A stretch of DNA of 64,000 nt from the NCBI GenBank assembly GCA_965203355.1, contig OZ241889.1:1056001-1120000 (forward strand), written 5' to 3'. The notes under the pieces are model-generated. The model saw nothing but the letters and a program-made list of their open reading frames with translations. It ran no database searches and had not been told where the DNA came from. The position numbers were made by a program, and so were the translations under genes. Positions 1 to 64,000 of this stretch are shown here, one piece after another. Origin of the DNA: Candidatus Latescibacterota bacterium (GTDB lineage: Bacteria > Latescibacterota > UBA2968 > UBA8231). Numbering within the stretch: the stretch's first letter is position 1; each line of letters starts with the position of its first letter.

Positions 1-398
1 TCGACGCCTTGAGACAGATCGAGAAGCCGGGCGTATGGCTTGCGGAAGCGGATTCCCAAGCGGGCGACCGTCCGCTGCCAAAACGCCTCTCGCTCTGCAA
101 CCGACCACGCAAAGAGTGCGGCGTGGGAATCCAAACCGAGCTCGCGCCGCAGGGCTGTCATATGCGCGTGCTCAATGTCTGCTGGCTCGGGGAAAAACAC
201 CGGGCCGCCCGCGCTGCCGTAGATTGCCCGATAGAGCAATTGGTGCAGCGCAAAGGGATGATCGGGCCGGAGAATGCAGCGGGCGGCCTCCCGCCAGCGT
301 GCTTCCGGCGCGCCGGAGAGGGCTTCGATTTGGGCGAGGAGCTTGGCGGCTTCGGGCTCGCCTATCCCGCAGCCGATGATGTCTGCGCGTTGGATCAT
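1..398 (-). CDS. AMP-dependent synthetase / acetyl-CoA-synthetase-like enzyme, N-terminal part (runs off window)
   Basis: Manual translation from ATG 398 is open to the window edge: MIQRADIIGCG...ILRPDHPFALHQLLYRAIYG...AALFAWSVAEREAFWQRTVARLGIRFRKPYARLLDLSQGV. The 'WSV...EAFW...LGIRF' segment is typical of ACS-like N-termini. Missing from the ORF track because it has no stop in the window. Confidence 0.7.
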   Translation of the reverse strand, partial: MIQRADIIGCGIGEPEAAKLLAQIEALSGAPEARWREAARCILRPDHPFALHQLLYRAIYGSAGGPVFFPEPADIEHAHMTALRRELGLDSHAALFAWSVAEREAFWQRTVARLGIRFRKPYARLLDLSQGV

Positions 399-663
399 GA
401 TGCCACGGCCGCTAGCACGCTCCAGCTCAATTCCGCCGGAGGAAGGCAGCGAATCTCGTCACATGCCTGATATTGGATCAAGAAGCGCAAATAGCCCGTC
501 GTCCCAGCCAAGTCCGCCCACAGCGCGACCTCATCCTCGTACACTGAGAGCGTCTCGCGGGCCAAGTCTAGCGGCCAATCCGCATTGAGCGTCAGCGAGG
601 TGGGAATGAGCAAGTCTCCCGAGGGAGGTTGGCGTTGATGTGCCAGCCCGGGCGGACGGCCAT
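395..663 (-). pseudogene. Frameshifted DsbD N-terminal-like (DsbC-family) domain
   Basis: ATG 663 gives MAVRPGWHINANLPRE. A one-base shift joins it to DLLIPTSLTL...IQYQACDEIRCLPP (ORF 395..613). GWHINAN...LIPT and YQACD..C.PP are motifs of this domain. Confidence 0.6.
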
Positions 664-710
664 GGCAAAAGCCTCGCCCGCCACGGGCTGTTAGCGAATC
701 GGCTTAGGGG

Positions 711-1748
711 CTATCCGACCATTTCTTGGGTCGTCTCCACCACGTATTTGACGTCTGCTAACTTCACGTGTCGGTTGGCCACCAGCCGCGCCCCGTGCGG
801 CGGACGCGGATTGCACAACACGCCCCGCGCCTTCCATCGGGCCACCAGATCGGCCGCCGACCAGCCCAAGGCCGCAAAATCCACCTTGAGGATGTTGGTC
901 GGTCGCGGTGGGAAAATCACCTCCACGCCCTCGATTGCGCCCAGCCCCTCGGCCAATGCCCGCGCCACTGCGTGATCTTCGGCCAGCCGATCTACCATCT
1001 GCTCTAGGGCTACGACGCCAGCCGCGGCCACGACTCCGGCTTGGCGCATGGCGCCGCCGAGCCGCTTGCGCATCCGATAGGCCCGATCGATAAAGTCCCG
1101 GCTACCGCACAGCAGCGAGCCGACCGGTGCGCTCAGCCCCTTGGAGATGCAGAACATCACCGAGTCAACGTGCTGAGTGTATTCTGGTACCGTCGTCCCG
1201 GTGGCGATGGCGGCGTTAAAAATGCGCGCCCCATCTACGTGTAGTTTTAGCCCATGTTCGCGGCAGGCGGTACTCACCGCAGCCACCTCGGCGACCGACC
1301 AAGCGTGGCCGGCGTGGTTGTTGTGGGTGTTTTCGATGCAGACGACCTTGAGCGGGGCAAAGTGCGGGTTGTCGGCGCGGATGGCTTCGCGTACTTGGTC
1401 GGCGGCGATAACGCCGTGCTCGCCAGCCACGATGCGGGCGGATAGCCCGGCGAGCGAGGCGTAGGTTCCGGCCTCCCAGTAGTACAAGTGAGCCTGCTGC
1501 TCAAAGAGCACTTCGTCGCCCCAGTGGGTGTGGGTCATCAAGGCGCAGGCATTGCCCATAGTACCCGAAGGCACGTAGAGTGCGGCTTCCATGCCCACCT
1601 TTTCGGCCGCCAATTCTTGCAGGCGGTTGACCGATGGATCTTCGCCGTACACATCGTCGCCCAATGGCGCGCAGGCCATGGCCTCTCGCATGGCCTCAGT
1701 CGGCAGGGTAATCGTGTCGCTGCGCAGGTCTATTGTCTTGTCGCTCAT
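711..1748 (-). CDS. ltaE: Low-specificity L-threonine aldolase
   Basis: [48 protein letters not shown] (PLP lysine), GGAMRQAG. Confidence 0.92.
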
Positions 1749-1835
1749 GCGAATAGGCTCCTCAATTGACGCTGTATTGTACGCGCCCTACATTAGGCGG
1801 TCGCAAAATCTACAAACCACAAGGAGTTGCGTCCA

Positions 1836-3470
1836 ATGGCCTTTTCCTCTAAGGGCACCACGCACCGCAGCACCGCCACGGGCCGGCGCGGCATGATCGC
1901 TTCGGCGCATCCACTCGCTTCTCTGGCGGGTATGCGCATTCTGATGGAGGGGGGCAATGCCATTGACGCGGCCATTGCCACAGCCGCCGCGCTCAACGTG
2001 GTTGAGCCGTACATGTCGGGCATTGGCGGCGTCGGCTATCTACACATTTACAGTGCCCGCGAAAAAGAGCACAAGATCGTCGATTACGTTGGTCTCACGC
2101 CACGGGCCGCCGCGCTGAGCCTGTACGACAGCAACGACAAACAGGGGATCGGCCCCCTTTCGCCGCTGGTGCCTGGTGCTTGCGGCGGGTGGCTGGCCGC
2201 GCTGGATCGCTACGGCTCGATGGACGCGGCGCGCGTTTTTGCTCCGGCCATTGAGTACGCCGAGCAGGGCTATGCCCTCACGGTCAAGAACGCCTATTTC
2301 TACGCGGGTGCGGCCCCAAGCCTGCGCCGCTTCAAGACCGGTGCCGACACCTACCTGCTCGATGGCGCGGCCCCCGAGCCTGGCGAAGTGGTGAGGCAAA
2401 AGGCCCTCGCCGAGACCTTCCGCCAAGTGGCGGCCGAGGGCGCGGATGTCTTTTACCAAGGCGCGATTGCCGACCACATCGTTCGCTGTATGGAGGAGAC
2501 CGGCGGCCTGATTACAAAAGAAGACCTCGCTGATTTTGCGCCGGCATTCATCGACCCGATCTCCATCCACTATCGCGGTCGTGAGGTTTTTGCGCCGCCG
2601 CCGCCCTGCCAGGCTGTGCAGTACTTGGAGACGCTGGCCATCATGGAGGGCTTTGACGTGGCCGACCTCGGCCACAACACCGCCTCGACCTTGCACCGCT
2701 TTATCGAAACGACCAAGCTGGCCATGGCCGACCGCATTGCCTATGCGGCCATTGGCAATCCACCGACCGCCGGTCTGCTGTCGAAGGAATACGCAGCCGA
2801 GCGGCGCGTGCTCATCGGCGATAAAGCCCAGTTTACTGCGGGTGACCACCTCGTGCCCGGCGGCCCGGTTGGGGAGGTCAAAGCGGGTGACCCGCGCGGG
2901 TGGATGAGCGAATGCACGACCCACTTCGACACCATTGACGCCGATGGAAATGCCGTTGCCTGTACCCAGAGCTTGGGCGGCGCCTTTGGTTCGTCCATGG
3001 TAGTGCCGGAAACTGGCATTGCGCTCAACAACTTCATGCGCTGGTTTGACCGCGAGCCGACCAGCCCCAATGTCATTGGTCCGGCCAAGAAAAACGAAAT
3101 GTGCGTCTCGCCGGCCCAGGTTTGGGACGCCGCCGGCCTGCGTCTGCTCATCGGCACTCCGGGGAGCTATGGCATTCTCCAGACGACGCCGCAAATGATT
3201 ATGAACATCCTCGACCACCAGATGAACGTCCAAGCCGCCATTGAGGCCCCGCGCGTCAAGACCGGGAGCGCGGGCTTTATCGTCGATGCTGAAAACCGCA
3301 TTGACCGCGAGGTGGTCGCCGAGTTGGAACGCCGCGGGCACCAGTTCAATTTTCTCGGCGACTGGTCGCCCGGAGTCGGCTGTGGCCAAGGCATCATGGT
3401 CGATGCCGACACGGGTTCCTTTATGGGCGGGGCCGACCCGCGCCGCGACGGCTATGCCCTCGGTTGGTAA
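1836..3470 (+). CDS. ggt: Gamma-glutamyltransferase family protein
   Basis: [25 protein letters not shown] (nucleophile Thr), [12 protein letters not shown]; AAGGAG RBS at 1821-1826 favours ATG 1836. Confidence 0.9.
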
Positions 3471-4607
3471 GTGGTGAGCGCAAACGGTCCCTACCACGTC
3501 GAATTCTCCGGCGTCAGCAAAACCTACGATGGCCGCAACTGGGTCGTGCGGGACCTCGATCTCGACGTGCATAAGGGCGAATTCCTGACCATGCTCGGGC
3601 CGTCTGGCTCCGGCAAGACGACCTGCTTGATGATGCTCGCCGGGTTTGAGACGCCAGCTTCCGGCACCATTCACATCCACGGCGTACCGGTCGGCGATTT
3701 GCCGCCCCACAAGCGCGACATCGGCGTCGTATTTCAAAACTACGCGCTCTTCCCGCACATGACGGTGGGCGGCAACTTGGCGTTTCCACTCGAAGTGCGG
3801 GGCCTAGATCCCAGCGAGCAGCGAGAGCGGGTGGATCGCACCCTGCGCCTCGTGCGCCTCGAAGGCTTGGCGGATCGCCGCCCAGGGCAGCTATCCGGTG
3901 GCCAGCAACAGCGCGTGGCCATCGCGCGCGCCTTGGTCTTCGATCCGGAGCTCGTGTTGATGGACGAGCCACTCGGCGCACTCGACCGCCGCCTGCGCGA
4001 GGAAATGCAATACGAAATCCGCCGCATTCAGCGCACCTTGGGCATAACGGTTGTCTATGTCACGCACGATCAGCAAGAGGCGATGGTCATGTCGGATCGG
4101 GTCGCTGTCTTTCGCGGCGGCGCGATCGAGCAGGTCGCGTCCCCAGAGGTGCTGTACGAAGAGCCGGAGCGCGCTTTTGTAGCCCATTTCATCGGCGAGA
4201 ACAATCGCCTAAACGGCGTGGTGCGCACGGTTGGCGATGGCGTGTGCGAAGTAGAGGTCGGCGATGCGCTCGTCAAGGCCGTGAGCTTGGGGCAATGTCC
4301 GCCGGAGGCTACCGCGACGGTCGTCGTGCGCCCGGAGCGCGTGAAGCTCTCGCCGAGCGAGGGCCAGCACTCATACGCCAACGAGTTTGACGCTGATGTC
4401 GAGGATATAGCATTTCTCGGCGATCACATACGTCTGCGCCTAAAGCTGTGCGGGCACTCGGGCTTCATCGTCAAGATTGCCAACGTCATGGGCCACGGAG
4501 CGGTGTTGGAAGGAGATAGCATCCGCGTCGGTTGGTCCGTGCTGGACTGCCGGGCGCTGCAACCCGATGCGGTGGCCGACCAGGAGGACCCAGCGGCAAG
4601 TGGTTGA
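3471..4607 (+). CDS. Polyamine-type ABC transporter ATP-binding subunit (PotA-like)
   Basis: GPSGSGKT, VFQNYALFPHMTV, LSGGQQQRVA, MDEPLGALD, C-terminal TOBE-like domain. Confidence 0.9.
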   Translation: MVSANGPYHVEFSGVSKTYDGRNWVVRDLDLDVHKGEFLTMLGPSGSGKTTCLMMLAGFETPASGTIHIHGVPVGDLPPHKRDIGVVFQNYALFPHMTVGGNLAFPLEVRGLDPSEQRERVDRTLRLVRLEGLADRRPGQLSGGQQQRVAIARALVFDPELVLMDEPLGALDRRLREEMQYEIRRIQRTLGITVVYVTHDQQEAMVMSDRVAVFRGGAIEQVASPEVLYEEPERAFVAHFIGENNRLNGVVRTVGDGVCEVEVGDALVKAVSLGQCPPEATATVVVRPERVKLSPSEGQHSYANEFDADVEDIAFLGDHIRLRLKLCGHSGFIVKIANVMGHGAVLEGDSIRVGWSVLDCRALQPDAVADQEDPAASG

Positions 4608-5832
4608 CCGAGTAACAGCACCCACAGGTGAGGCCGCGGCCAAACAGCAGGCGTGGCAGCGGCGCCGCGCCGTCGGATTAACGCTGCCGCTGATCGCCTT
4701 TGTCCTAGTGAGCTTTGTCGCGCCGCTCGGGACCTTACTGGTGCGTAGCGCGTATGATCCGCTAGTCGCGGATGCGTTGCCGGAAACGCTTGCCCTTTTG
4801 CGGACCTGGGACGGGACCAGTGCCTTGGCAGAACCTGTGTATGCCGCGGCCGCACGCGAGTTGTTGCAGGCGCGGGAAGAGCGCACCCTCGGCCAAATTG
4901 CCACGCGCGTCAACCGCATCAAGAGCGGTTTGCGCAGCGTTGTCACGCGCAGTGCGCGCAAGTTGCGCAACGCCAGCGGCGACTCTTGGCGCGAAACCAT
5001 GGTCGGCATCAACGCCGCTTGGGGCGCGCCGGATGTGTGGCTGGCGATTCGCAGTGCTGGAGAGCGGTTCACGTTCCGCCATTATATCAATGCGCTCGAT
5101 CTCATGCGCCAGCCCGATGGCAGCATCGCCCCGCAGCCCGAGGAACGGCGCATTTATCTGCCGCTTTTGTGGCGCACCTTGGCCATTAGCTTGGGTATTT
5201 CCGCGCTGTGCTTGGCCATTGGCTACCCGATTGCCCACCTGATCGCTCACGCACCGCCGCGCCGCGCCAGTCTGCTGTTGTTGCTGGTGTTGGTGCCGTT
5301 TTGGACCTCGCTGCTGGTGCGGACGACAGCTTGGATCGTGCTGCTCCAGACCCAGGGCGTAATCAACAATTTGCTGGTGGCGAGCGGACTGGTCGCGGAC
5401 GACGGTCGCATCCCCATGATATACAACATGACCGGCACGTTTGTGGCGATGACCCACGTGTTGTTGCCCTTCATGGTGCTGCCGCTGTACTCGGTGATGC
5501 GTTCGATTCCGCGTTCGCACCTACGGGCCGCGTCCTCTCTCGGCGCGACTCCCTTTCAGGCGTTCTGGCGCGTCTATTGGCCGCAAACCTTGCCCGGGGT
5601 TGGCGCTGGATCGCTGATGGTGTTCATCCTCGCCATTGGCTACTACATCACGCCGGCGCTGGTCGGTGGGAGCAAGGGCCAGCTTATTTCCAATATGATC
5701 GCCTATCACATGCAGACCTCGCTCAACTGGGGGCTCGCCGCCGCGCTCGCCGCCATCTTGCTCGTGGGCATCATCGCGCTGTACGTGCTCTACGACCGCG
5801 TGGTGGGCCTTGACCGCATGAGGCTGGGCTGA
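4600..5832 (+). CDS. Polyamine-type ABC transporter permease (PotB-like)
   Basis: LVPFWTSLLVRT, HVLLPFMVLPLY, EAA-like AASSLGA; GTG 4600 overlaps the upstream stop (start uncertain). Confidence 0.85.
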   Translation: MVDRVTAPTGEAAAKQQAWQRRRAVGLTLPLIAFVLVSFVAPLGTLLVRSAYDPLVADALPETLALLRTWDGTSALAEPVYAAAARELLQAREERTLGQIATRVNRIKSGLRSVVTRSARKLRNASGDSWRETMVGINAAWGAPDVWLAIRSAGERFTFRHYINALDLMRQPDGSIAPQPEERRIYLPLLWRTLAISLGISALCLAIGYPIAHLIAHAPPRRASLLLLLVLVPFWTSLLVRTTAWIVLLQTQGVINNLLVASGLVADDGRIPMIYNMTGTFVAMTHVLLPFMVLPLYSVMRSIPRSHLRAASSLGATPFQAFWRVYWPQTLPGVGAGSLMVFILAIGYYITPALVGGSKGQLISNMIAYHMQTSLNWGLAAALAAILLVGIIALYVLYDRVVGLDRMRLG

Positions 5833-6641
5833 TGTTGGGGCGGTGGGTCTATCTCGCGTTCTGCACGGCGGCGTTTGTCTTCTTGGTCGCGCCGATTTTG
5901 GTGATCGTGCCGCTCAGCTTCAATGCGGAGCCGTATTTTACGTTTACCGAGGGCATGTTGCGACTCGACCCAGCGGCCTATTCGCTGCGTTGGTACCGCA
6001 GCATCTTTGAAGATGGCGTATGGACCCGTGCCTTAGTCAACAGCTTGGTCATCGGCGTCTCGGCGACGCTACTGGCGACCTCGCTTGGCACCCTTGCGGC
6101 CCTCGGACTAGCGAATTCCGCCATGCCCGCTCGGCGGGCGGTGATGGGGCTGTTGATCTCGCCGATGATCACGCCGGTCATCATCGCCGCGGTGGGGATG
6201 TTCTTCTTTTACTCCAGGCTTGGCTTGGCTCAGACTCACCTCGGCATAATCCTCGCCCATGCCGTGCTCGGGGTGCCGTTTGTGGTGATTACCGTAACCG
6301 CCACGCTGTCGAGCTTTGACCGGAACTTGATGCGGGCCGCCGCCAGCCTCGGCGCGGGGCCGCTGTGCAGCTTCTGGCGCGTACAGTTGCCGCTCATCGC
6401 ACCTGGCGTGGCTTCGGGCGGGCTGTTCGCTTTTGCCGCTTCCTTTGACGAGGTCGTGGTGGTGCTGTTCATGGGCGGCCTAGAGCAGCGCACCATCCCG
6501 CGGCAGATGTGGGCGGGCATTCGCGAGCAAATCAGCCCTACCATCCTCGCGGTGGCGACCTTTCTCATTGCCTTTGCCGTGTTGGTTCTGTTTACGGTGG
6601 AATGGCTGCGCCGCCGCGGAGGCCAAACGCCCGCAAGCTGA
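5832..6641 (+). CDS. Polyamine-type ABC transporter permease (PotC-like)
   Basis: SLRWY, AAASLGA, SFDEVVV motifs; TGATG coupling to the upstream permease. Confidence 0.88.
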   Translation: MLGRWVYLAFCTAAFVFLVAPILVIVPLSFNAEPYFTFTEGMLRLDPAAYSLRWYRSIFEDGVWTRALVNSLVIGVSATLLATSLGTLAALGLANSAMPARRAVMGLLISPMITPVIIAAVGMFFFYSRLGLAQTHLGIILAHAVLGVPFVVITVTATLSSFDRNLMRAAASLGAGPLCSFWRVQLPLIAPGVASGGLFAFAASFDEVVVVLFMGGLEQRTIPRQMWAGIREQISPTILAVATFLIAFAVLVLFTVEWLRRRGGQTPAS

Positions 6642-6725
6642 GCGTGGTTGGCTGCTTGCTTAGCGGAATGAGCGGTCTATATTTTTCGTCAGACGCAGAC
6701 GCAAAACTAGTAAACGAGGTAATCC

Positions 6726-7379
6726 ATGCTGAGATTCGCCGAAGAAATCATGCTTCTTTTACTCGACGATGAAGATGGGAGCTTCGCCCGAGTTCCCGAC
6801 CGGGTGGTGCGCTACGCCTTGGGTGGTGGAGTGCTGATGGAACTGGCGCTGGCAGACCGCATCGACACGGATTTGGACAAGCTGGTCCTCGTCGATGGTA
6901 CTCCCTTGCAAGACAGCCTGATTGACCCGACGCTGAGCGACATTGCCGCGGCGACCGAAACGCACGATACGCGCTACTGGCTGGAACGCACGGCCGCCCG
7001 CGCCGACGAGATTCGCGAGGGTGCGCTCCGTCGGCTGGTGCAAAAGGGCATTCTCGCGCGCGAGGAAGGGCGCTTCCTGTGGGTGTTTCGCTCGCGGCGC
7101 TATCCGGCCCTCGATGGCAAGGCCGAGCAAGAGGTCAAGCTGCGCATCATGGAGGTGCTGTTTAGCGATAAAATCCCCGACCCCCGCGACGTGGTCTTTA
7201 TCTGCCTGGCGGACGCTTGCGGAATCTTCGAAAACCTCTTGGCCAGCCGCGAGTTGGCCCGCGCAACGGGCCGCATCGAACAGGTGCGCAAGCTGGACTT
7301 GATTGGCCAAGAGATGACCAAGGCCATTTGGGACATTGAAGCGTCGCTGGCCCTCGCCATGCCGCCGCACATGTATTAA
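6726..7379 (+). CDS. GPP34 / GOLPH3-Vps74 family protein
   Basis: AEEIMLLLLDD..G, GGVLMELALADRI, LRRLVQKGIL..EEGRFLWVF..RRYP. Confidence 0.8.
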   Translation: MLRFAEEIMLLLLDDEDGSFARVPDRVVRYALGGGVLMELALADRIDTDLDKLVLVDGTPLQDSLIDPTLSDIAAATETHDTRYWLERTAARADEIREGALRRLVQKGILAREEGRFLWVFRSRRYPALDGKAEQEVKLRIMEVLFSDKIPDPRDVVFICLADACGIFENLLASRELARATGRIEQVRKLDLIGQEMTKAIWDIEASLALAMPPHMY

Positions 7380-7400
7380 ACGCTTGTCATATTCAAAATA

Positions 7401-7445
7401 AAAAAGGCGCGGGAAGCACAGAATGTGTGCTCTTCGCGCCTTTTT
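7401..7445. terminator. Bidirectional intrinsic terminator
   Basis: AAAAAGGCGCGGGAAGCACA-gaatg-TGTGCTCTTCGCGCCTTTTT between convergent genes. Confidence 0.75.
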
Positions 7446-7461
7446 CGTGCCGTGCGATACG

Positions 7462-8841
7462 TCAATCTTCGTAGTAAACCCCAAATAGAATCATCATCTC
7501 GTCTGTTGAAAACAAACCGAAGTTAATCTCTCGGTCGGTCGTGTTGTCATAGGTGGTTTCTAACTTGAAGCCCGCTCCTCGCTCTAGGACGAGCGGCGGA
7601 TCGAATCTCAGGATCGGCGGGTGTTCCCAGTCGTAAGCGACATAGATAAGCTCGCCATCGCGCGCGCCGCCGATCATTTCGACCCGGAATTCCACCATGA
7701 GCTGATGCGCGTGCGAGACTAGCTGCACAATGTGAGTCCGCTCGGAAAAGGTAAAATCCTTCGTTAGGGTCGTCACCTTCCTCGCCGGCAGGGAAATATC
7801 GAGGTTGTTCAAAGAAAAAAGACGCGCCTCGTGCTCGACTTCAGCAGGGTCGGCAAAGTGCAAGTTGGCATAGACCTCGCCGGTAACGGGCCGACTGGTG
7901 CGATTGACGTAGTGCGAGTTGAGGTCGAGCAGGGTGTTCTTGGGTAGCCGCATCGCCACGCCGGGCGGCAGGGAGAAGTCGAAGAAAGGCCATTGGCTAC
8001 CGGCGATTGGCAGGTGGTAAAATTGCGTGAGTACCGTTGTAACGACGTACTGCCCGGTCCCATCGTGCAACTCGCGATATTCGTAGGGTTCGGGCATGCG
8101 CTCGGGGGGTATGTCGTCTTGGAAGGTGTAGAGCAGGAAGTGGTGCGAGCCGGACTTCATGGAGATTTGGACGCGCTCTACGAATACATCGTCTTGGTTG
8201 TTCAGCGGATGCACGACGAAAATTTCGCGCTCAGTGTTGGGCTGGACTTCAAAGGGCGGCAAGTGTAGCTGGATCCCGTTTTCCGGCTTGGCTAGCGGTT
8301 CAAACGCCGGCACTTCATAGCGCGACTCGTCCGCCAAGAGGGCGGGGTCGGCCACGTGCCCGGTCTCTGGTGCGCCAGCCTCGATCCACGCGCGGATAAA
8401 AGCCAACTCGCCGTTGGTCAGCGGCTTGCCGCCAAAGGGCATAAGCTCCCCGTAGTAGGGATGGTCGCCGTAGAAATGCTGCTGGTCGAGCGCGTTGATT
8501 TTCTCCCACAAATAGCTCTTGAGGAGCCCGGGCATGCCTTGCCCGAGATCGCTGACCCGCATCAGCCCATCGGCGGCCGCCGCCGCATTGGTCGGAGTGG
8601 CTCCCACGAGCTGTTCGTAGGCCACATCCGGGGTGAGCACCAGGCCCGACTGACGCCCAAACGAGGTCCCGGCCGCGTGGCAACTGACGCATTGGCCAGC
8701 GAAAATGTCCGTTTGGATAATGTCCCAAGTCGAATCGGCCGCGTACCTGGTCGTTTGCACCGGCCCTGGACCGTCGGCACTACAGCCGACAAAAATCGAG
8801 CCTATGAGCAAGCAGCGGCGGATTGCGCTAGATGCGGACAT
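7462..8841 (-). CDS. Lipoprotein with a c-type heme motif and a copper type II (PHM/DBH-like) monooxygenase domain
   Basis: Lipobox FVGC, CVSCH, HHFLLY, LNSHYVN, SHAH, DEMM. Confidence 0.65.
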   Translation of the reverse strand: MSASSAIRRCLLIGSIFVGCSADGPGPVQTTRYAADSTWDIIQTDIFAGQCVSCHAAGTSFGRQSGLVLTPDVAYEQLVGATPTNAAAAADGLMRVSDLGQGMPGLLKSYLWEKINALDQQHFYGDHPYYGELMPFGGKPLTNGELAFIRAWIEAGAPETGHVADPALLADESRYEVPAFEPLAKPENGIQLHLPPFEVQPNTEREIFVVHPLNNQDDVFVERVQISMKSGSHHFLLYTFQDDIPPERMPEPYEYRELHDGTGQYVVTTVLTQFYHLPIAGSQWPFFDFSLPPGVAMRLPKNTLLDLNSHYVNRTSRPVTGEVYANLHFADPAEVEHEARLFSLNNLDISLPARKVTTLTKDFTFSERTHIVQLVSHAHQLMVEFRVEMIGGARDGELIYVAYDWEHPPILRFDPPLVLERGAGFKLETTYDNTTDREINFGLFSTDEMMILFGVYYED

Positions 8842-8844
8842 CGG

Positions 8845-9699
8845 TCAAGTGCCAGCTTGGTCGAGCAGGTCGGCCAAGTTCTGGCCCAAGATCAGGCGCT
8901 TGTGCTCGTCTGGAACGAACGTGCAGTGCGTGCGGAATGCTTCGAGTGCCTGCTGGTAGGTCATGTTGAATCGCACGACCGGGTAGTCCGAGCCCCAGCA
9001 CAATCGGTGGGGGCCGAAGTGTTCGTAAAGCTGGCGCACGATGTGATGCGTATCCGAGTAGGGGTAATCCCACGAGACGTGTGAAGCGTAGTGAAAACCC
9101 GAGAGCTTGATGTAAATGTTGGGCACCTCGGCCGAGCGCAGAATCTCCTGTAGGTTGGGGTGCGGCGTTTCTTCGCGTGCGTTGGCCCCGGCCATGTGGT
9201 GACAGAGAAAAGTCACCGATGGAAAGCGCCGCGCCAGTTCGCGCAACGCTGGCTGCCACGGCGGCCCCAAAGCTAGGCTGGCGATCAGGTTCAGATCGGC
9301 TGTCGCGCTGAAAAACGCGCGCCCTTCCTCAGACGCAAACCACTCGGTGTCGCCTTTTACGTAGTGCGTATAGCCCTTGAGCTGGTACTTTTCTGCGGCC
9401 GCTTTGAGCCGCTCGGCCGCGCCCGGCGTGTGATATTCTGCCGACCACGAGCAATCCACGTCGGCAAATTGCACCAAGCGATTTGGATAGGCGCGGATTT
9501 GTTCGGCGACGTAGTCGTTGTTGTGGGGATTGTGCTCGATGCGCGCGCAGACCAACACGGCCTTATCGACGCCGTGGCGGTCCATTTCCCACAGCAGTTG
9601 CTCGACCCGGCCGCGGCTGTTGTGATCGGGCACGGGCGGCTCGTAGGGCCAGTATTCCCAAGCGTGCGTATGCGAGTCGATTATCATAGGAAGCCCCAA
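8845..9699 (-). CDS. Amidohydrolase family protein (amidohydrolase_2)
   Basis: IIDSHTH, PNIYIKLSG, FGPHRLCWGSDYP. Confidence 0.85.
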   Translation of the reverse strand: MGLPMIIDSHTHAWEYWPYEPPVPDHNSRGRVEQLLWEMDRHGVDKAVLVCARIEHNPHNNDYVAEQIRAYPNRLVQFADVDCSWSAEYHTPGAAERLKAAAEKYQLKGYTHYVKGDTEWFASEEGRAFFSATADLNLIASLALGPPWQPALRELARRFPSVTFLCHHMAGANAREETPHPNLQEILRSAEVPNIYIKLSGFHYASHVSWDYPYSDTHHIVRQLYEHFGPHRLCWGSDYPVVRFNMTYQQALEAFRTHCTFVPDEHKRLILGQNLADLLDQAGT

Positions 9700-9831
9700 T
9701 AGGTTTGGTTGTTAAGCGTTGGCGACTTATGGCAAAAGATACTTAAAAAAGGGGCCGTCTGCCAAACTGGCTACTGGACGTTGCCCGAGCATGTGAATAG
9801 GCAGATAGGTGCTTTTTTGAGCCGTAGTGAG

Positions 9832-9865
9832 CAAAAAAACGCGGAGCAGACGAGCCGCTCCGCGT
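9832..9865 (-). terminator. Intrinsic terminator of the ECF sigma operon
   Basis: Stem ACGCGGAGC/GCTCCGCGT followed by a T-run on the minus strand. Confidence 0.65.
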
Positions 9866-9890
9866 CGTGAAGGAAAATGGGAATCGCTGC

Positions 9891-10065
9891 TTACCGCTTG
9901 CCGCGCCAGAGTCGGCCACTGCCGTAAAACGCCTCGTCTTTCATCTCTTTGAGCTTTTCGCGCTGCTCGCCGGTCAAGACGTTTTCCAAAGCCGTGCGGT
10001 GCTTTTGGCGCATTCCGCGCATCTCTGTGCGGTGCTTTTGGCGCAATTCCTTGAGCTTTTTGATG
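9891..10065 (-). pseudogene. 5'-truncated Spy/CpxP (LTxxQ)-like fragment
   Basis: Open frame SIKKLKELRQKHRTEMRGMRQKHRTALENVLTGEQREKLKEMKDEAFYGSGRLWRGKR* with no signal peptide or convincing start; ends just before the terminator. Confidence 0.45.
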
Positions 10066-10470
10066 CTATTTATTCCGGTGCGTTTTGATTTTTTGGTGCC
10101 GCTCGCGCCAAGGTCCCATCAACTCCCCAAAGCGTCGCTGCCGCCGATCTAGCCGCCTGAGTTGCTCCTCAGACAACAAGGGGGCCAGCTCGGCCCGCGA
10201 CGCATCCAACTGTTCCTTTAATTCTTCCCGATGCTTGGCGTTGAGTTCGCGGAGCGCGGCGGCGTATCGCCGCAGCACGGCCCGCATGGCTTGGCGTTGC
10301 TCTTCGTCCTGCGGCGCGAGCAACCGCTCGGTGCTGCGGACAAAATGGCGGGGATGCGGAATGGGCCGCAGGCGGTCGCGAACGAACCACCCGGAGAGCA
10401 GCGTCCCGATCAGTACGCCGATGAGCAGGGTACTGAAGAGAATGAGTGCGCCTTTAGTTTTCCCTCGCAT
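10066..10470 (-). CDS. Membrane-anchored helical periplasmic protein (heavy-metal-sensor/Spy-like)
   Basis: N-terminal TM segment, helical body, LSEEQ motif; third gene of the sigma/anti-sigma operon. Confidence 0.6.
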   Translation of the reverse strand: MRGKTKGALILFSTLLIGVLIGTLLSGWFVRDRLRPIPHPRHFVRSTERLLAPQDEEQRQAMRAVLRRYAAALRELNAKHREELKEQLDASRAELAPLLSEEQLRRLDRRQRRFGELMGPWRERHQKIKTHRNK

Positions 10471-10471
10471 A

Positions 10472-10882
10472 TCACCTGTCCAAGACGTATGCCGCTTCGG
10501 GTGTGGCCGGCACGGCGGCGAAAATTGCGGCGAGGAACGAGGGGTCGTCGCCGATGAGTTCGCGCTCGTTCCAGTTGCTCAGCGCCAAAAAGGCGACCAC
10601 GGCGATGGCGACTGGGGCCAAGGGGCGAAAGAGCCACACGAGGGCATCGGTTAGGCTTTCTTCGCGCTGGCTTTTGACGCGCTGCGCAACGCGCATGGCA
10701 AAGAACGGCCGGAACGAGTCGGCGCGGCTTTCGCGCAGGAGGCCGCTGACTTTTTGCAGGTGTTCCCATTCGGCGCGGAACGCGTCGTCGGTAGCTAGGG
10801 CACGCTCGAATGCCGCGTGCTCGCTCGCGCTCAATTCGCCGGCCAGCGCCCGTAGCATTTTGCTGCGATAGCTGTCAGTCAT
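10472..10882 (-). CDS. Putative anti-sigma factor
   Basis: GELSASEHAAFERAL N-terminal ASD-like helix plus one TM segment; overlaps the sigma stop. Confidence 0.7.
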   Translation of the reverse strand: MTDSYRSKMLRALAGELSASEHAAFERALATDDAFRAEWEHLQKVSGLLRESRADSFRPFFAMRVAQRVKSQREESLTDALVWLFRPLAPVAIAVVAFLALSNWNERELIGDDPSFLAAIFAAVPATPEAAYVLDR

Positions 10883-11444
10883 ATAGGTCCTCGTCTTTGA
10901 GGAGGGTCGCTAGTTTTTTCATGCCGCGTGCGAGCCGCGAGAGCACCGTGCCCTCGGCGATCTCCAACAGCGCGGCCGTTTCCTTGGTCGAATAGCCCTC
11001 GATCATCCGCAGCACTACCACCGCCCGGAAAGCTGGTTTGAGTTGGTTGAGGGCCGCTTGTACTGCTTGCGCTCGCTCGTGCGTGGTCTGTTCGTCGCGG
11101 CCATCGACGCTCGGCTCGGCGGGCCGGGCCTGTTCGTCGTCGCGGCTCCAGAAGCGCAAACGCTGTCGCTTGCGGCGCGCTAGCGCGTTGAGCGAGAGGT
11201 TGATGGCAATGCGCGTCAAATAGGTGCCCAGTGCTGCGTCGCCGCGAAACTTGTCCAGCGATTGGTAGAAGCGGACAAAGGTTTCCTGCCCCACGTCGTC
11301 GGCCTCGTCGCCCCGCCCCAACATGCCCACGACCACGGCGGCCACTTGCGGCTCATAGCGCTCGATTAGGATGCGCCAGGCCGCTTCGTCGCCAGTGCGC
11401 GCTCGGTCGATCAGGGCGCGGTCTGTGCCCGCTTGCTCTGCCAT
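10875..11444 (-). CDS. ECF RNA polymerase sigma-70 factor
   Basis: DRALI..ARTGD..AW, ADDVGQETF, YLTRIAINL, EGYSTKETA.LL....GTVLSRLARG; ATG 11444 chosen. Confidence 0.9.
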   Translation of the reverse strand: MAEQAGTDRALIDRARTGDEAAWRILIERYEPQVAAVVVGMLGRGDEADDVGQETFVRFYQSLDKFRGDAALGTYLTRIAINLSLNALARRKRQRLRFWSRDDEQARPAEPSVDGRDEQTTHERAQAVQAALNQLKPAFRAVVVLRMIEGYSTKETAALLEIAEGTVLSRLARGMKKLATLLKDEDLYD

Positions 11445-11543
11445 ATTGTTAGACAATGTAAGGGGCAAAGTCATTCCCCACCTAATAAAAATGCGAAAGC
11501 CGACAGTCTTGCCGTCCGTGCCCAATATGCGTTTTCTTTTTGC

Positions 11544-12092
11544 ATGGTCTTAGCTATGCTCGCGTCCCTGCTGTTGGTGGGCTGCCGTCCCGATCCCCCC
11601 AAAGCCCTCGACTTGGCTGGCAATCCGGTCGATCCTTTTGCCAACCGCGCGCCCGTTGCGGTTTTGCTCTTCGTCCAGACCGATTGCCCCATCTCCAACC
11701 GCTACGCCCCCACTATCGCGCGGCTCCACGCCCGCTTCCAGCCGCAAGGCGTTGCGTTCTACTTGGTGTATCCCGACCGCCGCGAGGATGCGGACGCCAT
11801 CCGCCGTCACCGCGAGGAATACGATTTGCCGGGCCAAGCCCTGCGGGATGTGCAACACGCCCTTGTCGACCGAGTCGGCGCGAGGGTGACCCCAGAAGCT
11901 GTGGTGTTGGGGGAGCGCGGCAACATCGTCTATCGGGGCCGCATTGACGACCGCTACATGGCCTTGGACCAGATGCGTCCACAGCCGACCCGCAACGACC
12001 TTGCCAACGCCCTAGCGACGGCCCTTGCGGGTCGTCCACCAGACCCGAGCGCCACCGAGGCGATTGGCTGTTTTATCGCCGACCTGCAATGA
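11544..12092 (+). CDS. Redoxin (thioredoxin-fold) lipoprotein
   Basis: Lipobox LVGC, TDCPIS, TPEAVV, YRGRIDD, AIGCFI; start uncertain. Confidence 0.8.
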   Translation: MVLAMLASLLLVGCRPDPPKALDLAGNPVDPFANRAPVAVLLFVQTDCPISNRYAPTIARLHARFQPQGVAFYLVYPDRREDADAIRRHREEYDLPGQALRDVQHALVDRVGARVTPEAVVLGERGNIVYRGRIDDRYMALDQMRPQPTRNDLANALATALAGRPPDPSATEAIGCFIADLQ

Positions 12093-13756
12093 CGCGCTAT
12101 TGGGGCTTCTTTGTTGCCGCCTGTTTTGGGTGTAGTGGAGGAGAGGCTCCGACCTTCAACCGCGACATTGCGCCGATTGTCTTTCACAACTGCGCCCCTT
12201 GCCACCGGCCCGCTGGCCCGGCCCCTTTTGACTTGCTCAGCTATGCGAATGTGAAGGCACGCGCCGAGCAAATCGCCTTTGTCGCGGAGACGCGCTACAT
12301 GCCGCCGTGGAAGCCCAAGCGCGGCTACGGCCGCTTTGCTGGCGAGCGCGGATTGAGTGCGGCGCAGATCGCCACCATCGGCCGCTGGGTCGAGCGCGGC
12401 AAGCTGGAGGGTAGCGCCGTGGATCTGCCGCCGCTGCCCCAGTGGGCGAGTGAGTGGGAACTAGGCCAGCCCGACTTAATCGCCGCCATGCCATCGGCCT
12501 ATACCCTGCGGGCCGATGGCCCAGATGTCTTCCGCAACTTCGCCATCCCGCTGCCCGTTGACTCGACCCGCTATGTCAAGGCCCTAGAGTTCAGGCCGGG
12601 CAACGCGCGCATCGTCCACCACGCTACCATGATGATCGACCGCAGCGGCGCGGCGCGGCGGCGGGATGGGCGCGACGGTGCCCCGGGATTTGACGGCATG
12701 AGCTTTGGCGAGGCCGAGGACGCCGATGGGCACTTCCTCGGCTGGACCCAAGGCAAAACCCCCTATCCCGGTAGCGACAGCTTGGCTTGGCGGCTCGAAC
12801 CGGGCACGGACTTACTGCTCCAGTTGCACCTGTTGCCGACCGGCAAAGAAGAATCCATCCAGGCCCGCGTTGGCCTGTTTTTCGCGGATGCGCCGCCCAA
12901 GAGACGCCCGGCCATGCTGCGCTTGGGCCGCAAGGACCTAGATATACCGCCCGGCGCGCGCGACCATTGGATCCGCGATGCGTACCGGCTGCCCGTGGAT
13001 GTCGAGGTCTTGACCATCTACCCGCACGCGCACTACCTCGGCCGAGAAATCCGCGCGTATGCCGAATTGCCCGACGGAGAGCGGGAGTGGCTCATCTGGA
13101 TTGAGGACTGGGACTTTAACTGGCAGGACGACTACCGATTTTCCGCGCCCGTCTTCTTGCCGGCTGGCGCGACGCTGGTCATGGAATACGCGTACGACAA
13201 CTCCGCGCAAAACCCCCGCCAGCCCCGAGACCCCCCCGTGCGGGTGCGCTACGGGCTGCAATCGACCGACGAGATGGGCGACCTGACGCTACAGATTTTG
13301 CCGCGCCGCCCCGAGGATCTAGAGCGCCTCCGCCGCGACTTCTACCGCAAGTGGCTGGGGCAGGAAATCGACGGCTACAAGAAGTTGCTCGAAGCCGCTC
13401 CTCAAGACTGGGACATCCACCATACCTTGGCCATGTTCTACATGCGCTCCGGCCAGCGTCCGTTGGCGCTGGCGCATTTCGAGTTGGCCTTGGAATACAA
13501 CCCGGAGTACCCGGAGGCTCACGTGAACTTTGGGATTGCGCTGGCTCAAAGTCGCCAATGGGAGCAGGCCGTCGTGCACTTTGAACGCGCTTTGCAGCGC
13601 AACCCGGATTTTGCCGAAGCTCATTTCAATTTGGGATTGGTACTGGAGATGCAGGGCCGCTCGGCCGAAGCCAAGCCCCACTTCGCCGCTGTCGTTCGCC
13701 TGCGGCCGGACATGGCTGCGGCCATTGAACAGCGCGTGGCCAAGCTGCGCCGCTAG
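12089..13756 (+). CDS. Cytochrome c + copper type II monooxygenase-like + TPR protein
   Basis: PTFNRDIAPI..HNCAPCH, MPPW, VHHA, PHAHYLG, WDFNWQ, TDEMG, C-terminal TPRs (AEAHFNLGLVL). Confidence 0.75.
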   Translation: MTRYWGFFVAACFGCSGGEAPTFNRDIAPIVFHNCAPCHRPAGPAPFDLLSYANVKARAEQIAFVAETRYMPPWKPKRGYGRFAGERGLSAAQIATIGRWVERGKLEGSAVDLPPLPQWASEWELGQPDLIAAMPSAYTLRADGPDVFRNFAIPLPVDSTRYVKALEFRPGNARIVHHATMMIDRSGAARRRDGRDGAPGFDGMSFGEAEDADGHFLGWTQGKTPYPGSDSLAWRLEPGTDLLLQLHLLPTGKEESIQARVGLFFADAPPKRRPAMLRLGRKDLDIPPGARDHWIRDAYRLPVDVEVLTIYPHAHYLGREIRAYAELPDGEREWLIWIEDWDFNWQDDYRFSAPVFLPAGATLVMEYAYDNSAQNPRQPRDPPVRVRYGLQSTDEMGDLTLQILPRRPEDLERLRRDFYRKWLGQEIDGYKKLLEAAPQDWDIHHTLAMFYMRSGQRPLALAHFELALEYNPEYPEAHVNFGIALAQSRQWEQAVVHFERALQRNPDFAEAHFNLGLVLEMQGRSAEAKPHFAAVVRLRPDMAAAIEQRVAKLRR

Positions 13757-14613
13757 CCGCCTTTTCCCAACGTCGTCGCTAATCCCAAGACGAACTGTCG
13801 GCCGGCCGGAAAGTTGCGCCCGTTGAGCGAGAAGCGCACCGCCACCTCGGCCGTTGTGCGCTGGCCGATGGCGTAGAGCAAGGCCGGCGTCAGGAAGGTG
13901 ATGCGTTTGATCTCGGCTTCAATGCCGCCGAAGACGAGCGCCGGCTTGCTGCGGAGCACCTCGCATTTGCCCAACAGCACGAGTTGGCGCACGATCCGAT
14001 AGCCCAGCTCGGCGTTGAGGAACCACTCGTCGCCGGGGTCGCGGTCGATCTGTTGGTTGCGGGTGCGCACGCGATAGCCGAGGTCGATGTTGCCGTACAA
14101 GGGCAGCGGCCAAAAGGAACGCCCCACCTGCCCGACAAAGTCGAAATCCCACTGCCCCTCACCCACCGGGATTAGCCCGTCTTCGTTTTTGAACTCGCCC
14201 GTTGGCACCTTGACGCTGGCTTTGAACGCGAGAACCAATGGTCTGGCTAAAAGGCGCAACTTGACCAAGGCGCGGATGTCGCTCAGGCCGGTATCGGTGC
14301 GGGGTTTGGCGAAGGCGGCGTTGGCAAAGGATTGATCGAAATAGGGAACCTGCAAACCGAAGTCTAGGCGGTCGGTGACGCCGTACAGGCCCTCGAAAAA
14401 GACGGCCCGCGATTCGTATCGCCCGTCAAAATCGTAGTGGGCGCGGGTGCCGGGCGCGCCAGAGCGACCCTGGCCGACGTACCATTCCTCGGTTTGCTGC
14501 TGGAAGTACGTGAGCTTGCTCCAGAACTGGCCTCGCGGCAAAGTCCAAGCTCCGGCATCCACATCGGTTGCCGCACTGAGGAGTATTAAGCCGACCCGCA
14601 GATATTGGACCAT
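13753..14613 (-). CDS. Putative outer-membrane beta-barrel (phenol MetA-pathway 'transporter'-like)
   Basis: Signal peptide, AGAWTL..G, YGVTDRLDFGLQVPY, GLSDI..VK, KVPTG; alternating amphipathic strands. Confidence 0.55.
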   Translation of the reverse strand: MVQYLRVGLILLSAATDVDAGAWTLPRGQFWSKLTYFQQQTEEWYVGQGRSGAPGTRAHYDFDGRYESRAVFFEGLYGVTDRLDFGLQVPYFDQSFANAAFAKPRTDTGLSDIRALVKLRLLARPLVLAFKASVKVPTGEFKNEDGLIPVGEGQWDFDFVGQVGRSFWPLPLYGNIDLGYRVRTRNQQIDRDPGDEWFLNAELGYRIVRQLVLLGKCEVLRSKPALVFGGIEAEIKRITFLTPALLYAIGQRTTAEVAVRFSLNGRNFPAGRQFVLGLATTLGKGG

Positions 14614-14675
14614 GGCCGCCTTCCTTTCGCGTGTTGGGTTCGCGGTTTCCCCGTAGAATAAGTACTTTTGAGCTT

Positions 14676-15959
14676 GTGCATATACTGACGCTGGGAATCA
14701 ATCACCGCACCGCGCCGGTGGAAATCCGCGAGCGGCTGGCCTTCCTCGAAAGCGACCAGCCTTCGGCCTTGGCTCGGCTTGTCGGCGACTACGGGCTGCA
14801 CGAGGCCGCGATTCTCTCAACTTGCAACCGCTCTGAGCTGTACTTGGCGGCCGATGGCGACAGCGGGCCGGCCCAAGTGCGCCGCTTCCTCGCCGAGTGC
14901 CAAGGCGTAGATGTCGCGACGCTTGAATCCCACTTCTACCAACTCAACGACTCAGACGCGGCCGTTCATCTTTTTCGCGTTGCCAGTGGCATTGACTCCC
15001 TCGTCGTCGGCGAGTCCCAGATTCTCGGGCAAGTGCGCCGCGCATTGGAAATGGCCCAGCAAAACGGCTCGGCGCGTCTGTTGCTCAACGAGCTTTTTCA
15101 GCGCTCGTTGCGCGTGGGCAAGCGCGCGCGCGCCGAAACCGATATTGGCCGCGGCCGGCTGTCGATTAGCACGGCTGCGGTCGCGCTGGCGGGCCAGGTT
15201 TTTGAAAACATGACGGGTTGCTGCGTACTCTTGGTCGGCGCGGGCGAGATAGGTGCGCTCACGGCCCAGTACTTGGTTGACTATGGCGTTGAGCGGCTCT
15301 TGGTCAGCAGCCGCACTTTTGCCCGCTCCGAGTCGCTGGCCAGCCAGTTGAGCGGCGAGGCCGTGCCTTTTGCGGAATTAGCTACCCAGCTCGCCGCGGT
15401 TGACATCGTCATATCGGCGACCGCGGCCACGGATTACGTCATTCGGTCCGCTGACTTGCGTCGGGCTATGGAGCAACGCCGAGGACGCCCGCTGTTTCTC
15501 ATCGATATTGCGGTGCCGCGCGACATTGACCCGGCCGCGCGCGACCTCGACAACGTCTTCCTGTTTGACGTGGACGATCTCGAACAAGTGGTTGCTGCCA
15601 ACCGCCAAGAGCGCGAGGGGGAAATCCGCTGTGTGCAAGCCATTATCGACCACGAGCTAAAGGAGTTTTTGCACTGGTTTAATGCCTTGGGAACTGGCCC
15701 GCTAATCCGCGCTTTGCGCGCGCGCGCCGCGCACCTCCAAGAACAGGAACTCGCGCGCTGGGCCGCCCAACTCGGTCCGCTCTCGGCGGCCGAGCGCCAG
15801 CTCGTGGAGGGCATTTTGCGCGGTTACGCCAATAAGCTCCTGCACGATCCGCTCGTGCAGATCCGCGAATTCGCCAACGATGACGAAGGCTACATCCGCC
15901 TCGATACGGTGCGCCGTCTCTTCCGGCTCGACGACGAGGCCGGGAAAAAAGACTCGTGA
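14676..15959 (+). CDS. hemA: Glutamyl-tRNA reductase
   Basis: GINHRTAPVEIRE, LSTCNRSELY, HLFRVASGIDSLVVGESQILGQV, GAGEIG, IDIAVPRDID; GTG 14676. Confidence 0.95.
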   Translation: MHILTLGINHRTAPVEIRERLAFLESDQPSALARLVGDYGLHEAAILSTCNRSELYLAADGDSGPAQVRRFLAECQGVDVATLESHFYQLNDSDAAVHLFRVASGIDSLVVGESQILGQVRRALEMAQQNGSARLLLNELFQRSLRVGKRARAETDIGRGRLSISTAAVALAGQVFENMTGCCVLLVGAGEIGALTAQYLVDYGVERLLVSSRTFARSESLASQLSGEAVPFAELATQLAAVDIVISATAATDYVIRSADLRRAMEQRRGRPLFLIDIAVPRDIDPAARDLDNVFLFDVDDLEQVVAANRQEREGEIRCVQAIIDHELKEFLHWFNALGTGPLIRALRARAAHLQEQELARWAAQLGPLSAAERQLVEGILRGYANKLLHDPLVQIREFANDDEGYIRLDTVRRLFRLDDEAGKKDS

Positions 15960-16768
15960 CGACGTTCTGCATTGTCTCCCTCGTCATGGCCTTGGCTTTT
16001 TACTTGGCCGCCGCCCTGCTGTATCAAGGGCACTTCCTCTGGCATAAGGGCAACTGGGACGCGCTGGGGCGCAAGAGCCTGAAGTTGGGCTTGGCCGTAC
16101 ACGCGATCAGTATCGCGCTGCACTTCGCGCTTTCCGGCCAAGCCCTCTTCGCCAATATGATGGTGATTATCGCCTCGCTGGTCATGGCTTTAGTCGTAGC
16201 CGGCTTGCTCGGCGAGCGCTATGCGCGCATTCGCCACTTTGGCTTGCTGACCGCGCCCCTTGCCTTTCTCGGCTTGCTCTATCCGCTGCTGCTGCCCGTC
16301 CGCTTTGCGGAGGCCGAATCGATCCTCGTGGAGTATCCCTTCCTCGGCATCCACGTGGTGCTAACGCTGCTGGGGCACGTGGGTTTCGCCTTGGCGTTCT
16401 GCTCGGCGGTCGGCTACCTCGTCCAACATCAAGCCTTGAAAAAGGGTCGGCTCAACAGCTATCTGCCCGCACTCGACACGGCGGCGGCGGCGACCTTTCG
16501 CTTTGCGGGCGGCGGTTTTTCGCTCTTTACCTTGGGGCTGGGCATGGGTGCGATTTGGTTTTTTGGTGCGCCGGGCGCACACCTCGCGGGCGGAGATACC
16601 AAAATCTGGCTCGCCCTGCCGACGTGGTTCGTCTTTGGTACCTATCTCTATTTGCGCGGCATTGGCCGCCGGCACGGTCGCCGTCTCAAGTGGTTGGTGA
16701 TTGCCGGGTTTGTGCTGGGTCTGATCAATCTGCTGTGGGTGCGCCACGATTTCGTCAATTTTGTCTAG
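15956..16768 (+). CDS. ccsA: Cytochrome c assembly protein (CcsA/HemX-like)
   Basis: About 8 TM segments with conserved His (GIHV), G..GAIW, DTKIW; overlaps the hemA stop. Confidence 0.75.
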   Translation: MTTFCIVSLVMALAFYLAAALLYQGHFLWHKGNWDALGRKSLKLGLAVHAISIALHFALSGQALFANMMVIIASLVMALVVAGLLGERYARIRHFGLLTAPLAFLGLLYPLLLPVRFAEAESILVEYPFLGIHVVLTLLGHVGFALAFCSAVGYLVQHQALKKGRLNSYLPALDTAAAATFRFAGGGFSLFTLGLGMGAIWFFGAPGAHLAGGDTKIWLALPTWFVFGTYLYLRGIGRRHGRRLKWLVIAGFVLGLINLLWVRHDFVNFV

Positions 16769-16956
16769 TGTGCCGCACCTTCTGCATGTACCGATCCATG
16801 TAACGCAATCGCAACACGGCTGTTTCTCTCATACTACATCGCGGCACCCCGCCAGGCACCGTTGTTCAGTGTGCAAGATGATTTAAGCGATTGGCCTGCA
16901 TTTTGCATGCGCCATGTAGCCGATTATCTTTAACCCAATGCGAAAGGATGCCCACC

Positions 16957-17313
16957 ATGTCCACTCCACAATCCGCTCCCGAAATCTCCATCCGCGATGT
17001 TTTGCAGCAGATCGACCATCGCCTGAGTCTCATCGAGATGGATGTGCGCGAAAACAATGCCAAGATCGATGCGCTCAATAGCGAGCTCACAGGCAAGATC
17101 GTTGCGCTCGACCGCGAAAATAATGCCAAGATCGATGCACTCAATAGCGAGGTCACAGGTAAGATCGATGCGCTCGACCGCGAAGTCGCCGGCAAAATTG
17201 AAGTTGAAATACGCGAGCTGCGCCGCGAGTTCAACAACAAGTTTAGCTTGGTTATCGGTTTGGTCATCACTTCTTGGCTATCGATGATGGCTACGCTGCT
17301 CTTCAAATTGTAG
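16957..17313 (+). CDS. Small coiled-coil protein with C-terminal TM anchor (CCDC90/DUF1640-like)
   Basis: 11-residue repeats (NAKIDALNSE/TGKIDALDRE) then FSLVIGLVITSWLSMMATLLFKL. Confidence 0.65.
   Translation: MSTPQSAPEISIRDVLQQIDHRLSLIEMDVRENNAKIDALNSELTGKIVALDRENNAKIDALNSEVTGKIDALDREVAGKIEVEIRELRREFNNKFSLVIGLVITSWLSMMATLLFKL
17047..17196 (+). repeat. Intragenic 66-bp tandem repeat (about 2.3 copies)
   Basis: CGCGAAAAYAATGCCAAGATCGATGCRCTCAATAGCGAGSTCACAGGYAAGATCGWTGCGCTCGAC twice plus a partial copy. Confidence 0.8.
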
Positions 17314-17474
17314 ATGCGGTTACGCTCCTTGTGCGCGAACCCCGCCTGATTCATCCACAAGCAACAAATGACGTAGAATGACTCCGCCCGCCGCGCCGCC
17401 GTGCGGGATTTGTATCGCCATCGTTCTGCCATATCTTCTGTCGCCTACACAAATAAGGAGTCACAGATACCCCT

Positions 17475-18713
17475 ATGCCCCGAGACCAGATGCTCACCCC
17501 GGAGGAAGCCCGCGCCATCGTTCTCAATCACGTACAAGTCCTCGGCCCGGAACGCGTCTCGCTGCTCGACGCCACGGGCCGCGTACTCGCCCAAGACGTG
17601 TTGGCGCGCCGCGACAATCCGCCCTGCGACAACTCGGCCATGGACGGCTATGCCGTGCGCCATGCAGACGTAGCCGCCGCAAGCAACGACGCACCCATAG
17701 CTTTGGCCGTCATCGAAGACATACCGGCCGGTACGGTGCCGCAAAAGGCCGTTGGCCCCGGTCAAGCCAGTCGCATTATGACGGGCGCGGCCGTGCCCGC
17801 TGGAGCCGATACCATCGCCCCGGTAGAAGACACTCGCCTTGCTGAGCAAGGGGTCGAGATTTTCGCCATTGAAGAGTGCGGCGCACACATTCGCCGCCGC
17901 GGCGAGGACATGCGCGGCGGCGAGCCGATCATCAAGGCCGGTACCGAGTGTGGCCCCGGCGAGTTGGCCGTGCTCGCCGCCGTGCAGCAGAGCTTCGTCT
18001 CGGTGTATCGTCGGCCGCGCGTCGCCATCCTCTCCACCGGCGACGAATTGGTCGAGATTGAGGAGACGCCCGGAGAAGGCCAAATCGTCAATAGCAATAC
18101 GTGCGCCCTGGCCGCCTTTTGCCGCGCTCACGGAGCCGAGCCGGTGATGCTGCCCACTGTGCCGGACGACGAGGCTGCCATCCGCGCCACCATTGAGGCC
18201 GCGCTCGCCGCTGACTTCGCCGTCTCCTCGGGAGGGGTATCGGTTGGCGAATACGACTTCGTCAAAAAGGTTCTCGACGGCTTGGGAGCCGAGACGATCT
18301 TCTGGCGCGTGGCCATGAAACCGGGCAAGCCGCTGGTCTTTTGCAGGGTCGGCGGTGTGCCGTATTTCGGCCTGCCCGGCAACCCGGTGTCGAGCATGAT
18401 GTCCTTTCTCCAGTTCGTGCGCCCGGCCATCCGCAAGGCCGCCGGCCATCCGCAATCGGCGTGGTTTTTGCCCGAGGCCCACGCCCGGGTGGAAAGCCCC
18501 TGCGACAACGACGGCGACCGCCGCCAGTACATGCGTGCCACCTTGCGCTACCAAGATGGCCAGTTCTGGGTGCGCCCCGCCCACAGCCAAGGCTCCCACA
18601 TAATCAGCTCCATGCTCAACGCCAACAGCTTCGTCGTCCTCGAACCTCGCCAACGCGCCGAAATCGGCGACCCAGTACTGGTGCAGGTCGTTGGAAAGTT
18701 CGCGATGAGATAG
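17475..18713 (+). CDS. moeA: Molybdopterin molybdotransferase
   Basis: DNSAMDGYAV, RIMTGA, STGDEL, SSGGVSVGEYD, MKPGKP, GLPGNPVS. Confidence 0.95.
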   Translation: MPRDQMLTPEEARAIVLNHVQVLGPERVSLLDATGRVLAQDVLARRDNPPCDNSAMDGYAVRHADVAAASNDAPIALAVIEDIPAGTVPQKAVGPGQASRIMTGAAVPAGADTIAPVEDTRLAEQGVEIFAIEECGAHIRRRGEDMRGGEPIIKAGTECGPGELAVLAAVQQSFVSVYRRPRVAILSTGDELVEIEETPGEGQIVNSNTCALAAFCRAHGAEPVMLPTVPDDEAAIRATIEAALAADFAVSSGGVSVGEYDFVKKVLDGLGAETIFWRVAMKPGKPLVFCRVGGVPYFGLPGNPVSSMMSFLQFVRPAIRKAAGHPQSAWFLPEAHARVESPCDNDGDRRQYMRATLRYQDGQFWVRPAHSQGSHIISSMLNANSFVVLEPRQRAEIGDPVLVQVVGKFAMR

Positions 18714-18770
18714 CGGCGAAAAATCGCGCCCTTTAGCACCACCGAGGTGCTTCATCATCAAGGATCCGTT

Positions 18771-19835
18771 ATGGCCTCCAAAGTACTCGACAATCGCGCG
18801 CTAAAACCGCTGCAACCGGCGACCTCGCTGTGGAAGCAGTACGATCCGGCGACCGCGCCTCGCGCCTTTAAGGCCGAAGATCCGGCCCAAGCGCGACGCT
18901 GGCAAAAGACGACGCGACGCGCGCTAGCCAAGCATCTGGGCCTAGAAGCTGACAACGAAACAGACTGGGCACCGCGCACCGTAGAAGCAATTGACAAAGG
19001 CGATTACACGCGGCAAAAAATAATCCTGCACACTGGTCCTCACGCGCAGATGCCGGTGTACATCTTGCTGCCCAAAGGCGTGGAAGGCCCCCTCCCTACG
19101 GTTGTAGCCTTCCACGGCCACGGCTACGGTGTCAAGGACATCGTCGGTTTGTGGGAAGATGGCGGCGAGCGCGACGCGCCCGACGGGTACCACAAGGACT
19201 TTGGCGTGGCTTTGTGCCGCGCTGGTTTTGCCGTGGTCGCGCCAGAAATTTCGGGCTTTGGCGAGCGTCAGACCGATTTCTCCTATCTGGAACGCGGCCA
19301 AGGATCCCCTTCGACTTGTACCCACATGGCCATGCTCGCCTTTCACTTGGGCCTCTCAGTGGTCGGCATCCGCGTCCGCGATGGGCTGTGCTTGGTCGAT
19401 TACTTGGAAACCCGCCCCGAGTTCGACACCAGTCGCCTCGGGGCCATGGGCATTTCAGGCGGTGGCATGCACACCTTCTTCTCCGCCTGCGTGGACGAGC
19501 GCATCCGCGCCTGCGTGATCAGCGGCTACTACTCGACTTTCCAGCACAGCATCCTCGCCATGGCGCACTGTCCCTGTAACTACGTGCCGGGCTTGGCCGA
19601 ATTCGGCGAGATGTACGATCTGGTCGGCCTCATTGCCCCGCGCCCCCTGCTGGTGGAAGCCGGCACGCACGACCCCATCTTCCCCATTGCTGCCGTGCGC
19701 TCCAGCCTGACGAAAGCCCGCCGGGTGTACGGCGTGTTCTCAGCCCGCCAGCGGGTAGAAGCCGATGTTTTTTCGGGTCGCCACCAAATCAGCGGGGCCC
19801 GCGCCTACGACTTTCTGCGCGAAGCCCTCGTCTGA
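18771..19835 (+). CDS. Alpha/beta hydrolase (dienelactone-hydrolase/abhydrolase_7-like)
   Basis: FHGHG, nucleophile elbow GISGGG, LIAPRPLL, D and H of the catalytic triad. Confidence 0.8.
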   Translation: MASKVLDNRALKPLQPATSLWKQYDPATAPRAFKAEDPAQARRWQKTTRRALAKHLGLEADNETDWAPRTVEAIDKGDYTRQKIILHTGPHAQMPVYILLPKGVEGPLPTVVAFHGHGYGVKDIVGLWEDGGERDAPDGYHKDFGVALCRAGFAVVAPEISGFGERQTDFSYLERGQGSPSTCTHMAMLAFHLGLSVVGIRVRDGLCLVDYLETRPEFDTSRLGAMGISGGGMHTFFSACVDERIRACVISGYYSTFQHSILAMAHCPCNYVPGLAEFGEMYDLVGLIAPRPLLVEAGTHDPIFPIAAVRSSLTKARRVYGVFSARQRVEADVFSGRHQISGARAYDFLREALV

Positions 19836-19900
19836 CGGCCTCAAGCAAGGCCGCTGGACTGGACTTGCGCGGCTTGGCGGGGCCGTTGGTTTGTCGCCGC

Positions 19901-19930
19901 AAAAAAAAACCGGCCCGCAGACCGGTTTTT
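19901..19930. terminator. Bidirectional intrinsic terminator
   Basis: AAAAACCGG-cccgcaga-CCGGTTTTT between convergent genes. Confidence 0.65.
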
Positions 19931-19948
19931 CGTCCGACAAATACCATG

Positions 19949-20851
19949 CTATTTCGCTTGGAACTGCTCGATTAGTCGGCGCACGTCTGAGTGCCCGTCA
20001 ACGCCGCGACCGGGATGGATGATCAGCCGGTAGCAGAAGACGGCTTTGTCGCCGCCGGGGATGGTCAGGCTCGCGTCTAGGCTTTTGTCGCCCTTGAAAT
20101 CGCGGACTCCAAAGGGATTGGCGGTGAATAACCCGTAGCCGCGCACATGCCAGTAGGTCGGGTGGCGGGGATTGTCGCGGTGATCGACGACGGTGTGGCC
20201 CCACTCCTCGCCGTCGGCTACCGGCCCGGAATAATCCACCCAAGCCGCCGGCTGGCCCCAAGTGACTTCCGCGCCTTGGCCATTTTCAAAGACTTGGCCG
20301 GCGGCATTTTCAATCCGTCCCGCCCCCTTGGCATCCATGGAAGTCGGCACCCGGATCGCAAACAGCCCGCCTTCTTTGGTGTCGCCAAAGGTCGCGTCGC
20401 CGTAGCGGGCCCGGAATTCGCTGCGCTGGTCCAAGATGCGCAACGCACCTTGGGCGCGGATGGCGATGGTGCGCCGCTCCTCCAACAGCTTCTCGCCCTC
20501 TGGCCCGAACCAATCGACGATTCCGTCGATCTGCGCGGTGCCGTCGGCTGTGCCTACGACCGGCTCGCCCCGTTGCAGCATGGCTCCGTGGCCGGTGCCT
20601 TCGGACCAGAGGTCGTGGCCGTTGACGAGGCCGTGAGCGGTGTAGATGCCGCGATGGTGGTAGTGGTCCTGCGTTTCGCCTGCGACATCTTCCATTGGAT
20701 AGGCGCGGGTAAGGCCGGTGCCGCTGGGCGTCAGCACGGGATAGAAGTACGGGCGGCACACGTAGTGGCCGTAGCGGTATTCGGTAAAAAGCTGGCCGTC
20801 GATGGTGACGACGGCCTTGCAGTCGGCGGGAATTAGCTCGATAGCGATCAT
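19949..20851 (-). CDS. DUF6807 ('PmoA-family') protein
   Basis: RPYFYPV, DHYHHRGI, FGDTKEG, WVDYSG, WHVRGYGLFTANPFG; RBS AAGGAAG. Confidence 0.75.
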   Translation of the reverse strand: MIAIELIPADCKAVVTIDGQLFTEYRYGHYVCRPYFYPVLTPSGTGLTRAYPMEDVAGETQDHYHHRGIYTAHGLVNGHDLWSEGTGHGAMLQRGEPVVGTADGTAQIDGIVDWFGPEGEKLLEERRTIAIRAQGALRILDQRSEFRARYGDATFGDTKEGGLFAIRVPTSMDAKGAGRIENAAGQVFENGQGAEVTWGQPAAWVDYSGPVADGEEWGHTVVDHRDNPRHPTYWHVRGYGLFTANPFGVRDFKGDKSLDASLTIPGGDKAVFCYRLIIHPGRGVDGHSDVRRLIEQFQAK

Positions 20852-20864
20852 CGCTTCCTTTCGG

Positions 20865-22205
20865 TTATGCGGCTCGGCCACAGCAGTGCTTGTACTTCTT
20901 GCCGCTGCCGCAGGCGCACGGGTCGTTGCGGCCCGGGGCCTTTTGGTGCAGAGCCGCCTTGACCGCGTCCCTTTTTCTGGCCCATTCCATCACGCCGACA
21001 GCCGGTCGGCCTTGCCGCAGTTCATTGGCCATAAAGCGCATGTAGGGATCGACGTGCCCGAAGTACATTTTGTACCCCTTGCACAAGTAGTTGAGGCCGT
21101 CTTCGCCACGCGGGGTTTTGGTAAAGCGGTGCTTGGGGCAGCCGCCGTTGCAGGCGAAGCGATACGCGCATTCGACGCAGTACTGGGGCAGCGCGTCCTT
21201 TTTGTCCTGCCCGAACTTGGTTTGCCGTGGGCTGGCGACCATGTCGCGGATGCTTTCCTCGTGGACATTGCCTAGCCGATAATCCGAATAGACGAAATGG
21301 TCGCAGGAGTACAAGTCGCCGTTGTGCTCGATGATCAGGGCCTTGCCGCAGGTCTCGGCGAAGATGCACAGGCTCGCATTTTGGCCGAGCCACGAGCCGA
21401 GCGTCACGTCAAAAAGCTGCACAAAGACTTGGCCGACGTCGTTGCGCACCCATTCGTCGAATATCGCGCAGAGGAACTTGCCGTACTGCCCTGACCCCAC
21501 CGACCATTTGGAGACCGGCGCCCGGCCCTCGTATTCGGGATCGACTAAGGACAGCCCGTCCGCGTCTGGCTGGTGCGCGACGCGCTCGACGATGGGGATA
21601 AACTGCATAAACCCCGAGCCTACTTCGCGCAGGAAGCGGTAGATTTCGAGCGGATGATCGGCGTTGTGGTTTTGCAGTACGGTCAGAGTGTTGAATTCCA
21701 CCCCGTGCTTTTTGAGCGTTTGCAGACCGGCGGACACGCGGTCGTAGGTCGGCTTCTGGCCCTTGTCAACTCGGTAGTGGTCGTGGTATTGGCGCGGCCC
21801 ATCGATCGACAGCCCGATTAGGAATTTGTTTTCGGCGAGGAACGCGCCCCACTCGTCATTGAGGAGGATGCCGTTGGTTTGGAAGGCATTGGTTACTAGC
21901 TTGCCGTTGGCGTATTGCTGCTGTAGCTCGACTGCGCGGCGGAAAAAGTTTAAGCCCATCAGGGTTGGCTCGCCGCCCTGCCAAGCGAATTCTACCTGCT
22001 GCACATCTTGGGCCTCGATGTACTGCTTGACGTATAGCTCAAGCGTCTCGTCGGACATGCGCCAATTTTTGTGCGCGTCTGGGTAGAGCTTTTCTTTTTC
22101 GAGGTAGAAGCAGTACTTGCAGTCGATGTTGCAGACCGAGCCCGAGGGCTTGGCCATCACGTGGCAAGACGCCGGAGCAGCAGTCGGTATGGTCGCAGTT
22201 TCCAT
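20865..22205 (-). CDS. Anaerobic sulfatase-maturating radical SAM enzyme (anSME/AslB-like) with SPASM domain and SEC-C tail
   Basis: KPSGSVCNIDCKYCFY, WQGGEPTL, YSCDHFV, C..C.....C.GGCPK, GRNDPCACGSGKKYKHCC. Confidence 0.93.
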   Translation of the reverse strand: METATIPTAAPASCHVMAKPSGSVCNIDCKYCFYLEKEKLYPDAHKNWRMSDETLELYVKQYIEAQDVQQVEFAWQGGEPTLMGLNFFRRAVELQQQYANGKLVTNAFQTNGILLNDEWGAFLAENKFLIGLSIDGPRQYHDHYRVDKGQKPTYDRVSAGLQTLKKHGVEFNTLTVLQNHNADHPLEIYRFLREVGSGFMQFIPIVERVAHQPDADGLSLVDPEYEGRAPVSKWSVGSGQYGKFLCAIFDEWVRNDVGQVFVQLFDVTLGSWLGQNASLCIFAETCGKALIIEHNGDLYSCDHFVYSDYRLGNVHEESIRDMVASPRQTKFGQDKKDALPQYCVECAYRFACNGGCPKHRFTKTPRGEDGLNYLCKGYKMYFGHVDPYMRFMANELRQGRPAVGVMEWARKRDAVKAALHQKAPGRNDPCACGSGKKYKHCCGRAA

Positions 22206-22274
22206 CAGGGCCTATCTTGAAGCGGTGAGTATGATAGCGTTTGCCCTTCCGCAATGCAAATATAGGAAAATCTA

Positions 22275-22958
22275 ATGCGCACCATTTTCGTCGGCGATGT
22301 CCACGGCTGCGCCGCTGAGTTTGCCGCCTTCTTGGCAAAGATACGTTACGACCGATCTCAAGATCGCCTGTTGCTGACCGGCGATGCCTTTGCTCGCGGC
22401 CCGGACCCGCTGGCCGTGTGGCAGTTGATCCAAGATACCCACGCCGAAATGGTTTTGGGCAACCACGACGCGCGCCTCTTGAAGCAACTAAATGCCTTAG
22501 GGAAGGGCCGCCAGCCCAAAGTGAAGTTCCCCGACCAGCGCTATACCCTCGCCCAGCTTCAGCCGGCCCACGAAGAAATCCTCGCTTGGCTTCGGCTGTG
22601 TCCGCTCTACATGGCCGAAGACGCTTTCTTGCTGGTCCACGCCGGTGTCCACCCGAAAAAGGGCTTACAAGGCACCCGCCGCAAAGAATTCCTCAAGATC
22701 CGCACTTGGCCGCCCTCGGACGATCTCGCCAGCCCGCGCTGGCACGATTTCTACGAGCCGGAGTACCCCCTGATCGTCTTTGGCCACGACGCGCCCGGCG
22801 GCTTGGTGGTCAAAAAGCGCGCGGGCCGTCCCTACCTTATCGGCCTTGACTCGGGCTGCATTTACGGCGGCCAGCTCAGTGGTTATGTGCTTGAAGAAGC
22901 GCGGCTCGTGCAGGTGGAGAGCCAGCAAGCGGCGCAGGTGTGGAAGCGGCTTGCTTAG
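22275..22958 (+). CDS. Metallophosphoesterase (ApaH/PrpE-like)
   Basis: GDVHGC, GD..ARGPD, GNHD, VHAG, FGH, GLDSGCIYGG. Confidence 0.85.
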   Translation: MRTIFVGDVHGCAAEFAAFLAKIRYDRSQDRLLLTGDAFARGPDPLAVWQLIQDTHAEMVLGNHDARLLKQLNALGKGRQPKVKFPDQRYTLAQLQPAHEEILAWLRLCPLYMAEDAFLLVHAGVHPKKGLQGTRRKEFLKIRTWPPSDDLASPRWHDFYEPEYPLIVFGHDAPGGLVVKKRAGRPYLIGLDSGCIYGGQLSGYVLEEARLVQVESQQAAQVWKRLA

Positions 22959-24109
22959 GCGAGGTCGCCGTTCCAGAGCATTTGGACGAAGGTGGCTGCG
23001 GGCAGGATGTCGATGCCGTCGTCCGTGCGGTGCGCCCGGGGTTCGAGGCACGCGACCACTCGTCGGCTGACGCTCGGATGATCTGCTACTAGGCTGCGCA
23101 GCCCTTTCAAGTGGTTGCCAACGATGTGATTGCTCGCCTTGGCCTCGACCGCTATCCGCATGTCGCCCAAGATAAAATCGACCTCGGTGCCGCCGGCTAG
23201 ACGCCAATAAGTCAGTTCGCCGTCGAACGCTTGATAGTCGGCAAACGCGGTCAATTCGTGGAACACCCAGTTTTCAAATGCCTTGCCGTATAGCTCCGAT
23301 CCCGGTAGCAGTTGGCCCCGGTGGGCGAGTCGGTTGGCTACGCCAACATCCGCAAAATAGAACTTCGGCGCGGCAACCACTCTGCGCTTGGGACGCCGGC
23401 GGAAGGCGGGCAACCAGCGCCCGAGCAGCGCGTCTTCGAGAATCTCGTAGTAGCTCCGCGCCGTGTGACTGGTGACGCCGCACGCCGGGGCGATATTAGA
23501 GAAGTTGACCATTTCGGTATCGCCTAGCGCGGCGGCGGCTAAAAATCCAGCAAACGCCGGCAAACTGCGGACCAGCCCTTCGGCCGCGACTTCCTCCTTG
23601 AGATAGTCGGCGACATAAGCGTCGAGCAACCGCGCCGGCCGGGTGTTGGCGTAGATTCGGGGCAGGTAGCCGTGGTTGAGGAGGCGGGTGAGATCAAAGT
23701 CGGCGCCGAGTTCCCGCGCGGTCAGCCCGTGTAGTTGGTGTCGCACGGCCCGTCCGCCGAGCAGGTTGGCACCTCCGCGCCGCACCTTGCGGGCACTGGA
23801 ACCGCACAGAGCGAAACACAACCCTCGGTTTTCGATCAGCCAATGCACCTCGTCGAGCAGCGCAGGTACCTTCTGAATCTCATCAATGACGATCTGGCGC
23901 TTGGGATCGAATCCTGTGGCCTCGATTTCATGACGCAAAAACTCTGGATTGGCGACGTACCGCCTGAACTCGTCTGCCTTTAGGAGGTCGAGCCACAGGC
24001 CGTCGGCGTACTGGTGTTTTAGCAGGGTGCTTTTGCCCGCCTGTCGCGGCCCCCAAAGGAAAAACGTCTCGGTGCCGGACGCGGGTAGGTTCAGAGCTCG
24101 CTCGTACAT
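22955..24109 (-). CDS. AAA_14 ATPase with DUF4143 (PD-(D/E)XK-like) C-terminus
   Basis: GPRQAGKST, IDEIQK, GSSARK, PKFYFADVG, GKAFEN, EVDF..VEAK. Confidence 0.88.
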   Translation of the reverse strand: MYERALNLPASGTETFFLWGPRQAGKSTLLKHQYADGLWLDLLKADEFRRYVANPEFLRHEIEATGFDPKRQIVIDEIQKVPALLDEVHWLIENRGLCFALCGSSARKVRRGGANLLGGRAVRHQLHGLTARELGADFDLTRLLNHGYLPRIYANTRPARLLDAYVADYLKEEVAAEGLVRSLPAFAGFLAAAALGDTEMVNFSNIAPACGVTSHTARSYYEILEDALLGRWLPAFRRRPKRRVVAAPKFYFADVGVANRLAHRGQLLPGSELYGKAFENWVFHELTAFADYQAFDGELTYWRLAGGTEVDFILGDMRIAVEAKASNHIVGNHLKGLRSLVADHPSVSRRVVACLEPRAHRTDDGIDILPAATFVQMLWNGDLA

Positions 24110-24125
24110 GAACTTAAAATTAACG

Positions 24126-24187
24126 TGTAAATTTGAAATAGCTATTCAAAATTGCATGATAATTTGAAGTAGCGGTTCAAAATTACA
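24126..24187. promoter_or_regulatory. Tandem palindromic operators TTTGAA-N7-TTCAAA (31-bp period)
   Basis: AATTTGAAATAGCTATTCAAAATTGCA and AATTTGAAGTAGCGGTTCAAAATTACA immediately upstream of the AAA-DUF4143 start. Confidence 0.6.
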
Positions 24188-24234
24188 GAAAAATAAAGGC
24201 ACCCGGACGCGCCTTCAGGAAGCGATCTATTGCC

Positions 24235-24436
24235 TCAAACGTAGTACATGACTTCGTGCGCTTGTGCCTGCGCGATGTCGTAGGCTGCTTGCAGCCGTAT
24301 CCAAGTAGCCGAAGGTTTTGGCGAGGCGGATGGCCATATCGGCCGACATGTGTGCGCGACGATTCACCAAATTCGAGAGGGCTTGGCGACTGACGCCGAG
24401 GCTCTTCGCGCCTTCGGCGACGTCCTTTCTGGGCAC
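24235..24436 (-). pseudogene. higA: HigA-family antitoxin remnant (frameshifted)
   Basis: AKSLGVSRQALSNLVN....SADMAIRLAKTFG in one frame and TWIRLQAAYDIAQA in another; the N-terminal HPG motif is missing. Confidence 0.7.
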
Positions 24437-24531
24437 TGGTTATCAATAGAGTGGAGTAAAACACTATGGGGCGATCTAGACATTGCCCTTGACTTTTTTT
24501 GGTCTATATTTGGTCCGAAAAGGAGGTGCCT

Positions 24532-24807
24532 ATGAAACTGTCCAGCCAGATTAAGCCGATCAGCTATCTCAAGGCCCACGCCGCTGAGATCGTGCGCACA
24601 CTTGGAGATCAACCAGAACCCTTGATTATCACTCAAAATGGCGAAGCCAAAGCGGTCATGCAGGATATAGACAGCTACGAGCAGATGCAGGAAACAGTTG
24701 CATTGCTCAAGATTCTCGCGCTGGGTAGCCGGCAGATCGAAGCAGGTCAGGTGCAGCCCGCCGCCGATGTCGTCGCCCGGCTCCGGGAGCGGCCACGGGA
24801 TCGCTGA
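24532..24807 (+). CDS. Phd/YefM family antitoxin
   Basis: IKPISYLKAHAAEIV, PLIITQNGEAKAV; RBS AAGGAGG. Confidence 0.88.
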   Translation: MKLSSQIKPISYLKAHAAEIVRTLGDQPEPLIITQNGEAKAVMQDIDSYEQMQETVALLKILALGSRQIEAGQVQPAADVVARLRERPRDR

Positions 24808-25133
24808 TGGCTTGCTTGGTTCAGTTGACTGCTGACGCAACGCGCGATTTGGAGGAAATATGCGATTCCATCGATCGGCATGATGTGCCGGGTCGGGCGG
24901 CTTATGTGCTGGAGCAGATTGAGCAGGCTTTCGGCCGCCTTTCTGAATATCCCGAGCGGGGAAACTACCTGATGGAACTGCTGGACATTGGCATTCGGGA
25001 ATACCGCGAGATATTCTCCAAACCCTACCGCATCATCTATCGGATAATAAAAAATAACGTCTATGTGCTCTTGATCGCCGATGGACGACGCGACATGCAG
25101 ACGTTGCTACAGCGGCGCTTGCTGTGGGCGTAA
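24807..25133 (+). CDS. RelE/ParE family toxin
   Basis: DATRDLEEI, YPERG, YRIIYRI, VYVLLIADGRRDM; TGATG coupling to the antitoxin. Confidence 0.88.
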   Translation: MACLVQLTADATRDLEEICDSIDRHDVPGRAAYVLEQIEQAFGRLSEYPERGNYLMELLDIGIREYREIFSKPYRIIYRIIKNNVYVLLIADGRRDMQTLLQRRLLWA

Positions 25134-25165
25134 TTTTCATGATCTCCGACTGGGGCACAGCGGCT

Positions 25166-25320
25166 CATAAGTCGCGCTCCCGACCGATCCCGTTCAGATC
25201 GTCGAGGCTGTAGTTGAATACGACTTACTGGGCGTAGAGGTAGCCTCAGCTAAAAGTGCTCATGTACTGGGCGACGGCGAAGGATAAGGCCAAGCAGCAA
25301 GCGAAGATGATGCGGATTAT
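25166..25320 (-). pseudogene. Decayed secreted-protein gene downstream of WYL-type promoter copy 2
   Basis: Frame reads I(ATA)IRIIFACCLALSFAVAQYMSTFS*GYLYAQ*VVFNYSLDDLNGIGRERDL*: signal-peptide-like start with ATG>ATA and in-frame stops. Confidence 0.35.
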
Positions 25321-25344
25321 GTGGGGTGAGATGAGTTTTTACTC

Positions 25345-25392
25345 AACTTAGCCCACAGGTGCGACAGATCGCGTCGCAGGCGGAAAATTTTT
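25345..25392 (-). promoter_or_regulatory. Putative WYL-activated promoter, copy 2 (TGCGAC-N7-GTCGCA; TGTCGC-N10-TAAGTT)
   Basis: Palindrome at 25360-25378; -10-like TAAGTT at 25350-25345; 31/36 identical to 28952-28987. Confidence 0.7.
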
Positions 25393-26338
25393 ATGGCCGA
25401 ATCAAGTGCTCGACAAGTTCTAGTGCATCCACCGGCCAATAGCACGCTGGGCGAGGTTGATGGACATTGGGGTCTCCTTCCCTTGGTCGGCAGTTCAAGA
25501 GCCGGTCCACCCACCGCTCGGGGATGGCTTCTCGTCCATGCAGTGCGCCCAGCAGTGCGCCGCAGATGGCGGCGTTGGTGTCGGTGTCGCCGCCCCTGTG
25601 GACGGTATCTACGACAGCTTCCTCGAGATTCTCGGCGTGGAGCAGTTGCCATAGCGCGTTTTGGAACGCCGTCAGAACCAAGCCCTGTTCGTGCATATAA
25701 TCCGGCGGTGAAGTGATCGCGCTGTCGATGGCCGACATGAGCGTCGGTGCCGCTGGAATATCCGCGGCCCAGATCTTTATCTGTTTGTACAGCTCTTGGG
25801 GGCCGCATCCGGTGCGGACCGCGCAGGCAATGGCCGAAGCATAGAGCGAGTTGGCTTGCTGGCAGACCGGATGGGGATGCGTGAGTGCCGCGTCCTCGCA
25901 CGCCCATGATGCCACTTGCTCTAATTCGTAGTTAGCGCCGAAGATGCCCAGCGGGCTGATCCGCATCATGGCTCCGTTCGCTTGGCTACACTGATCGCGT
26001 TCACCTTGGAGGCCGCGGCGAATGGTGGTGCCGTAGTCGAACGGCTCAGAGTTGAACCAGCCGACATAAGCATCACGGGCAAGTGTTGGATCGTATCTGT
26101 TGTGTTGCGCCAGCACTCGGGCTAGGGCTAGCGCCATTTCGGAATCGTCCGTTGGTTGCCCGGCGATCGTGTTCCAAACCTCGCTGCCCTCGAGGTCGCG
26201 GACTCCGGCGGGGTGCTCGAACTGAATATCCTCGGGGCTTTGAAATTCCACTTGGCTGCCCAGCGCATCCCCGGCAAGTTGGCCCAGCAAGCAACCTTGA
26301 GCGCGCGCGAGGGTGTGGTCTCTTTCGCATATAGTCAT
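25391..26338 (-). CDS. ADP-ribosylglycohydrolase (DraG/ARH family)
   Basis: GCLLGQLAGDALG, PTDDSEMA, ANGAMMRISP, LTHPHP, GGDTDTNAAICGALLG. Confidence 0.92.
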   Translation of the reverse strand: MTICERDHTLARAQGCLLGQLAGDALGSQVEFQSPEDIQFEHPAGVRDLEGSEVWNTIAGQPTDDSEMALALARVLAQHNRYDPTLARDAYVGWFNSEPFDYGTTIRRGLQGERDQCSQANGAMMRISPLGIFGANYELEQVASWACEDAALTHPHPVCQQANSLYASAIACAVRTGCGPQELYKQIKIWAADIPAAPTLMSAIDSAITSPPDYMHEQGLVLTAFQNALWQLLHAENLEEAVVDTVHRGGDTDTNAAICGALLGALHGREAIPERWVDRLLNCRPREGDPNVHQPRPACYWPVDALELVEHLIRP

Positions 26339-26341
26339 TTA

Positions 26342-28411
26342 TCAAAAACCCATTTTGCGTGAATGATTCGGCTTAGCTTCGCACTCGGCGCACAGCAATT
26401 CTGCGAGCGCCTTGGCGTCTTGCAGGTGGCCGAGGATTTCGGCTTTGCGGCGGACTACGGCGAAATCACCTGGGGTCAGAGTGGAGAGGTCGCCGATTGC
26501 AGGCGGAGCTTCGAGCGCGAAATAGGTGTGGAACGCCGCTTGCGACTGGTCGGGGGTGAGATAGTCGAGCGCGATTTTGAAGGTGAAGCGGCGCAAGGTG
26601 GCCGGGTCGAGGTTTTCGCCGAAGTTGGTCGTACAGGCAAACGGCAGGGGGTGGCTCTCCATCCAAGTCAGCATTTCGTTGACTTGGCTGACTTCCCAGG
26701 AACGCACGGCACCGCGGCGGTCGGCGAGCAGGGAGTCGGCCTCGTCAAAGACGAGAATAGACTTTTCGGCACGTGCTTCGGCAAAGGCCGCGGCGATTCG
26801 CTGTTCGGTTTCGCCGACCCACTTGGACAAGAGGTCAGAAGCCCGCTTGTGGGTGACTTGGAGGCCGAGGCGTTCGGCTAGGTAGCGGACGAATGCGCTC
26901 TTGCCGGTGCCGGGCGGACCTTGCAGGCAAAGAGAGAAGTTCTGGCCGCTGGTTTTTGCGAGGCGATCCGCGAGTTGGACCGGGTCGGTATCGGCTTGGA
27001 CTAGGGCGAGGTCGAATCGCTCAGGAGGCCCCTGATTTGCGGGGGGCTTCTCGCCCACAATCACTTTGGCCAAACTGCGGACGCCGAGGCGCACTGCGGT
27101 GAGGTCGCCGCCGCAGAGGCCGGCCGCGGCGATGGCCCCAGACGCTACGCCAGGTGTCACATCGAATTCCTTGGCGAGGGCGTGCGTATCCGCGTCTGTC
27201 GCCTTGATGTTGCGGCGCGCCAACTCCCGTTTCCAGATACGCGCCCTAACTTGGGGCGGCGGCTTGCGCAACTCTAGGGCAAAGGTCATGCGGCGTAGGA
27301 GGGTGGCACAGGTTTGCCTAGCGGAGTTTGAGGTCCACAGCGTGGGCACGGGTGCGCGTTCTAGCACCCGGTTTAGGAATACCTTGGAACCGCCGGAGTG
27401 GAGCGTGGAGTAGCGGCTTGGGGCAAAGGGTATCCAGCCTGGATCTGAAAGTAAGTCCTCCATTTCGTCGAAGAGCAGGATTGACCCACGGCCCGACGCT
27501 AGCAAGCGCTGGGTGAGCCGAAGTTCTCGAAGACGCTCTTCCCGGTCGAGCTCGCGAATTCGCTCGTTCTCTTCGCCGACAGTATAGAGGTTCGCTTCGA
27601 GCCGGGCGGCCAGCGTCTTGCAAAACTCGGTCTTGCCGGTTCCCGGCGGGCCGTACACCAAGATATTTACGCCCGGTGTGCCTGCATCCAGTGCGCCTTT
27701 GAGCATTTTTTCGATATGATTGCGTTCCTCTGCTACGTGATCGAAATCCGCCCACGCTAGCTCGCCCGGGGCCGCCGTGTCGAGCAGTAGGCGACACACG
27801 TCGAGATCGCTATCGCCTGGGGCGGAGACCAGCCGTAGCAGTCGCTTGGCGAAGCCGATATCTCCGTCGTTATCGACTGACACAAGCCCGAATTCCACAA
27901 GCGGTGCATCAGCCGCGAAGCGGGCGCGGAATGCACTGCCCGATAGGCCGAGCAGGCAGGGTAGGACCGGCTCCATGACATTGAAGAGTCGATGTCTGCG
28001 TATAGCTCGCAAAGAATCGCCCAAATCCTCAAAGATCGGCTGGGTTTCGCAGCGAATCCACAGCTCTACGAGCGCGAGGTCGGTCGGCGCGAGGTCCATT
28101 TCCCGCTCAAGCCGCTGGATTTGTCGCGCTATGCGGTCTTTTCGCGTCTTTTTACGAGCCGCTACGCACTTTTTGTACTCTTTTTCGATAACCTCCCGCA
28201 GGACCTTCCAATCCCGGGCGGACAATCTCTTTTTGTCACGGCAGTGCTTCCATAGGTCGCTCAGCACCTCGTTCCCGTCACCGAGCGCGAGGATGTTTTG
28301 GTTCTGGGCGAGCCAACTAGCTAATGCCGTCTGTTCGGGGATGTGGTGGAAGCGCGAGACGGCGTTGGAAAGGTAAAAGAGAAGAAGCTGTCGTTCGTAG
28401 GCGTTGAGCAT
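26342..28411 (-). CDS. Tandem (double) AAA+ ATPase with helical/wHTH-like N-terminus
   Basis: Walker A GPPGTGKT with Walker B LLFDEMED; second GPPGTGKS with LVFDEADS; TTN, LDPATLRRF; terminal MGF. Confidence 0.9.
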   Translation of the reverse strand: MLNAYERQLLLFYLSNAVSRFHHIPEQTALASWLAQNQNILALGDGNEVLSDLWKHCRDKKRLSARDWKVLREVIEKEYKKCVAARKKTRKDRIARQIQRLEREMDLAPTDLALVELWIRCETQPIFEDLGDSLRAIRRHRLFNVMEPVLPCLLGLSGSAFRARFAADAPLVEFGLVSVDNDGDIGFAKRLLRLVSAPGDSDLDVCRLLLDTAAPGELAWADFDHVAEERNHIEKMLKGALDAGTPGVNILVYGPPGTGKTEFCKTLAARLEANLYTVGEENERIRELDREERLRELRLTQRLLASGRGSILLFDEMEDLLSDPGWIPFAPSRYSTLHSGGSKVFLNRVLERAPVPTLWTSNSARQTCATLLRRMTFALELRKPPPQVRARIWKRELARRNIKATDADTHALAKEFDVTPGVASGAIAAAGLCGGDLTAVRLGVRSLAKVIVGEKPPANQGPPERFDLALVQADTDPVQLADRLAKTSGQNFSLCLQGPPGTGKSAFVRYLAERLGLQVTHKRASDLLSKWVGETEQRIAAAFAEARAEKSILVFDEADSLLADRRGAVRSWEVSQVNEMLTWMESHPLPFACTTNFGENLDPATLRRFTFKIALDYLTPDQSQAAFHTYFALEAPPAIGDLSTLTPGDFAVVRRKAEILGHLQDAKALAELLCAECEAKPNHSRKMGF

Positions 28412-28438
28412 GGTTTCTCCCTCGAAATGACGCGGTGC

Positions 28439-28909
28439 TTACTGCGATACTAAAATCGCTAGATCGACATCTACTCCATCAAAAAGCGACTCTATCGCAA
28501 TACTTAAGAGAACCCTGTTAGAATCTACGATTAGGAGAGAGCCTTCGCCGACGACGAGGAACGGCGTCTCCAACTCGTCCTGTTCGGGTATGATCGATAC
28601 CGCAGATATTATGAGATAGTCTAGCGGCATGTATGCTACTGCGTCCGGTCCGAGGTGGGTGAGTGCTGTCTTGAGATAAAGGGCTTGGAAGGTTGTGGGC
28701 GTTATCCGTTCATCCTCAATGAAAATATCGCCGTCCTCGTCATAGAGGGAACGGGATAGTTGCCGCTCGATGATGATTCCTCCTCTGGGCGGCCCGGTTT
28801 CTCCCTGTGGCCCTTGCGGTCCGGCTGGTCCCATCGGTCCGGCGGGACCTTCGCAGGCGACAAGGCCGAAGGCCAACATAGCTGCTAAAAAAGAAAAGCG
28901 AGTAAGCAT
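28439..28909 (-). CDS. Collagen-like lipoprotein
   Basis: Lipobox LVAC (Cys19) followed by 7 Gly-X-Y triplets (GPAGPMGPAGPQGPQGETGPP); RBS AAGGAGG. Confidence 0.8.
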   Translation of the reverse strand: MLTRFSFLAAMLAFGLVACEGPAGPMGPAGPQGPQGETGPPRGGIIIERQLSRSLYDEDGDIFIEDERITPTTFQALYLKTALTHLGPDAVAYMPLDYLIISAVSIIPEQDELETPFLVVGEGSLLIVDSNRVLLSIAIESLFDGVDVDLAILVSQ

Positions 28910-28939
28910 TGCACACCTCCTTTTAGTTGTGGTAAAGGA

Positions 28940-28987
28940 AACTTATTTAGGAGGTGCGACAGATCACGTCGCAGACAGAAGTTTTTT
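28940..28987 (-). promoter_or_regulatory. Putative WYL-activated promoter, copy 1 (TGCGAC-N7-GTCGCA; TGTCGC-N10-TAAGTT)
   Basis: Palindrome at 28955-28973; TAAGTT at 28945-28940; about 30 nt upstream of the lipoprotein ATG. Confidence 0.72.
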
Positions 28988-29262
28988 TAGAAAAAGATCA
29001 ATTTTCGTCAAAATCGTCCGCCTGACTGCGCTTGCGGCACGGCAAGGGATTACCGGACGAATTTGCCGAGAGGAGGGGGCTTGGGGTGCGCTTTTGAGAA
29101 GCAGGTTGATAGGGCGGAATAAAGAAGAGCCGTACTCGTCGAGGCTACGGAGTTGGGGTTTTTGGGGCGGGCATGTTGTGCCACTGATACGTCTATATGC
29201 GATCGGTGGGGACTTCTTGGCTATGATGTATGCAAAGGATGAGTCATAGAGTCTCACCGCCA

Positions 29263-29448
29263 CTATTTGTCGAATGCCGTATCGAGCCCCTCGATTCCTG
29301 CGTGGATCAGCATGCGTACAAATTCTTGGCCATTAATCAAAGTGACGCCGTGTAAGTTGGCCTTCTTCTGGCAACACTCGGTAAAGTCTTTGCATGTCGA
29401 AACGACCCAAGAGACCTTGGAATATCCGTCGCTCTGTAATCCACTTAA
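29263..29448 (-). pseudogene. C-terminal remnant of an Mrr-like restriction endonuclease
   Basis: Startless frame ...SKVSWVVSTCKDFTECCQKKANLHGVTLINGQEFVRMLIHAGIEGLDTAFDK* resembles the end of Mrr_cat (hhhT..FT..A...A....hxLIdG.eh..ll). Confidence 0.45.
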
Positions 29449-29479
29449 TTAAACGCAATCCGTCATCCATCTGACAGGA

Positions 29480-30469
29480 TCACGTCGCTCCTTCATCCAA
29501 TCCCAGCACCGCTCGCATCTCCTCCCGCACCGCCTCCCGCAATTCCTCCGGCTCCAGTACCTCAGCCACCGCCCCAAAGCTCAACACCCAACTCTTGATT
29601 TCGTAGAACCCCCCGGCCCGCAGTCGCAGCACCACCCGCCCGTCGTCCAACTCTTCCAATTCTTGGCTCGGATGCCAAATCCGTTCCCGTATGTACGGTG
29701 CTTGCTGCTCGGTGAACCGAATTGCCACATCCATTGGCTCCTCAAGCGAGACGCCGAACGCATTGCTTACCTGCTCATCAACCGACAGGTGATCCTGCGG
29801 CTCAAACTTCTCCTCGGTCACTTCTACCGACTCAAAGCGATCCACCGCCTGCGTGATGAGCTGGTCGTAGTAAGGCACCCGTGAGATTGCGTATAGACCG
29901 CCTCGGTGAGGCATGAGGCGCAGTGGTTCTATATGGTACTGCCGGGCACTCTCGGCCCGTGGCGCGCGGTAGCTCACCCAACAAACGCGGCGTTCCAATA
30001 TGGCGTCGTGCAGGTTCTCGAGTATCTCGCATACATCTTCATAAGGCTTGTACCCGCGGGTGAGTGGCACATACGCCTCTGCCGCACGCTCTAGGAATCG
30101 CCGCATTTCCGAGGGCATGGCCTGAGTCAGCCTGCGAATCGCCGACCGCAGGTGCGCGCCAAATGGGGTGCCTACCAACCCCATGCCCGCCTGCTCGGCG
30201 AAGATCATCGCCGTGATTTCCATGATCGGAAAGTTTAGTGGCAGCTCGGGGTCTTTCAGCAGTTGGTAATAGATGCGCCGATCGACTGGCAACTTTTTCA
30301 TCAGAAACCCTATCGCGCGCAGGTCTTCCAAATCGCGTTGTATGGTGCGTCTATTTACTTTGTACTCGTCCGCCAGCTCGGGAACGCTTATTCCGTAATG
30401 ACGCGCTTGCATCGTCCGCAGGATGTCCAGTTGTCGCACAATCTGCTTCATCGAATCAGCCTTTATCAT
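29480..30469 (-). CDS. HTH-WYL-WCX transcriptional regulator (PafB/C, DriD, BrxR/CapW-like)
   Basis: wHTH ELADEYKVNRRTIQRDLEDL, WYL-like IEPLRL...GGLYAI, WCX ERIWHPSQ...SWVLSFG..AEVLEP.ELR. Confidence 0.92.
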   Translation of the reverse strand: MIKADSMKQIVRQLDILRTMQARHYGISVPELADEYKVNRRTIQRDLEDLRAIGFLMKKLPVDRRIYYQLLKDPELPLNFPIMEITAMIFAEQAGMGLVGTPFGAHLRSAIRRLTQAMPSEMRRFLERAAEAYVPLTRGYKPYEDVCEILENLHDAILERRVCWVSYRAPRAESARQYHIEPLRLMPHRGGLYAISRVPYYDQLITQAVDRFESVEVTEEKFEPQDHLSVDEQVSNAFGVSLEEPMDVAIRFTEQQAPYIRERIWHPSQELEELDDGRVVLRLRAGGFYEIKSWVLSFGAVAEVLEPEELREAVREEMRAVLGLDEGAT

Positions 30470-30477
30470 AGATGCGA

Positions 30478-30491
30478 AACTACATGTAGTT
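30478..30491. promoter_or_regulatory. Perfect 14-bp palindrome upstream of the WYL gene (candidate operator)
   Basis: AACTACATGTAGTT, 8 bp upstream of ATG 30469. Confidence 0.4.
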
Positions 30492-30552
30492 CGGGGCGAT
30501 GATTATGGCTTGACTAGCGTTTTCTAAGAAACCTTTTTGTCGCCTAAATCTC

Positions 30553-31245
30553 CTATCCCGCCGCCCGCGTCACCAAGTGCTCAAAGAGCTTCGACCAAAT
30601 CGTCCGCGGCATCCGCTCCGGGTGAAACTGCACGCCGATTAAGCGACCATCCGCGCTCTCAACCGCCTCCACGACGCCATCGCCGCTGCGCCCGCTGATG
30701 TCCAAGCCCGCGCCGGGCTGATCAATGGCTTGCAAGTGATACGAGTTGACCCGCGAAAGCCCGGCCTGGCCCAGCGCGGCCAGTATCGTGCCCGGCTCTA
30801 CTTGGAGATCGTGTTCGATGCGCTCGGCCTTGGCTCGTTGCGGCGAATGCGGCTCAACCCCGAGTTGGGCTTCCACGTCGGCCCAAATCGTACCGCCCAA
30901 CTCGGCGCTGATAAACTGCATTCCGTAGCAGATGCCCAAAACCGGCAACTGACGCTCTTGCGCGGCCGCAAAGCTCCAGCGGTCGGCTTGGGCGCGCTGG
31001 GCTGCCACGGGCGGTAGATCGCCGGGCAGGGTGCCGATCAGGCCGCGCTCAATGCCCGGGCCGCCGGTGATCAATAGACCGTCGATGCGCTCGAGGACCG
31101 CCTGTAGTGCCGTGCGCTCTGTCGTCATCGGCAGCACGAGCGGCGCACCGCCGGCCTGTGCAACCGCTTCTACGTAGTGATGATCGAGGGTTTGCTGGCC
31201 GTTGGCGTTTAGGCTGCTGGTGATGCCGATGAGCGGGCGGGGCAT
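30553..31245 (-). CDS. Gamma-glutamyl-gamma-aminobutyrate hydrolase family (peptidase C26)
   Basis: RPLIGIT, GLLITGG, PVLGICYGMQ, VNSYHLQA, GVQFHPE. Confidence 0.88.
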   Translation of the reverse strand: MPRPLIGITSSLNANGQQTLDHHYVEAVAQAGGAPLVLPMTTERTALQAVLERIDGLLITGGPGIERGLIGTLPGDLPPVAAQRAQADRWSFAAAQERQLPVLGICYGMQFISAELGGTIWADVEAQLGVEPHSPQRAKAERIEHDLQVEPGTILAALGQAGLSRVNSYHLQAIDQPGAGLDISGRSGDGVVEAVESADGRLIGVQFHPERMPRTIWSKLFEHLVTRAAG

Positions 31246-32618
31246 CAGACGCCGGCCTTGAGCCTGGCGAAGGAGACTGTGTCGTCGAGCAGGGTCAAGG
31301 CCGCAAAGCTCTCGATGTCGGTGCGCGAGGCGTCGAGCCGGGCGATGGCCTTGAGCAAGAAGTTCTGCTGCCGATCGTTGCGCGGACTGGCGGTCAGGAG
31401 CCGTTGGTTAAATTCGGCCTGGTCTTCCACGCTCTTGTTGGCTAGCCGCTCGCCTAGCCATGCCACCATCGCTTCGTCGGTCCCGTTGGCCGCGATCGCT
31501 GCGGCAAAGGCGGCTTGGTCGAGGCCGAGAAAATCCAGCACGGCGCGGTCAAAACCCGAATCCTCGCCGCACCAGTACTCGCCTAGGCAATGGCAGTGCG
31601 CGGCGCGGAATTTGTCGATCATCCGCGCTAGGCAGGCCAAGCCGCCGACGCTCAGATCAAACGGGCTACGCGGCGGGTGTCGGCGCAAGTCCGTCAGCCC
31701 AAAGCTCAATTCGTCGTCGAGGTCTTGCAGGTCGAAAAAGCTCTGGATATCGGTACGCTCGGGCGCGATTTCGGCGCGGCGGGCGGCGAGCCGTTCGCGC
31801 ATCGGGTCGTAGTCGCCGGTGCTGGCATGAGCGGCGTCGAATAGGTCCGGGTGATATGAGTGATGGAGCGGGTGGGCCGGGTGGCGACCGACGTTAGCGC
31901 GGCAGGCGCTGAAGACGCTTTTTTCCGCGGCCGATTTCTGGCAGCGTTGGGCGATCCACTCGCTCAGCTCGTCGTCGTTGGGGTTTTCATAGGCCGCTTG
32001 GCGAAAGGCGTCCTCGGCAATGCCCAAGAATTCCAAAATGGCCGCGTCTTGGCTGGAATCGGCTCCAAAGCGGTACTCGCCTAACTTGCCGCAGGTAGCG
32101 GCCCGCGCCTTGTCGGCCATGCGTGCGGCACCCGCCACGCCGAAGACGCGGCGGAGGTAGGGGCTGCGCGGCGGTTGAGCGGTCAGATCCAAATCCCGAA
32201 AGGCGCCCCAGTCGTCCAATTCGATGGAGGCGAAGACCGTTTTGATGTCCGTGCGACCTGGGGCGTACTGGGCGATCCGCTCGGCCAGCAGCCGCTCGTG
32301 TAACTCGTCCTGCGGCTCGCGGGTGAGGTGTTCCTCGTTGAAGTCGTCGATCTCGGCTGGGCTTTTCTGCGCTCTTTCGAGGGCCAATTCGCCCAAGGCT
32401 TCGTCGTCTAGCTCGGCGACGGCCGCGGCGAACTCGGCGGCGTTCATGTTGATGAATTCGAGCACTTCGACATCGAGGCCGGAGGGGTCTCCATATTTGA
32501 ACGCGCCGATGGTTTCGGCCTTGTGGCCGCGCGCCTTGTCGATCATCCGCGCCAGCCCGGTGATGCCGGCGACGCCAGCGTTGGAGGGGCGGCGGGGTGG
32601 TTGTCTGGTCAGGTCCAT
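31245..32618 (-). CDS. Protein with three tandem DUF5069-like domains
   Basis: Three copies of DL...PPR.P.....G...LARM.DK.RA....LGEY..G..S..D...LEFL. Confidence 0.8.
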   Translation of the reverse strand: MDLTRQPPRRPSNAGVAGITGLARMIDKARGHKAETIGAFKYGDPSGLDVEVLEFINMNAAEFAAAVAELDDEALGELALERAQKSPAEIDDFNEEHLTREPQDELHERLLAERIAQYAPGRTDIKTVFASIELDDWGAFRDLDLTAQPPRSPYLRRVFGVAGAARMADKARAATCGKLGEYRFGADSSQDAAILEFLGIAEDAFRQAAYENPNDDELSEWIAQRCQKSAAEKSVFSACRANVGRHPAHPLHHSYHPDLFDAAHASTGDYDPMRERLAARRAEIAPERTDIQSFFDLQDLDDELSFGLTDLRRHPPRSPFDLSVGGLACLARMIDKFRAAHCHCLGEYWCGEDSGFDRAVLDFLGLDQAAFAAAIAANGTDEAMVAWLGERLANKSVEDQAEFNQRLLTASPRNDRQQNFLLKAIARLDASRTDIESFAALTLLDDTVSFARLKAGV

Positions 32619-32720
32619 GAGAAACGGCTCCTAGGTTGTAAGGTGAGGATTTTCAATATACCAACCGCAGCAGGGGCGGCAATGTTTGACGCTTCTACCG
32701 GCGGCTTCTATACTCTGCCC

Positions 32721-33527
32721 ATGCCCGAGCTACCCGAGGTCGAAACCGTCCGCCGCGCGATGGAGTGCCACTTGCTAGGTCGGCCAATTACCCGCGTCCG
32801 CGTCAGCCCAAAGCGCCTGCGCGAGCCGTTGCCGAGGGCTGCGCTGCGCACCTTGGTCGGAGACTGCTTTGTGGCGGCGCGCCGCCGCGCCAAATTCCTC
32901 CTCCTCGACCTGCAATGGGGCCGGACGCTCTTGGTCCATCTCGGCATGAGCGGCAATTTGCTCCTGCGGCCGTGGGGCACCAAGCACGATCACGTGGGCT
33001 TTGAATTTGCCGACGGGGGGGCCGCAACATTTAACGATCCGCGGCGCTTTGGGCTGGTGCTAGTGCTCGACGAGGGCGCGGAGCACACGTGCCGGTACTT
33101 GCAAAACCTCGGCCCTGAGCCGCTCTCCCGCGCCTTTAATGCCCGCTATCTGCAAGCCCAATGCCAGCGGCGCAAAAGTCCGATCAAGAACCTCATTATG
33201 GACAATCGCACGGTAGTAGGCGTGGGCAATATCTACGCCAGCGAGGCCCTGTTCCGGGCGCGCATCCATCCGGCGACCCCGGCTGAGGCCATTGAGCCGC
33301 CGCGCTTGGCCGTACTTGCCGAGGAGATCAAAAAAGTGCTGCGCGTCGCCATTGACCAAGGCGGCACGACCATCAGCGACTATCAGGGGTCGGGTGCGGG
33401 CGGGCGCTTTCAGCAGCAGCTCTACGTGTACGGCCGCCGAGGCGAGGACTGCCGTGTCTGCGACGCGCCCATTGAGAGTTTCTACTTGGGAGGCCGCAAC
33501 ACCTTTTATTGTTCGGGTTGTCAATAA
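32721..33527 (+). CDS. mutM: Formamidopyrimidine-DNA glycosylase
   Basis: MPELPEVE, RRAKFL, HLGMSG, DPRRFG, GVGNIYASE, C-terminal zinc finger. Confidence 0.95.
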   Translation: MPELPEVETVRRAMECHLLGRPITRVRVSPKRLREPLPRAALRTLVGDCFVAARRRAKFLLLDLQWGRTLLVHLGMSGNLLLRPWGTKHDHVGFEFADGGAATFNDPRRFGLVLVLDEGAEHTCRYLQNLGPEPLSRAFNARYLQAQCQRRKSPIKNLIMDNRTVVGVGNIYASEALFRARIHPATPAEAIEPPRLAVLAEEIKKVLRVAIDQGGTTISDYQGSGAGGRFQQQLYVYGRRGEDCRVCDAPIESFYLGGRNTFYCSGCQ

Positions 33528-33554
33528 AAACGCCGGCCCCGTTTGGGACCGGCG
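33526..33554 (-). terminator. Intrinsic terminator of clpP (possibly bidirectional)
   Basis: CGCCGGCCCC-gttt-GGGACCGGCG with an A5 run on the left. Confidence 0.55.
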
Positions 33555-33581
33555 CAATGAGCAAGACGCGGAGGAGCAGTG

Positions 33582-34196
33582 CTACTTTTTCTTTTTACTG
33601 TGCCCGTTGGGCGAGGGGGCCGTGGTGGTGATGATGTCGTCGAGCAGGCCGTATTCCTTGGCTTCCTCGGCCGACATGAAAAAGTCGCGGTCCGTGTCTT
33701 TGGCGATCTTTTCGACGGATTGGCCGGTGTGCTTGGCGTAGAGCGCGTTGAGCTCTTCGCGCAAGCGGATCGTCTCCTTGGCGCGGATGTCGAGGTCGAT
33801 GGCCGTGCCAGTGACGGTGTGGAGGATGCTCGGCTGATGGATCATAATCCGGGCGTGCGGCCAGGCGAAGCGACGCCCGGGCTCGCCAGCCGCCAGCAGG
33901 AACGAGCCCATGCTCATGGCCATGCCCATGCACACCGTGGAAACCGGGGCCTGAATCGCCAGCATGGCGTCGTAGATAGCCATGCCGTCGTGAACTGAGC
34001 CGCCAGGACTGTTGATGTAGAGGACGATTTCCTCGGTTGGGTCCTCGACGTCCAGCGAGAGCAGGCGAGTGACCACGGCCTTGGCCGACTCGTCGTTGAC
34101 GTCGGACCAAAGAAATATTTTGCGCGCTTTGTACAGACTCTCCTCCAAGTTTTTTTCTTGGAGTACCTTGAGCAGTTCTTCTTCTTTTTCGGCCAT
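33582..34196 (-). CDS. clpP: ATP-dependent Clp protease proteolytic subunit
   Basis: YINSPGGSV..GMAIYD, AMSMG (Ser), MIHQP (His), DTDRDFFMSAEEAKEYGLLD (Asp). Confidence 0.92.
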   Translation of the reverse strand: MAEKEEELLKVLQEKNLEESLYKARKIFLWSDVNDESAKAVVTRLLSLDVEDPTEEIVLYINSPGGSVHDGMAIYDAMLAIQAPVSTVCMGMAMSMGSFLLAAGEPGRRFAWPHARIMIHQPSILHTVTGTAIDLDIRAKETIRLREELNALYAKHTGQSVEKIAKDTDRDFFMSAEEAKEYGLLDDIITTTAPSPNGHSKKKK

Positions 34197-34270
34197 TAAA
34201 ACATCTCCATAAACCTGAAATTGTCCTACTGTGTTCGGGCTTCACAATATACGCGGCGGCCCCAACAGCG

Positions 34271-37200
34271 TCAATCGGCTGTGCCTCGTTCTTTGCGCCC
34301 AAACGCCGACGTCATAATCCGCATCATGGCCGTGCGGAAATCGTCGAAAAAGGTGTAGAACAGCGGCACCAGCAAAAGCGTCAGCACCATGGAAGCCAGC
34401 AGGCCGCCGATCATCGTCCGGCCCAGCGGCGCGTACTCCAAGCCCACCATCTTGGAACTGCCTACGGCCATTGGAATCAGCCCGAAAGCCGTGGTAAAGG
34501 TCGTCATCAGGATGGGCCGGAAGCGGTGGCGGCCGGCCGCCAATAGCGCGTCGTAGCGCGACTTGCCCTCGGCCCGGAGCCGGTTGGCCAAGTCGATCAG
34601 CACGATGGCGTTGTTCACGACCACGCCGATCAGAATTACCGAGCCGATCATCGACATGATTTCAAAGGGCGTGTCGGTTATATATAGAACCCAGTAAACG
34701 CCGAGGAAGGAGAATGGGATGGACACGATCACCGACAGCGGCAGCACGAACGACTCAAAGAGCACTCCCATCAGCAAAAAGACAAAGGTCACGGACATGA
34801 TCAGAGCAAACTTCTGCGACTGGTTTTGCTCTTCTAGCTCGACGAAGCGCGTACCCTTGTCCCAGCGATAGCCGTGCGGCATCTCAAAGCCCTGCATCGC
34901 CTGATCGACTTGGGCGAAAAGATGTTGTGCCCGGTCTTTGGCTGCACGGGCACTGACATTGAGCATGGTCTGGCGGTTCTCGCGCCGAATGTTGCCCAGC
35001 GTGCGTTCGACGTAGATGTCCGCGAGTGCTTCGAGGGACACTTCGCGGCCATCGTCGGTGGAAAAGTGTTGGGTGCGCAGATCGTCTAGGTTCTGGCTGT
35101 CGTAGTTGGCCAGCCGGACGCGGATATCGACTTCGCGGCCATCGTCGGTGTGGAATTTGTTGATGTCTGTGCCGCGTAGGGCGTAAGCGATGGCGCCCGA
35201 AACCTGCTGGGGATCCACGCCGAAGCGCTGAATTTGGTCGCGATCGAGGCGCACCTGTAGCTCGGTGCCACCGCGGTCCATGTCGGTGTTGACCGACAGC
35301 AAGCCGGGGATGCTTTCCAGCCGCCGCTCGACCTCGGCGGCCAGCCCGACCAGCACCTTGGTGTCCTCGCCGTACAGGCTGACATTGACTCGGGCATCCT
35401 GCTCGGAGTTTTCCCAGTTGACCCGCAAGGTAATGCCCGGCGGCAGATAGAGTCGCGCGCGAATATCCTTTTCGACTTCTTTGTAGGAGAGGTAATCCCG
35501 TTCCTTCAGGCCCAGCGCGATGTTCAAGTTGTCCCAAGCCACCTCATACCACTCCACGTCCTCTTCTTCGGCGAAAAACAGCGTCACCCGACCCCAGCCA
35601 CGGCGGAAATAGGTGCGCAGCATTTCGACGTTGTACTCGGCCTTGTGGGCCATCACCGTGTCCTCGATGGCGGTCATAAACTGCTCGGCTTGGTCCAGCG
35701 ACTGGCCCGAAGGCATCTCAAAGGCCAAGTCCATCCGCACCTCGTTGCGCTCCTGGCTGTCGGTGCGATCCATGCCCTCCATCGGAATCTGGATGCTGGC
35801 AAAAAGGGCGAAGGCGATGACGCAGGCGTCGAGGCGATTGTTCAGCACCCAGCCCAGCGCGCGCACGTAGTGCTTGCGGGACCAGAGGATTATTCTCGAC
35901 TCGCCCCGCTCTTTTTTCGTCGAGAGCTTGAGCGCGGCGAGGGGGATAAAGATCAGGGCGATGAGCAGCGAGGCCACCAGACCCACGATGACCGGCAGGC
36001 CGATTCTGAGCATCCAGAACGAAAACATCTCCTCGTCGCTCATCAGGATCAGGGGCAGGAAGACCACCACCGTCGTCAGGGTCGCCATGGTCACCGCCAG
36101 CCCAACCTCGCCGGCTCCCTCGATGGAGGCCGGGCGCGGGGCGATTCCTTCTTGGCGTTTGCGGTAGATGTTTTCGACGATGACGATGGCGTTGTCAACC
36201 ACCAAACCTAGGCTCAGCATCAGGCCCATCATCGTCGCCACATTCAGGGACCAGCCCATAAAGTACAAGGTGGTAATCGTCGCCAGAATTGACAGCGGGA
36301 TCGCCAAGGTGATGATCAGCGTGATGCGTATGGCCCGCAAAAAGAAAAAGAGCACGATGGCTGCGAACAGGCCACCCCACAGGCCAGAAGTTTTGAGATT
36401 GTCAACCGAGTTGATCACTTGATCGCCTTGGTTCCAGAACAGCTTGAAGTCCAAGCCCTCGAGCTTGGGATGATCCTTCAGCGCTTCGAGTGCCTCCTTC
36501 ACGCCGTTGGAAACCTCGACGACATTGGCGCCCGACGCCTTGGTGACGCCAAAGCCCAGCGATTCCTTGCGGTTAATGCGATTGACCCAGTCTTGCTCCG
36601 GCTGCTTATAGGCAACCTCGGCGATGTCGCTCAGCCGCAGCTGGTGTTCGGGATCGACTACGGTGTTGGCGATCTCTTCGATGTTTTGGAAGCGGCCCAC
36701 TGAACGCACGTAGATCTTTTTGCCGCCCTCGATCACCCAGCCCCCGGGCACGGTGAGGTTTTGGGCGCGCAGGTTGGTGAGCGCGTTAAAGACATCGATC
36801 CTATGGCCGCGCACCTTGCCTTTGTCCAACTCGACCATCACCTGTTTGCTTGCCGACCCCCAGATTTCGATGTTGCCGACCCCATCGACGCGCCGCAAGG
36901 CTGGCTCCATATAGGTGTCGATGAGTTTGCGCGGATCGACGGATTGGCGCTCTAAGATGATGGCGCCTTCCATGATCGGGATGTCGTTTTCGTCCCAGCG
37001 TCGCACCCACAGTTGTTCGATTTCGTCGGGCAGTTCGGGCATCACGCGGTCGAGCCGGTCCTTCATCTGGGCGAAGGCCAATTGCAGGTCGGTGCCCTTC
37101 TGGAACTCGACTTGGACATTGCCGCCGCTGTTGTAGGCGTTGGAGCGGATTCGCTTGACCCGACTGACTTGGGCGACCGCCTCCTCTAGGTGGCGGACTA

Positions 37201-37408
37201 CCTTCTGCTCGACTTCGACCGCGCCGGCGTTGGGATAGTGAGCCCAGGCGAAGAGCCGGGGATAGTCAAAGCCTTCGGGGAAAAGCGTCAGCGGGATCCG
37301 CGTATAGGCGATGTAGCCCACCACCAACAGCGCGACCAGCGACATGACCACCGTCACCGGCCGGTTGACCGAAAAGCGCGGCAGGGGATACTGGGTTGGC
37401 TTTTCCAT
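34271..37408 (-). CDS. RND efflux permease subunit (AcrB/MdtC-like)
   Basis: SVNRPVTV, GLVVDNAIVIVEN, GVVVNNAIVLID, RFRPILMT. Confidence 0.92.
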   Translation of the reverse strand: MEKPTQYPLPRFSVNRPVTVVMSLVALLVVGYIAYTRIPLTLFPEGFDYPRLFAWAHYPNAGAVEVEQKVVRHLEEAVAQVSRVKRIRSNAYNSGGNVQVEFQKGTDLQLAFAQMKDRLDRVMPELPDEIEQLWVRRWDENDIPIMEGAIILERQSVDPRKLIDTYMEPALRRVDGVGNIEIWGSASKQVMVELDKGKVRGHRIDVFNALTNLRAQNLTVPGGWVIEGGKKIYVRSVGRFQNIEEIANTVVDPEHQLRLSDIAEVAYKQPEQDWVNRINRKESLGFGVTKASGANVVEVSNGVKEALEALKDHPKLEGLDFKLFWNQGDQVINSVDNLKTSGLWGGLFAAIVLFFFLRAIRITLIITLAIPLSILATITTLYFMGWSLNVATMMGLMLSLGLVVDNAIVIVENIYRKRQEGIAPRPASIEGAGEVGLAVTMATLTTVVVFLPLILMSDEEMFSFWMLRIGLPVIVGLVASLLIALIFIPLAALKLSTKKERGESRIILWSRKHYVRALGWVLNNRLDACVIAFALFASIQIPMEGMDRTDSQERNEVRMDLAFEMPSGQSLDQAEQFMTAIEDTVMAHKAEYNVEMLRTYFRRGWGRVTLFFAEEEDVEWYEVAWDNLNIALGLKERDYLSYKEVEKDIRARLYLPPGITLRVNWENSEQDARVNVSLYGEDTKVLVGLAAEVERRLESIPGLLSVNTDMDRGGTELQVRLDRDQIQRFGVDPQQVSGAIAYALRGTDINKFHTDDGREVDIRVRLANYDSQNLDDLRTQHFSTDDGREVSLEALADIYVERTLGNIRRENRQTMLNVSARAAKDRAQHLFAQVDQAMQGFEMPHGYRWDKGTRFVELEEQNQSQKFALIMSVTFVFLLMGVLFESFVLPLSVIVSIPFSFLGVYWVLYITDTPFEIMSMIGSVILIGVVVNNAIVLIDLANRLRAEGKSRYDALLAAGRHRFRPILMTTFTTAFGLIPMAVGSSKMVGLEYAPLGRTMIGGLLASMVLTLLLVPLFYTFFDDFRTAMMRIMTSAFGRKERGTAD

Positions 37409-37415
37409 CGGTCTC

Positions 37416-40400
37416 CTAGGCCCGGCGATCGACCAGTGAATACACCGTCGGAATCACTACAAGGGTGAGGAAGGTGGAAGAGACGAGACCGGCGATCACG
37501 GTCAGGGCCATGGGTGTGCGGATCTCGGCCCCCTCGCCCAGCCCCAGGGCCATCGGCAGCAGCCCCAAGACGGTAGTTGCCGTGGTCATGGCGATCGGGC
37601 GCAATCGCACGGCACCGGCTTGAATGATGGCCGCGGTCTTTTCCATGCCGCTGCGGCGCAAGGTGTTGATGTAGTCAATGAGCACGATGGCGTTGTTGAC
37701 GACGATGCCGGCCAGCATGATCAGGCCGATAAAGACCACCACGCTTAGCGCGACCTGCGCCAGATAGAGGGCCACCACCACGCCGATCAGCGCGAGGGGC
37801 ACCGTGAACATAATGACGAAGGGATGCACCAGCGACTCGAATTGGCTGGCCATCACCACATAGACGAGGAAGATCGCCAGCACTAAGGCGAAGTAGAGGC
37901 TCTGCAACGAGGTCTCCATTTCTTCGTTCTGGCCGCTGATCGCAAAGTCGAAGCCCATCGGGAAGTCCATCTTCCCCAGTTCGTCGTGGATCAGGCCCGA
38001 GGCCGTGCCCAGGTCAATGCCTTGGATGTTGGCCGTGATCAAGGCGGCGCGCTGCTGGTCGATGCGGCGGATTTCGCTCGGCCCCTCGTTGACTTGGATA
38101 TCGGCCACCGAGGAAAGCGGAATCGGGACCTCGGCATTGGGATTGATCACCAGCCGTTGCAACTCGTCGAGTCCGAGGCGGTCCTCCTCGCGCAGCCGCA
38201 CCAGCACGTCGATCTGACGCTCGTCTTGGCGGAAGTCGGTGGCGACCTTGCCCTGCACCTTGTGGCGCACCAATTCGGCGACGTTGCGTAGCGACAGGCC
38301 GTAGGCCGCGAGTTGGTCGCGTTTGTAGCTAATCTGTAGCTCGGGGTTGCCCGCCTGTAGCGAGGATTTGACGTCGACCAGCCCGGGCAAGCCAGCCATC
38401 CGCGACTCGGCCTCTAAGCTCAACTGGCGCAACTGGCGCAGATTGTAGCCGCGAATCTCGACCTCGATGGGCGTCTTGAAGCTGAATAGCGCCGGGTGTG
38501 AGACTTCGACTTCGATTTCGGGAATGTCGCTGACTTCGGTGCGCAGATGCTGGATCAACGCGGCCTCCTGCACGGCGCTGGCTCCTTCCGTTAGGCGAAC
38601 CGTTACTTGGGCGGTGTGTTCTCCTTCTTCCGCCGAGGAACTCGCCGACCGGTCGGTGCCCACGGTCGTCGCCACCCGTGCGACTTGGGGCTGTTGGCCG
38701 GCGAGCGCTTCGATTTGGCGCACGATCTCGGCGGTTTCTTCGAGCGGCGTCCCCACCGGCAGTCTGAGGTCGAGGTTGAATTCAGCTTGGTGGACTTGGG
38801 GGATTAGTTCGGTGCCCAAATCGGGCAGGAGCTTGTACCAGCAGACCAGCAAGGCGGCTAAGGCTCCGCCGATAATCAGCAAGCGCCGCCTGAGTGCCCA
38901 GCCCAACAGGGCCGGATAGATCTGCTGCACTAGGCCGAAGCCGCGTTCAAACGCAAAGAGCAGCGGCAAAAAGACGGGCGTCAGCAGGATGCCTAGCAGC
39001 AACAACACCAGCACCAGCACCAGTCCGGCGAGCATCAGCGCCACGTGCAGGACGATGCCCACCAGCCTGAGCACCGTGTCTAAGACAAAGCGGAATGCCG
39101 CCAGATAGACCAGCACCAGCGGCAGCAACAGGCATTTGAGCGTCTTTTGTACGAGAGGCGCGGACTTGTTCACCCAGTGCCAGTAACGCTGCACGAGCGC
39201 GCCGAGGCTGCGCGGCGACTCAAAGCCCAATATCCCCGGCCAGACGCGCTCGAAGAAGGTCCATTTGCCGATGCGGCTTTCTGCGGCCCAAGCTCCGAGC
39301 CAGCGCTGAAAGGTTTGTTCGCGCTTGAGCCAGAAGTGCTCGATGGGTTTGATCAGCCACCACAACAACAGCTCGGCCGCGAGGAGGAAAAGGCCCTTGA
39401 GCACCGCCCCCACGAGGGTTGCTGCGGCCAGCCCGATCCGCAACAGCACCTCGCCGACTAAGTAGGGCAGCGTGAGGGCCACCTGCGCGGCTTTGCGCCA
39501 CCGGCTCACCGATTCGTTGAATACCGCGCGGACTCGGCTTAGTGCTTGGAGGCGCAAAAAGTCGCTGCGACCGATCTGCTCGGCCAGTCGGCCTTGGCGG
39601 TCGATTTGGCGCGAGGCCAGCATGGGAATGAAAAACAGCGCCACCCCCAACGAGGCCAACAGCGAGAATACGACCGTCAGCGCCATGTCGCCGAAGATCT
39701 GCCCGGCGACACCCTCGACGAAGACGATGGGAAAAAACACCGTGATCGTCGTCAGCGTCGAGGCCAACACGGCGGTCCCGACCTCGCGGGTGCCGCGGAC
39801 GGTGGCTTGGACCAAATCGTCGCCCTCCTCCCGACAGCGAAAAATGCTCTCCAGCACCACGATCGAGTTGTCGACCAGCATCCCGATCCCTAGGGCCAGC
39901 CCCCCGAGCGACATGATGTTGAGCGACACGTCGAACATGTACATCGGTGCAAAGGTCGCCATGATCGACACCGGAATCGTCAGGCCGACGATCAGCGTGT
40001 GGACTACGTTGCGCAAGAACACAAAGAGCACGAGCACGGCCATCGCTCCGCCAATGAGCGCATTGATTTGGACTTCTCGGATCGAATTCTCGATAAAACC
40101 CGACTGGTCGGACAAAAGCTCCAGCCTGGCGCCGTGGGGCAGGCGGTGGCCGATGAAATCGGTCATCCGCAAATGCTCCATCGCCTTGCGGGCTTCCTCC
40201 TGCTTTCTCTGCTGCAACTCTTTTTGTTGCTCTTCCCCGTTCTTTTTTGTATCCGCTCCTTCAGTCTCTTGCTCTTTACTTTTCTGCGCCTCGCGGGCCT
40301 TTTGCTCTACGTACGCACGCTGTTGTGGCAAGCCAAAGAGCGCGTTGCGAACCCTTTCGGCGACGGCGACGATATTGGCGTCGGCTTCCTTATAGACCTC

Positions 40401-41255
40401 GATCTCGACGCTCTCGCGGCCATTGACCCGGGTGGCGATCTCGCGGTCCTTGTGCGAGCGGAAGACCTCGGCAATGTCGCGCAGATACACATCGGCGTCG
40501 CCCTGCCGCGCCACGATCAACTCGGCGATCTCCTCGACGGTGGCAAACTCGTTGAGCGTGCGGATCAGGTACTCGACTTGGCCCTCGCGCAAGTTGCCGC
40601 CGGGCAAATTGACGTTGTTTTGCGCTAGGCGGTTGTTTATCTGGTTGATGTCCAAGCCCATCACGGCGATTTGCCGCTCGTTGAGCGCGACGTGGATCTC
40701 TTCTTCCAAGCCGCCCTTGACTTTGACCGCCGCCACCCCGACCAGGGCCTCCAACTCGCGCTTGATGTCGTGCTCGGCGAGGTAGCGCAGTGCGTAGAGG
40801 TCCTGCGGGCCGTGTAGGCCGATGCGGATGATTGGGTCTAGCGAGGGGTCGTAGCGCAGTAGGAGGGGTTTCTCGGCGTCTTGCGGCAGCCAGACGCGGT
40901 CGGCTTTCTCGCGGATTTCTTGGGACATCGCGTTCATGTCGGTGTCCCACTCAAATTCGAGGATGATGTCCGACTGCCCGGCCTTGGAGATGGAACTGAT
41001 GTTGACGAGGTGCGGCACAATGCCCAGTTCCTGCTCCAAGGGGCGGGAGAGCAGGGTCTCGACTTCCTCCGGTGCCGTGCCGGGATATTCGGTGCGCACC
41101 GTCAGGGTCGGGTAGGAAATGTCGGGCATTAGGTTTAGGGAGAGCCGCTGATAGGAGACCCAGCCAAAAACGCAGACAGCCAGCACCACCATGAGAATGG
41201 CGACGGGCCGCCGGGTTGCAATAGCAAAGCGAGATGGGCTAACGGGCTGCTGCAC
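37416..41255 (-). CDS. RND efflux permease subunit with large insertions (AcrB/MdtB-like)
   Basis: RRPVA, GMLVDNSIVVLE, GIVVNNAIVLID, RLRPIAMT; 1279 aa. Confidence 0.9.
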   Translation of the reverse strand: MQQPVSPSRFAIATRRPVAILMVVLAVCVFGWVSYQRLSLNLMPDISYPTLTVRTEYPGTAPEEVETLLSRPLEQELGIVPHLVNISSISKAGQSDIILEFEWDTDMNAMSQEIREKADRVWLPQDAEKPLLLRYDPSLDPIIRIGLHGPQDLYALRYLAEHDIKRELEALVGVAAVKVKGGLEEEIHVALNERQIAVMGLDINQINNRLAQNNVNLPGGNLREGQVEYLIRTLNEFATVEEIAELIVARQGDADVYLRDIAEVFRSHKDREIATRVNGRESVEIEVYKEADANIVAVAERVRNALFGLPQQRAYVEQKAREAQKSKEQETEGADTKKNGEEQQKELQQRKQEEARKAMEHLRMTDFIGHRLPHGARLELLSDQSGFIENSIREVQINALIGGAMAVLVLFVFLRNVVHTLIVGLTIPVSIMATFAPMYMFDVSLNIMSLGGLALGIGMLVDNSIVVLESIFRCREEGDDLVQATVRGTREVGTAVLASTLTTITVFFPIVFVEGVAGQIFGDMALTVVFSLLASLGVALFFIPMLASRQIDRQGRLAEQIGRSDFLRLQALSRVRAVFNESVSRWRKAAQVALTLPYLVGEVLLRIGLAAATLVGAVLKGLFLLAAELLLWWLIKPIEHFWLKREQTFQRWLGAWAAESRIGKWTFFERVWPGILGFESPRSLGALVQRYWHWVNKSAPLVQKTLKCLLLPLVLVYLAAFRFVLDTVLRLVGIVLHVALMLAGLVLVLVLLLLGILLTPVFLPLLFAFERGFGLVQQIYPALLGWALRRRLLIIGGALAALLVCWYKLLPDLGTELIPQVHQAEFNLDLRLPVGTPLEETAEIVRQIEALAGQQPQVARVATTVGTDRSASSSAEEGEHTAQVTVRLTEGASAVQEAALIQHLRTEVSDIPEIEVEVSHPALFSFKTPIEVEIRGYNLRQLRQLSLEAESRMAGLPGLVDVKSSLQAGNPELQISYKRDQLAAYGLSLRNVAELVRHKVQGKVATDFRQDERQIDVLVRLREEDRLGLDELQRLVINPNAEVPIPLSSVADIQVNEGPSEIRRIDQQRAALITANIQGIDLGTASGLIHDELGKMDFPMGFDFAISGQNEEMETSLQSLYFALVLAIFLVYVVMASQFESLVHPFVIMFTVPLALIGVVVALYLAQVALSVVVFIGLIMLAGIVVNNAIVLIDYINTLRRSGMEKTAAIIQAGAVRLRPIAMTTATTVLGLLPMALGLGEGAEIRTPMALTVIAGLVSSTFLTLVVIPTVYSLVDRRA

Positions 41256-41259
41256 GGGC

Positions 41260-42429
41260 CTAGCCTTGGCCCGCGGCGTCGGCTGAGTTGACTACGCGCA
41301 CCCGCGTGCTGTCCTTGAGGCCGTTTTGCCCGACGACGATGATCGGGGTGCCGGAGTCGATGCCGGCGAGCGACTCGATAAAGTCGGCGTCCTCGAACCC
41401 GGGCTGCAACTTGATCCGCGCGGCCATGGTGTCGCGGACGGCGAACACAAACCGGTCGCCGCCGTCGTACACAATCGCCTGCTTGGGTATCAACACGGCG
41501 TCCGGGTGCGTGTCGGTGACGATGCGCACGTTGACGAAGAGGCCGGGCCGCAAGTACTCCCAGCGGTCGCGCAAGCCCACCGTGACCTTGAAGGTGCCGC
41601 TTTTGGGATCGACTACGGGGCTGATGCGCTTGACCGAGCCGTGGAACTTCTCGTCGGGCAAAAATTCCGAGGTGATAAGAGCCTGCTGGCCGTTGCCGAT
41701 GGTGGTGAGGTATTGGCCGGGCGCGAAGACGCGGGCGATCAGGTCGTCGAGCTTGATGAGGTCGTAGAGCTTGCTACTCGGCCCCACCCGCGCGCCGACC
41801 TGCACATAGCGCTCGGTGATCACGCCGGAAAACGGCGCGATGACTTCTGCGTATTCCAGCTCTAGGCGGGTGCGCTCTAGGCGGAGACGGGCTTGTTCAA
41901 AGTTGTATTTGTTGGTCTCAAACTCTTGGTCGCTGATGAGGTTGCGCTCAAACATGGCCTCGGTGCGCTTAAAGGCGGTTTGCTGATAGTGATAGCTAGC
42001 TTGAGCTTCCTCAACGGCGATGCGCAACTGCTTGTCCTCAATGCTGAGGAGGGTGTCGCCCACCTCGACGCGGTCGCCTTCCTCGACGCTGAGCTGTTTG
42101 ACGAGGCCGCTAATTTGGGGGTAAATCTCCACGGCCGCCTCGGTTTCGATGGTCGAGTTGAACAGCAGATGGGCGGAAATCTCGCCCGTGTGTGCGAGGG
42201 CGACTTCGACCGGTATAGCTTCTATGGGCTTGGCGAGGCTGTCGGCGGCCGTACTGTCGGCTTGGGCCGCTGAGTCGTCCGGGCTATTGTTGCCCTCGTC
42301 TCGCCCACCCACTTGCACACTGCAAGCCCCCAAAGTGGCCGCTAACAATAGTACGCCTGCTTTGTGCCATGCGTTCAAAATCGTCTTTCTCCGGGTTTTG
42401 TGGGCTTGTAAATAGCGAAAGTAGTGCAT
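41260..42429 (-). CDS. RND periplasmic adaptor (MFP) lipoprotein
   Basis: Lipobox LGAC, VEEGDRV..GD, IAPFSGVI, ISPVVDPKSGT, LRPGLFV; the true start is probably downstream (about 42378). Confidence 0.88.
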   Translation of the reverse strand: MHYFRYLQAHKTRRKTILNAWHKAGVLLLAATLGACSVQVGGRDEGNNSPDDSAAQADSTAADSLAKPIEAIPVEVALAHTGEISAHLLFNSTIETEAAVEIYPQISGLVKQLSVEEGDRVEVGDTLLSIEDKQLRIAVEEAQASYHYQQTAFKRTEAMFERNLISDQEFETNKYNFEQARLRLERTRLELEYAEVIAPFSGVITERYVQVGARVGPSSKLYDLIKLDDLIARVFAPGQYLTTIGNGQQALITSEFLPDEKFHGSVKRISPVVDPKSGTFKVTVGLRDRWEYLRPGLFVNVRIVTDTHPDAVLIPKQAIVYDGGDRFVFAVRDTMAARIKLQPGFEDADFIESLAGIDSGTPIIVVGQNGLKDSTRVRVVNSADAAGQG

Positions 42430-42487
42430 TACCTTAACAATTATTCAACCTTGCAGAATGGACATTGTCAAATGGAGATGAGATGTC

Positions 42488-42910
42488 GTGAGCTATCAAA
42501 ATGTCAGTCCCACTGAGGCGAAGGAACTACTTGAAGGCGACGCGGGCGCGGCCTATATCGACGTCCGCTCCATCCCCGAATACGAAGGAGGCCATCCGGC
42601 TGGCGCGTTCAACATCCCCATCATGCAACGCCACGCCGCGGGCCTGGTTCCCAACCTCGATTTCGTCCGGGTCGTTCAAGCCAATTTTGCCGCGGATGCC
42701 AAGCTGCTCGTCGGCTGTCAGTCGGGTGTGCGCTCCCTGCGCGCTTGTGAGGCCCTCGTCGCGGCTGGTTTTACGGATGTGGCCAATGTCACCGCTGGTT
42801 TTGGCGGGTCGCGCACCGAGCGCGGCTGGCAGGATCTCGGCTTTCCAGTCGAGTTCGGCGCCAATGACGACAAAGGCTACGCAGCGCTAAGCGGCGATTC
42901 GGGCGCGTGA
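42488..42910 (+). CDS. Rhodanese-like domain protein
   Basis: IDVRSIPEY..GHP.GA.NIP, GCQSGVRS. Confidence 0.88.
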   Translation: MSYQNVSPTEAKELLEGDAGAAYIDVRSIPEYEGGHPAGAFNIPIMQRHAAGLVPNLDFVRVVQANFAADAKLLVGCQSGVRSLRACEALVAAGFTDVANVTAGFGGSRTERGWQDLGFPVEFGANDDKGYAALSGDSGA

Positions 42911-43605
42911 GCGAGTTGCTCAATCCCTATTTCCAGGTGGGGCTCGACGTGATGGATCGGCTCTGCTTGGTCATCGGCGGGGGCCGCGAGGCCGAGGACA
43001 AGGCCGGTCGCTTGCTAGCCGCGGGTGCGCGGTTGGCGGTGGTAAGCCCCAGCGCGACGCCCGCGCTCGTCGAATGGGCTGGGGCTGGCCGCCTTACCTA
43101 TCACCCGCGTTGCTTTGCGGAATCCGATCTCGATGACGTCTTCTTGGTGCTGAACACGGTGCGCGACCGGGCGTTGACGGCGCGGGTGTACGAACTTGCC
43201 ACGGCGCGCAAGGCCCTGATCAACTCCTACGACAACCCAGCCTATTCCAATATTGGCATGGTGGCCTTGGTGCATCCGGGCCACTTGCGGCTGAGCATCT
43301 CCACCTCCAACGCCAGCCCGGCGCTATCTGGCCGCTTGCGACGAGACCTTGAAGAAATTTTCGCCGGGGAATTTGCCGCGTATCTCAATGGCTTGGCCGA
43401 GGTGCGCCAGCGAGTGCGCGCCAAAGTTGGCGACCGGGAGACGCGCTTTGCCCTGCTGCGCTCTTTGGTTAGCGGCTTCCGCTTGGAAGGGACGTTGCGC
43501 TATCCGGCCGACTGGAAGCGGCACGTGGATGCGCTGCTGACGTGTGAGTTGGAGTTTTGTGGGGCGGAGAAGCGGTGTGCGGATTGTCCGTTGGGAAGCG
43601 GATAG
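42907..43605 (+). CDS. Precorrin-2 dehydrogenase / sirohydrochlorin ferrochelatase (CysG-N/SirC/Met8p-like)
   Basis: CLVIGGG.EA..K...LL.AGA....VSP, IN..DNP, ISISTS.ASPAL. Confidence 0.8.
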   Translation: MSELLNPYFQVGLDVMDRLCLVIGGGREAEDKAGRLLAAGARLAVVSPSATPALVEWAGAGRLTYHPRCFAESDLDDVFLVLNTVRDRALTARVYELATARKALINSYDNPAYSNIGMVALVHPGHLRLSISTSNASPALSGRLRRDLEEIFAGEFAAYLNGLAEVRQRVRAKVGDRETRFALLRSLVSGFRLEGTLRYPADWKRHVDALLTCELEFCGAEKRCADCPLGSG

Positions 43606-43622
43606 GGCCGGGCAAAGAACCG

Positions 43623-44261
43623 TTAGCAGAGCCGTTCCACTTCTTCTACCACCTCGCGCACTGATGCTAGTACTTTGTACGCAGGCGAAAAGTCGCCGTG
43701 TTGCGACAGCCCATTCGGCACGACTAGTACGCGCAATCCAGCTTTTGCGGCGGCGGCACATCCCCGCTCAGAATCCTCCACGACAACACAGGTCTCAGGA
43801 GCTAACCCATGCAGTCGCATGGCCGTCAAATACGCATCGGGATGCGGCTTTGCTTCTTTGTAATTTTCCCGCGTGACCACAAAGTCGAAAAACGGGAGCA
43901 GATTCGTCTGGGAGTGAATGATGTCAAAGTGATCTTTCCGCGATCCCGTCACCACGCCCATGAGCATGCGCTCGTGCAATGTCCCGAGCGTTTCCACCAC
44001 CCCATCCAAAACCCGCACATGTGCCCGCAGCAACGCACTGTAGCGCTCATTGCGCTGTAAGCGCAACCGATCGATTAATTCAGCATCTTGGTCGGGCAAT
44101 AGGTCAAATACACTTTGCCCCTTTTGCAACGACTGTTCGACAAAATCCTCCCGCGTCAGTTCGACATTTTGCGTTGCCATGATCTCCCGTCCCGCTTGAA
44201 AGTACAGCCCCTCGGTATCCACCAACACGCCGTCGTTGTCCCACAAAATTGCGCGAATCAC
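43623..44261 (-). CDS. HAD-family phosphatase
   Basis: WDNDGVLVDTE, KPHPDAY, VVVEDSERG. Confidence 0.88.
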   Translation of the reverse strand: MIRAILWDNDGVLVDTEGLYFQAGREIMATQNVELTREDFVEQSLQKGQSVFDLLPDQDAELIDRLRLQRNERYSALLRAHVRVLDGVVETLGTLHERMLMGVVTGSRKDHFDIIHSQTNLLPFFDFVVTRENYKEAKPHPDAYLTAMRLHGLAPETCVVVEDSERGCAAAAKAGLRVLVVPNGLSQHGDFSPAYKVLASVREVVEEVERLC

Positions 44262-44282
44262 AAAAACCTCCTATGCGTCTGT

Positions 44283-44332
44283 TAGTGGCCGGTGGCCAGT
44301 CCACTCTCCGATCACTGACCACTGACCACCCT
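44283..44332. repeat. Short copy of the CAGTGGT/ACCACTG heptamer element
   Basis: TAGTGGCCGGTGGCCAGTCCAC...ATCACTGACCACTGACCACCCT. Confidence 0.75.
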
Positions 44333-46390
44333 AGCGCAAGACCGCGATTTTGTCTCTTGCGAGTAGCGTGCCTGCGGGAGAGTGGATCGTGTAGATATAG
44401 ACGCCGTTGCCGACCGGTATATTGGTGTGGTTGACCCCGAGCCAGAGCACCTCGTTGGCCGTGGTTCCCAAACGCCGCTGCGCGTCGTCGTCTTCAATGG
44501 CTTCCCACACTAAATCGCCGGCCGGGCCAAAGACCTGCACCGAGGATTTGGCCGGTACGCCGCTGAAGCGGAGCACACTGCCGTTGCCGATGCGGAAGGG
44601 ATTGGGAAAGACCGCGATCTTTGATTGCGGCACTAGACGCAGGTGCTGGAAGACGCGGTTGTCCGTCTCGCTGGCCTCGTCAATTTGCCTTTCTGTATCG
44701 ACTTCAATCAGAAAGACCATCTCGCCAAATCGCTGCCAAGGAATGCGCAATTCCGCGTTCCCCCCCGCAGCCAATCCCTCTGGGGCCTGTTGCCGGTATA
44801 TGACCTCGCACCGGCTGGAGTCCAGCGCGCATTGCGAAACCTGCACTGAGAAGCGGCTGGAGACCGCGCCCAGCCCGATGTTGTTGACGCGGACGCGGAG
44901 ATCGTCGTCGCGTCCGCCGCGCAAGTCGCCGGTGAAGACCGCCAAGTTCGGCGTACCTTCTCCCAACCCGTACTCGGCCAATGTCGCCACGGCTAGCTGC
45001 GTGGTGCGGCGCACGAGCGCCCAGTTGAGGCTGTCGGGCAAGTCAGCGACCGAGTGGTAGTGCGAGTTGATGCGGTAGCGGCCTTCGCGGACTCCGTACG
45101 TCGTCGAGTCTGTGGGCAGGTAGTTTTCAATGCCGAGGATCGCGTCGTAGCCTCGCGCCCAGAACGGCGCGTGATCGCTGAGACGCGCCCGGCCGTCTTC
45201 GAGCAAGTCGATGTTGAGTTCGATTTCGTAGCGCTCGGCGACGGACGCCATGTGCTCAGCCAACCAGCGCGAGCTTTGATTTGTCACCAGCTCTAGCCGC
45301 TGTTGCAAGTCGTTGAAGCCGATCATGTCGAAGTTGAGGACGCCGAGGATAGGGTCGGCGCGGTCCGCGGCTAAAGCGGCGTACGCTTGGCTGCCCAGCA
45401 GTCCCAGTTCTTCGCCCGACCAAGCGATAAACAGAATGGACCAGGGAAAACGCTGCCCGGCTAGCAACTTCGCGCTCTCCAGCACCAAGGCCACGCCGCT
45501 GGCATTGTCGTCGGCTCCAGGTGCGGGGTCGCGTTGCCAGTCCCAACCAGCCGAGCGCACCCCTGTGGCGTCGTAGTGAGCGCAGACGATGTAGTACCCG
45601 GCCTCCGGGTCGGTGCCTGCCAGCGTACCGATGACATTGTACGCGGTGGTGTCGCTTGGTACATGTCCTAAGTTGCCTCCCCGAGCGGTGTGGGAAGTGA
45701 CGCGCCGCGAGTCAATGGGGAAGGAGTGTAGTTTGACTGCGCGGTCGCCGAGGGCTGCGGCCAGTTGCGAGCGGATGTACTCGGTTGACTCGAGTATCTC
45801 TGGATGCACGGCAAAGCGGCTGCGACTGTTGCCGGGGACGCTGCCCAAGGTCGGATCTTTTAGGGCGAGGGCTTCGACGTGGGCTTGCAGGCGCGTAGCC
45901 GCAACTTGCTCGATGAGGGTGGCTACCGCTGGCGATGCTGTTTGTAGGATCTTGGGCGCGCGCCGCGGTGCCGCCAGCCAGCCACTCAGACTATAGCTGT
46001 CGGGCAGCGGCCAGAGGAAATGGGGCCCCTCGTGCAAGCGGGCGTTCGGCCCCACCCGCAAGAGCACCCATTCGCCCCCCCCGGCAAAGACCAGTTCAAT
46101 GCCTTGGGGCAGGGGCCGATCGAGGTGATCGGCGACAAAATAGCGATCCCCTGGGCGCGGCCTGTCGAGGCAGAAGATGGCGAATCCCCGCTTGGTGAAC
46201 TCCTCGATTGCGCTTGCGTTGGCCTCGACAAAAGCTATATCCTGCGCTACGTAGCGCACCTGCTCACTTAGCGCGGCGATCGCGGTTAGTTCGCTAGGAG
46301 CCTTCCAAGACACGCCGACCAAGGATGGGTTGGCCAAGGCCGCGCTAATAAAAAAAAGAGAGGCAAACAACGCCCCTTTAACTGTGTTCA
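44331..46390 (-). CDS. Secreted M28 family peptidase with CARDB-like and C-terminal sorting (FPNPF/FlgD-like) domains
   Basis: Signal peptide, CAHYD, GADDNASG, SGEELGLLGS, NFDMIG, SDHAPFW, YHSVAD, VFPNPF...GNGVYIY. Confidence 0.88.
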
Positions 46391-46460
46391 TGGCTAGCTT
46401 ACTTGTTGAGAAACAAAACGTTAGCGAACCTACTTTGCGCGTTAGCACCTGTCAAGCTCA

Positions 46461-46789
46461 AGGATAGTGGTCAGTGGCCGGTGGCCAGTGGCCAGTCCAC
46501 GCACCGCCCCCTGATAGTGGTCAGTGGCCGGTGACCAGTGGCCAGTCCCGCCCCGGCCCCTGATAGGGCGGGGAAACTGATCACTGATCGCTGACCACTG
46601 ATCACTAACCACTGACTACTGATCACTGATCGCTGACCACTGATCACTAACCACTGACTACTGATCACTGATCGCTGACCACTGATCACTAACCACTGAC
46701 CACTAACCACTGACCACTGACCACTGATCACTAACCACTGACCACTGACCACTGACCACTGACCACTGACCACTGACCACTGACCACCC
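46461..46789. repeat. Heptanucleotide tandem/inverted repeat array (CAGTGGY arms plus about 30 x ACCACTG variants)
   Basis: Two approximately 50-bp AGTGGYC units, then about 214 bp of ACCACTG/ATCACTG/ACCACTA; the arms are reverse complements. Confidence 0.92.
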
Positions 46790-47638
46790 TTGTCGCAACT
46801 GAGCGCGTTTTTCCTGCTACCTCGGCCACTCAACGGCTTAATCACCGCCCTGTCGGTCGGCATTGGTGCTTTGACCGCCGATCAGACCCCCGCTTGGTCT
46901 GCCCTTGTGCTCGCCGCCTTTTCCGCCGCGTTGATAAACGGTGCTGGCAATGCCTTCAACGACTTGATGGACATCGACGTTGACCGCATCAACCGCCCAC
47001 AGCGCCCTTTGCCCTCCGGTCGTCTCAGCCCGAATGCGGCTCGAATGGAAGGTTTGCTTCTCGCCCTAGCTGGCTGTGCGCTCGGGTGCTGGCTCAGCCC
47101 TTGGCACGGGTTGCTCGCCCTAGTCGTCGTCGCCTTGCTCGCCGTCTATAGCATGTCCTTAAAAAACAGCCTGCTGTGGGGCAATGGGCTCGTTGCCGTT
47201 ATCGGGGCTGTTGCCTTTCCCTATGGTGCCTTAGCGGCTGGTGACATAGGGCGCTCGTGGATTCCGGCGCTCTTTGCCTTTCTCTTTCACGTGGGGCGCG
47301 AAATCGTCAAGGACATTGAGGACGTGGCCGGCGATCAAATCCGCGGCGCGCGCACCTTGCCCCTGTGTTGGGGGCGGCCCCAAGCCGGGATGCTGGCGGC
47401 CCTCGTTTATTTGGTTTTGGTCGGTTTTACTTGGATGCCGTTTTTCATGGGCTTCTACGGCGTGCTCTACGCGCTCGCCTTGCTGCCGGTCCATGCCTTG
47501 GTTGGCTACGTCCTCTGGCAATTGTATCGCCAACGCGCTGTGCTGACCGACGACCGCCTCGGTCGCTTGCTCAAAGTCGGCATGTTCTTGGGGCTTGTGG
47601 CCGTTGTCGTCGGCGAGGTCGTCTTTGCTATGGGTTAG
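46790..47638 (+). CDS. UbiA prenyltransferase (DGGGP-synthase-like)
   Basis: RPLNG, NAFNDLMDIDVDRINRPQRPLPSG, REIVKDIEDVAGD. Confidence 0.85.
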   Translation: MSQLSAFFLLPRPLNGLITALSVGIGALTADQTPAWSALVLAAFSAALINGAGNAFNDLMDIDVDRINRPQRPLPSGRLSPNAARMEGLLLALAGCALGCWLSPWHGLLALVVVALLAVYSMSLKNSLLWGNGLVAVIGAVAFPYGALAAGDIGRSWIPALFAFLFHVGREIVKDIEDVAGDQIRGARTLPLCWGRPQAGMLAALVYLVLVGFTWMPFFMGFYGVLYALALLPVHALVGYVLWQLYRQRAVLTDDRLGRLLKVGMFLGLVAVVVGEVVFAMG

Positions 47639-47683
47639 TCGCGGCCTGATATTATGGAGCTAGTATAAGGAGCTGGTGCGTTT

Positions 47684-49000
47684 ATGCCCGACAAAAGAGA
47701 CCTGATTTCGCCGCGGACCCTCAAGGGATTCCGCGATTTTCCGCCGGCCTTGGCCATGCCACGCGAGGAGCTGATCGACAAGGCGCGCGTGGTTTTCCGT
47801 TCCTATGGCTTTGTGCCCATTGATACGCCCGCGCTCGAATACAGCGAAATACTCACCGGCAAAGGCGGCGATGAGAGCGACAAGCAGCTGTATCGCTTTG
47901 CCGATCACGGGGGCCGCGATGTGGCCCTGCGCTTTGACCTGACCGTGCCCTTTGCTCGATTTGCCGCCCAGCATATCGGCCAGCTCGGCACCCCCTTCAA
48001 GCGCTACCACATTGGTCCGGTTTGGCGCGGCGAGAACACGCAGCACGGCCGCTATCGCGAGTTCTATCAGTGCGACTTTGACACCATCGGCACCGACGCC
48101 AATGCCGCGGACATTGAAACGGTGCTCGTCATCCACGATTTGCTTGCGGCGCTGGGTTTTGAGCGTTTTGCCATCCACGTCAACAACCGCCTGATCCTCA
48201 ATGGCCTGCTCGAATCGCTCGGTTTGACCGAGGCGTCGGCCGCTATCCTCCGCGCCCTCGATAAGCTGCAAAAAGTCGGCGCGTCAACAGTCGCCGCCGA
48301 GATGAGCGCGGTGGTTTCCCGCGAACAGGCCGAGCACATTCTGGCGATGGTGCAGACTACGGGTACGCATGCCGAGATTCTCGATCGGATTGAACGTTCT
48401 CTAGGCGCCAACGATCGCGCGGCCGAGGGAATCGCCAACCTGCGCCAGCTTGTAGCGGCCTTTGCGGGTATGCCCCGAGATCGCTTGGTGCTCGACCTGT
48501 CTATCGCCCGCGGTCTCGATTACTACACGGGCACCGTCTATGAGACCTTGCTCGGGGATTTGCCGGCCATTGGCTCGGTCTGTAGCGGTGGGCGCTACGA
48601 CGATTTGGCCGGCCTCTACACCAAGCAGCACTTGCCCGGGGTTGGGGCTTCTCTGGGGTTAGATCGGCTGATGGCCGCGATGGAGGCGTTAGGGCTTTTG
48701 CAGGCGGCCGTTCCCGCCGCCGACGTCTTCATCGTCCAGTTCTCCGCCGAAGCCCTATCGTCCTACATCGCGCTCGCACGTCGCTTGCGGCAAGCTGGCC
48801 TCCGAACCGAATTGTACCCGGAGGCCAAGGGCCTAGGGCGGCAGCTCAAATACGCCGACCGCAAGGGCTTCCCCATCGCCCTGATTGGCGGCCCAGACGA
48901 ATTGGAAAAGGGCGTCTGGCAGGTAAAGGACCTGCGCGATGGATCGAGCGAAGACGTGAAAGACGACGAAGTGGTGTCTTACATACAGGCGAAGCGGTAG
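47684..49000 (+). CDS. hisS: Histidine--tRNA ligase
   Basis: KGFRDF, LRFDLTVPFAR, GRYREFYQCDFD, ARGLDYYTG, GGRYD, KQLKYA-like anticodon domain. Confidence 0.96.
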   Translation: MPDKRDLISPRTLKGFRDFPPALAMPREELIDKARVVFRSYGFVPIDTPALEYSEILTGKGGDESDKQLYRFADHGGRDVALRFDLTVPFARFAAQHIGQLGTPFKRYHIGPVWRGENTQHGRYREFYQCDFDTIGTDANAADIETVLVIHDLLAALGFERFAIHVNNRLILNGLLESLGLTEASAAILRALDKLQKVGASTVAAEMSAVVSREQAEHILAMVQTTGTHAEILDRIERSLGANDRAAEGIANLRQLVAAFAGMPRDRLVLDLSIARGLDYYTGTVYETLLGDLPAIGSVCSGGRYDDLAGLYTKQHLPGVGASLGLDRLMAAMEALGLLQAAVPAADVFIVQFSAEALSSYIALARRLRQAGLRTELYPEAKGLGRQLKYADRKGFPIALIGGPDELEKGVWQVKDLRDGSSEDVKDDEVVSYIQAKR

Positions 49001-49214
49001 CGCGGCGATCTTGCACATAATCGAAAGAAGGATAGTGTCGCAGTTTGAAACAATGTGCGGTACTACAAATGCGAAAAGAAGGCACGATGAGACCCCTCTG
49101 GGTCCGGCAAGCCGGTGCAGGCCGATTCGCGCACGGAATGCTGTGGGGTTCTGCAATCCCGGCGGCCGCGACAAGTTTGAACGCGCGGAGCTCGGCCCGA
49201 TTGAATATTCCTAA

Positions 49215-49358
49215 GAAGCGTTTTTAAAATTCTCGTCGGGCTACTTCAACGGACCGTCGAGAGGCTCCCGGGTCGGGCGTTTTCCGAGGGCGAGACTCCA
49301 TTACTACTAGGCTTTTTTGGGGTTCAAAAAACAATAAGAATAATTTTAAAAAGGCTTC
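49215..49358. mobile_element. MITE-like element (IS5-like ends)
   Basis: 17-bp TIRs GAAGCGTTTTTAAAATT / AATTTTAAAAAGGCTTC (1 mismatch), flanked by TAA on both sides (49212-14, 49359-61); no ORF. Confidence 0.7.
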
Positions 49359-49428
49359 TAAAGAAACGGAGGTTGGCGATGCACATTACAAGCGTTGCGA
49401 GTGGAGAATTTAGTAGGACGACTATACC

Positions 49429-50403
49429 ATGAACATTGGACTCTGCGCTTGGAGCTTTACCGGCGCTCACAAAGAAGCGAATCGCGCCATTGACCCTCAC
49501 ACCCCCGAGGGCCTAACGCGCCTAGCCCGCGACAACGGCCTCCACAGCGTCGAATTTGCGTCCCAATGGCTGGGAGACTGCTCGCCCGAAGAGCGTGCGG
49601 TTTTTGCCGAGACGCGCGCCGGTCTCGACCTGTTCTTGGACACGGGCGGCGACAACTACACTGAAGACATCGCGCCGTTGCGGCAGGCCATTGAGACAGC
49701 GCACCAAACGGGAGCCCGCGCCGTGCGCACGACCGTCAGTCGCCTCCTCGAAGGCAACCGCACCGAGTATGGTGCCGAAGGGATGCGGAACTACGTCGAA
49801 GCCTTGGTTCAGCCGTTCAAAGCAGTCATGCCGCTCGCCGAGGAATACGGCATCCCAGTGGGCATTGAAAACCACCAGGATTTGAGTTCGTGGGAATTGC
49901 TGTCGCTGTGCGAAAAGGTCGGCAGTCCGCAACTGGGCGTCACTTTGGACATAGGCAATGCCTTTGCCGTCGGCGAGCACCCCCTAGCCTTTGCCGAGCG
50001 GATCTTGCCGCTCGTCAAACACGTCCACATCAAGGATTACACGGTCCACCCCACGCCTTCAGGCTATCGCCTCAAGCGCTGCGCCATCGGCAATGGGGTC
50101 GTCGATTGGCCGGAGGTCCTGGCGCTATTCGACCGCGAGGTGCCGCAGGTGCAGGGCTGCATTGAACTCGGCGCGAGCAGTGCCCGCCACATTCGCCTGT
50201 TGGAAGAGGACTGGTGGGCGACTTTTCCCGAGCGCCCTTTCTCCGAGGCCATACATGCCATCCGCACCCTACATCAGGCGGCTGGCGATCCCGACGACTG
50301 GCAGACGCCGCACGAGCGCGGAGCGAGTGCGGACGTGCGGGTTGCCTATGAACTGGAGCAGTTTGAACGCTCGGTCGCCTACGTAAAGCGGCTGCTGGGA
50401 TGA
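49429..50403 (+). CDS. Sugar phosphate isomerase/epimerase (xylose-isomerase-like TIM barrel)
   Basis: GIENHQD, GVTLDIGN, HVHIKD, G.GVVDW, IEL. Confidence 0.85.
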   Translation: MNIGLCAWSFTGAHKEANRAIDPHTPEGLTRLARDNGLHSVEFASQWLGDCSPEERAVFAETRAGLDLFLDTGGDNYTEDIAPLRQAIETAHQTGARAVRTTVSRLLEGNRTEYGAEGMRNYVEALVQPFKAVMPLAEEYGIPVGIENHQDLSSWELLSLCEKVGSPQLGVTLDIGNAFAVGEHPLAFAERILPLVKHVHIKDYTVHPTPSGYRLKRCAIGNGVVDWPEVLALFDREVPQVQGCIELGASSARHIRLLEEDWWATFPERPFSEAIHAIRTLHQAAGDPDDWQTPHERGASADVRVAYELEQFERSVAYVKRLLG

Positions 50404-50475
50404 GCGTGCGTAGCGACATTTTTGTTTTTGCTGAATTTCGCTTCATCCAACCTATTATCGGGAGTATAAACGCGA

Positions 50476-51903
50476 ATGCAGCCTGCAATTTCCCCTAACG
50501 GGGGCCGTGTCCAAGAGCGTCAATTTCTCGATGCGCGTTTCAGGAGTCGCATAGAGGTCAACAGCGTACTCACGCGCAAGATCGTGTCTTATCAGGGCAA
50601 CCGGCGCATTCCCGGCCTCAGATGGATGAAGTACAAAGAAGGATTCTCTCGCTCGTTGGTCGAGCGCTTTATACAAGAGTTTCACCCAACAAATGTCCTC
50701 GATCCTTTCTGCGGCATTGGCACGACTCCTCTTGTAGCCTCAGCACATGGCCTGTCGGCGACCGGAATAGACATAATGCCTATTGGCGTCATGGTAGGCA
50801 ATGGGATCGCGGCGGCGGCTAATGGTGTGTCTCGGGAGCGGTTTGAATCGGCTGGAACTGCGCTGCTCGACGCCATTAGATCGAACAATACACCCTCGCC
50901 TGAGTGTTTCTTTCCCCATGTCAGAATAACGCGAGCCGCCTTCCCAACCGAAACGGAACTTGCAATCGCTAAGGCGAGGAGATTCATCGAAACGGTTGAA
51001 GACCTTGGCATCAAGAAGTTGCTCAATTTAGCCTGTATGACAGTGTTGGAAGATGTGAGCTACACCCGCAAGGACGGTCAATATTTGCGGTGGGATCATC
51101 GGGCTGCACGGGAGCTCAGAAGCAAGGTTGACAAAGGTCCAATACTGACATTGGAACAAGCCGTTGGTAATCGCCTATTCGAGATGACTCAGGATCTCGC
51201 CATTCTACAGCAGGAATTCATGGGAGGATGTCCCGAGTTTCAAATTGGCTCCAGCCTCGAGTTATTGCGTTTTCTGCCGAGTGATGGATTCGACATGGTC
51301 ATCACTTCGCCCCCATACGCCAATCGGTACGACTATACGCGGACCTATGCACTTGAGCTAGCTTGGCTCGGATACGATCAGGACGCCTTTGTCAATTTAC
51401 GACAGAGTATGCTAACAGCGACGGTAGAAAACAGGCCGAAAAGGGAGTGGCTACAAGAAGTTTATGGTGGAGATTCGCATCTTTTGGCAAAAGCAATCCA
51501 AATATATGAGAGTCAAGGGGCGATTCACGAGGTCCTCGCCATTCTCAAGCAGCATATCAATGAATTAGGGAATAGGCATGTGATCCGTCTGATCGAAGGC
51601 TACTTCCTCGAAATGGCAATTATAATTGCGGAATTAGGGCGGATATTACGACCCAATGGCACGGTGATCATGGTGAACGATAATGTTCAGTACCATGGCG
51701 AAGAAGTTCCTACGGATCTGATATTGTCCGACTTTGCTGAGCAGTCGGGGTTTACTTGCGAGAAGATTTGGATGTTGCCTCGCGGCAAGGGAAATTCAAG
51801 CCAGCAGATGCGTCGCTTTGGCAGACGTGAGATAAGAAAGTGTGTTTACAGATGGATACGTACGGATGATCGCCGGTGTCATAACGGCCGAGATGAGGTC
51901 TAG
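50476..51903 (+). CDS. Site-specific DNA methyltransferase (probably N4-cytosine)
   Basis: Motif I VLDPFCGIGTT before motif IV ITSPPY; RWMKYKEGFS; lower GC than the flanks. Confidence 0.88.
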   Translation: MQPAISPNGGRVQERQFLDARFRSRIEVNSVLTRKIVSYQGNRRIPGLRWMKYKEGFSRSLVERFIQEFHPTNVLDPFCGIGTTPLVASAHGLSATGIDIMPIGVMVGNGIAAAANGVSRERFESAGTALLDAIRSNNTPSPECFFPHVRITRAAFPTETELAIAKARRFIETVEDLGIKKLLNLACMTVLEDVSYTRKDGQYLRWDHRAARELRSKVDKGPILTLEQAVGNRLFEMTQDLAILQQEFMGGCPEFQIGSSLELLRFLPSDGFDMVITSPPYANRYDYTRTYALELAWLGYDQDAFVNLRQSMLTATVENRPKREWLQEVYGGDSHLLAKAIQIYESQGAIHEVLAILKQHINELGNRHVIRLIEGYFLEMAIIIAELGRILRPNGTVIMVNDNVQYHGEEVPTDLILSDFAEQSGFTCEKIWMLPRGKGNSSQQMRRFGRREIRKCVYRWIRTDDRRCHNGRDEV

Positions 51904-52045
51904 GCTCGATCAGATGGGCGTCAATAAGGTGTTCCTACTTGATGATTTGGCATACGACGGAGAGCGTTGGAACGACTTCACCAATGAGGTGTTCCACTAC
52001 GCGATTCGCATTGCGAGTTGTACTAGCACCCAACAAACAAGATAG
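51866..52045 (+). pseudogene. Probable C-terminal remnant of a type II restriction endonuclease
   Basis: AGVITAEMRSRLDQMGVNKVFLLDDLAYDGERWNDFTNEVFHYAIRI is protein-like, overlaps the MTase tail and occupies the position of a cognate REase. Confidence 0.4.
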
Positions 52046-52064
52046 CTTTTACAGGAGTCAAACC

Positions 52065-53561
52065 ATGTCCGGCCGTCCCAACATCCTCTTCATAATGTCC
52101 GACCAGCTCATCGCCGCTCTGACCGGAGCCTACGGCCATCCAGTCGTCCAGACGCCGCATTTGAATCGCTTGGCCGCCGAAGGCGTCCGCTTTGATTCGG
52201 CCTACACTCCTTTCCCCTTGTGCGCCCCGGGCCGCGCCTGCATTACCAGCGGACGCCATGCTTCGGCGATCGGTGCTTGGGACAATGGGGCGCTCTTGGC
52301 TGCGGATGTGCCGTCGTACGCCCACTATCTCAGCAACGCAGGTTACGACACCGTGCTTTCGGGCAAGATGCACTTCGTCGGCCCCGATCAGGTACACGGC
52401 TTCCATCGCCGGCTGACGACTGATATCTATCCACCCGACTTCTCATGGGTCAAGGAAGAGTGGATCCGCATCAAGGAGACGAAGGGGAAAGACTACGAAG
52501 AGGTCATGGGCAATCGCTCCGCGTACAACGCCAGCGGCTACACTGGCCAAGCCGTGCGCGTCAACTGCTGGCACAACGCCCTCAGCTACGACGAAGAAAC
52601 GCAGTTCCGCGCTGTCGAATACCTGCGTGCCCAACGCGGCGATACCCCCTTCTTGCTCTGCGCTTCCTTCCACCACCCACACGAGCCGTTCCATCCGCCG
52701 CAGGCGCACTGGGACCGCTACGCAGATGCCGAGATCGCCATCCCCGAATTCCCGGCCCATCTCGATGAGACCTACTCGGCGATGGACTGCTGGCTCAACG
52801 CCTACCACGGCACTCGCCGTTTCAACCTGCGCGATCCCGAAAGCCTGCGCCGCTTGCGCCGTGCGTACTACGGCTTAGTGACGTATCTCGACGATAAGGT
52901 CGGCGGCTTGCTCGCAACTTTAGAGGAAACGGGCCTGCTCGACAATACGGTTGTGGTCTTTACCGCCGACCACGGCGACATGCTGTGCGAAAAGGAAATG
53001 GTGCAGAAGCGCTGTTTCTACGAGTGGTCGTGCCGCGTCCCGCTTATCGTCCGCTTCCCCGACCAATGGCAGGCCGGCACCGCTGTCGAGACGCCGACTT
53101 CGCTGCTCGACCTGTTGCCGACCTTTTGCGAGTTAGCTCGTGCCGAAGCGAGCTTACCCCACGATGGCACCAGCCTACTGCCGATCATTGAGGGGCACGG
53201 CACCGACCGCCCCATCTTTGCCCAAGCCCACGAAGCGGTGGGAGCACCCTGCATCATGGTCCGCGAGGGCCGGTTCAAATACAATTACATCCACGGCCAC
53301 CAGCCACAGCTTTTTGACTTAAAGAGCGATTCCGGCGAGTGGAACAACCTCGCTGGCGCAGCCGAGTACGCCGCAACGGAGACGCGCTTGCGCGAACTGA
53401 TCCTCGACCGCTTCGATCCCGATAAAATGGCCGCCGACAACCTCGACAGCCTCTATCGCCGCCGCCTAATCCGAGACGTGATGTACAAACACGACGCCTC
53501 GTGGAATTACCCGACAGCCTTCGATCCGAGACGCGGAGCACTCGACCAGTATCGTCGTTAG
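52065..53561 (+). CDS. Sulfatase (choline-sulfatase BetC-like)
   Basis: RPNILFIMSDQ, CAPGR (CxPxR), GKMHF, HPHEP, ADHGDM; RBS AGGAG. Confidence 0.9.
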   Translation: MSGRPNILFIMSDQLIAALTGAYGHPVVQTPHLNRLAAEGVRFDSAYTPFPLCAPGRACITSGRHASAIGAWDNGALLAADVPSYAHYLSNAGYDTVLSGKMHFVGPDQVHGFHRRLTTDIYPPDFSWVKEEWIRIKETKGKDYEEVMGNRSAYNASGYTGQAVRVNCWHNALSYDEETQFRAVEYLRAQRGDTPFLLCASFHHPHEPFHPPQAHWDRYADAEIAIPEFPAHLDETYSAMDCWLNAYHGTRRFNLRDPESLRRLRRAYYGLVTYLDDKVGGLLATLEETGLLDNTVVVFTADHGDMLCEKEMVQKRCFYEWSCRVPLIVRFPDQWQAGTAVETPTSLLDLLPTFCELARAEASLPHDGTSLLPIIEGHGTDRPIFAQAHEAVGAPCIMVREGRFKYNYIHGHQPQLFDLKSDSGEWNNLAGAAEYAATETRLRELILDRFDPDKMAADNLDSLYRRRLIRDVMYKHDASWNYPTAFDPRRGALDQYRR

Positions 53562-53851
53562 GGAGCTTGGTCGATGCGCTGCGAACCGCAGATTTTCAGA
53601 CGACAAGTGGCATATTGAGAATTATCGAGAATGAGGGAAATTTCGACGATGTACTCGCTTTTTTCGCAGAGAGAATGCTTCCGCTCGACGAGGTCCAACT
53701 CGACATATTGCGACGCATTTCACTCGTTGCTGTGGCACAACGGCTTGGCCGGCTGGGAGAACTAGAACAATTCATCCAGGTGGAAAAACCAAACATCGCA
53801 ACGGAACGACAAATGACCTTGCTCATAGAACCTAAAATAAACTACCAGTGA
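53562..53851 (+). pseudogene. 5'-truncated gene remnant (possibly an RM methyltransferase C-terminus)
   Basis: Open startless frame GSLVDALRTADF...QMTLLIEPKINYQ* that begins right after the sulfatase stop and ends 7 nt before the next gene; low GC. Confidence 0.45.
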
Positions 53852-53858
53852 GGAACCT

Positions 53859-54974
53859 ATGGCCTTTGAGTCAGTCGATGTACTGCAAAGAGCTTTGGCG
53901 GATACAGTCTTCGAGTATACTGCGGATCGAAAGAAGGCCGCAGGCCGTGCTTTGGGAACGCTCGTTGAGATCATTACATTTTATACCCTGCACATGTGGG
54001 ATCTTCGCGACCATATCGTTGTTGAGCGCTCAGTGCCTGAGTTCGCTAACCCTGACATATTGCACAATGTCGAGTTTTCGCTTCATCCTATTCAGGATCG
54101 GCACGAAGTCGAGATCTCACCGCTATCCCTTCCTATAACACCCGCAAGGATCAAGCACCATTTGTCCTTTCTAAAAGAAACGGCCGTCAGATCAACTCAG
54201 GTCCTCAGCAGAGATGCCGTGAAGCGCAACGCAACTGTCCTTGTAGAAAGCGAAAGGGGTCCAGTCATTGCGAATATTGATACATTGAATGATTCCAGTT
54301 GCAAACTCACCGTATGCCGACTCTCGACTGATCCGTTTGCGATCTTTGAATGCAAGCGCGTGGGAGTAGAGGAAGGGATGCGAAGAGGGCCACAGACGAT
54401 TGAAAAGGCAAAACAGGGTGCTTACGTTGCACGATCCGTCTCTTCTCTACAAAAAGTACGGCTTCGAGATGGACGGTTTCAGGGAGTCATTGAACAACCC
54501 GACGGTAGCTTTCGAACCGGTCTCTACGACGAATTACTCAAGGAGGTCATCGACTCGTCATCGATTGTCGAACTTATTGGATTCATACTCACTGTTGGTG
54601 TCGTCAGCAACCATGGTAACTGGTTTACTTCTGACAACCACAACAAAGAACTTCGCGTACTGGCTCAATCGTATGACTGGCTTTTGTTCCTTACAGACGC
54701 TGGATTGTCTCAGTTCATTGACAGGCTGCTGCTTAATCCCACGTCAGAACTGGCGTCTGCTCGGGAGGCGTTCTTGGCGAGCTATCCTAGTGGCTCTGGG
54801 ATGAACAGATTCACTAAGGTCCGCATGGCCGTTGATGCAGACGAAGTGCTCCGAAACTACTTCACGGCGCACGAGGCCGAAGTTAAGACGTGGTTTAATA
54901 TCATCTCTCCCCGTGACGGTACGATTGAGAATCTACAGGCTGATCTGAGGAAACTCGCCGCCAAAGATTGGTAG
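53859..54974 (+). CDS. Putative PD-(D/E)XK restriction endonuclease
   Basis: GRALGTLVE helix, IFECKRVG (E-x-K), GPQTIEKAKQGAY; low GC; coupled to an MTase. Confidence 0.6.
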   Translation: MAFESVDVLQRALADTVFEYTADRKKAAGRALGTLVEIITFYTLHMWDLRDHIVVERSVPEFANPDILHNVEFSLHPIQDRHEVEISPLSLPITPARIKHHLSFLKETAVRSTQVLSRDAVKRNATVLVESERGPVIANIDTLNDSSCKLTVCRLSTDPFAIFECKRVGVEEGMRRGPQTIEKAKQGAYVARSVSSLQKVRLRDGRFQGVIEQPDGSFRTGLYDELLKEVIDSSSIVELIGFILTVGVVSNHGNWFTSDNHNKELRVLAQSYDWLLFLTDAGLSQFIDRLLLNPTSELASAREAFLASYPSGSGMNRFTKVRMAVDADEVLRNYFTAHEAEVKTWFNIISPRDGTIENLQADLRKLAAKDW

Positions 54975-54985
54975 GACAACTAGAC

Positions 54986-55582
54986 ATGACTGCCGGGCGC
55001 AACAATACCGAAGTGCTAAGCCAACATTGGTGTACTCCGCCAAAGTACGTCAGCGCGATACGAGAGTTTTTCGCCGAATCAGTCGCGCTAGACCCATGCT
55101 CCAATCGCCATTCTATCGTGCGGGCGACTGTAGAGTACGCGCTGCCTGAGATTGACGGATTAGCAGCGTCGTGGAATTACCCCACCATCTTCGTCAACCC
55201 GCCATACGGCAGAGACCGAGAGAGAGGCACCACGATTCGAGATTGGCTGCGAAAATGCACCGAGGCTCATGTACAACATGGTGTTGAAGTACTCGCTCTT
55301 GTACCTGTCGCTACCAATACTCGCCACTGGAAACAATACGTGTTTGGCACGGCTACTGCGGTCGCATTTCTCTACGACACGAGGCTGCGCTTTCTCGTAA
55401 ACGGGAAGGACGGCGGCAAGGGAGCTCCGATGTCCTGCGCGATGGTCTATTGGGGCCCGCAGCACGCGCGTTTTGAAAAGATCTTCATCCGCTTTGGGGC
55501 CGTTGTCGACGTGCGGCACCTACACGGAAAGCTCGTCGGCACAGGCGAGCATTTGGATCTGTTTGCAGGAGCGGAGTGCTAA
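54986..55582 (+). CDS. DNA N6-adenine methyltransferase (phage Dam-like)
   Basis: W.TPP, LDPCS, DGL..SW, FVNPPYG, LVPVATNTRHW, RLRF. Confidence 0.85.
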   Translation: MTAGRNNTEVLSQHWCTPPKYVSAIREFFAESVALDPCSNRHSIVRATVEYALPEIDGLAASWNYPTIFVNPPYGRDRERGTTIRDWLRKCTEAHVQHGVEVLALVPVATNTRHWKQYVFGTATAVAFLYDTRLRFLVNGKDGGKGAPMSCAMVYWGPQHARFEKIFIRFGAVVDVRHLHGKLVGTGEHLDLFAGAEC

Positions 55583-56607
55583 CGCGATCGGCTCAATCCC
55601 GGTAGCTGCGTTGGCTCGGCGAGCGGGATCACGGGATTTTCCAAGACCCCGATCCCGCCGGAAAACTCCAACTGCATTACGTCTCCTGCTACCAATCCCG
55701 TCGCCAAATCCGCCTCGGCAAAGACGATAGGCGTCCCCCAGTAAAACGCGAGCAGGGTGCGCGGTGCTAGGGGCAGCCGCCTAAAAAGGTGGTGCTCTAA
55801 GTGCAGGAGCCGCCCGGGCATGTTCAGGTTGTTCTGGCCGGTCGCGCCCTTTTTGTAGGCTATGGATTGTCCGTCGCGCAAGATGCGGCACGAGACTTCG
55901 ACCTCGGCGTCGTCGTACTGGTCGGTCATAACCAACACCGGCCCTAGAGAAGCACACCCACCGGCCCAGTTTTTGGCTTGGGGCAAGTTGAGGGGATTGG
56001 CGGCCTCAATGCCGTTGTCGGTGGCGTCGTTGCCGCCGGTGTAGCCCAGCCGCTCTAAGCGACCTTGGCGCGTCAGGCCATAGACCGATACCAACTCGGT
56101 CTCAGGCACTAAGCGCTGGGTGTCGGCGGGGCGGGTGATGGGCTGGCCGTGCCCGACGACCGCGTCCGGCTCGCCCTTGGTGAACAGCTCGGGGCGCCCA
56201 CCGCCGGACACTTCGCGGTATTTCTGGTCGTACACATTGATGGCCTCGCCAGTGGCCTGCTGTGCTTCGATCTCGCGCAACTTGGCGCTGACCTCGTGGG
56301 TGACGCCGGCTAGCCACACGCGCAGGGCGTGGGGATGGCCGGGTGGACCGCTAACGGGCTTGGTGAGGTACGGGTCGTGGGTGCTGCGGTTGGCCAACAA
56401 CTCGGCTAGCGACAAGCGGCGCACCGCTTGTTTTTGCAGATTCTGAGCGGCGGCCACCAACCCGATTTCGTCGCCGCCGCCGTCGTAGTAGAGTTGATGT
56501 ACCGTGCGCGGCCCGTGGGCTGCATCGGTCAGGTCTAAGACCTCGTCTCCGACGACCAGGCCCAAGCGCATGCCGTCGCCCGGCTCGATAAATTGCACTA
56601 GTTTCAC
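55579..56607 (-). CDS. Fumarylacetoacetate-hydrolase-fold protein (AraD1-like)
   Basis: VWLAGVTH, RPELFTKG, VPETEL, GYTGGND, NPLNLPQAK, SLGP; GTG 56607. Confidence 0.75.
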   Translation of the reverse strand: MKLVQFIEPGDGMRLGLVVGDEVLDLTDAAHGPRTVHQLYYDGGGDEIGLVAAAQNLQKQAVRRLSLAELLANRSTHDPYLTKPVSGPPGHPHALRVWLAGVTHEVSAKLREIEAQQATGEAINVYDQKYREVSGGGRPELFTKGEPDAVVGHGQPITRPADTQRLVPETELVSVYGLTRQGRLERLGYTGGNDATDNGIEAANPLNLPQAKNWAGGCASLGPVLVMTDQYDDAEVEVSCRILRDGQSIAYKKGATGQNNLNMPGRLLHLEHHLFRRLPLAPRTLLAFYWGTPIVFAEADLATGLVAGDVMQLEFSGGIGVLENPVIPLAEPTQLPGLSRSR

Positions 56608-56629
56608 GTGTATTGCTCCTTGTAAGCGT

Positions 56630-57457
56630 TTAGGAAATAAAGAGCGGCGCATCGGACTGAGGCGCGATGCCGGCTCGCTCGGCTCGCTCGATTAGGTCCA
56701 ATATGGCGGCCTCGCCGTCGCGCCCGTAGTCGAGCGTGTGCTGGTTGACGTACAGATCGATGTGCGCCTGTATGACGCGGTCGTCCATTTCTTGGGCGTG
56801 CTGGCGGATGTAGCCCCGCACGGCGTCTGGGTGGGCATAAGCGTACTCCACGCTCTGCACGAGCGCGCGGTCGAGCTGGGCGATGAGTTTGGCGCCGAGG
56901 CTGCGCCGTGCGAGGATGCCGCCGAGGGGGATCGGATGCCCAGTGCTTTCCTCCCACCACTGGCCTAGGTCGATGATCGCTGCGAGTCCGCGTTGGGCAT
57001 AGGTGAAGCGGCTCTCGTGGATGATGACGCCCGCGTCGACTACACCTTGCGCGGTCGCGTCCACAATCTGGTCGAAAGGCATGACCGCGAGCTGCTCAAT
57101 GCTGGGGTCAAAAAGCCTCAGCAAGAGGGCGGCGGTGGTCAGACGCCCGGGAATGGCGATTCGCTTGTGCGCGAGATCTTCCCGCGCCAGCTTTTCCCGC
57201 GCTACCAATAGCGGCCCACATCCCCGCCCCAAGGCACCGCCCGAGTGCAGAAGACAGTACTCATCCCGCAAGTGCGCCAGTGCGTGGAAGGATATTTTGG
57301 TCGCGTCGAGTTGCCCTTTCAGGGCCATCTCATTGAGCGTTTCAATGTCCGCTAGCACCTCCTCGCATACGGGCGCGGCGGCGATGTGCCCGTGGACCAA
57401 ACCGCAAAAGACAAACGTATCGTTGGGGCAGGGCGAATAGCCCAAGGTCACGCGCAT
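56630..57457 (-). CDS. mqnD: 1,4-dihydroxy-6-naphthoate synthase
   Basis: GYSPCPNDTF, GGALGRGCGP, IIHESRFTY, PIPLG, HIDLYVN. Confidence 0.93.
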   Translation of the reverse strand: MRVTLGYSPCPNDTFVFCGLVHGHIAAAPVCEEVLADIETLNEMALKGQLDATKISFHALAHLRDEYCLLHSGGALGRGCGPLLVAREKLAREDLAHKRIAIPGRLTTAALLLRLFDPSIEQLAVMPFDQIVDATAQGVVDAGVIIHESRFTYAQRGLAAIIDLGQWWEESTGHPIPLGGILARRSLGAKLIAQLDRALVQSVEYAYAHPDAVRGYIRQHAQEMDDRVIQAHIDLYVNQHTLDYGRDGEAAILDLIERAERAGIAPQSDAPLFIS

Positions 57458-58170
57458 AACCCCTCCTCCAAGAGCTGCTGGGCCGCGGCTTGCGCCCTGG
57501 CCGCGGCTCTTGGCAAATCCCATTGCCCGCGCGTCCGCTGCTCGACGATGTTGCTCATGGCGCGCAATTCGGCAAAAGGCACTTCGTACAGGGCGCATAG
57601 GTGCGCGGCGGCCGCACCTTCCATGTTTTCGCACAAGGCTCCAAAGCGTCGCCCCCGTTCCACCCCCAATTCGTCCGTGCCCGTGCATTCCTGCACGGTG
57701 ACGAACGGGCCAATGTGGGCTTCCGGTAAAGCCGCGGCTACTCGCTGCACCCACTGCTCGTCGATGGGAAAGCAATTGTAGTAAGAACGCCTTTTCTCCA
57801 GCACTGGAATGCCGATCCGCTCGGCGCCCTGCCAGCCGTCTGGCGTCCGCACCCCCAAGTCTCCGTAGTGTTCTTCGCTGGCCACGGCCAAGTCCCCGAC
57901 GCTCGCGCCGCTCTCTGGATACGCCCCACCTACGCCGATTTGCACAACCCGCTGCGGCCGCTGCACCTGCAAGTAGCAAGTGAGTGCGTGCGCCGTGTTC
58001 ACCGCGCCGATCCCGGTCGCCACCAAGGTCACCGGCTGCGCGCCAATTTTCCCGCTCACCCAGGCGCGCTCGGCCACGTTGCGCTGTACGCGCTCGGCCA
58101 CGGCCTCCCTTAGAGCAAGCTGCTCAAAGGGCGTCGCGCTCAGCACGAGTATGTCTTCCGTGGCCGTCAT
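57448..58170 (-). CDS. mqnB: Futalosine hydrolase
   Basis: TGIGAVNTA, GVGGAY, YGDLG, ENMEGAAAA, RAMSN; directly upstream of mqnD. Confidence 0.9.
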   Translation of the reverse strand: MTATEDILVLSATPFEQLALREAVAERVQRNVAERAWVSGKIGAQPVTLVATGIGAVNTAHALTCYLQVQRPQRVVQIGVGGAYPESGASVGDLAVASEEHYGDLGVRTPDGWQGAERIGIPVLEKRRSYYNCFPIDEQWVQRVAAALPEAHIGPFVTVQECTGTDELGVERGRRFGALCENMEGAAAAHLCALYEVPFAELRAMSNIVEQRTRGQWDLPRAAARAQAAAQQLLEEGLCA

Positions 58171-58272
58171 CGGGCACTCCTATTAAAATGCCGAATAATA
58201 TACGGTTGACTACACGGAGGGCCAGCCGTACACTCCGGCTAGTCCGCTTTCCCCAAATCCCCGAATCGCCTT

Positions 58273-59445
58273 ATGCACATCTGCCACATCCGCGTGTACT
58301 CGGTCGCCGTCCCCCGCGTGTACCAAACCCGCGTAGCCCCCACGGGCGGTCACAGCAAGAATGCCTCGCGCTACTACCTGCTAGAGCTTGAGACGAATAC
58401 CGGCCTGCGCGGCCTCGGCGAAATCTCGGATCTAGAAGATGCGTGGCAAGTGCCGTCGCCGGAGACCTTGTGCGAGACTCTGACGCCCCTGCTCGCCGGT
58501 GCCGATCCGCGCAAACGCCTCCTCGCTTGGGAGCGCGTCGCCGAGGCGTTGCCCGCCAGCGATCACCCGGAATTTCGCCGACTCGTCAGTGCGGCCGTGG
58601 AAATGGCTCTGATCGATCTCGCGGGCCGGTACTACAACGCTCCGGCGTACGCGCTTTTAGGTGGCCAGTACCGGGACGCGCTCCCCATCTCTTGGGTCGC
58701 GTACATCCGCAGTGTGGACGAGCTGGCAGAGGAAATTCAGGAAAAGGTTGCCGCGGGCTTTGCGGCCTTTAAGCTCAAGGTGGGAGCCGACTTTGAGCTC
58801 GACTGCGAGCGCGTCCGCGTCTGCCGCCGGATCGTCGGCCCGGCTGCGTATCTCAAGGCCGATGCTTCGGGTGCGTGGGAAGAAGAAGAGGCCATTGAGC
58901 GAATCCGCGAGTTGGCCGCGCTGGGTGTGGATGCGGTTGAGACGCCGATCCAATGCGTCGCCCGCGAAGTGGCCAAGAACCGTCCCGAACAGGTCAACGC
59001 CGACCCGGACTCGGCCGCCTTGGCTTTGGCGAGAGTGCGCGCGGCCGTGCCTGCCGCTCTCATCGAACACGTCGCCGACTTTGCCGACTCGTTTGCCCTG
59101 GCCCTCTTGCACCACCGGGCCGTGGATGCCTTCAACGTCGCGCCCGTTCAGGCCGGTAGCTTGCACCGCGCCCAGCGGCTGACTCAGCTCGCGGCGGCCG
59201 CTGGTGTACCCGCCTTGCTCGGCAGCACGGTCGAGCTCGGCATTGGCACGGCCGCGGCCGTGCATCTCGGCGTGGCCACCAAAGCCGTCTGCTCACCCTC
59301 GGATCTGGTCGGTCCGGGCCTGCTGGCTCGCGATGTGGTCGCGCCGCGCTTGACCTATCAGCAGGGCTGCCTGCACGCTCCGACCGGGCCGGGGTTGGGC
59401 GTCGCGCTGATCTCCGAACGGATGGACCAGAAAGGAACTTCATGA
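58273..59445 (+). CDS. Mandelate racemase / muconate lactonizing enzyme family
   Basis: GLGEI, AAVEMAL.DL.G, FKLKVG, D-A-S / E-T-P metal ligands, P.GPGLGV. Confidence 0.82.
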   Translation: MHICHIRVYSVAVPRVYQTRVAPTGGHSKNASRYYLLELETNTGLRGLGEISDLEDAWQVPSPETLCETLTPLLAGADPRKRLLAWERVAEALPASDHPEFRRLVSAAVEMALIDLAGRYYNAPAYALLGGQYRDALPISWVAYIRSVDELAEEIQEKVAAGFAAFKLKVGADFELDCERVRVCRRIVGPAAYLKADASGAWEEEEAIERIRELAALGVDAVETPIQCVAREVAKNRPEQVNADPDSAALALARVRAAVPAALIEHVADFADSFALALLHHRAVDAFNVAPVQAGSLHRAQRLTQLAAAAGVPALLGSTVELGIGTAAAVHLGVATKAVCSPSDLVGPGLLARDVVAPRLTYQQGCLHAPTGPGLGVALISERMDQKGTS

Positions 59446-60479
59446 GCCAACGCCTCTCCTATGCCAGCACTGGCGTCAATATAGACCAAACCGATGCGGC
59501 CAAGCGCGCCATGGCCGCGAGCATGGAAACCGCAGACCCGCGCGTGCTCAACCGGATTGGCGCATTTGCCACCCTGCTCGACGCCCGTTTCCCCGGCTAC
59601 GCTCATCCGGTGCTGGTCCACAAGAGCGAGGAGCCTGGATCTAAGCAAAAGTTGGCTTTTGCCCACGGCCACCATCGCCGGGTGTGCTACGACATGGTCC
59701 ATCACCTCATCGACGACATCATCGTCATGGGGGCCGAGCCGATTTCGATTCAGGACGTCATCGTCTGCGGCACGATGGATGGAGCCATCGTCAACGACCT
59801 CGTCGAAGCCTTGGCAGACGCCTGTCGCCAACAGGGCTGCACTCTGACCGGCGGCGAGACCTCGGTACAGCCTGGCGTGGTCCCCGACGACCTCTACGTG
59901 TTGACCGCCAGCGTCATCGGCGTGGTCGATAAGGACAACATCCTCGACGGTCGCGCTATCGAGGCGGGCGACCAAGTTGTGGCCCTCGCTTCCAATGGCT
60001 TGCACACCAATGGCTACACACTGGTTCGCGCACTCTTAGACCGACAGCCCCGTCTGCTCACCGCAGACGTGGCCGGTGAATCCTTCCTCGATGCGGTGCT
60101 CAAACCTCACACTTGTTACTTGCAGGCTGTGCGCGGCCTTTTCACCAACCTCGGCCTCCACGGCATGGCGCACATTACCGGCGGTGGCCTCCGCGACAAC
60201 CTCAGCCGCATCTTGCCGCCGGGCCTCGACGCTCAGCTCGACTTAGCAGCCATACGGATTCCGCCGATTTTCCGCACCTTGCGCGCCGCCGGTGACCTAG
60301 CGGTGGAGGATATGCTGCGGACGTTTAACATGGGGGTGGGAATGGTGCTGGTGGTCGCGCCCGAAGCCGTAGAACAAGTGCTGGCCCACTTAGCGGCTCA
60401 AGGCTGTCGGGCCTATCGGCTTGGGGAAATCGCCGCTGGCGAGCAAGCGGTTGCATTGCAAGGGTCGCTCGCTTGGTAA
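59442..60479 (+). CDS. purM: Phosphoribosylformylglycinamidine cyclo-ligase
   Basis: SYASTGVNI, GGET, SNGLHTNGY, AHITGGGL, RTFNMGVGM. Confidence 0.92.
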   Translation: MSQRLSYASTGVNIDQTDAAKRAMAASMETADPRVLNRIGAFATLLDARFPGYAHPVLVHKSEEPGSKQKLAFAHGHHRRVCYDMVHHLIDDIIVMGAEPISIQDVIVCGTMDGAIVNDLVEALADACRQQGCTLTGGETSVQPGVVPDDLYVLTASVIGVVDKDNILDGRAIEAGDQVVALASNGLHTNGYTLVRALLDRQPRLLTADVAGESFLDAVLKPHTCYLQAVRGLFTNLGLHGMAHITGGGLRDNLSRILPPGLDAQLDLAAIRIPPIFRTLRAAGDLAVEDMLRTFNMGVGMVLVVAPEAVEQVLAHLAAQGCRAYRLGEIAAGEQAVALQGSLAW

Positions 60480-60813
60480 GCGATCATAACGACCGTTGGT
60501 AATACGGTGATTCCCGGTAATGGTACAGGTACTTTTGCAATCTCCAATTGTCGCAACGGGAGTAAAGCTAAACTTCAAAACGTATCGCTACCTACATTTG
60601 ACAAGCCTTTACTGAATTCATTAGGATATGAGCTTACAATTCACAGCGGGGGGATATAACCCCCGCCGTTTGCGGCACTTTTAGGCGGATTAACTGGGCA
60701 TGGGCACAGCGTCAATATCACAAAGAACGCCATCGCTGGGAGCGGTGCCTTGTTCTATGCTTGCGACAACGCCGAGTTTTTATTTCTGTAAGTCGTTAAA
60801 AAACAATGATTTA

Positions 60814-60827
60814 CCCCCCCCCCCCCC
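60814..60827. repeat. C14 homopolymer tract
   Basis: 14 consecutive C in the 704-bp intergenic region upstream of the surface-protein gene. Confidence 0.85.
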
Positions 60828-60946
60828 GATTTTCTTGGGCATTAAGCCCTAGCTTCACTCACCAACCTATTCGCCTCGCTCCCCTTCCTCTACGGAAGCG
60901 GGAAGCGGCCTTGCTATGCTCGGCCGCGTCGGTAAGCCCCACCGGC

Positions 60947-60990
60947 CAGTGGTCAGTGGTCAGTGGTCAGTGGTCAGTGGTCAGTGGTCA
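60947..60990. repeat. (CAGTGGT)6 heptamer repeat
   Basis: Six perfect copies; same unit as at 44283 and 46461. Confidence 0.9.
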
Positions 60991-61183
60991 CCCATCCACA
61001 TCACAAACGCAACCTCTCCTCGGTAGCTTCGCGGTTATCGGCGGGCGACGTCGTAGCCCTAGCTCTCGCCGCGAGGGATTCGTCTTTTTTAACGTTAGCA
61101 AAAACGCAAGAACGCAGCGGCTTAGTGATAGGGCTAAGTCCATTTTCTTCTGTCACTTTTCCCTTTTCTAAAGGAGTGAGATC

Positions 61184-64000
61184 ATGAGTACGCACACGCG
61201 GCTTTTTACCTTTCCTTTTTTGCTGGTTGCCAGTTTGGTGTTGGGCTGGGCCGAGCAGGTCCCGGCTCAGACCGAGAATATCGACATATCCGTTGACCGG
61301 CGTTCCGTCCGCGAGGATGGAGGGGCGCAAGATATTACGATAACCGCCGAATTAAAAGAGGCGAACGCGAAGGCCAAAGTCGATCTTTATCTTCCGCTGC
61401 GTCTTGTCGGTGTCACGTCTCGCTATTTGAACGATTTATTCACCATATCTTTCCCCTCTTTGGTGATTAAGAAGGAAGAGCGCAAGGCGACCGGGACGAT
61501 CACCATAACCCCGACAAACAATGATCGGCTCGGACCTATCCCAGTCACCGCTTCAAAAGATATTGATCCCTTGGCCCTAACGGGTACGGTCGATACAATG
61601 AAGGTTAAAGAGCGGATCAACATTCCTATCGTGATTGATATAGGCGGTTCTACTGGAACCATCGCCTTAAAAGGCAAAACCGGCCCGGACTATACGGAAC
61701 AGGGTAATACTTCTGGTGTCTTCTATATCGAAATTATTGACGACGAGCGGTTGCCCGGAAATATCACCCTTTCTTTTGAGCCGTCCAAGCTCGGCAAGCA
61801 GGCGGGTCCGACTCCGATTAAAGTGACGGCGACGTTGGATGGCGGCGCGTTGACGGACCAAGACCTTGAAACCCAGTTGGTTGTGGTTGAGGGCAAGGGG
61901 GCTACCAGCGATACGTTGGCGCGCGATGTGAATTTCTCGATTAGCGGGCTGGGAAAGCTGACCATTCCGAAGGGGCAGACCGAAGCGACGATGACGATCA
62001 CCGTTGATCCGAGTAATAAGGCGGGCAAGATCGTGCTGGGGGTCAGTGCCAGCGGTGATACGACGCTGCTGGTGAAGTTAAAACGGTTCAACAGCGCGGG
62101 TAAGCAGGTCCGAATCGACATGATTCCCAATGGTACCTTTGATCCCGATGGTTACGTTGTACCCAGTACTAAATCTAACTTTTGGGCGGATAGGTTCCCT
62201 TTTAGTAGTTGGGTCGGAGTGGACTTTGACGGCGATGGGACTGTTGGACCAGACCCAGAGGGTGATGGTCGTTACGGATACGATAACAGTGGTGGTGATG
62301 TAGACGATTCCGGCTTCGTACCTGCGGGGACCGTCTTGGTAGAAAAAGACTTGGGGATCGACTTTTTCTTCGATGACGATTATTTGGATACCTATGTGGT
62401 GCCCGACGGAAAAGTACTAACGGAAGTAGGTCAATGCTTATACGATGAATCGAGTGCTCGTCGTACGCTGTTTCACTGTACAACAATAAGTAATAACGCG
62501 AAAGTCCGACTCGGTATCGACTTTAACGGCAATAGTACCATGTCGACTAGTGGTTATGGTACCGGTAGCATCCTAAAGTATGTGGACTCTTTTGCTATTC
62601 CGCTTAAGATCAAGCCGGGCGTCATCACGGTCGAGGACGTCGCCGTCGCGCAGATCAAGAATTTTACGCTGAGTCCAGCGACGATCCGCGAGGCCGCCGG
62701 AGCGACCGACGTTGCGATGACGGTTGAATTGGAGAAAGCCTTGACCGGCGCGAAGGCGGTGGACTTTCAGATTACGGCCGGTTCTTCCGGGACGCGCGAT
62801 GTGAATTACGAAGTGGAAGTGATTGAAGGCTTGACGATCCCGGCCGGCGACACCAAAGGCACGGCAACGTTGCGCGTCACGCCGGTCGACAACAGCGGTG
62901 TGAATAATCCGTGGACGTTCGAGGTGCAAGCTAAGGTCGGCGATGACGCATCTCAGATGAAGGATGCGCCGTTCGAGATCACGGACGATGAGACGCTGAG
63001 CGATGACATTACGCTGTCGGTCAATCCGAGCGAAATCAAAGAGGACGCCGGGGCAACGACGGTGACGGTTACTGGCACGTTAGACGGCAAAGTGCTCGAC
63101 GCGAATGCGACGATCACGTTGGTCGTGGATCGGACGCCGGACAAGTCGGCGACGCGGGACGTGGATTACACGGCAGCACTTAGCTCGCTGACGATTCCAC
63201 GCGGCGCGATCACCGGCTCGACGACGATCACGATCACGCCGGTCAACGACGGCAAAGACGACAACGACGAGACGATCACGATCAAGCAGTTGACGGACAA
63301 TCTCAAGAACCAAGACGAAGACAAGATCACGGTCAGCACTGCGAAGATCACGCTGAAAGACGCGGCGAAGATGGATGATTCTGGTTCTTCGGATACGCCC
63401 GCGGCCACGGGAGGGCCGAGTTTCGGTGCGGCCGCATTAGCCTTTGAAGCGACGGTAGGTCAGGCGTTCAGCGAGGTGTTGCCGGCGGCGACGGGCGGCC
63501 AAGGAACGCTGCGGTACCGGGTCTCGTCGAGCCTGCCGATGGGGCTGTCGTTTGACGCGGCGACGCGGACGCTTTCCGGGACGCCGACGCTGGCGGGCAT
63601 GGCCTCGGTCGTCTACATGGCGTTCGATGACGCCGACAATGCCCGGGCAAAAACCATCACCATCACCGTCAGCGAGGCCCCGCCGGTCACCGTGGGCGTC
63701 GCCAGCGTGATGGCTTCGCAGTCGGCGGTGCGCGAGAACGGCGACACGGCTGAAATTCGAGTTACGGCGACGCTGTCGGGCGCGGCTCCAGCCACCGAAA
63801 CGGTCCGCTTCACGATTGTGCCGCCGGCCAGCGGCGCGATGGCCACCCGCGACGTGGATTACACGGCGGCGTTGGCCGGGACGATCACCGTTGCGGCTGG
63901 CGAGACGATGGGTTGGACGACGCTTTTCCTGTCGCCGATTGACAACGCTTCGGCGGACGGTCATAAGCACTTGGGTATCCGGGCGGCGGCTTCGGGCGGC
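61184..64000 (+). CDS. Large secreted/surface protein with Calx-beta-like and putative Ig repeats (runs off window)
   Basis: RBS AAGGAG, signal peptide MSTHTRLFTFPFLLVASLVLGWAEQVPAQ, repeated SVRED/TRDVDY..LTIP.G..G..TITITP.ND units, LPAATGG.G.L.Y..LP.GLSFDAATRTLSGTP; frame checked at several points and open to the window end. Confidence 0.85.
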   Translation, partial: MSTHTRLFTFPFLLVASLVLGWAEQVPAQTENIDISVDRRSVREDGGAQDITITAELKEANAKAKVDLYLPLRLVGVTSRYLNDLFTISFPSLVIKKEERKATGTITITPTNNDRLGPIPVTASKDIDPLALTGTVDTMKVKERINIPIVIDIGGSTGTIALKGKTGPDYTEQGNTSGVFYIEIIDDERLPGNITLSFEPSKLGKQAGPTPIKVTATLDGGALTDQDLETQLVVVEGKGATSDTLARDVNFSISGLGKLTIPKGQTEATMTITVDPSNKAGKIVLGVSASGDTTLLVKLKRFNSAGKQVRIDMIPNGTFDPDGYVVPSTKSNFWADRFPFSSWVGVDFDGDGTVGPDPEGDGRYGYDNSGGDVDDSGFVPAGTVLVEKDLGIDFFFDDDYLDTYVVPDGKVLTEVGQCLYDESSARRTLFHCTTISNNAKVRLGIDFNGNSTMSTSGYGTGSILKYVDSFAIPLKIKPGVITVEDVAVAQIKNFTLSPATIREAAGATDVAMTVELEKALTGAKAVDFQITAGSSGTRDVNYEVEVIEGLTIPAGDTKGTATLRVTPVDNSGVNNPWTFEVQAKVGDDASQMKDAPFEITDDETLSDDITLSVNPSEIKEDAGATTVTVTGTLDGKVLDANATITLVVDRTPDKSATRDVDYTAALSSLTIPRGAITGSTTITITPVNDGKDDNDETITIKQLTDNLKNQDEDKITVSTAKITLKDAAKMDDSGSSDTPAATGGPSFGAAALAFEATVGQAFSEVLPAATGGQGTLRYRVSSSLPMGLSFDAATRTLSGTPTLAGMASVVYMAFDDADNARAKTITITVSEAPPVTVGVASVMASQSAVRENGDTAEIRVTATLSGAAPATETVRFTIVPPASGAMATRDVDYTAALAGTITVAAGETMGWTTLFLSPIDNASADGHKHLGIRAAASGG

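Follow-up and report, generated by a model that had tools for sequence, protein, structure and literature searches.

We believe that the locus described here is the local regulon of a DriD-family activator, in which a core box and a Cdc48-like ATPase form the core and a lipoprotein and an ADP-ribosylglycohydrolase (ARH) are recruited cassettes, and we give this explanation a probability of roughly 0.6. The genes and their domains, their conservation, the box motif and the promoter layout are all observed. In the window, by which we mean the whole stretch of 64,000 nucleotides that was analysed, the following features make up the locus:

29480..30469, minus strand: wHTH-WYL-WCX transcription regulator, DriD-like, 329 aa (Pfam HTH_11, WYL and WCX)
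29266..29448, minus strand: remnant of the C-terminus of an Mrr-type restriction endonuclease, 61 codons, outside the module
28955..28973, minus strand: DriD-type box 1, TGCGAC-GTGATCT-GTCGCA (sequence match to the DriD core)
28940..28945, minus strand: putative -10 hexamer TAAGTT, 9 nt after box 1, without a -35
28439..28909, minus strand: collagen-like lipoprotein, 156 aa, clade-specific cassette (lipobox and GXY triplets)
26342..28411, minus strand: tandem classic-AAA ATPase, 689 aa, with N-domain, D1 and D2 (two Pfam AAA matches)
25391..26338, minus strand: ARH, 315 aa, accessory cassette (PF03747)
25345..25378, minus strand: second DriD-type box, TGCGAC-GCGATCT-GTCGCA, with a TAAGTT -10; an orphan with no ORF behind it

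The sequence-only reading had described this arrangement as co-oriented and tightly spaced, and the coordinates bear it out: the regulator, lipoprotein, ATPase and ARH genes share the minus strand, with 27 nt between lipoprotein and ATPase and 3 nt between ATPase and ARH, and the regulator, which had been placed approximately 0.5 kb upstream of the trio, is separated from the lipoprotein gene by 570 nt. The low-GC islet in which the genes were said to lie is also real (0.53-0.56 at 28-30 kb and 0.54 at 24-25 kb vs. 0.60-0.65 in the surroundings), with the ATPase gene itself at 0.60-0.62. The islet holds the expected toxin-antitoxin pair (Phd/ParE genes at 24499-25133) and the Mrr-like remnant, the latter recognised by a weak Mrr_cat match (E 5.9e-4; 20.4 bits, where the cut-off is 21; covering positions 79-115 of the 115 in the profile).

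The palindromic element that had been noticed 5′ of the operon is box 1, which lies 46 nt before the lipoprotein ATG. It fits the published DriD core CGAC-N7-GTCG (PMC13010146), and the published Caulobacter site reads ATACGTCCGTTTCTGGCGCA (PMC9186387); DriD sites overlap the -35 at a fixed distance from the -10 (PMC13004042). The succession of box 1, 9 nt and TAAGTT in the window corresponds to the promoter layout of a DriD-type activator. No sigma-70 -35/-10 pair was found at the window promoter, where sigma-70 and terminator scans did not rise above shuffled sequences. Because a DriD-type box stands 5′ of the lipoprotein gene, lipoprotein, ATPase and ARH read as one WYL-activated operon.

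The box recurs with the ATPase. A copy of box 1 precedes the ATPase in loci L001 and L003 and the lipoprotein-ATPase pair in L002 and L054; more widely, of 65 usable loci, 40 have a core box within 200 nt 5′ of the ATPase, 36 have both the core box and a -10 at 8-10 nt, and 25 have no core box. A strict composite of box, 9 nt and TAnnnY, searched on both strands of 82 loci (967 kb), gave 54 matches vs. 4 in the reversed sequences that served as controls; 41 of the 54 stand in front of the ATPase, alone or paired with the lipoprotein, and the other 13 in front of further cassettes of the same loci. Genome-wide, the exact box is confined to ATPase-type loci in genomes G001-G004, with one extra copy elsewhere in G005 and none of the control pattern. 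In addition, the second box of the window has a homologue in L002 (10258), and there an OMP beta-barrel gene and a DnaB-like helicase gene follow it. In loci L006 and L023 the box persists although their flanks contain no WYL gene, which fits what is expected of a regulon member. The WYL control originally suggested for this operon is therefore backed by a DriD-type box and a candidate promoter that are conserved in relatives and across phyla.

Judged from gene neighbourhoods in at least seven phyla, the conserved core is the box and the tandem AAA ATPase, usually followed directly by the regulator gene. Of 80 ATPase loci, 52 carry an HTH-WYL-WCX gene no more than 1.5 kb away: in 45 it comes next after the ATPase in the same orientation, in 6 it is divergent and in 1 it stands upstream. 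Counting the whole of the fetched flanks raises the number to 58; 6 of the 22 loci without a WYL gene have less than 350 nt of downstream flank. Besides WYL, no neighbour family occurs in more than 4 of the 80 loci, and the 124 nearest flanking ORFs matched 127 Pfam families, none in more than 3. This neighbour census of the ATPase loci revealed no third conserved partner of ATPase and WYL; the lipoprotein and the ARH appear to be add-ons found in few lineages. Searches of the literature at main-text level returned no description of a pairing between a DriD/WYL regulator and a tandem AAA ATPase.

The window regulator (HTH_11, E 1e-9; WYL, 6e-12; WCX, 1.6e-22) resembles the DNA-damage sensor DriD and, to judge from the promoter of the operon, appears to switch it on. 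Its best solved relatives are the Caulobacter DriD chains 9pfq and 8tp8 (E 2e-12, residues 9-320). The kinship is distant, at 50 bits vs. 205 bits for the proteobacterial ATPase-linked WYL protein of L022, which matches 8tp8 at E 1e-59. In L001, L002 and L054, orthologues with 76-83% identity sit at the corresponding chromosomal position. The sequence-only reading had proposed ssDNA as the trigger, which is doubtful for this regulator: the DriD segment KPRSWR aligns to QLITQA, and whereas the ssDNA-contact tyrosine (Y192) is kept, K202, R204 and W206 are replaced by Q, I and Q in the window protein and its close relatives, in a loop alignment that is uncertain at 20% identity. Because these three residues have no equivalents, the ligand of the window regulator is uncertain and is possibly not ssDNA.

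The ATPase contains two PF00004 modules, and its AlphaFold model (pLDDT 87.2) suggests a Cdc48/p97-like tandem AAA unfoldase; the top Foldseek matches of the model are Rix7, AFG2, p97 and Cdc48 (E 2e-16, probability 1.00). Neither module shows any variation across 73 ATPase sequences in its Walker A/B, sensor-1 and Arg residues (K260, D315/E316, N362 and R374; K504, D556/E557, N596 and R607/R608). Moreover, W531-V532-G533 of D2 and Y276...G279 of D1, which belong to the motifs SKWVGE and YTVGE, respectively, are invariant or nearly so, and we take them to be aromatic pore loop 1 of each module. The N-domain is modelled as a helical bundle plus a winged-helix-like unit (pLDDT 91.4). It had no Foldseek match at E 0.001 or better, and a wide VIA-align comparison reached a best Z of 5.1, with MarR-type winged helices matching residues 91-212 and helical bundles matching 1-90. 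In the Protein Atlas, the N-domain and the lipoprotein gave unnamed or collagen-like clusters and nothing else. With no convincing structural relative of the N-domain at these scores, the substrate of the ATPase is a guess.

Of the two cassettes, the ARH is readily classified. It matches PF03747 over the full profile (E 1.4e-63, positions 1-287 of 287) and DraG 3g9d at E 1.2e-26, its scores reach neither of the NCBIfam thresholds, DraG (139.7 of 337) or Tri1 (93 of 490), and it carries TDD and GGDTDT motifs, which presumably provide the metal ligands. As read from its sequence, the lipoprotein carries a signal peptide that closes with the lipobox L-V-A-C, and seven G-X-Y triplets come after it; the protein belongs to no Pfam, NCBIfam or PADLOC family, and 17 of its 107 homologues carry PF01391. 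L002 and L054 encode it, L001 and L003 do not, and in L004 a box of its own is followed by no more than a partial match; the protein is confined to the Latescibacterota-like clade.

From these observations, we infer activation by the regulator, its ligand, unfoldase activity and a substrate as follows. The regulator gene would be transcribed alone, as a separate unit, in the clade of the window. The activator would sit over the -35 position and recruit RNA polymerase, as at Caulobacter DriD promoters, and the box 1 promoter would drive lipoprotein, ATPase and ARH as a single operon. By analogy, the ligand may be ssDNA from DNA damage or from invading DNA. Once the regulator senses it, the ATPase, a double ring with aromatic pore loops in both rings, would most likely thread and unfold, or extract, a protein substrate. 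The lipoprotein and the ARH would have been recruited into the regulon in the Latescibacterota lineage, and other lineages would have recruited PD-(D/E)XK nucleases, DnaB-like helicases, Fic proteins or phosphatase-ARH fusions, often each with its own box. A much broader version, which we offer tentatively and consider unlikely as a whole, would make the ATPase the core effector of DriD-type nucleic-acid-sensing circuits in many phyla, a Cdc48-like segregase stripping proteins off DNA that is damaged or foreign, beside box-driven cassettes (nucleases, DnaB-like helicases, Fic and envelope proteins), with the ARH as a cassette for damage reversal that takes ADP-ribose off DNA or DNA-bound proteins.

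At first glance, the surroundings suggest an inducible island against phages or mobile elements, in which the WYL protein would sense phage nucleic acid and switch on the ATPase, nucleases and ARH as effectors, the ARH undoing phage ADP-ribosylation. The window holds Phd/ParE and the Mrr remnant, 18 of 80 ATPase loci contain recurrent nuclease or helicase genes, some flanking ORFs match AbiEi, McrBC, Mokosh or AriA models, and the D2 module resembles IetA (91.6 bits). Furthermore, among 80 metagenome loci of the wider ARH family, 33 have BrxL, DUF1156, GmrSD, DUF932 or large helicase genes beside the ARH. However, most flanking genes of the ATPase are ordinary, the ATPase occurs on 22 of 72,556 plasmids and in one distant phage record, no PADLOC system fits, and the lipoprotein and ARH have no PADLOC matches. 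The promoter layout is that of a DriD-type activator, whereas all WYL regulators so far described in connection with defence are repressors (PMC10693628). We consider the defence explanation improbable for these reasons.

The sequence-only reading had treated lipoprotein, ATPase and ARH as one system reversing hostile ADP-ribosylation, and their tight spacing in one operon invites the view that the three parts are obligate. The trio recurs in L002 and, by an indirect hint, probably on a metagenome contig of 8,915 nt, and on a Leisingera plasmid the order ATPase-WYL-ARH-nuclease, with a separate box before the ARH, shows ARH co-regulated with the ATPase. As a conserved unit, however, the trio does not hold: ARH-like genes are present in 3 of 80 ATPase loci, from three distant lineages, and the lipoprotein in 2 of 80 plus one partial match. 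In G003, an intact ARH (81% identity) adjoins remnants of the ATPase, lipoprotein and WYL genes, and a full WYL-lipoprotein-ATPase copy 3.4 Mb away is without ARH. No ARH was found in G001 and G005 at E 1e-10. The 80 metagenome loci of the wider ARH family include none with the ATPase, the WYL gene or the lipoprotein, and 74 usable loci of that family have no convincing DriD box upstream. An obligate three-part system is therefore very unlikely. Nevertheless, the occurrence of the ARH in three distant lineages, and its separate box in Leisingera, show that its co-regulation is real in places, and the enzyme may be more than a passenger. Least probable is that the ATPase is a feedback partner whose N-domain docks onto the WYL protein so that the ATPase can reset or remodel it. 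In favour of this, the ATPase and WYL genes share an operon in 45 of 80 loci and the N-domain is of no known family. Against it, regulators are commonly found next to their own targets, L006 and L023 retain box and ATPase with no WYL nearby, and the regulator would form a separate transcription unit in the window's clade.

The local DriD-type regulon thus remains our preferred explanation. WYL/DriD circuits are a recently recognised SOS-independent route for sensing damaged or foreign DNA, and the targets that they switch on are known in few species. If the explanation is true, no neighbour or target of DriD-like regulators would be more conserved than a Cdc48-like unfoldase, which would be a widespread effector for this pathway and a bacterial counterpart to the role of eukaryotic p97 at damaged chromatin. 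One box per cassette would also allow a simple reading of local WYL regulons from sequence alone. The existence of cultured carriers (Gemmobacter, Roseovarius, Leisingera and Azospirillum) makes the idea testable.

The gene combination had not been recognised as a named system, and a PADLOC 2.0.0 check agrees: no system fits, the WYL protein matches generic Cas-associated WYL models, and the ATPase has weak IetA/TRIP13 matches. IetAS, whose ATPase IetA/IteA is anti-phage, shares with D2 a classic AAA module, but a single module is matched, the NCBIfam score is 94.7 bits against a cut-off of 510, and neither the window nor the neighbour census of the ATPase loci contains an IetS-type protease partner. 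DraG/ARH-family hydrolases and Tri1 resemble the window ARH in the full-length PF03747 domain and both motifs; unlike them, it lies under both equivalog cut-offs and has no DraT, nitrogenase or Tre1 context. BrxR and CapW, regulators of defence islands, agree with the window regulator in their HTH-WYL-WCX domains and in having a palindromic operator with the target operon next to them, but they are described as repressors (PMC10693628), whereas the window regulator has DriD as its best solved match and a promoter with the activator layout of DriD. SiwR-dinS of Mycobacterium smegmatis and DdaA of Acinetobacter are likewise palindrome-binding WYL activators of adjacent or DNA-damage genes, but they act on DinB-superfamily genes or on aciT, recA and similar genes, and neither paper mentions an ATPase (PMC10693628; PMC13010146). 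The Caulobacter crescentus DriD regulon is alike in its homodimer-type wHTH-WYL-WCX regulator, its CGAC-N7-GTCG core and its box over the -35 at a fixed distance from the -10; its targets include nucleases and replication genes, those reported being didA, recA, recJ, bapE, dnaG, CCNA_02375 and CCNA_03891/01149, and neither paper presents any of them as an AAA ATPase, the terms "AAA" and "ATPase" having 0 occurrences in both (PMC9186387; PMC13004042). The window regulon, in contrast, is local, and its regulator is without the DriD ssDNA-contact residues. Finally, Cdc48/p97/VAT, Rix7/NVL and AFG2 share with the window ATPase two stacked classic AAA modules and aromatic pore loops; the identity is 15-20%, and the window ATPase is bacterial, would be under WYL control, and has a helical bundle and winged-helix-like unit in place of the Cdc48 N-domain.

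The sequence-only reading had described co-oriented genes for a WYL regulator, a lipoprotein, a tandem AAA ATPase and an ADP-ribosylglycohydrolase (ARH), and all four are present as it reported; they lie on the minus strand, with gaps of 570, 27 and 3 nt from WYL to ARH.

22955-24109, minus strand: DUF4143/AAA_14 ATPase, flanking the locus and syntenic in relatives
24499-25133, plus strand: Phd/ParE toxin-antitoxin pair, flanking the locus and syntenic in relatives
25378-25345, minus strand: second box with its own TAAGTT, immediately past the ARH stop, no ORF behind it
25391-26338, minus strand: ARH, full-length PF03747 (E 1.4e-63)
26342-28411, minus strand: ATPase, 689 aa, two PF00004 modules
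28439-28909, minus strand: lipoprotein without a family, 156 aa; lipobox LVAC and seven GXY triplets from sequence
28973-28955, minus strand: box 1, TGCGACGTGATCTGTCGCA, then 9 nt, TAAGTT, a strong Shine-Dalgarno and the lipoprotein ATG
29266-29448, minus strand: remnant of 61 codons resembling the Mrr-type restriction endonuclease C-terminus (E 5.9e-4, slightly under the Pfam cut-off)
29480-30469, minus strand: WYL regulator, HTH_11, WYL and WCX
31245-32618, minus strand: 457-aa protein, DUF5069 matched in four stretches

The Mrr-like remnant sits between the WYL gene and box 1, where the relatives' loci L001 and L002 carry a further box instead. The DUF5069 protein adjoins a C26 gamma-glutamyl peptidase-like gene, and this is a conserved chromosomal flank. 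PADLOC returned generic WYL matches only for the regulator, a weak match of the second AAA module to IetA (91.6 bits), and zero matches for the lipoprotein and the ARH. The ATPase falls far short of NCBIfam IteA (94.7 bits, cut-off 510), and the ARH lies under both NCBIfam cut-offs, DraG and Tri1.

The ATPase family is large (2014 matches at E ≤0.001 among 8000 candidates scored; 57-78% identity among the best 120 matches); plasmids seldom carry a member (22 of 72,556 records), and phages almost never (one distant record). The best 80 of 452 relatives from a contig scan of genomes span Latescibacterota, Gemmatimonadaceae, Acidobacteriota, Nitrospirales, Binatia, Thermodesulfobacteriota/Desulfuromonas, and Alpha-, Beta- and Gammaproteobacteria. 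Searched with a WYL-protein profile, 52 of the 80 loci have a WYL gene within 1.5 kb of the ATPase: 45 carry it directly downstream in the same orientation, 6 upstream and divergent, and 1 upstream in the same orientation. Over the full length of the fetched flanks, 58 loci have one; the flanks of the other 22 hold no WYL gene, and in 6 of these the downstream flank is shorter than 350 nt. All-against-all clustering of the 80 loci gave no other neighbour cluster in more than 4, and the 124 nearest flanking ORFs matched 127 Pfam families, with a maximum of 3 ORFs per family. Three separate ATPase and WYL copies with near-identical boxes (L017, L027, L030) lie on one alphaproteobacterial contig.

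The AlphaFold model of the ATPase (pLDDT 87.2, 73-sequence alignment) has Rix7, AFG2, p97, Cdc48 and NVL as its top Foldseek matches (E 2e-16, probability 1.00, 15-20% identity), and a PDB-sequence profile search agrees. Neither module shows variation in its catalytic residues, and the sequence contains YTVGE in the first module and SKWVGE in the second, motifs of the kind found in pore loop 1 of AAA proteins that thread their substrates. The N-domain model (pLDDT 91.4) consists of a helical bundle (1-90) and a winged-helix-like unit (91-212), and its fold matches are all weak (Z ≤5.1).

The proposed WYL control of the operon is supported by a DriD-type box and a -10 element before the operon, with the same layout in relatives. 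The DriD core is published as CGAC-N7-GTCG (PMC13010146), and 13 loci have this core within 400 nt 5′ of the ATPase, most of them at -63 to -69. Most upstream regions show a 21-bp palindrome near -65, such as ATACGTCCGAATCTGACGTAT, which agrees over its first 15 bases with the Caulobacter didA site reported as ATACGTCCGTTTCTGGCGCA (PMC9186387). With a degenerate core, a box lies within 200 nt before the ATPase start in 40 of 65 usable loci, and in 36 of the 65 TAnnnY follows 8-10 nt on. The loose core by itself has a high background (245 observed vs 107 in reversed sequences); the composite of box, 9 nt and TAnnnY was counted 54 times over 82 loci vs 4 in the reversed control, with 39 sites before the ATPase, 2 before the lipoprotein-ATPase pair and 13 before other genes of the same loci. 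In whole genomes of relatives, the exact box is confined to these loci in four (G001-G004) and has one copy elsewhere in a fifth (G005), and the reversed-pattern control gave 0 genome-wide. No sigma-70 -35/-10 pair was found at box 1. DriD sites are described as overlapping the -35 position at a fixed distance to the -10 element, and DriD as recruiting RNA polymerase there (PMC13004042).

The locus is probably a local regulon made of cassettes. L002 has four boxes and L001 two, with a cassette behind each. The L002 homologue of the second box heads genes for an OMP beta-barrel and a DnaB-like helicase, and therefore the window, where this box is an orphan, seems to have lost that cassette. Other box-headed cassettes consist of a small ORF and PDDEXK_4 (L001), DUF1643 and PDDEXK_4 (L037), and a Fic gene (L010). 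Nuclease or helicase genes recur in 18 of the 80 ATPase loci (PDDEXK_4, PDDEXK_1, RNase-H-like with SF1 helicase, DUF2779, beta-CASP, DnaB-like). Three relatives have stray copies of the ATPase gene's final ~130 nt on the far side of the Phd/ParE cassette (L002 12299-12431, L054 8815-8950, L007 11251-11359), suggestive of cassettes inserting, or recombination taking place, at the gene's 3′ end.

The three-gene system, put forward from sequence as one module, does not hold as a conserved unit. L001 lacks the lipoprotein gene, and its ATPase directly follows the same box and promoter; L003 is similar; in L002 and L054 the box precedes lipoprotein-ATPase. The lipoprotein gene is therefore an insert that, in part of the clade, separates the ATPase from the promoter. 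Among 107 lipoprotein homologues, there are 13 cases in which the contig has the same length as one with an ATPase homologue (four of these contigs are under 9 kb), which hints indirectly that the two genes are linked in this clade.

Of the 80 ATPase loci, three (L002, L026, L071) yielded ARH-like ORFs in an iterated search, and the complete trio occurs in the window and L002. The Latescibacterota relatives are syntenic, with C26 peptidase and DUF5069 on one flank and Phd/ParE and DUF4143 on the other; at E 1e-10, no ARH was found in L001 (from G001) or G005. The syntenic site of G003 (L084 8900-10550) holds the locus in decayed form: the ARH is intact (81% identity), and beside it the ATPase (residues 621-689), the lipoprotein, the promoter and the WYL gene survive as short remnants. 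The same genome has a full WYL-lipoprotein-ATPase copy at a distance of 3.4 Mb, and this copy lacks ARH. The ARH family is very large (4058 matches at E ≤1e-30, 8000 scored), and of 80 metagenome loci from this family (63-68% identity, 674 kb) none had the ATPase, WYL or lipoprotein gene, and none of 74 usable loci had a convincing box. That the ARH is a pure passenger is countered by Leisingera thetidis plasmid pBMJM1_5, annotated in the order hypothetical, AAA ATPase, WYL, ARH, PD-(D/E)XK nuclease, with a box and -10 element of its own 64 nt upstream of the ARH. Both this plasmid ARH and the one of Gemmobacter (L071) are fused to a DSP-type phosphatase domain.

The plasmid's annotation splits the ATPase into two genes (L166 4902-6905), one for a 210-aa 'hypothetical' protein that matches WHD weakly and one for an AAA ATPase of 452 aa; IS66 and IS3 elements are just upstream. 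A PDDEXK_1 nuclease adjoins the phosphatase-fused ARH in both loci. At least one defence-island-type neighbour (BrxL, a DUF1156 protein, GmrSD, DUF932, a SACS-domain protein, a 1289-aa SF1 helicase) occurs in 33 of the 80 wider ARH-family loci; a term look-up in a paper on BREX diversity gave no mention of ADP-ribosyl enzymes.

A term search of the main texts of DriD, DdaA and SiwR papers gave no mention of a DriD/WYL regulator paired with a tandem AAA ATPase, and literature searches did not turn up this pairing. The WYL protein of an ATPase-linked alphaproteobacterial locus matches DriD at E 1e-59, and the window's regulator at E 2e-12. Proteobacterial ATPase-linked WYL partners retain PRLWRL. 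Aligned with DriD, the window's regulator retains the WYL-motif Tyr and has Q, I and Q at K202, R204 and W206; judging from these substitutions, its ligand may be other than ssDNA. The window's regulator and promoter are predicted to work like those of the DriD system.

Follow-up and report, generated by a model that had tools for sequence, protein, structure and literature searches.

Genes and putative promoter modules at the locus

The window, as we call the whole 64-kb stretch of Latescibacterota DNA that was analysed, carries on its minus strand a gene for a wHTH-WYL-WCX regulator (29480..30469; Pfam HTH_11, WYL and WCX), which lies in a gene order (DUF5069 - peptidase C26 - WYL) conserved among related loci. 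Downstream of this gene, on the same strand, are two exact copies of the palindrome TGCGAC-N7-GTCGCA, at 25360..25378 (copy 1) and 28955..28973 (copy 2), the only ones in the 64 kb searched; 0.01 were expected, and none of 100 shuffles reached two. With up to two mismatches allowed the window contains 6 matches versus 5.4 expected, so the four non-exact matches are at chance level. The original prediction of a duplicated 36-bp element was reproduced, the segments 25357-25392 and 28952-28987 being identical at 31/36 positions. Also as predicted, both copies contain, besides the palindrome, the minus-strand arrangement TGTCGC, 10 nt, TAAGTT (25345-25366 and 28940-28961). The TAAGTT hexamers (25345..25350 and 28940..28945) lie 9 nt past the box; 6 nt of this spacer differ completely between the copies while box and hexamer are kept. 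The longest run identical between copies is 14 nt, and beyond approximately 50 nt on either side the flanks align at the random level.

Copy 2 is located 46 nt upstream of the ATG (28909) of a gene for a collagen-repeat lipoprotein (28439..28909, minus strand), which has a Shine-Dalgarno sequence and in translation a lipobox followed by G-X-Y repeats. This lipoprotein is 78% identical to its ortholog in locus L003, and the same box precedes orthologous lipoprotein genes in 11 related loci (L002, L003, L006, L007, L009, L012, L014, L015, L020, L022, and L042). The next gene on this strand encodes the core cargo, a 689-aa AAA+ ATPase (26342..28411; Pfam AAA and IetA-like PADLOC hits), and the last an ADP-ribosylglycohydrolase (25391..26338; Pfam ADP_ribosyl_GH, E = 1.4e-63), in whose place L003 and L012 carry a REase-ARP nuclease. 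The ADP-ribosylglycohydrolase stop codon falls inside the A-tract of the copy 1 module. Copy 2 is probably the promoter of this lipoprotein-AAA-ARH operon, in which the box, where a dimer of the WYL regulator is predicted to bind, would span about -40 to -22 and transcription is predicted to start near 28932-28934. Upstream of the box the module has a conserved 5' extension (28974..29060, minus strand), recognized by homology to other modules, in which an A/T tract adjoins the box and a GACGA-N4-GACGA stretch lies farther upstream. The homology to modules ahead of different cargo genes starts near 29060 and is visible in the site contexts; a search of the extension for conserved RNA structure found none.

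Copy 1 belongs to a module type designated class B. Its orthologs, whose hexamer at this offset is TAATGT or GAATGT, precede a gene for a secreted beta-barrel-like protein of 198-202 aa, followed by DnaB in the relatives whose downstream ORFs were mapped. In the window, tblastn and translation revealed a pseudogene of this protein (25183..25320, minus strand), matching residues 1-50 of 202 at 72% identity: ATA stands in place of the start codon, two stops interrupt the frame, and it breaks off after ~50 of ~200 codons, whereas intact orthologs exist. Despite the dead gene the box is still perfect; judged from the sequence, copy 1 now serves a truncated outer-membrane-protein pseudogene. Of the signal-peptide-type starts that the original prediction places after both copies, only that of copy 2 is therefore real.

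Comparison with intact relatives identified a decayed third box that overlaps the WYL stop codon (29470..29489, minus strand). Its left half has one mismatch and its right half two, its spacer has gained 1 nt, and it lacks a -10 hexamer. The box at this position is intact in 16 related loci (18 sites). In the window neither the WYL gene nor its operon is preceded by a box, and from 24400 to 30700 no canonical -35/-10 promoter was found on the gene strand.

Conservation and geometry of the modules in related loci

We collected 43 related loci (827,501 nt) around relatives of the WYL protein, all from MAGs labelled Latescibacterota or Gemmatimonadota, and counted boxes with at most one mismatch, which gave 67 versus 0-7 in 10 shuffles. 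Among the loci with an ortholog of the regulator, 21 of 23 hold 1-7 boxes (overall range 0-7); in L019 a frameshift splits the WYL gene and no box is left. All boxes share one orientation and lie downstream of a WYL gene save one, in L042, where there is a WYL fragment. The 10 kb upstream of WYL in the ortholog loci contain no box except in L002, where it is behind a second WYL copy, and in L042. The 23 ortholog loci and the window together yielded 65 sites, 63 of them beyond the window's two, a count inflated by shared ancestry since many sites are orthologous promoters in related genomes.

The register between box and hexamer is fixed. Exactly 9 nt past the box, TAnnnT is present in 44 of the 65 sites and nAnnnT in 57; the strict form is absent from 21 and even the relaxed form from 8. 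TAnnnT at +8, +10 or +11 was not found in any of the 65 sites, nor at +9 in reverse orientation. This distance is kept though the spacers between box and hexamer belong to unrelated sequence classes. Most sites are then followed by a real ORF, with a Shine-Dalgarno-like sequence ahead of it in about half. The modules as read from the sites have no -35 element and no TG extension and should thus be weak promoters without help. Within the box the N7 spacer is strongly conserved as G(C/T)GATCT, 58 of the 65 sites containing GATC, and is not rich in A/T; since the spacer of DriD sites is AT-rich and makes hardly any contacts, another constraint or protein may act on it here.

The arrangement recurs in a paralog clade whose WYL proteins are 45% identical (range 42-49%). 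Here 18 of 19 loci have a box just after the WYL gene, of the form [C/T]GAC-N7-GTC[G/A], and all 18 carry nAnnnT at 9 nt; three of these boxes read exactly ATACGAC-N7-GTCGTAT, the DriD consensus. AAA genes related to the window's ATPase are also found after paralog WYL genes.

Cassette content and order vary among related genomes, and blocks of homology start and end at the modules. The cargo of the arrays includes PD-(D/E)XK nucleases, IetA-like AAA proteins, AbiE, Schlafen-like proteins, and a ParE/Phd unit, the latter placed differently in different loci. No regulator gene other than WYL is conserved across the arrays. Neither the window nor the arrays contain an integrase or recombinase, a single IS1595 transposase in L013 being the only such gene; a search of phages gave no match, and plasmids matched in AAA or other coding regions only.

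The regulator and its relatives of known structure

In profile searches the nearest solved relatives of the window's WYL protein are chains that we take to be DriD (E = 2e-20), with PafBC at 1e-9. An RRTxxR motif aligns with DriD Arg36, Arg37, Thr38 and Arg41, and its threonine and second arginine are invariant across 40 homologs. The beta-strand matching the one with the effector-binding Arg204, Trp206 and Arg207 of DriD reads ITQAVDRF, without a basic residue there, and a signal other than ssDNA may therefore be the inducer.

Proposed mechanism and alternative explanations

We propose that each module consists of an A/T-rich upstream tract, the 19-bp TGCGAC-N7-GTCGCA operator, 9 nt, and a -10 hexamer, with no -35. 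The operator would most likely be bound by a homodimer of the adjacent wHTH-WYL-WCX protein, in which two recognition-helix arginines per subunit would read the guanines of CGAC/GTCG. The dimer would overlap the position of the missing -35 and most likely help the housekeeping RNA polymerase to start transcription, by analogy with DriD in Caulobacter and DdaA in Acinetobacter. Copy 1 would formerly have driven the secreted beta-barrel gene and then, as in the mapped relatives, a DnaB-like helicase gene, and the box at the regulator's stop codon may have decayed along with the loss of its cargo.

As a whole, we consider it likely that the boxes are DriD/DdaA-type, probably activator-dependent promoters of the WYL regulator. 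That the WYL protein binds them can be proposed with considerable confidence and that the modules are active promoters with good confidence, while activation, and not repression, is favored with some reserve. The original prediction, in which the adjacent WYL protein binds the boxes and activates from them a local regulon of promoter-carrying cassettes, is supported at the level of sequence by the recurrence of the boxes in ortholog loci, the hexamer fixed at 9 nt across unrelated spacer classes, the paralog layout, the kinship to DriD, and the retained CGxC-reading arginines. The box is thus very probably where the neighboring WYL-type regulator docks, and the promoter from which it turns on a varying series of genes for ATPases, nucleases, and membrane proteins, in a bacterial phylum that has not been cultured.

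The WYL protein might instead be a repressor that blocks weak constitutive promoters until a signal frees it. A dimer bound at about -40 to -22 could exclude polymerase, the cargo (nucleases, IetA-like AAA, AbiE, Schlafen-like, ParE/Phd) resembles a conflict island, and the WYL regulators BrxR and CapW of defence islands are described as repressors (PMC9122601; PMC11662680). However, promoters with neither -35 nor TG extension should be weak unaided, and a roadblock does not need the box-hexamer distance that is invariant across spacer classes and two clades, as expected if an activator contacts polymerase. The BrxR operator also differs, being reported as an inverted repeat of 11 bp, its halves 5 bp apart, downstream of the promoter (PMC9122601), and no BrxR- or CapW-named chain is among the 11 solved-structure profile hits at E <= 0.01. 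Repression thus appears rather unlikely. Quite improbable is that the boxes are operators of another transcription factor with the WYL gene a mere neighbor. Binding by the WYL protein is deduced from sequence, and known DriD-DNA contacts do not explain the GATC spacer and the conserved 5' extension, but half-sites and spacing fit the family consensus CGxC-N7-GxCG, box and WYL stop codon overlap in 16 loci, a box comes after the paralog gene in 18 of 19, and the arrays contain no other conserved regulator gene.

We regard a structural or mobile element (REP-like, a terminator hairpin, or a recombination site) in place of a promoter as a very improbable reading of the repeat. A perfect 6+6 inverted repeat, cassettes varying between related genomes in homology blocks delimited by modules, and the shifting ParE/Phd unit would suit such an element. 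Against it, only two copies occur in 64 kb, both near the WYL gene, the stem is not immediately followed by a T-run on either strand, and orientation and register to the -10 are fixed; recombinases are missing as described, phages have no match, and plasmid matches are confined to coding regions. The suggestion that the 3.6-kb unit might excise via the direct repeats is likewise unsupported, as the two copies share no more than 14 consecutive identical nt and there is no recombinase nearby. Finally, chance similarity or a functionless, decaying relic of one duplication, to which a box preceding a pseudogene might point, has a negligible probability: the expectation of 0.01 in the window, the preservation of box and hexamer around a completely different 6 nt, and the 63 further copies in related genomes already contradict it by counts and register.

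Comparison with known WYL regulators

BrxR and CapW resemble the present case in that the regulator gene is followed, in the same orientation, by a variable island of conflict-type genes. They differ in being repressors, in the BrxR operator, reported to lie past its own promoter with the layout 11 bp + 5 bp + 11 bp, and in that neither name is among the 11 profile hits. The form given for mycobacterial PafBC promoters in the original prediction is in print as tGTCgg(N10)tA(N3)T (PMC8635444). The proximal half-box and hexamer of our modules, tGTCgc(N10)tAnnnT, have the same spacing and likewise no -35. In contrast, PafBC, which acts by sigma adaptation, is a heterodimer on a single non-palindromic -26 element and does not bind DNA without polymerase, whereas here there are a full palindrome, a single regulator gene, and a profile match to PafBC far weaker than that to DriD.

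SiwR of Mycobacterium smegmatis is described as a homodimeric WYL activator that controls the operon next to it by way of an imperfect palindrome of 19 bp located between the -35 and -10 regions (PMC10693628). According to that description it controls one operon of DinB-like genes, compared with up to seven modules of diverse cargo here, and its WYL arginines R204 and R207, mutated in the WYL-domain variant of that study, are absent here. DdaA of Moraxellaceae, compared by motif and description, is a WYL activator of damage-response and anti-phage genes whose motif, CGWCA-N5-TGWCG, falls in the same CGxC-N7-GxCG frame (PMC12392091); its described regulon is genome-wide (recA, ssb, uvr, CRISPR-Cas, RM), and the known targets here form a local array.

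The closest counterpart is DriD of Caulobacter crescentus, which targets didA, bapE, CCNA_03891, recJ, and dnaG. The palindrome CGAC-N7-GTCG given for it in the original prediction is in print as ATACGAC(X)7GTCGTAT (PMC13004042), with the consensus CGxC(X)7GxCG, the guanines of which are read by Arg37 and Arg41 (PMC13004042; PMC10853764). The site is described as overlapping the -35 position at a constant distance to the -10, in promoters without a -35 (PMC13004042; PMC10853764). By our own reading, three DriD promoter oligos carry a CAAnnn hexamer 9 nt past the proximal half-site (PMC13004042), the same register as in the window modules. Both systems share a homodimer-type wHTH-WYL-WCX protein, the window's being nearest to DriD by sequence with the base-reading arginines kept, and a CGAC-N7-GTCG operator over the -35 position of promoters with no -35 and a constant -10 distance. 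They differ in the outer bases (TG...CA here versus ATA...TAT, the paralog clade having the DriD form) and in the box spacer, GC-containing and conserved here but AT-rich in DriD. In 68 of 69 alphaproteobacterial DriD homologs a box is reported upstream of the regulator's own gene or operon (PMC10853764), whereas the regulator's own promoter has none here. The effector-pocket arginines are absent from this protein of the phylum Latescibacterota, and its boxes are arrayed in tandem immediately after the regulator gene, those of DriD being scattered over the genome. As proposed, the system is an extension of a type of switch already known, not a new type.

Two copies of a candidate operator in the window

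The palindrome TGCGAC-N7-GTCGCA (the box) occurs exactly at 25360-25378 (copy 1) and 28955-28973 (copy 2) and nowhere else in the 64-kb window, against 0.01 matches expected; two matches were reached in 0 of 100 shuffles. With up to two mismatches allowed, four extra matches appeared (5.4 expected in total), which is noise level. The enclosing segments 25357-25392 and 28952-28987 (repeat family D18), read directly from the sequence, are identical at 31 of 36 positions, which bears out the duplicated 36-bp element of the original prediction. The layout it described is also there: in both copies the minus (gene) strand has TGTCGC and, after 10 nt, TAAGTT, despite six differing filler bases. In pairwise alignment, the ~50 conserved nt comprise an A/T run, the palindrome and CCT, followed by the six wholly different bases and an identical TAAGTT; with 300-nt flanks, no extended DNA homology was detected beyond this core, similarity there being at random level. 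The functional pieces are thus kept and the filler is free, unlike in a young duplication drifting uniformly. Judged from sequence, each copy is the predicted core, operator plus -10, of a WYL-dependent promoter module like those used by DriD (Caulobacter) and DdaA.

The single WYL gene of the locus (29480-30469, minus strand; Pfam HTH_11, WYL, WCX) encodes a wHTH-WYL-WCX regulator and is separated by a 570-nt gap from a collagen-repeat lipoprotein gene (28439-28909, minus strand). The ATG of the latter lies 46 nt from box copy 2 and has a strong Shine-Dalgarno sequence, so that the signal-peptide-type start claimed near this copy is present. Genes for a 689-aa AAA+ ATPase (26342-28411) and an ADP-ribosylglycohydrolase (ARH; 25391-26338) follow on the same strand. 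Copy 1 begins at the ARH stop codon and is directed toward a convergent Phd/YefM-ParE toxin-antitoxin pair (24499-25133, plus strand), which abuts a truncated pseudogene. The surroundings are ordinary chromosome (hemA, hisS, RND efflux genes; GC 60%). Pfam scans of the window and of the related arrays detected no integrase or recombinase, and tRNA and Rfam scans of the window gave no match, hence no tRNA-linked island border and no known RNA. The lipoprotein and several of the cargo proteins (those encoded behind the modules) matched no NCBIfam family; protein atlas clusters for the lipoprotein were unnamed or collagen-family only.

Repeats of other kinds were seen elsewhere in the window. A long array of 7-nt-periodic repeats with 14/21-nt spacing (46534-46820) lies inside an ORF (46471-46863) with an ice-binding-like beta-roll match, and three to four 33-nt tandem repeats (17047-17198) lie inside an unannotated ORF.

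In the window and related loci the box is confined to arrays behind the regulator gene

Homologs of the regulator are many (45-86% identity). An alignment of the window protein with 39 of them (40 sequences) was used for a profile scan of genome contigs. It yielded 43 loci, none identical to the window; each comes from a MAG that bears the label Latescibacterota or Gemmatimonadota. Twenty-three hold orthologs at 68-86% identity (L001-L022 and L042), 19 belong to a paralog clade at 42-49% (L023-L041), and L043 is merely a 42-residue fragment. The order DUF5069 - peptidase C26 - WYL is kept upstream. What follows WYL varies, and this variable part is bounded in several loci by the same DUF4143 ATPase, metallophosphatase and radical-SAM genes as flank the window's island on its left.

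Across the 827,501 nt of the 43 loci, we found 67 boxes with at most one mismatch, against 0-7 in ten shuffles. Ortholog loci account for 63 (0-7 per locus); L008 stops at the WYL gene, and L019 has none. The two copies of the window raise this to 65 sites, of which 12 carry one mismatch and the other 53 none. The boxes always lie downstream of a WYL gene copy, which in L042 is a fragment only. In front of the WYL gene and of its DUF5069-C26-WYL operon the window has no box, even with two mismatches allowed, and the 10 kb upstream of WYL in the loci have none with up to one mismatch. In 16 loci the WYL stop codon lies inside a box (18 sites), the last codons and TGA contributing to the left half-site and spacer. 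At the corresponding end of the window gene (29470-29489) there is a decayed box with one left mismatch, a 1-nt spacer insertion, two right-half mismatches and no -10.

Two of the ortholog loci carry two WYL genes, each heading its own array, and these are tandem duplications of regulator plus array; the copies lie at 1210-2187 and 10013-10990 (L002) and at 10001-10987 and about 15000-16008 (L011), and each ends in a box. In L019 a frameshift splits the WYL gene (9986-10961) into ORFs of 144 and 194 aa; the C-terminus no longer encodes a box, and the 10 kb downstream are devoid of it, an anecdotal case of co-loss of regulator and sites.

A genome-wide REP-like repeat unrelated to WYL loci had been named as the outcome that would undo the original prediction. 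Checked in the window and the loci, a dispersed REP- or MITE-like repeat was rejected: there are only two copies in 64 kb, and those of the loci are confined to arrays behind WYL genes.

For the segment of ~410 nt that separates the WYL gene from the copy-2 module (29061-29472), the 43 loci yielded no homolog. Nor did it contain any remnant of the two genes found behind WYL in relatives, one for a 185-229-aa protein and the other for a PD-(D/E)XK nuclease; this pair is missing from the window. A target-site duplication was considered for an 11-mer present at both ~25200 and ~29140, of which the first copy falls in the coding frame of the pseudogene and the second resembles the far 5' part of modules in other loci.

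A fixed register between box and a -10-like hexamer

In gene orientation, TAnnnT stands exactly 9 nt past the palindrome in 44 of the 65 sites, and nAnnnT in 57. TAnnnT was found in 0/65 sites at offsets +8, +10 and +11, and the count at +9 in reverse orientation was also 0; the eight matches at offset 12 are TAATATCTT sites counted twice. The hexamers include TAAGTT, TAATAT, TAAATT, TAATGT/GAATGT and TAGGTT, and the 9-nt fillers fall into unrelated classes (e.g. cctcctagg, cctgtgggc, ggagttcag). Every copy has a full second half-site 7 nt upstream. Among the printed sites there was neither a -35-like hexamer at 16-18 nt nor a TG extension before the -10, and a consensus scan of the gene strand over 24400-30700 returned no sigma-70 -35/-10 pair. 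An ORF follows most sites, preceded by a Shine-Dalgarno-like sequence in about half.

Of the 65 sites, 30 have the spacer GCGATCT, 17 have GTGATCT, and 58 contain GATC in it. In the window this spacer occupies 25366-25372 and 28961-28967, and a Dam-family adenine methyltransferase (Pfam PF05869) is encoded at 54968-55582 (plus strand).

Upstream of the box, the conserved 5' extension of the module carries GACGA-N4-GACGA (28990-29030, minus strand, and equivalent positions in the loci), ~40-60 nt away. On the other strand these words resemble CGTC half-sites, and they might serve the regulator as an additional weak site or act like an UP element. An insulating intrinsic terminator in the extension was unsupported: a single sequence gave a folding z of -1.86, and 17 modules gave a consensus energy of -2.4 kcal/mol with 0 compensatory pairs and no conserved structure. 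A hairpin occluding the Shine-Dalgarno sequence in the lipoprotein 5' UTR was likewise dropped, being no better than shuffles (z = 0.56).

The layout extends to the paralog clade. [C/T]GAC-N7-GTC[G/A] lies within ~130 nt past the end of the WYL homolog in 18 of 19 loci, with nAnnnT at the 9-nt distance in 18/18 sites; three loci have ATACGAC-N7-GTCGTAT, the published DriD consensus, and two have hybrids. Large AAA+ proteins come next in the two loci scanned with Pfam (929 aa in L041, 962 aa in L036), and nucleotide similarity to the window AAA gene was found in 16 of 19. Because both clades share this layout, the regulator/box/AAA arrangement is older than their split.

In L023-L041, a GC-rich hairpin with a T-run begins within 1-2 nt of the -10 hexamer (~10960-11060) and looks like a terminator of the WYL gene. 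RNA begun 6-8 nt past the -10 would miss some of the 5' arm; speculatively, the promoter may thus start inside the terminator and bypass it.

The regulator resembles DriD

The family profile aligns over positions 6-318 with PDB chains 9pfq and 8tp8, in the domain order wHTH, three-helix bundle, WYL, WCX. A phmmer search of PDB chains returned five sequences, all constructs of one protein, which we infer to be DriD; their residues fit the numbering of PMC10853764 with an offset of 4. The profile scored E = 2e-20 for these chains against 1e-9 for PafBC. At E <= 0.01 it retrieved 11 PDB chains (the five just named, four of PafB/PafC or the PafBC complex, two named 'Transcriptional regulator'), and none named BrxR or CapW.

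The RRTxxR of the window protein aligns in phmmer with DriD R36-R37-T38-x-x-R41, and thus with Arg37 and Arg41, the recognition-helix arginines said in PMC10853764 to read the guanines of the consensus CGxC(X)7GxCG. Of the motif, the Thr (T42) and the last Arg (R45) are invariant among the 40 homologs of both clades, and the Arg before the Thr (R41) is at least 90% conserved. In sequence alignment, equivalents of the DriD ssDNA-pocket residues Y168, R189 and Y192 are present. The DriD strand with R204/W206/R207 aligns with ITQAVDRF, and neither clade has a basic residue there. The inducing signal may therefore differ from ssDNA.

Cargo of the modules and a dead gene behind copy 1

Modules like copy 2 (class A) front the lipoprotein-AAA operon. 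The third gene is ARH in the window, L002 and L014 and a REase-ARP nuclease in L003 and L012, an alternation behind the AAA ATPase that suggests interchangeable effector partners. The nuclease genes lie at 17857-18627 (L003) and 16815-17594 (L012), against 25391-26338 for ARH in the window. Nothing was found in the literature on 'REase-ARP'.

Modules like copy 1 (class B) front a secreted protein of 198-202 aa with a weak outer-membrane beta-barrel match. Where mapped, the ORF downstream encodes a protein of 447-452 aa, DnaB-like as shown in L003 (450 aa); the DnaB-like protein of L002 has 727 aa and is fused to a PhzF domain. In L003, L011 and L013 the DnaB-like ORF stands directly behind the class B module (Pfam-confirmed for L003). 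The ORF behind the class B module of L042 (9264-9650) is chimeric, matching the secreted protein in its first residues and the DnaB N-terminus in the rest, which indicates a deletion joining the two genes. PD-(D/E)XK nucleases and uncharacterised proteins lie behind other modules, and MBL-fold, Schlafen-like and AbiE genes occur inside the arrays. PADLOC matched only the IetA-like AAA, PDC-S26 and AbiE.

The gene behind copy 1 is dead. Residues 1-50 of the 202-aa ortholog align by tblastn to 25320-25183 at 72% identity, a signal-peptide remnant detectable at the protein level only. The frame reads HIIRIIFACCLALSFAVAQYMSTFS, a stop, GYLYAQ, a second stop and VVFNYSLDDLNGIG onward; ATA replaces the GTG start of the orthologs, and homology ends near 25184. 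The signal-peptide-type start postulated at this copy thus comes down to a truncated pseudogene. No sequence matching the island's DnaB cargo is left in the window. Near 25184, where the homology stops, a 660-bp Phd/ParE unit starts. At least 10 related loci contain it (86-90% identity) in differing places, such as upstream of WYL in L003 and between the two arrays in L002; the unit thus moves within or around the island.

Predicted activation and turnover of cassettes

The original prediction had read the boxes as binding and activation sites of the adjacent WYL protein that define a local regulon. The box count (67 against 0-7 in shuffled sequence), the hexamer fixed at +9 and the paralog layout in 18 of 19 loci favour that reading. 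The regulator encoded just upstream would most likely bind the palindrome as a dimer and, once bound, most likely activate transcription, since both a -35 and an extended -10 are missing and the invariant register is common to three characterised activators. That the WYL protein represses the modules instead seems to us unlikely. BrxR does repress, from an 11+5+11 operator that lies on the downstream side of its promoter (PMC9122601). In contrast to BrxR/CapW, whose operators lie within or just downstream of their own promoters for autorepression, no box stands upstream of the regulator here, nor was sequence kinship to them detected in the profile search of PDB (E <= 0.01).

Under predicted activation, the cargo placed under one signal comprises the AAA ATPase with ARH or nuclease partners, PD-(D/E)XK nucleases and a DnaB-like helicase. 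A defined 19-bp site, a defined protein and this cargo make up a testable predicted regulon for a Latescibacterota regulator. For annotation, this means a dead gene at copy 1 and a variable island behind the regulator.

The suggestion that the repeats let the 3.6-kb lipoprotein-AAA-ARH unit excise found no support: the longest uninterrupted identity between them is 14 bases, and no recombinase is present. Phage records gave no match to the unit; in plasmid records the matches were confined to coding regions (AAA-type, and one unrelated gene), with no sign there of a known mobile element. Cassettes clearly come and go on an evolutionary scale. Homology blocks begin near the module 5' end (~29060) and finish at gene ends, so the modules may mark exchange boundaries. 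A bolder, tentative idea, which we think rather improbable, is that the ~150-190-bp module (5' extension, A/T tract, operator and -10) is a portable, self-contained WYL-dependent promoter that travels with incoming genes or is captured by them. On this view the regulator gene, with the first module welded onto its own stop codon, would head a plug-in hotspot where new nuclease, ATPase or membrane-protein cassettes come immediately under one common signal. This would amount to an integron-like system of one regulator and many interchangeable cassettes without an integrase, an activator replacing the common upstream promoter.

Comparison with known systems

Literature searches on Latescibacter* with WYL, and on WYL activators with defence islands, returned no description of this system. 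The two motifs that the original prediction had named agree with print: PMC13004042 gives ATACGAC(X)7GTCGTAT as the site bound by DriD, and PMC8635444 gives the PafBC consensus as tGTCgg(N10)tA(N3)T, a -26 element with no -35.

TGTCGC-N10-TAAGTT fits the PafBC form at both copies. Unlike the single, non-palindromic -26 element of PafBC, the site here is a full palindrome, and unlike the heterodimer of two tandem WYL proteins, PafB and PafC, there is one WYL gene, the second copies of L002 and L011 heading separate arrays. Unlike integron-like cassette arrays, the island shows no adjacent integrase in Pfam scans and no conserved structure in the module 5' extension.

The likeness to DriD and DdaA covers the wHTH-WYL-WCX domain order and the CGxC-N7-GxCG palindrome. 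As with DriD, the predicted site would occupy the -35 region, where no -35 hexamer is seen, and its distance to the predicted -10 is constant. By our own reading, the oligos of three promoters in the Methods text of PMC13004042 (GGCGCA-N9-CAAGGT, GTCGCA-N9-CAATCT, GGCGCA-N9-CAAGCC) have the same 9-nt register as the window boxes. According to PMC10853764, the motif occurs in the own promoter of 68 of 69 alphaproteobacterial homologs, with an AT-rich spacer in 66 of 68. Here, by contrast, the box lies on the WYL stop codon instead of at an autoregulatory position upstream, the spacer is conserved and contains GATC (58/65) instead of being AT-rich and unconstrained, the pocket arginines R204 and R207 appear from sequence alignment to be missing, and the targets form a tandem array.

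DdaA is described in PMC12392091 as a WYL activator of damage-response and anti-phage genes with the motif CGWCA-N5-TGWCG, and SiwR in PMC10693628 as activating its adjacent operon via a 19-bp palindrome between -35 and -10. The kind of system is thus already known from DriD, DdaA and SiwR, and its clustered modular organisation is unusual. Finding the DriD/DdaA operator CGxC-N7-GxCG with its exact -10 register, which equals that of the PafBC -26 element, in an uncultured phylum and in two diverged clades argues for this geometry being both ancient and general among WYL activators.
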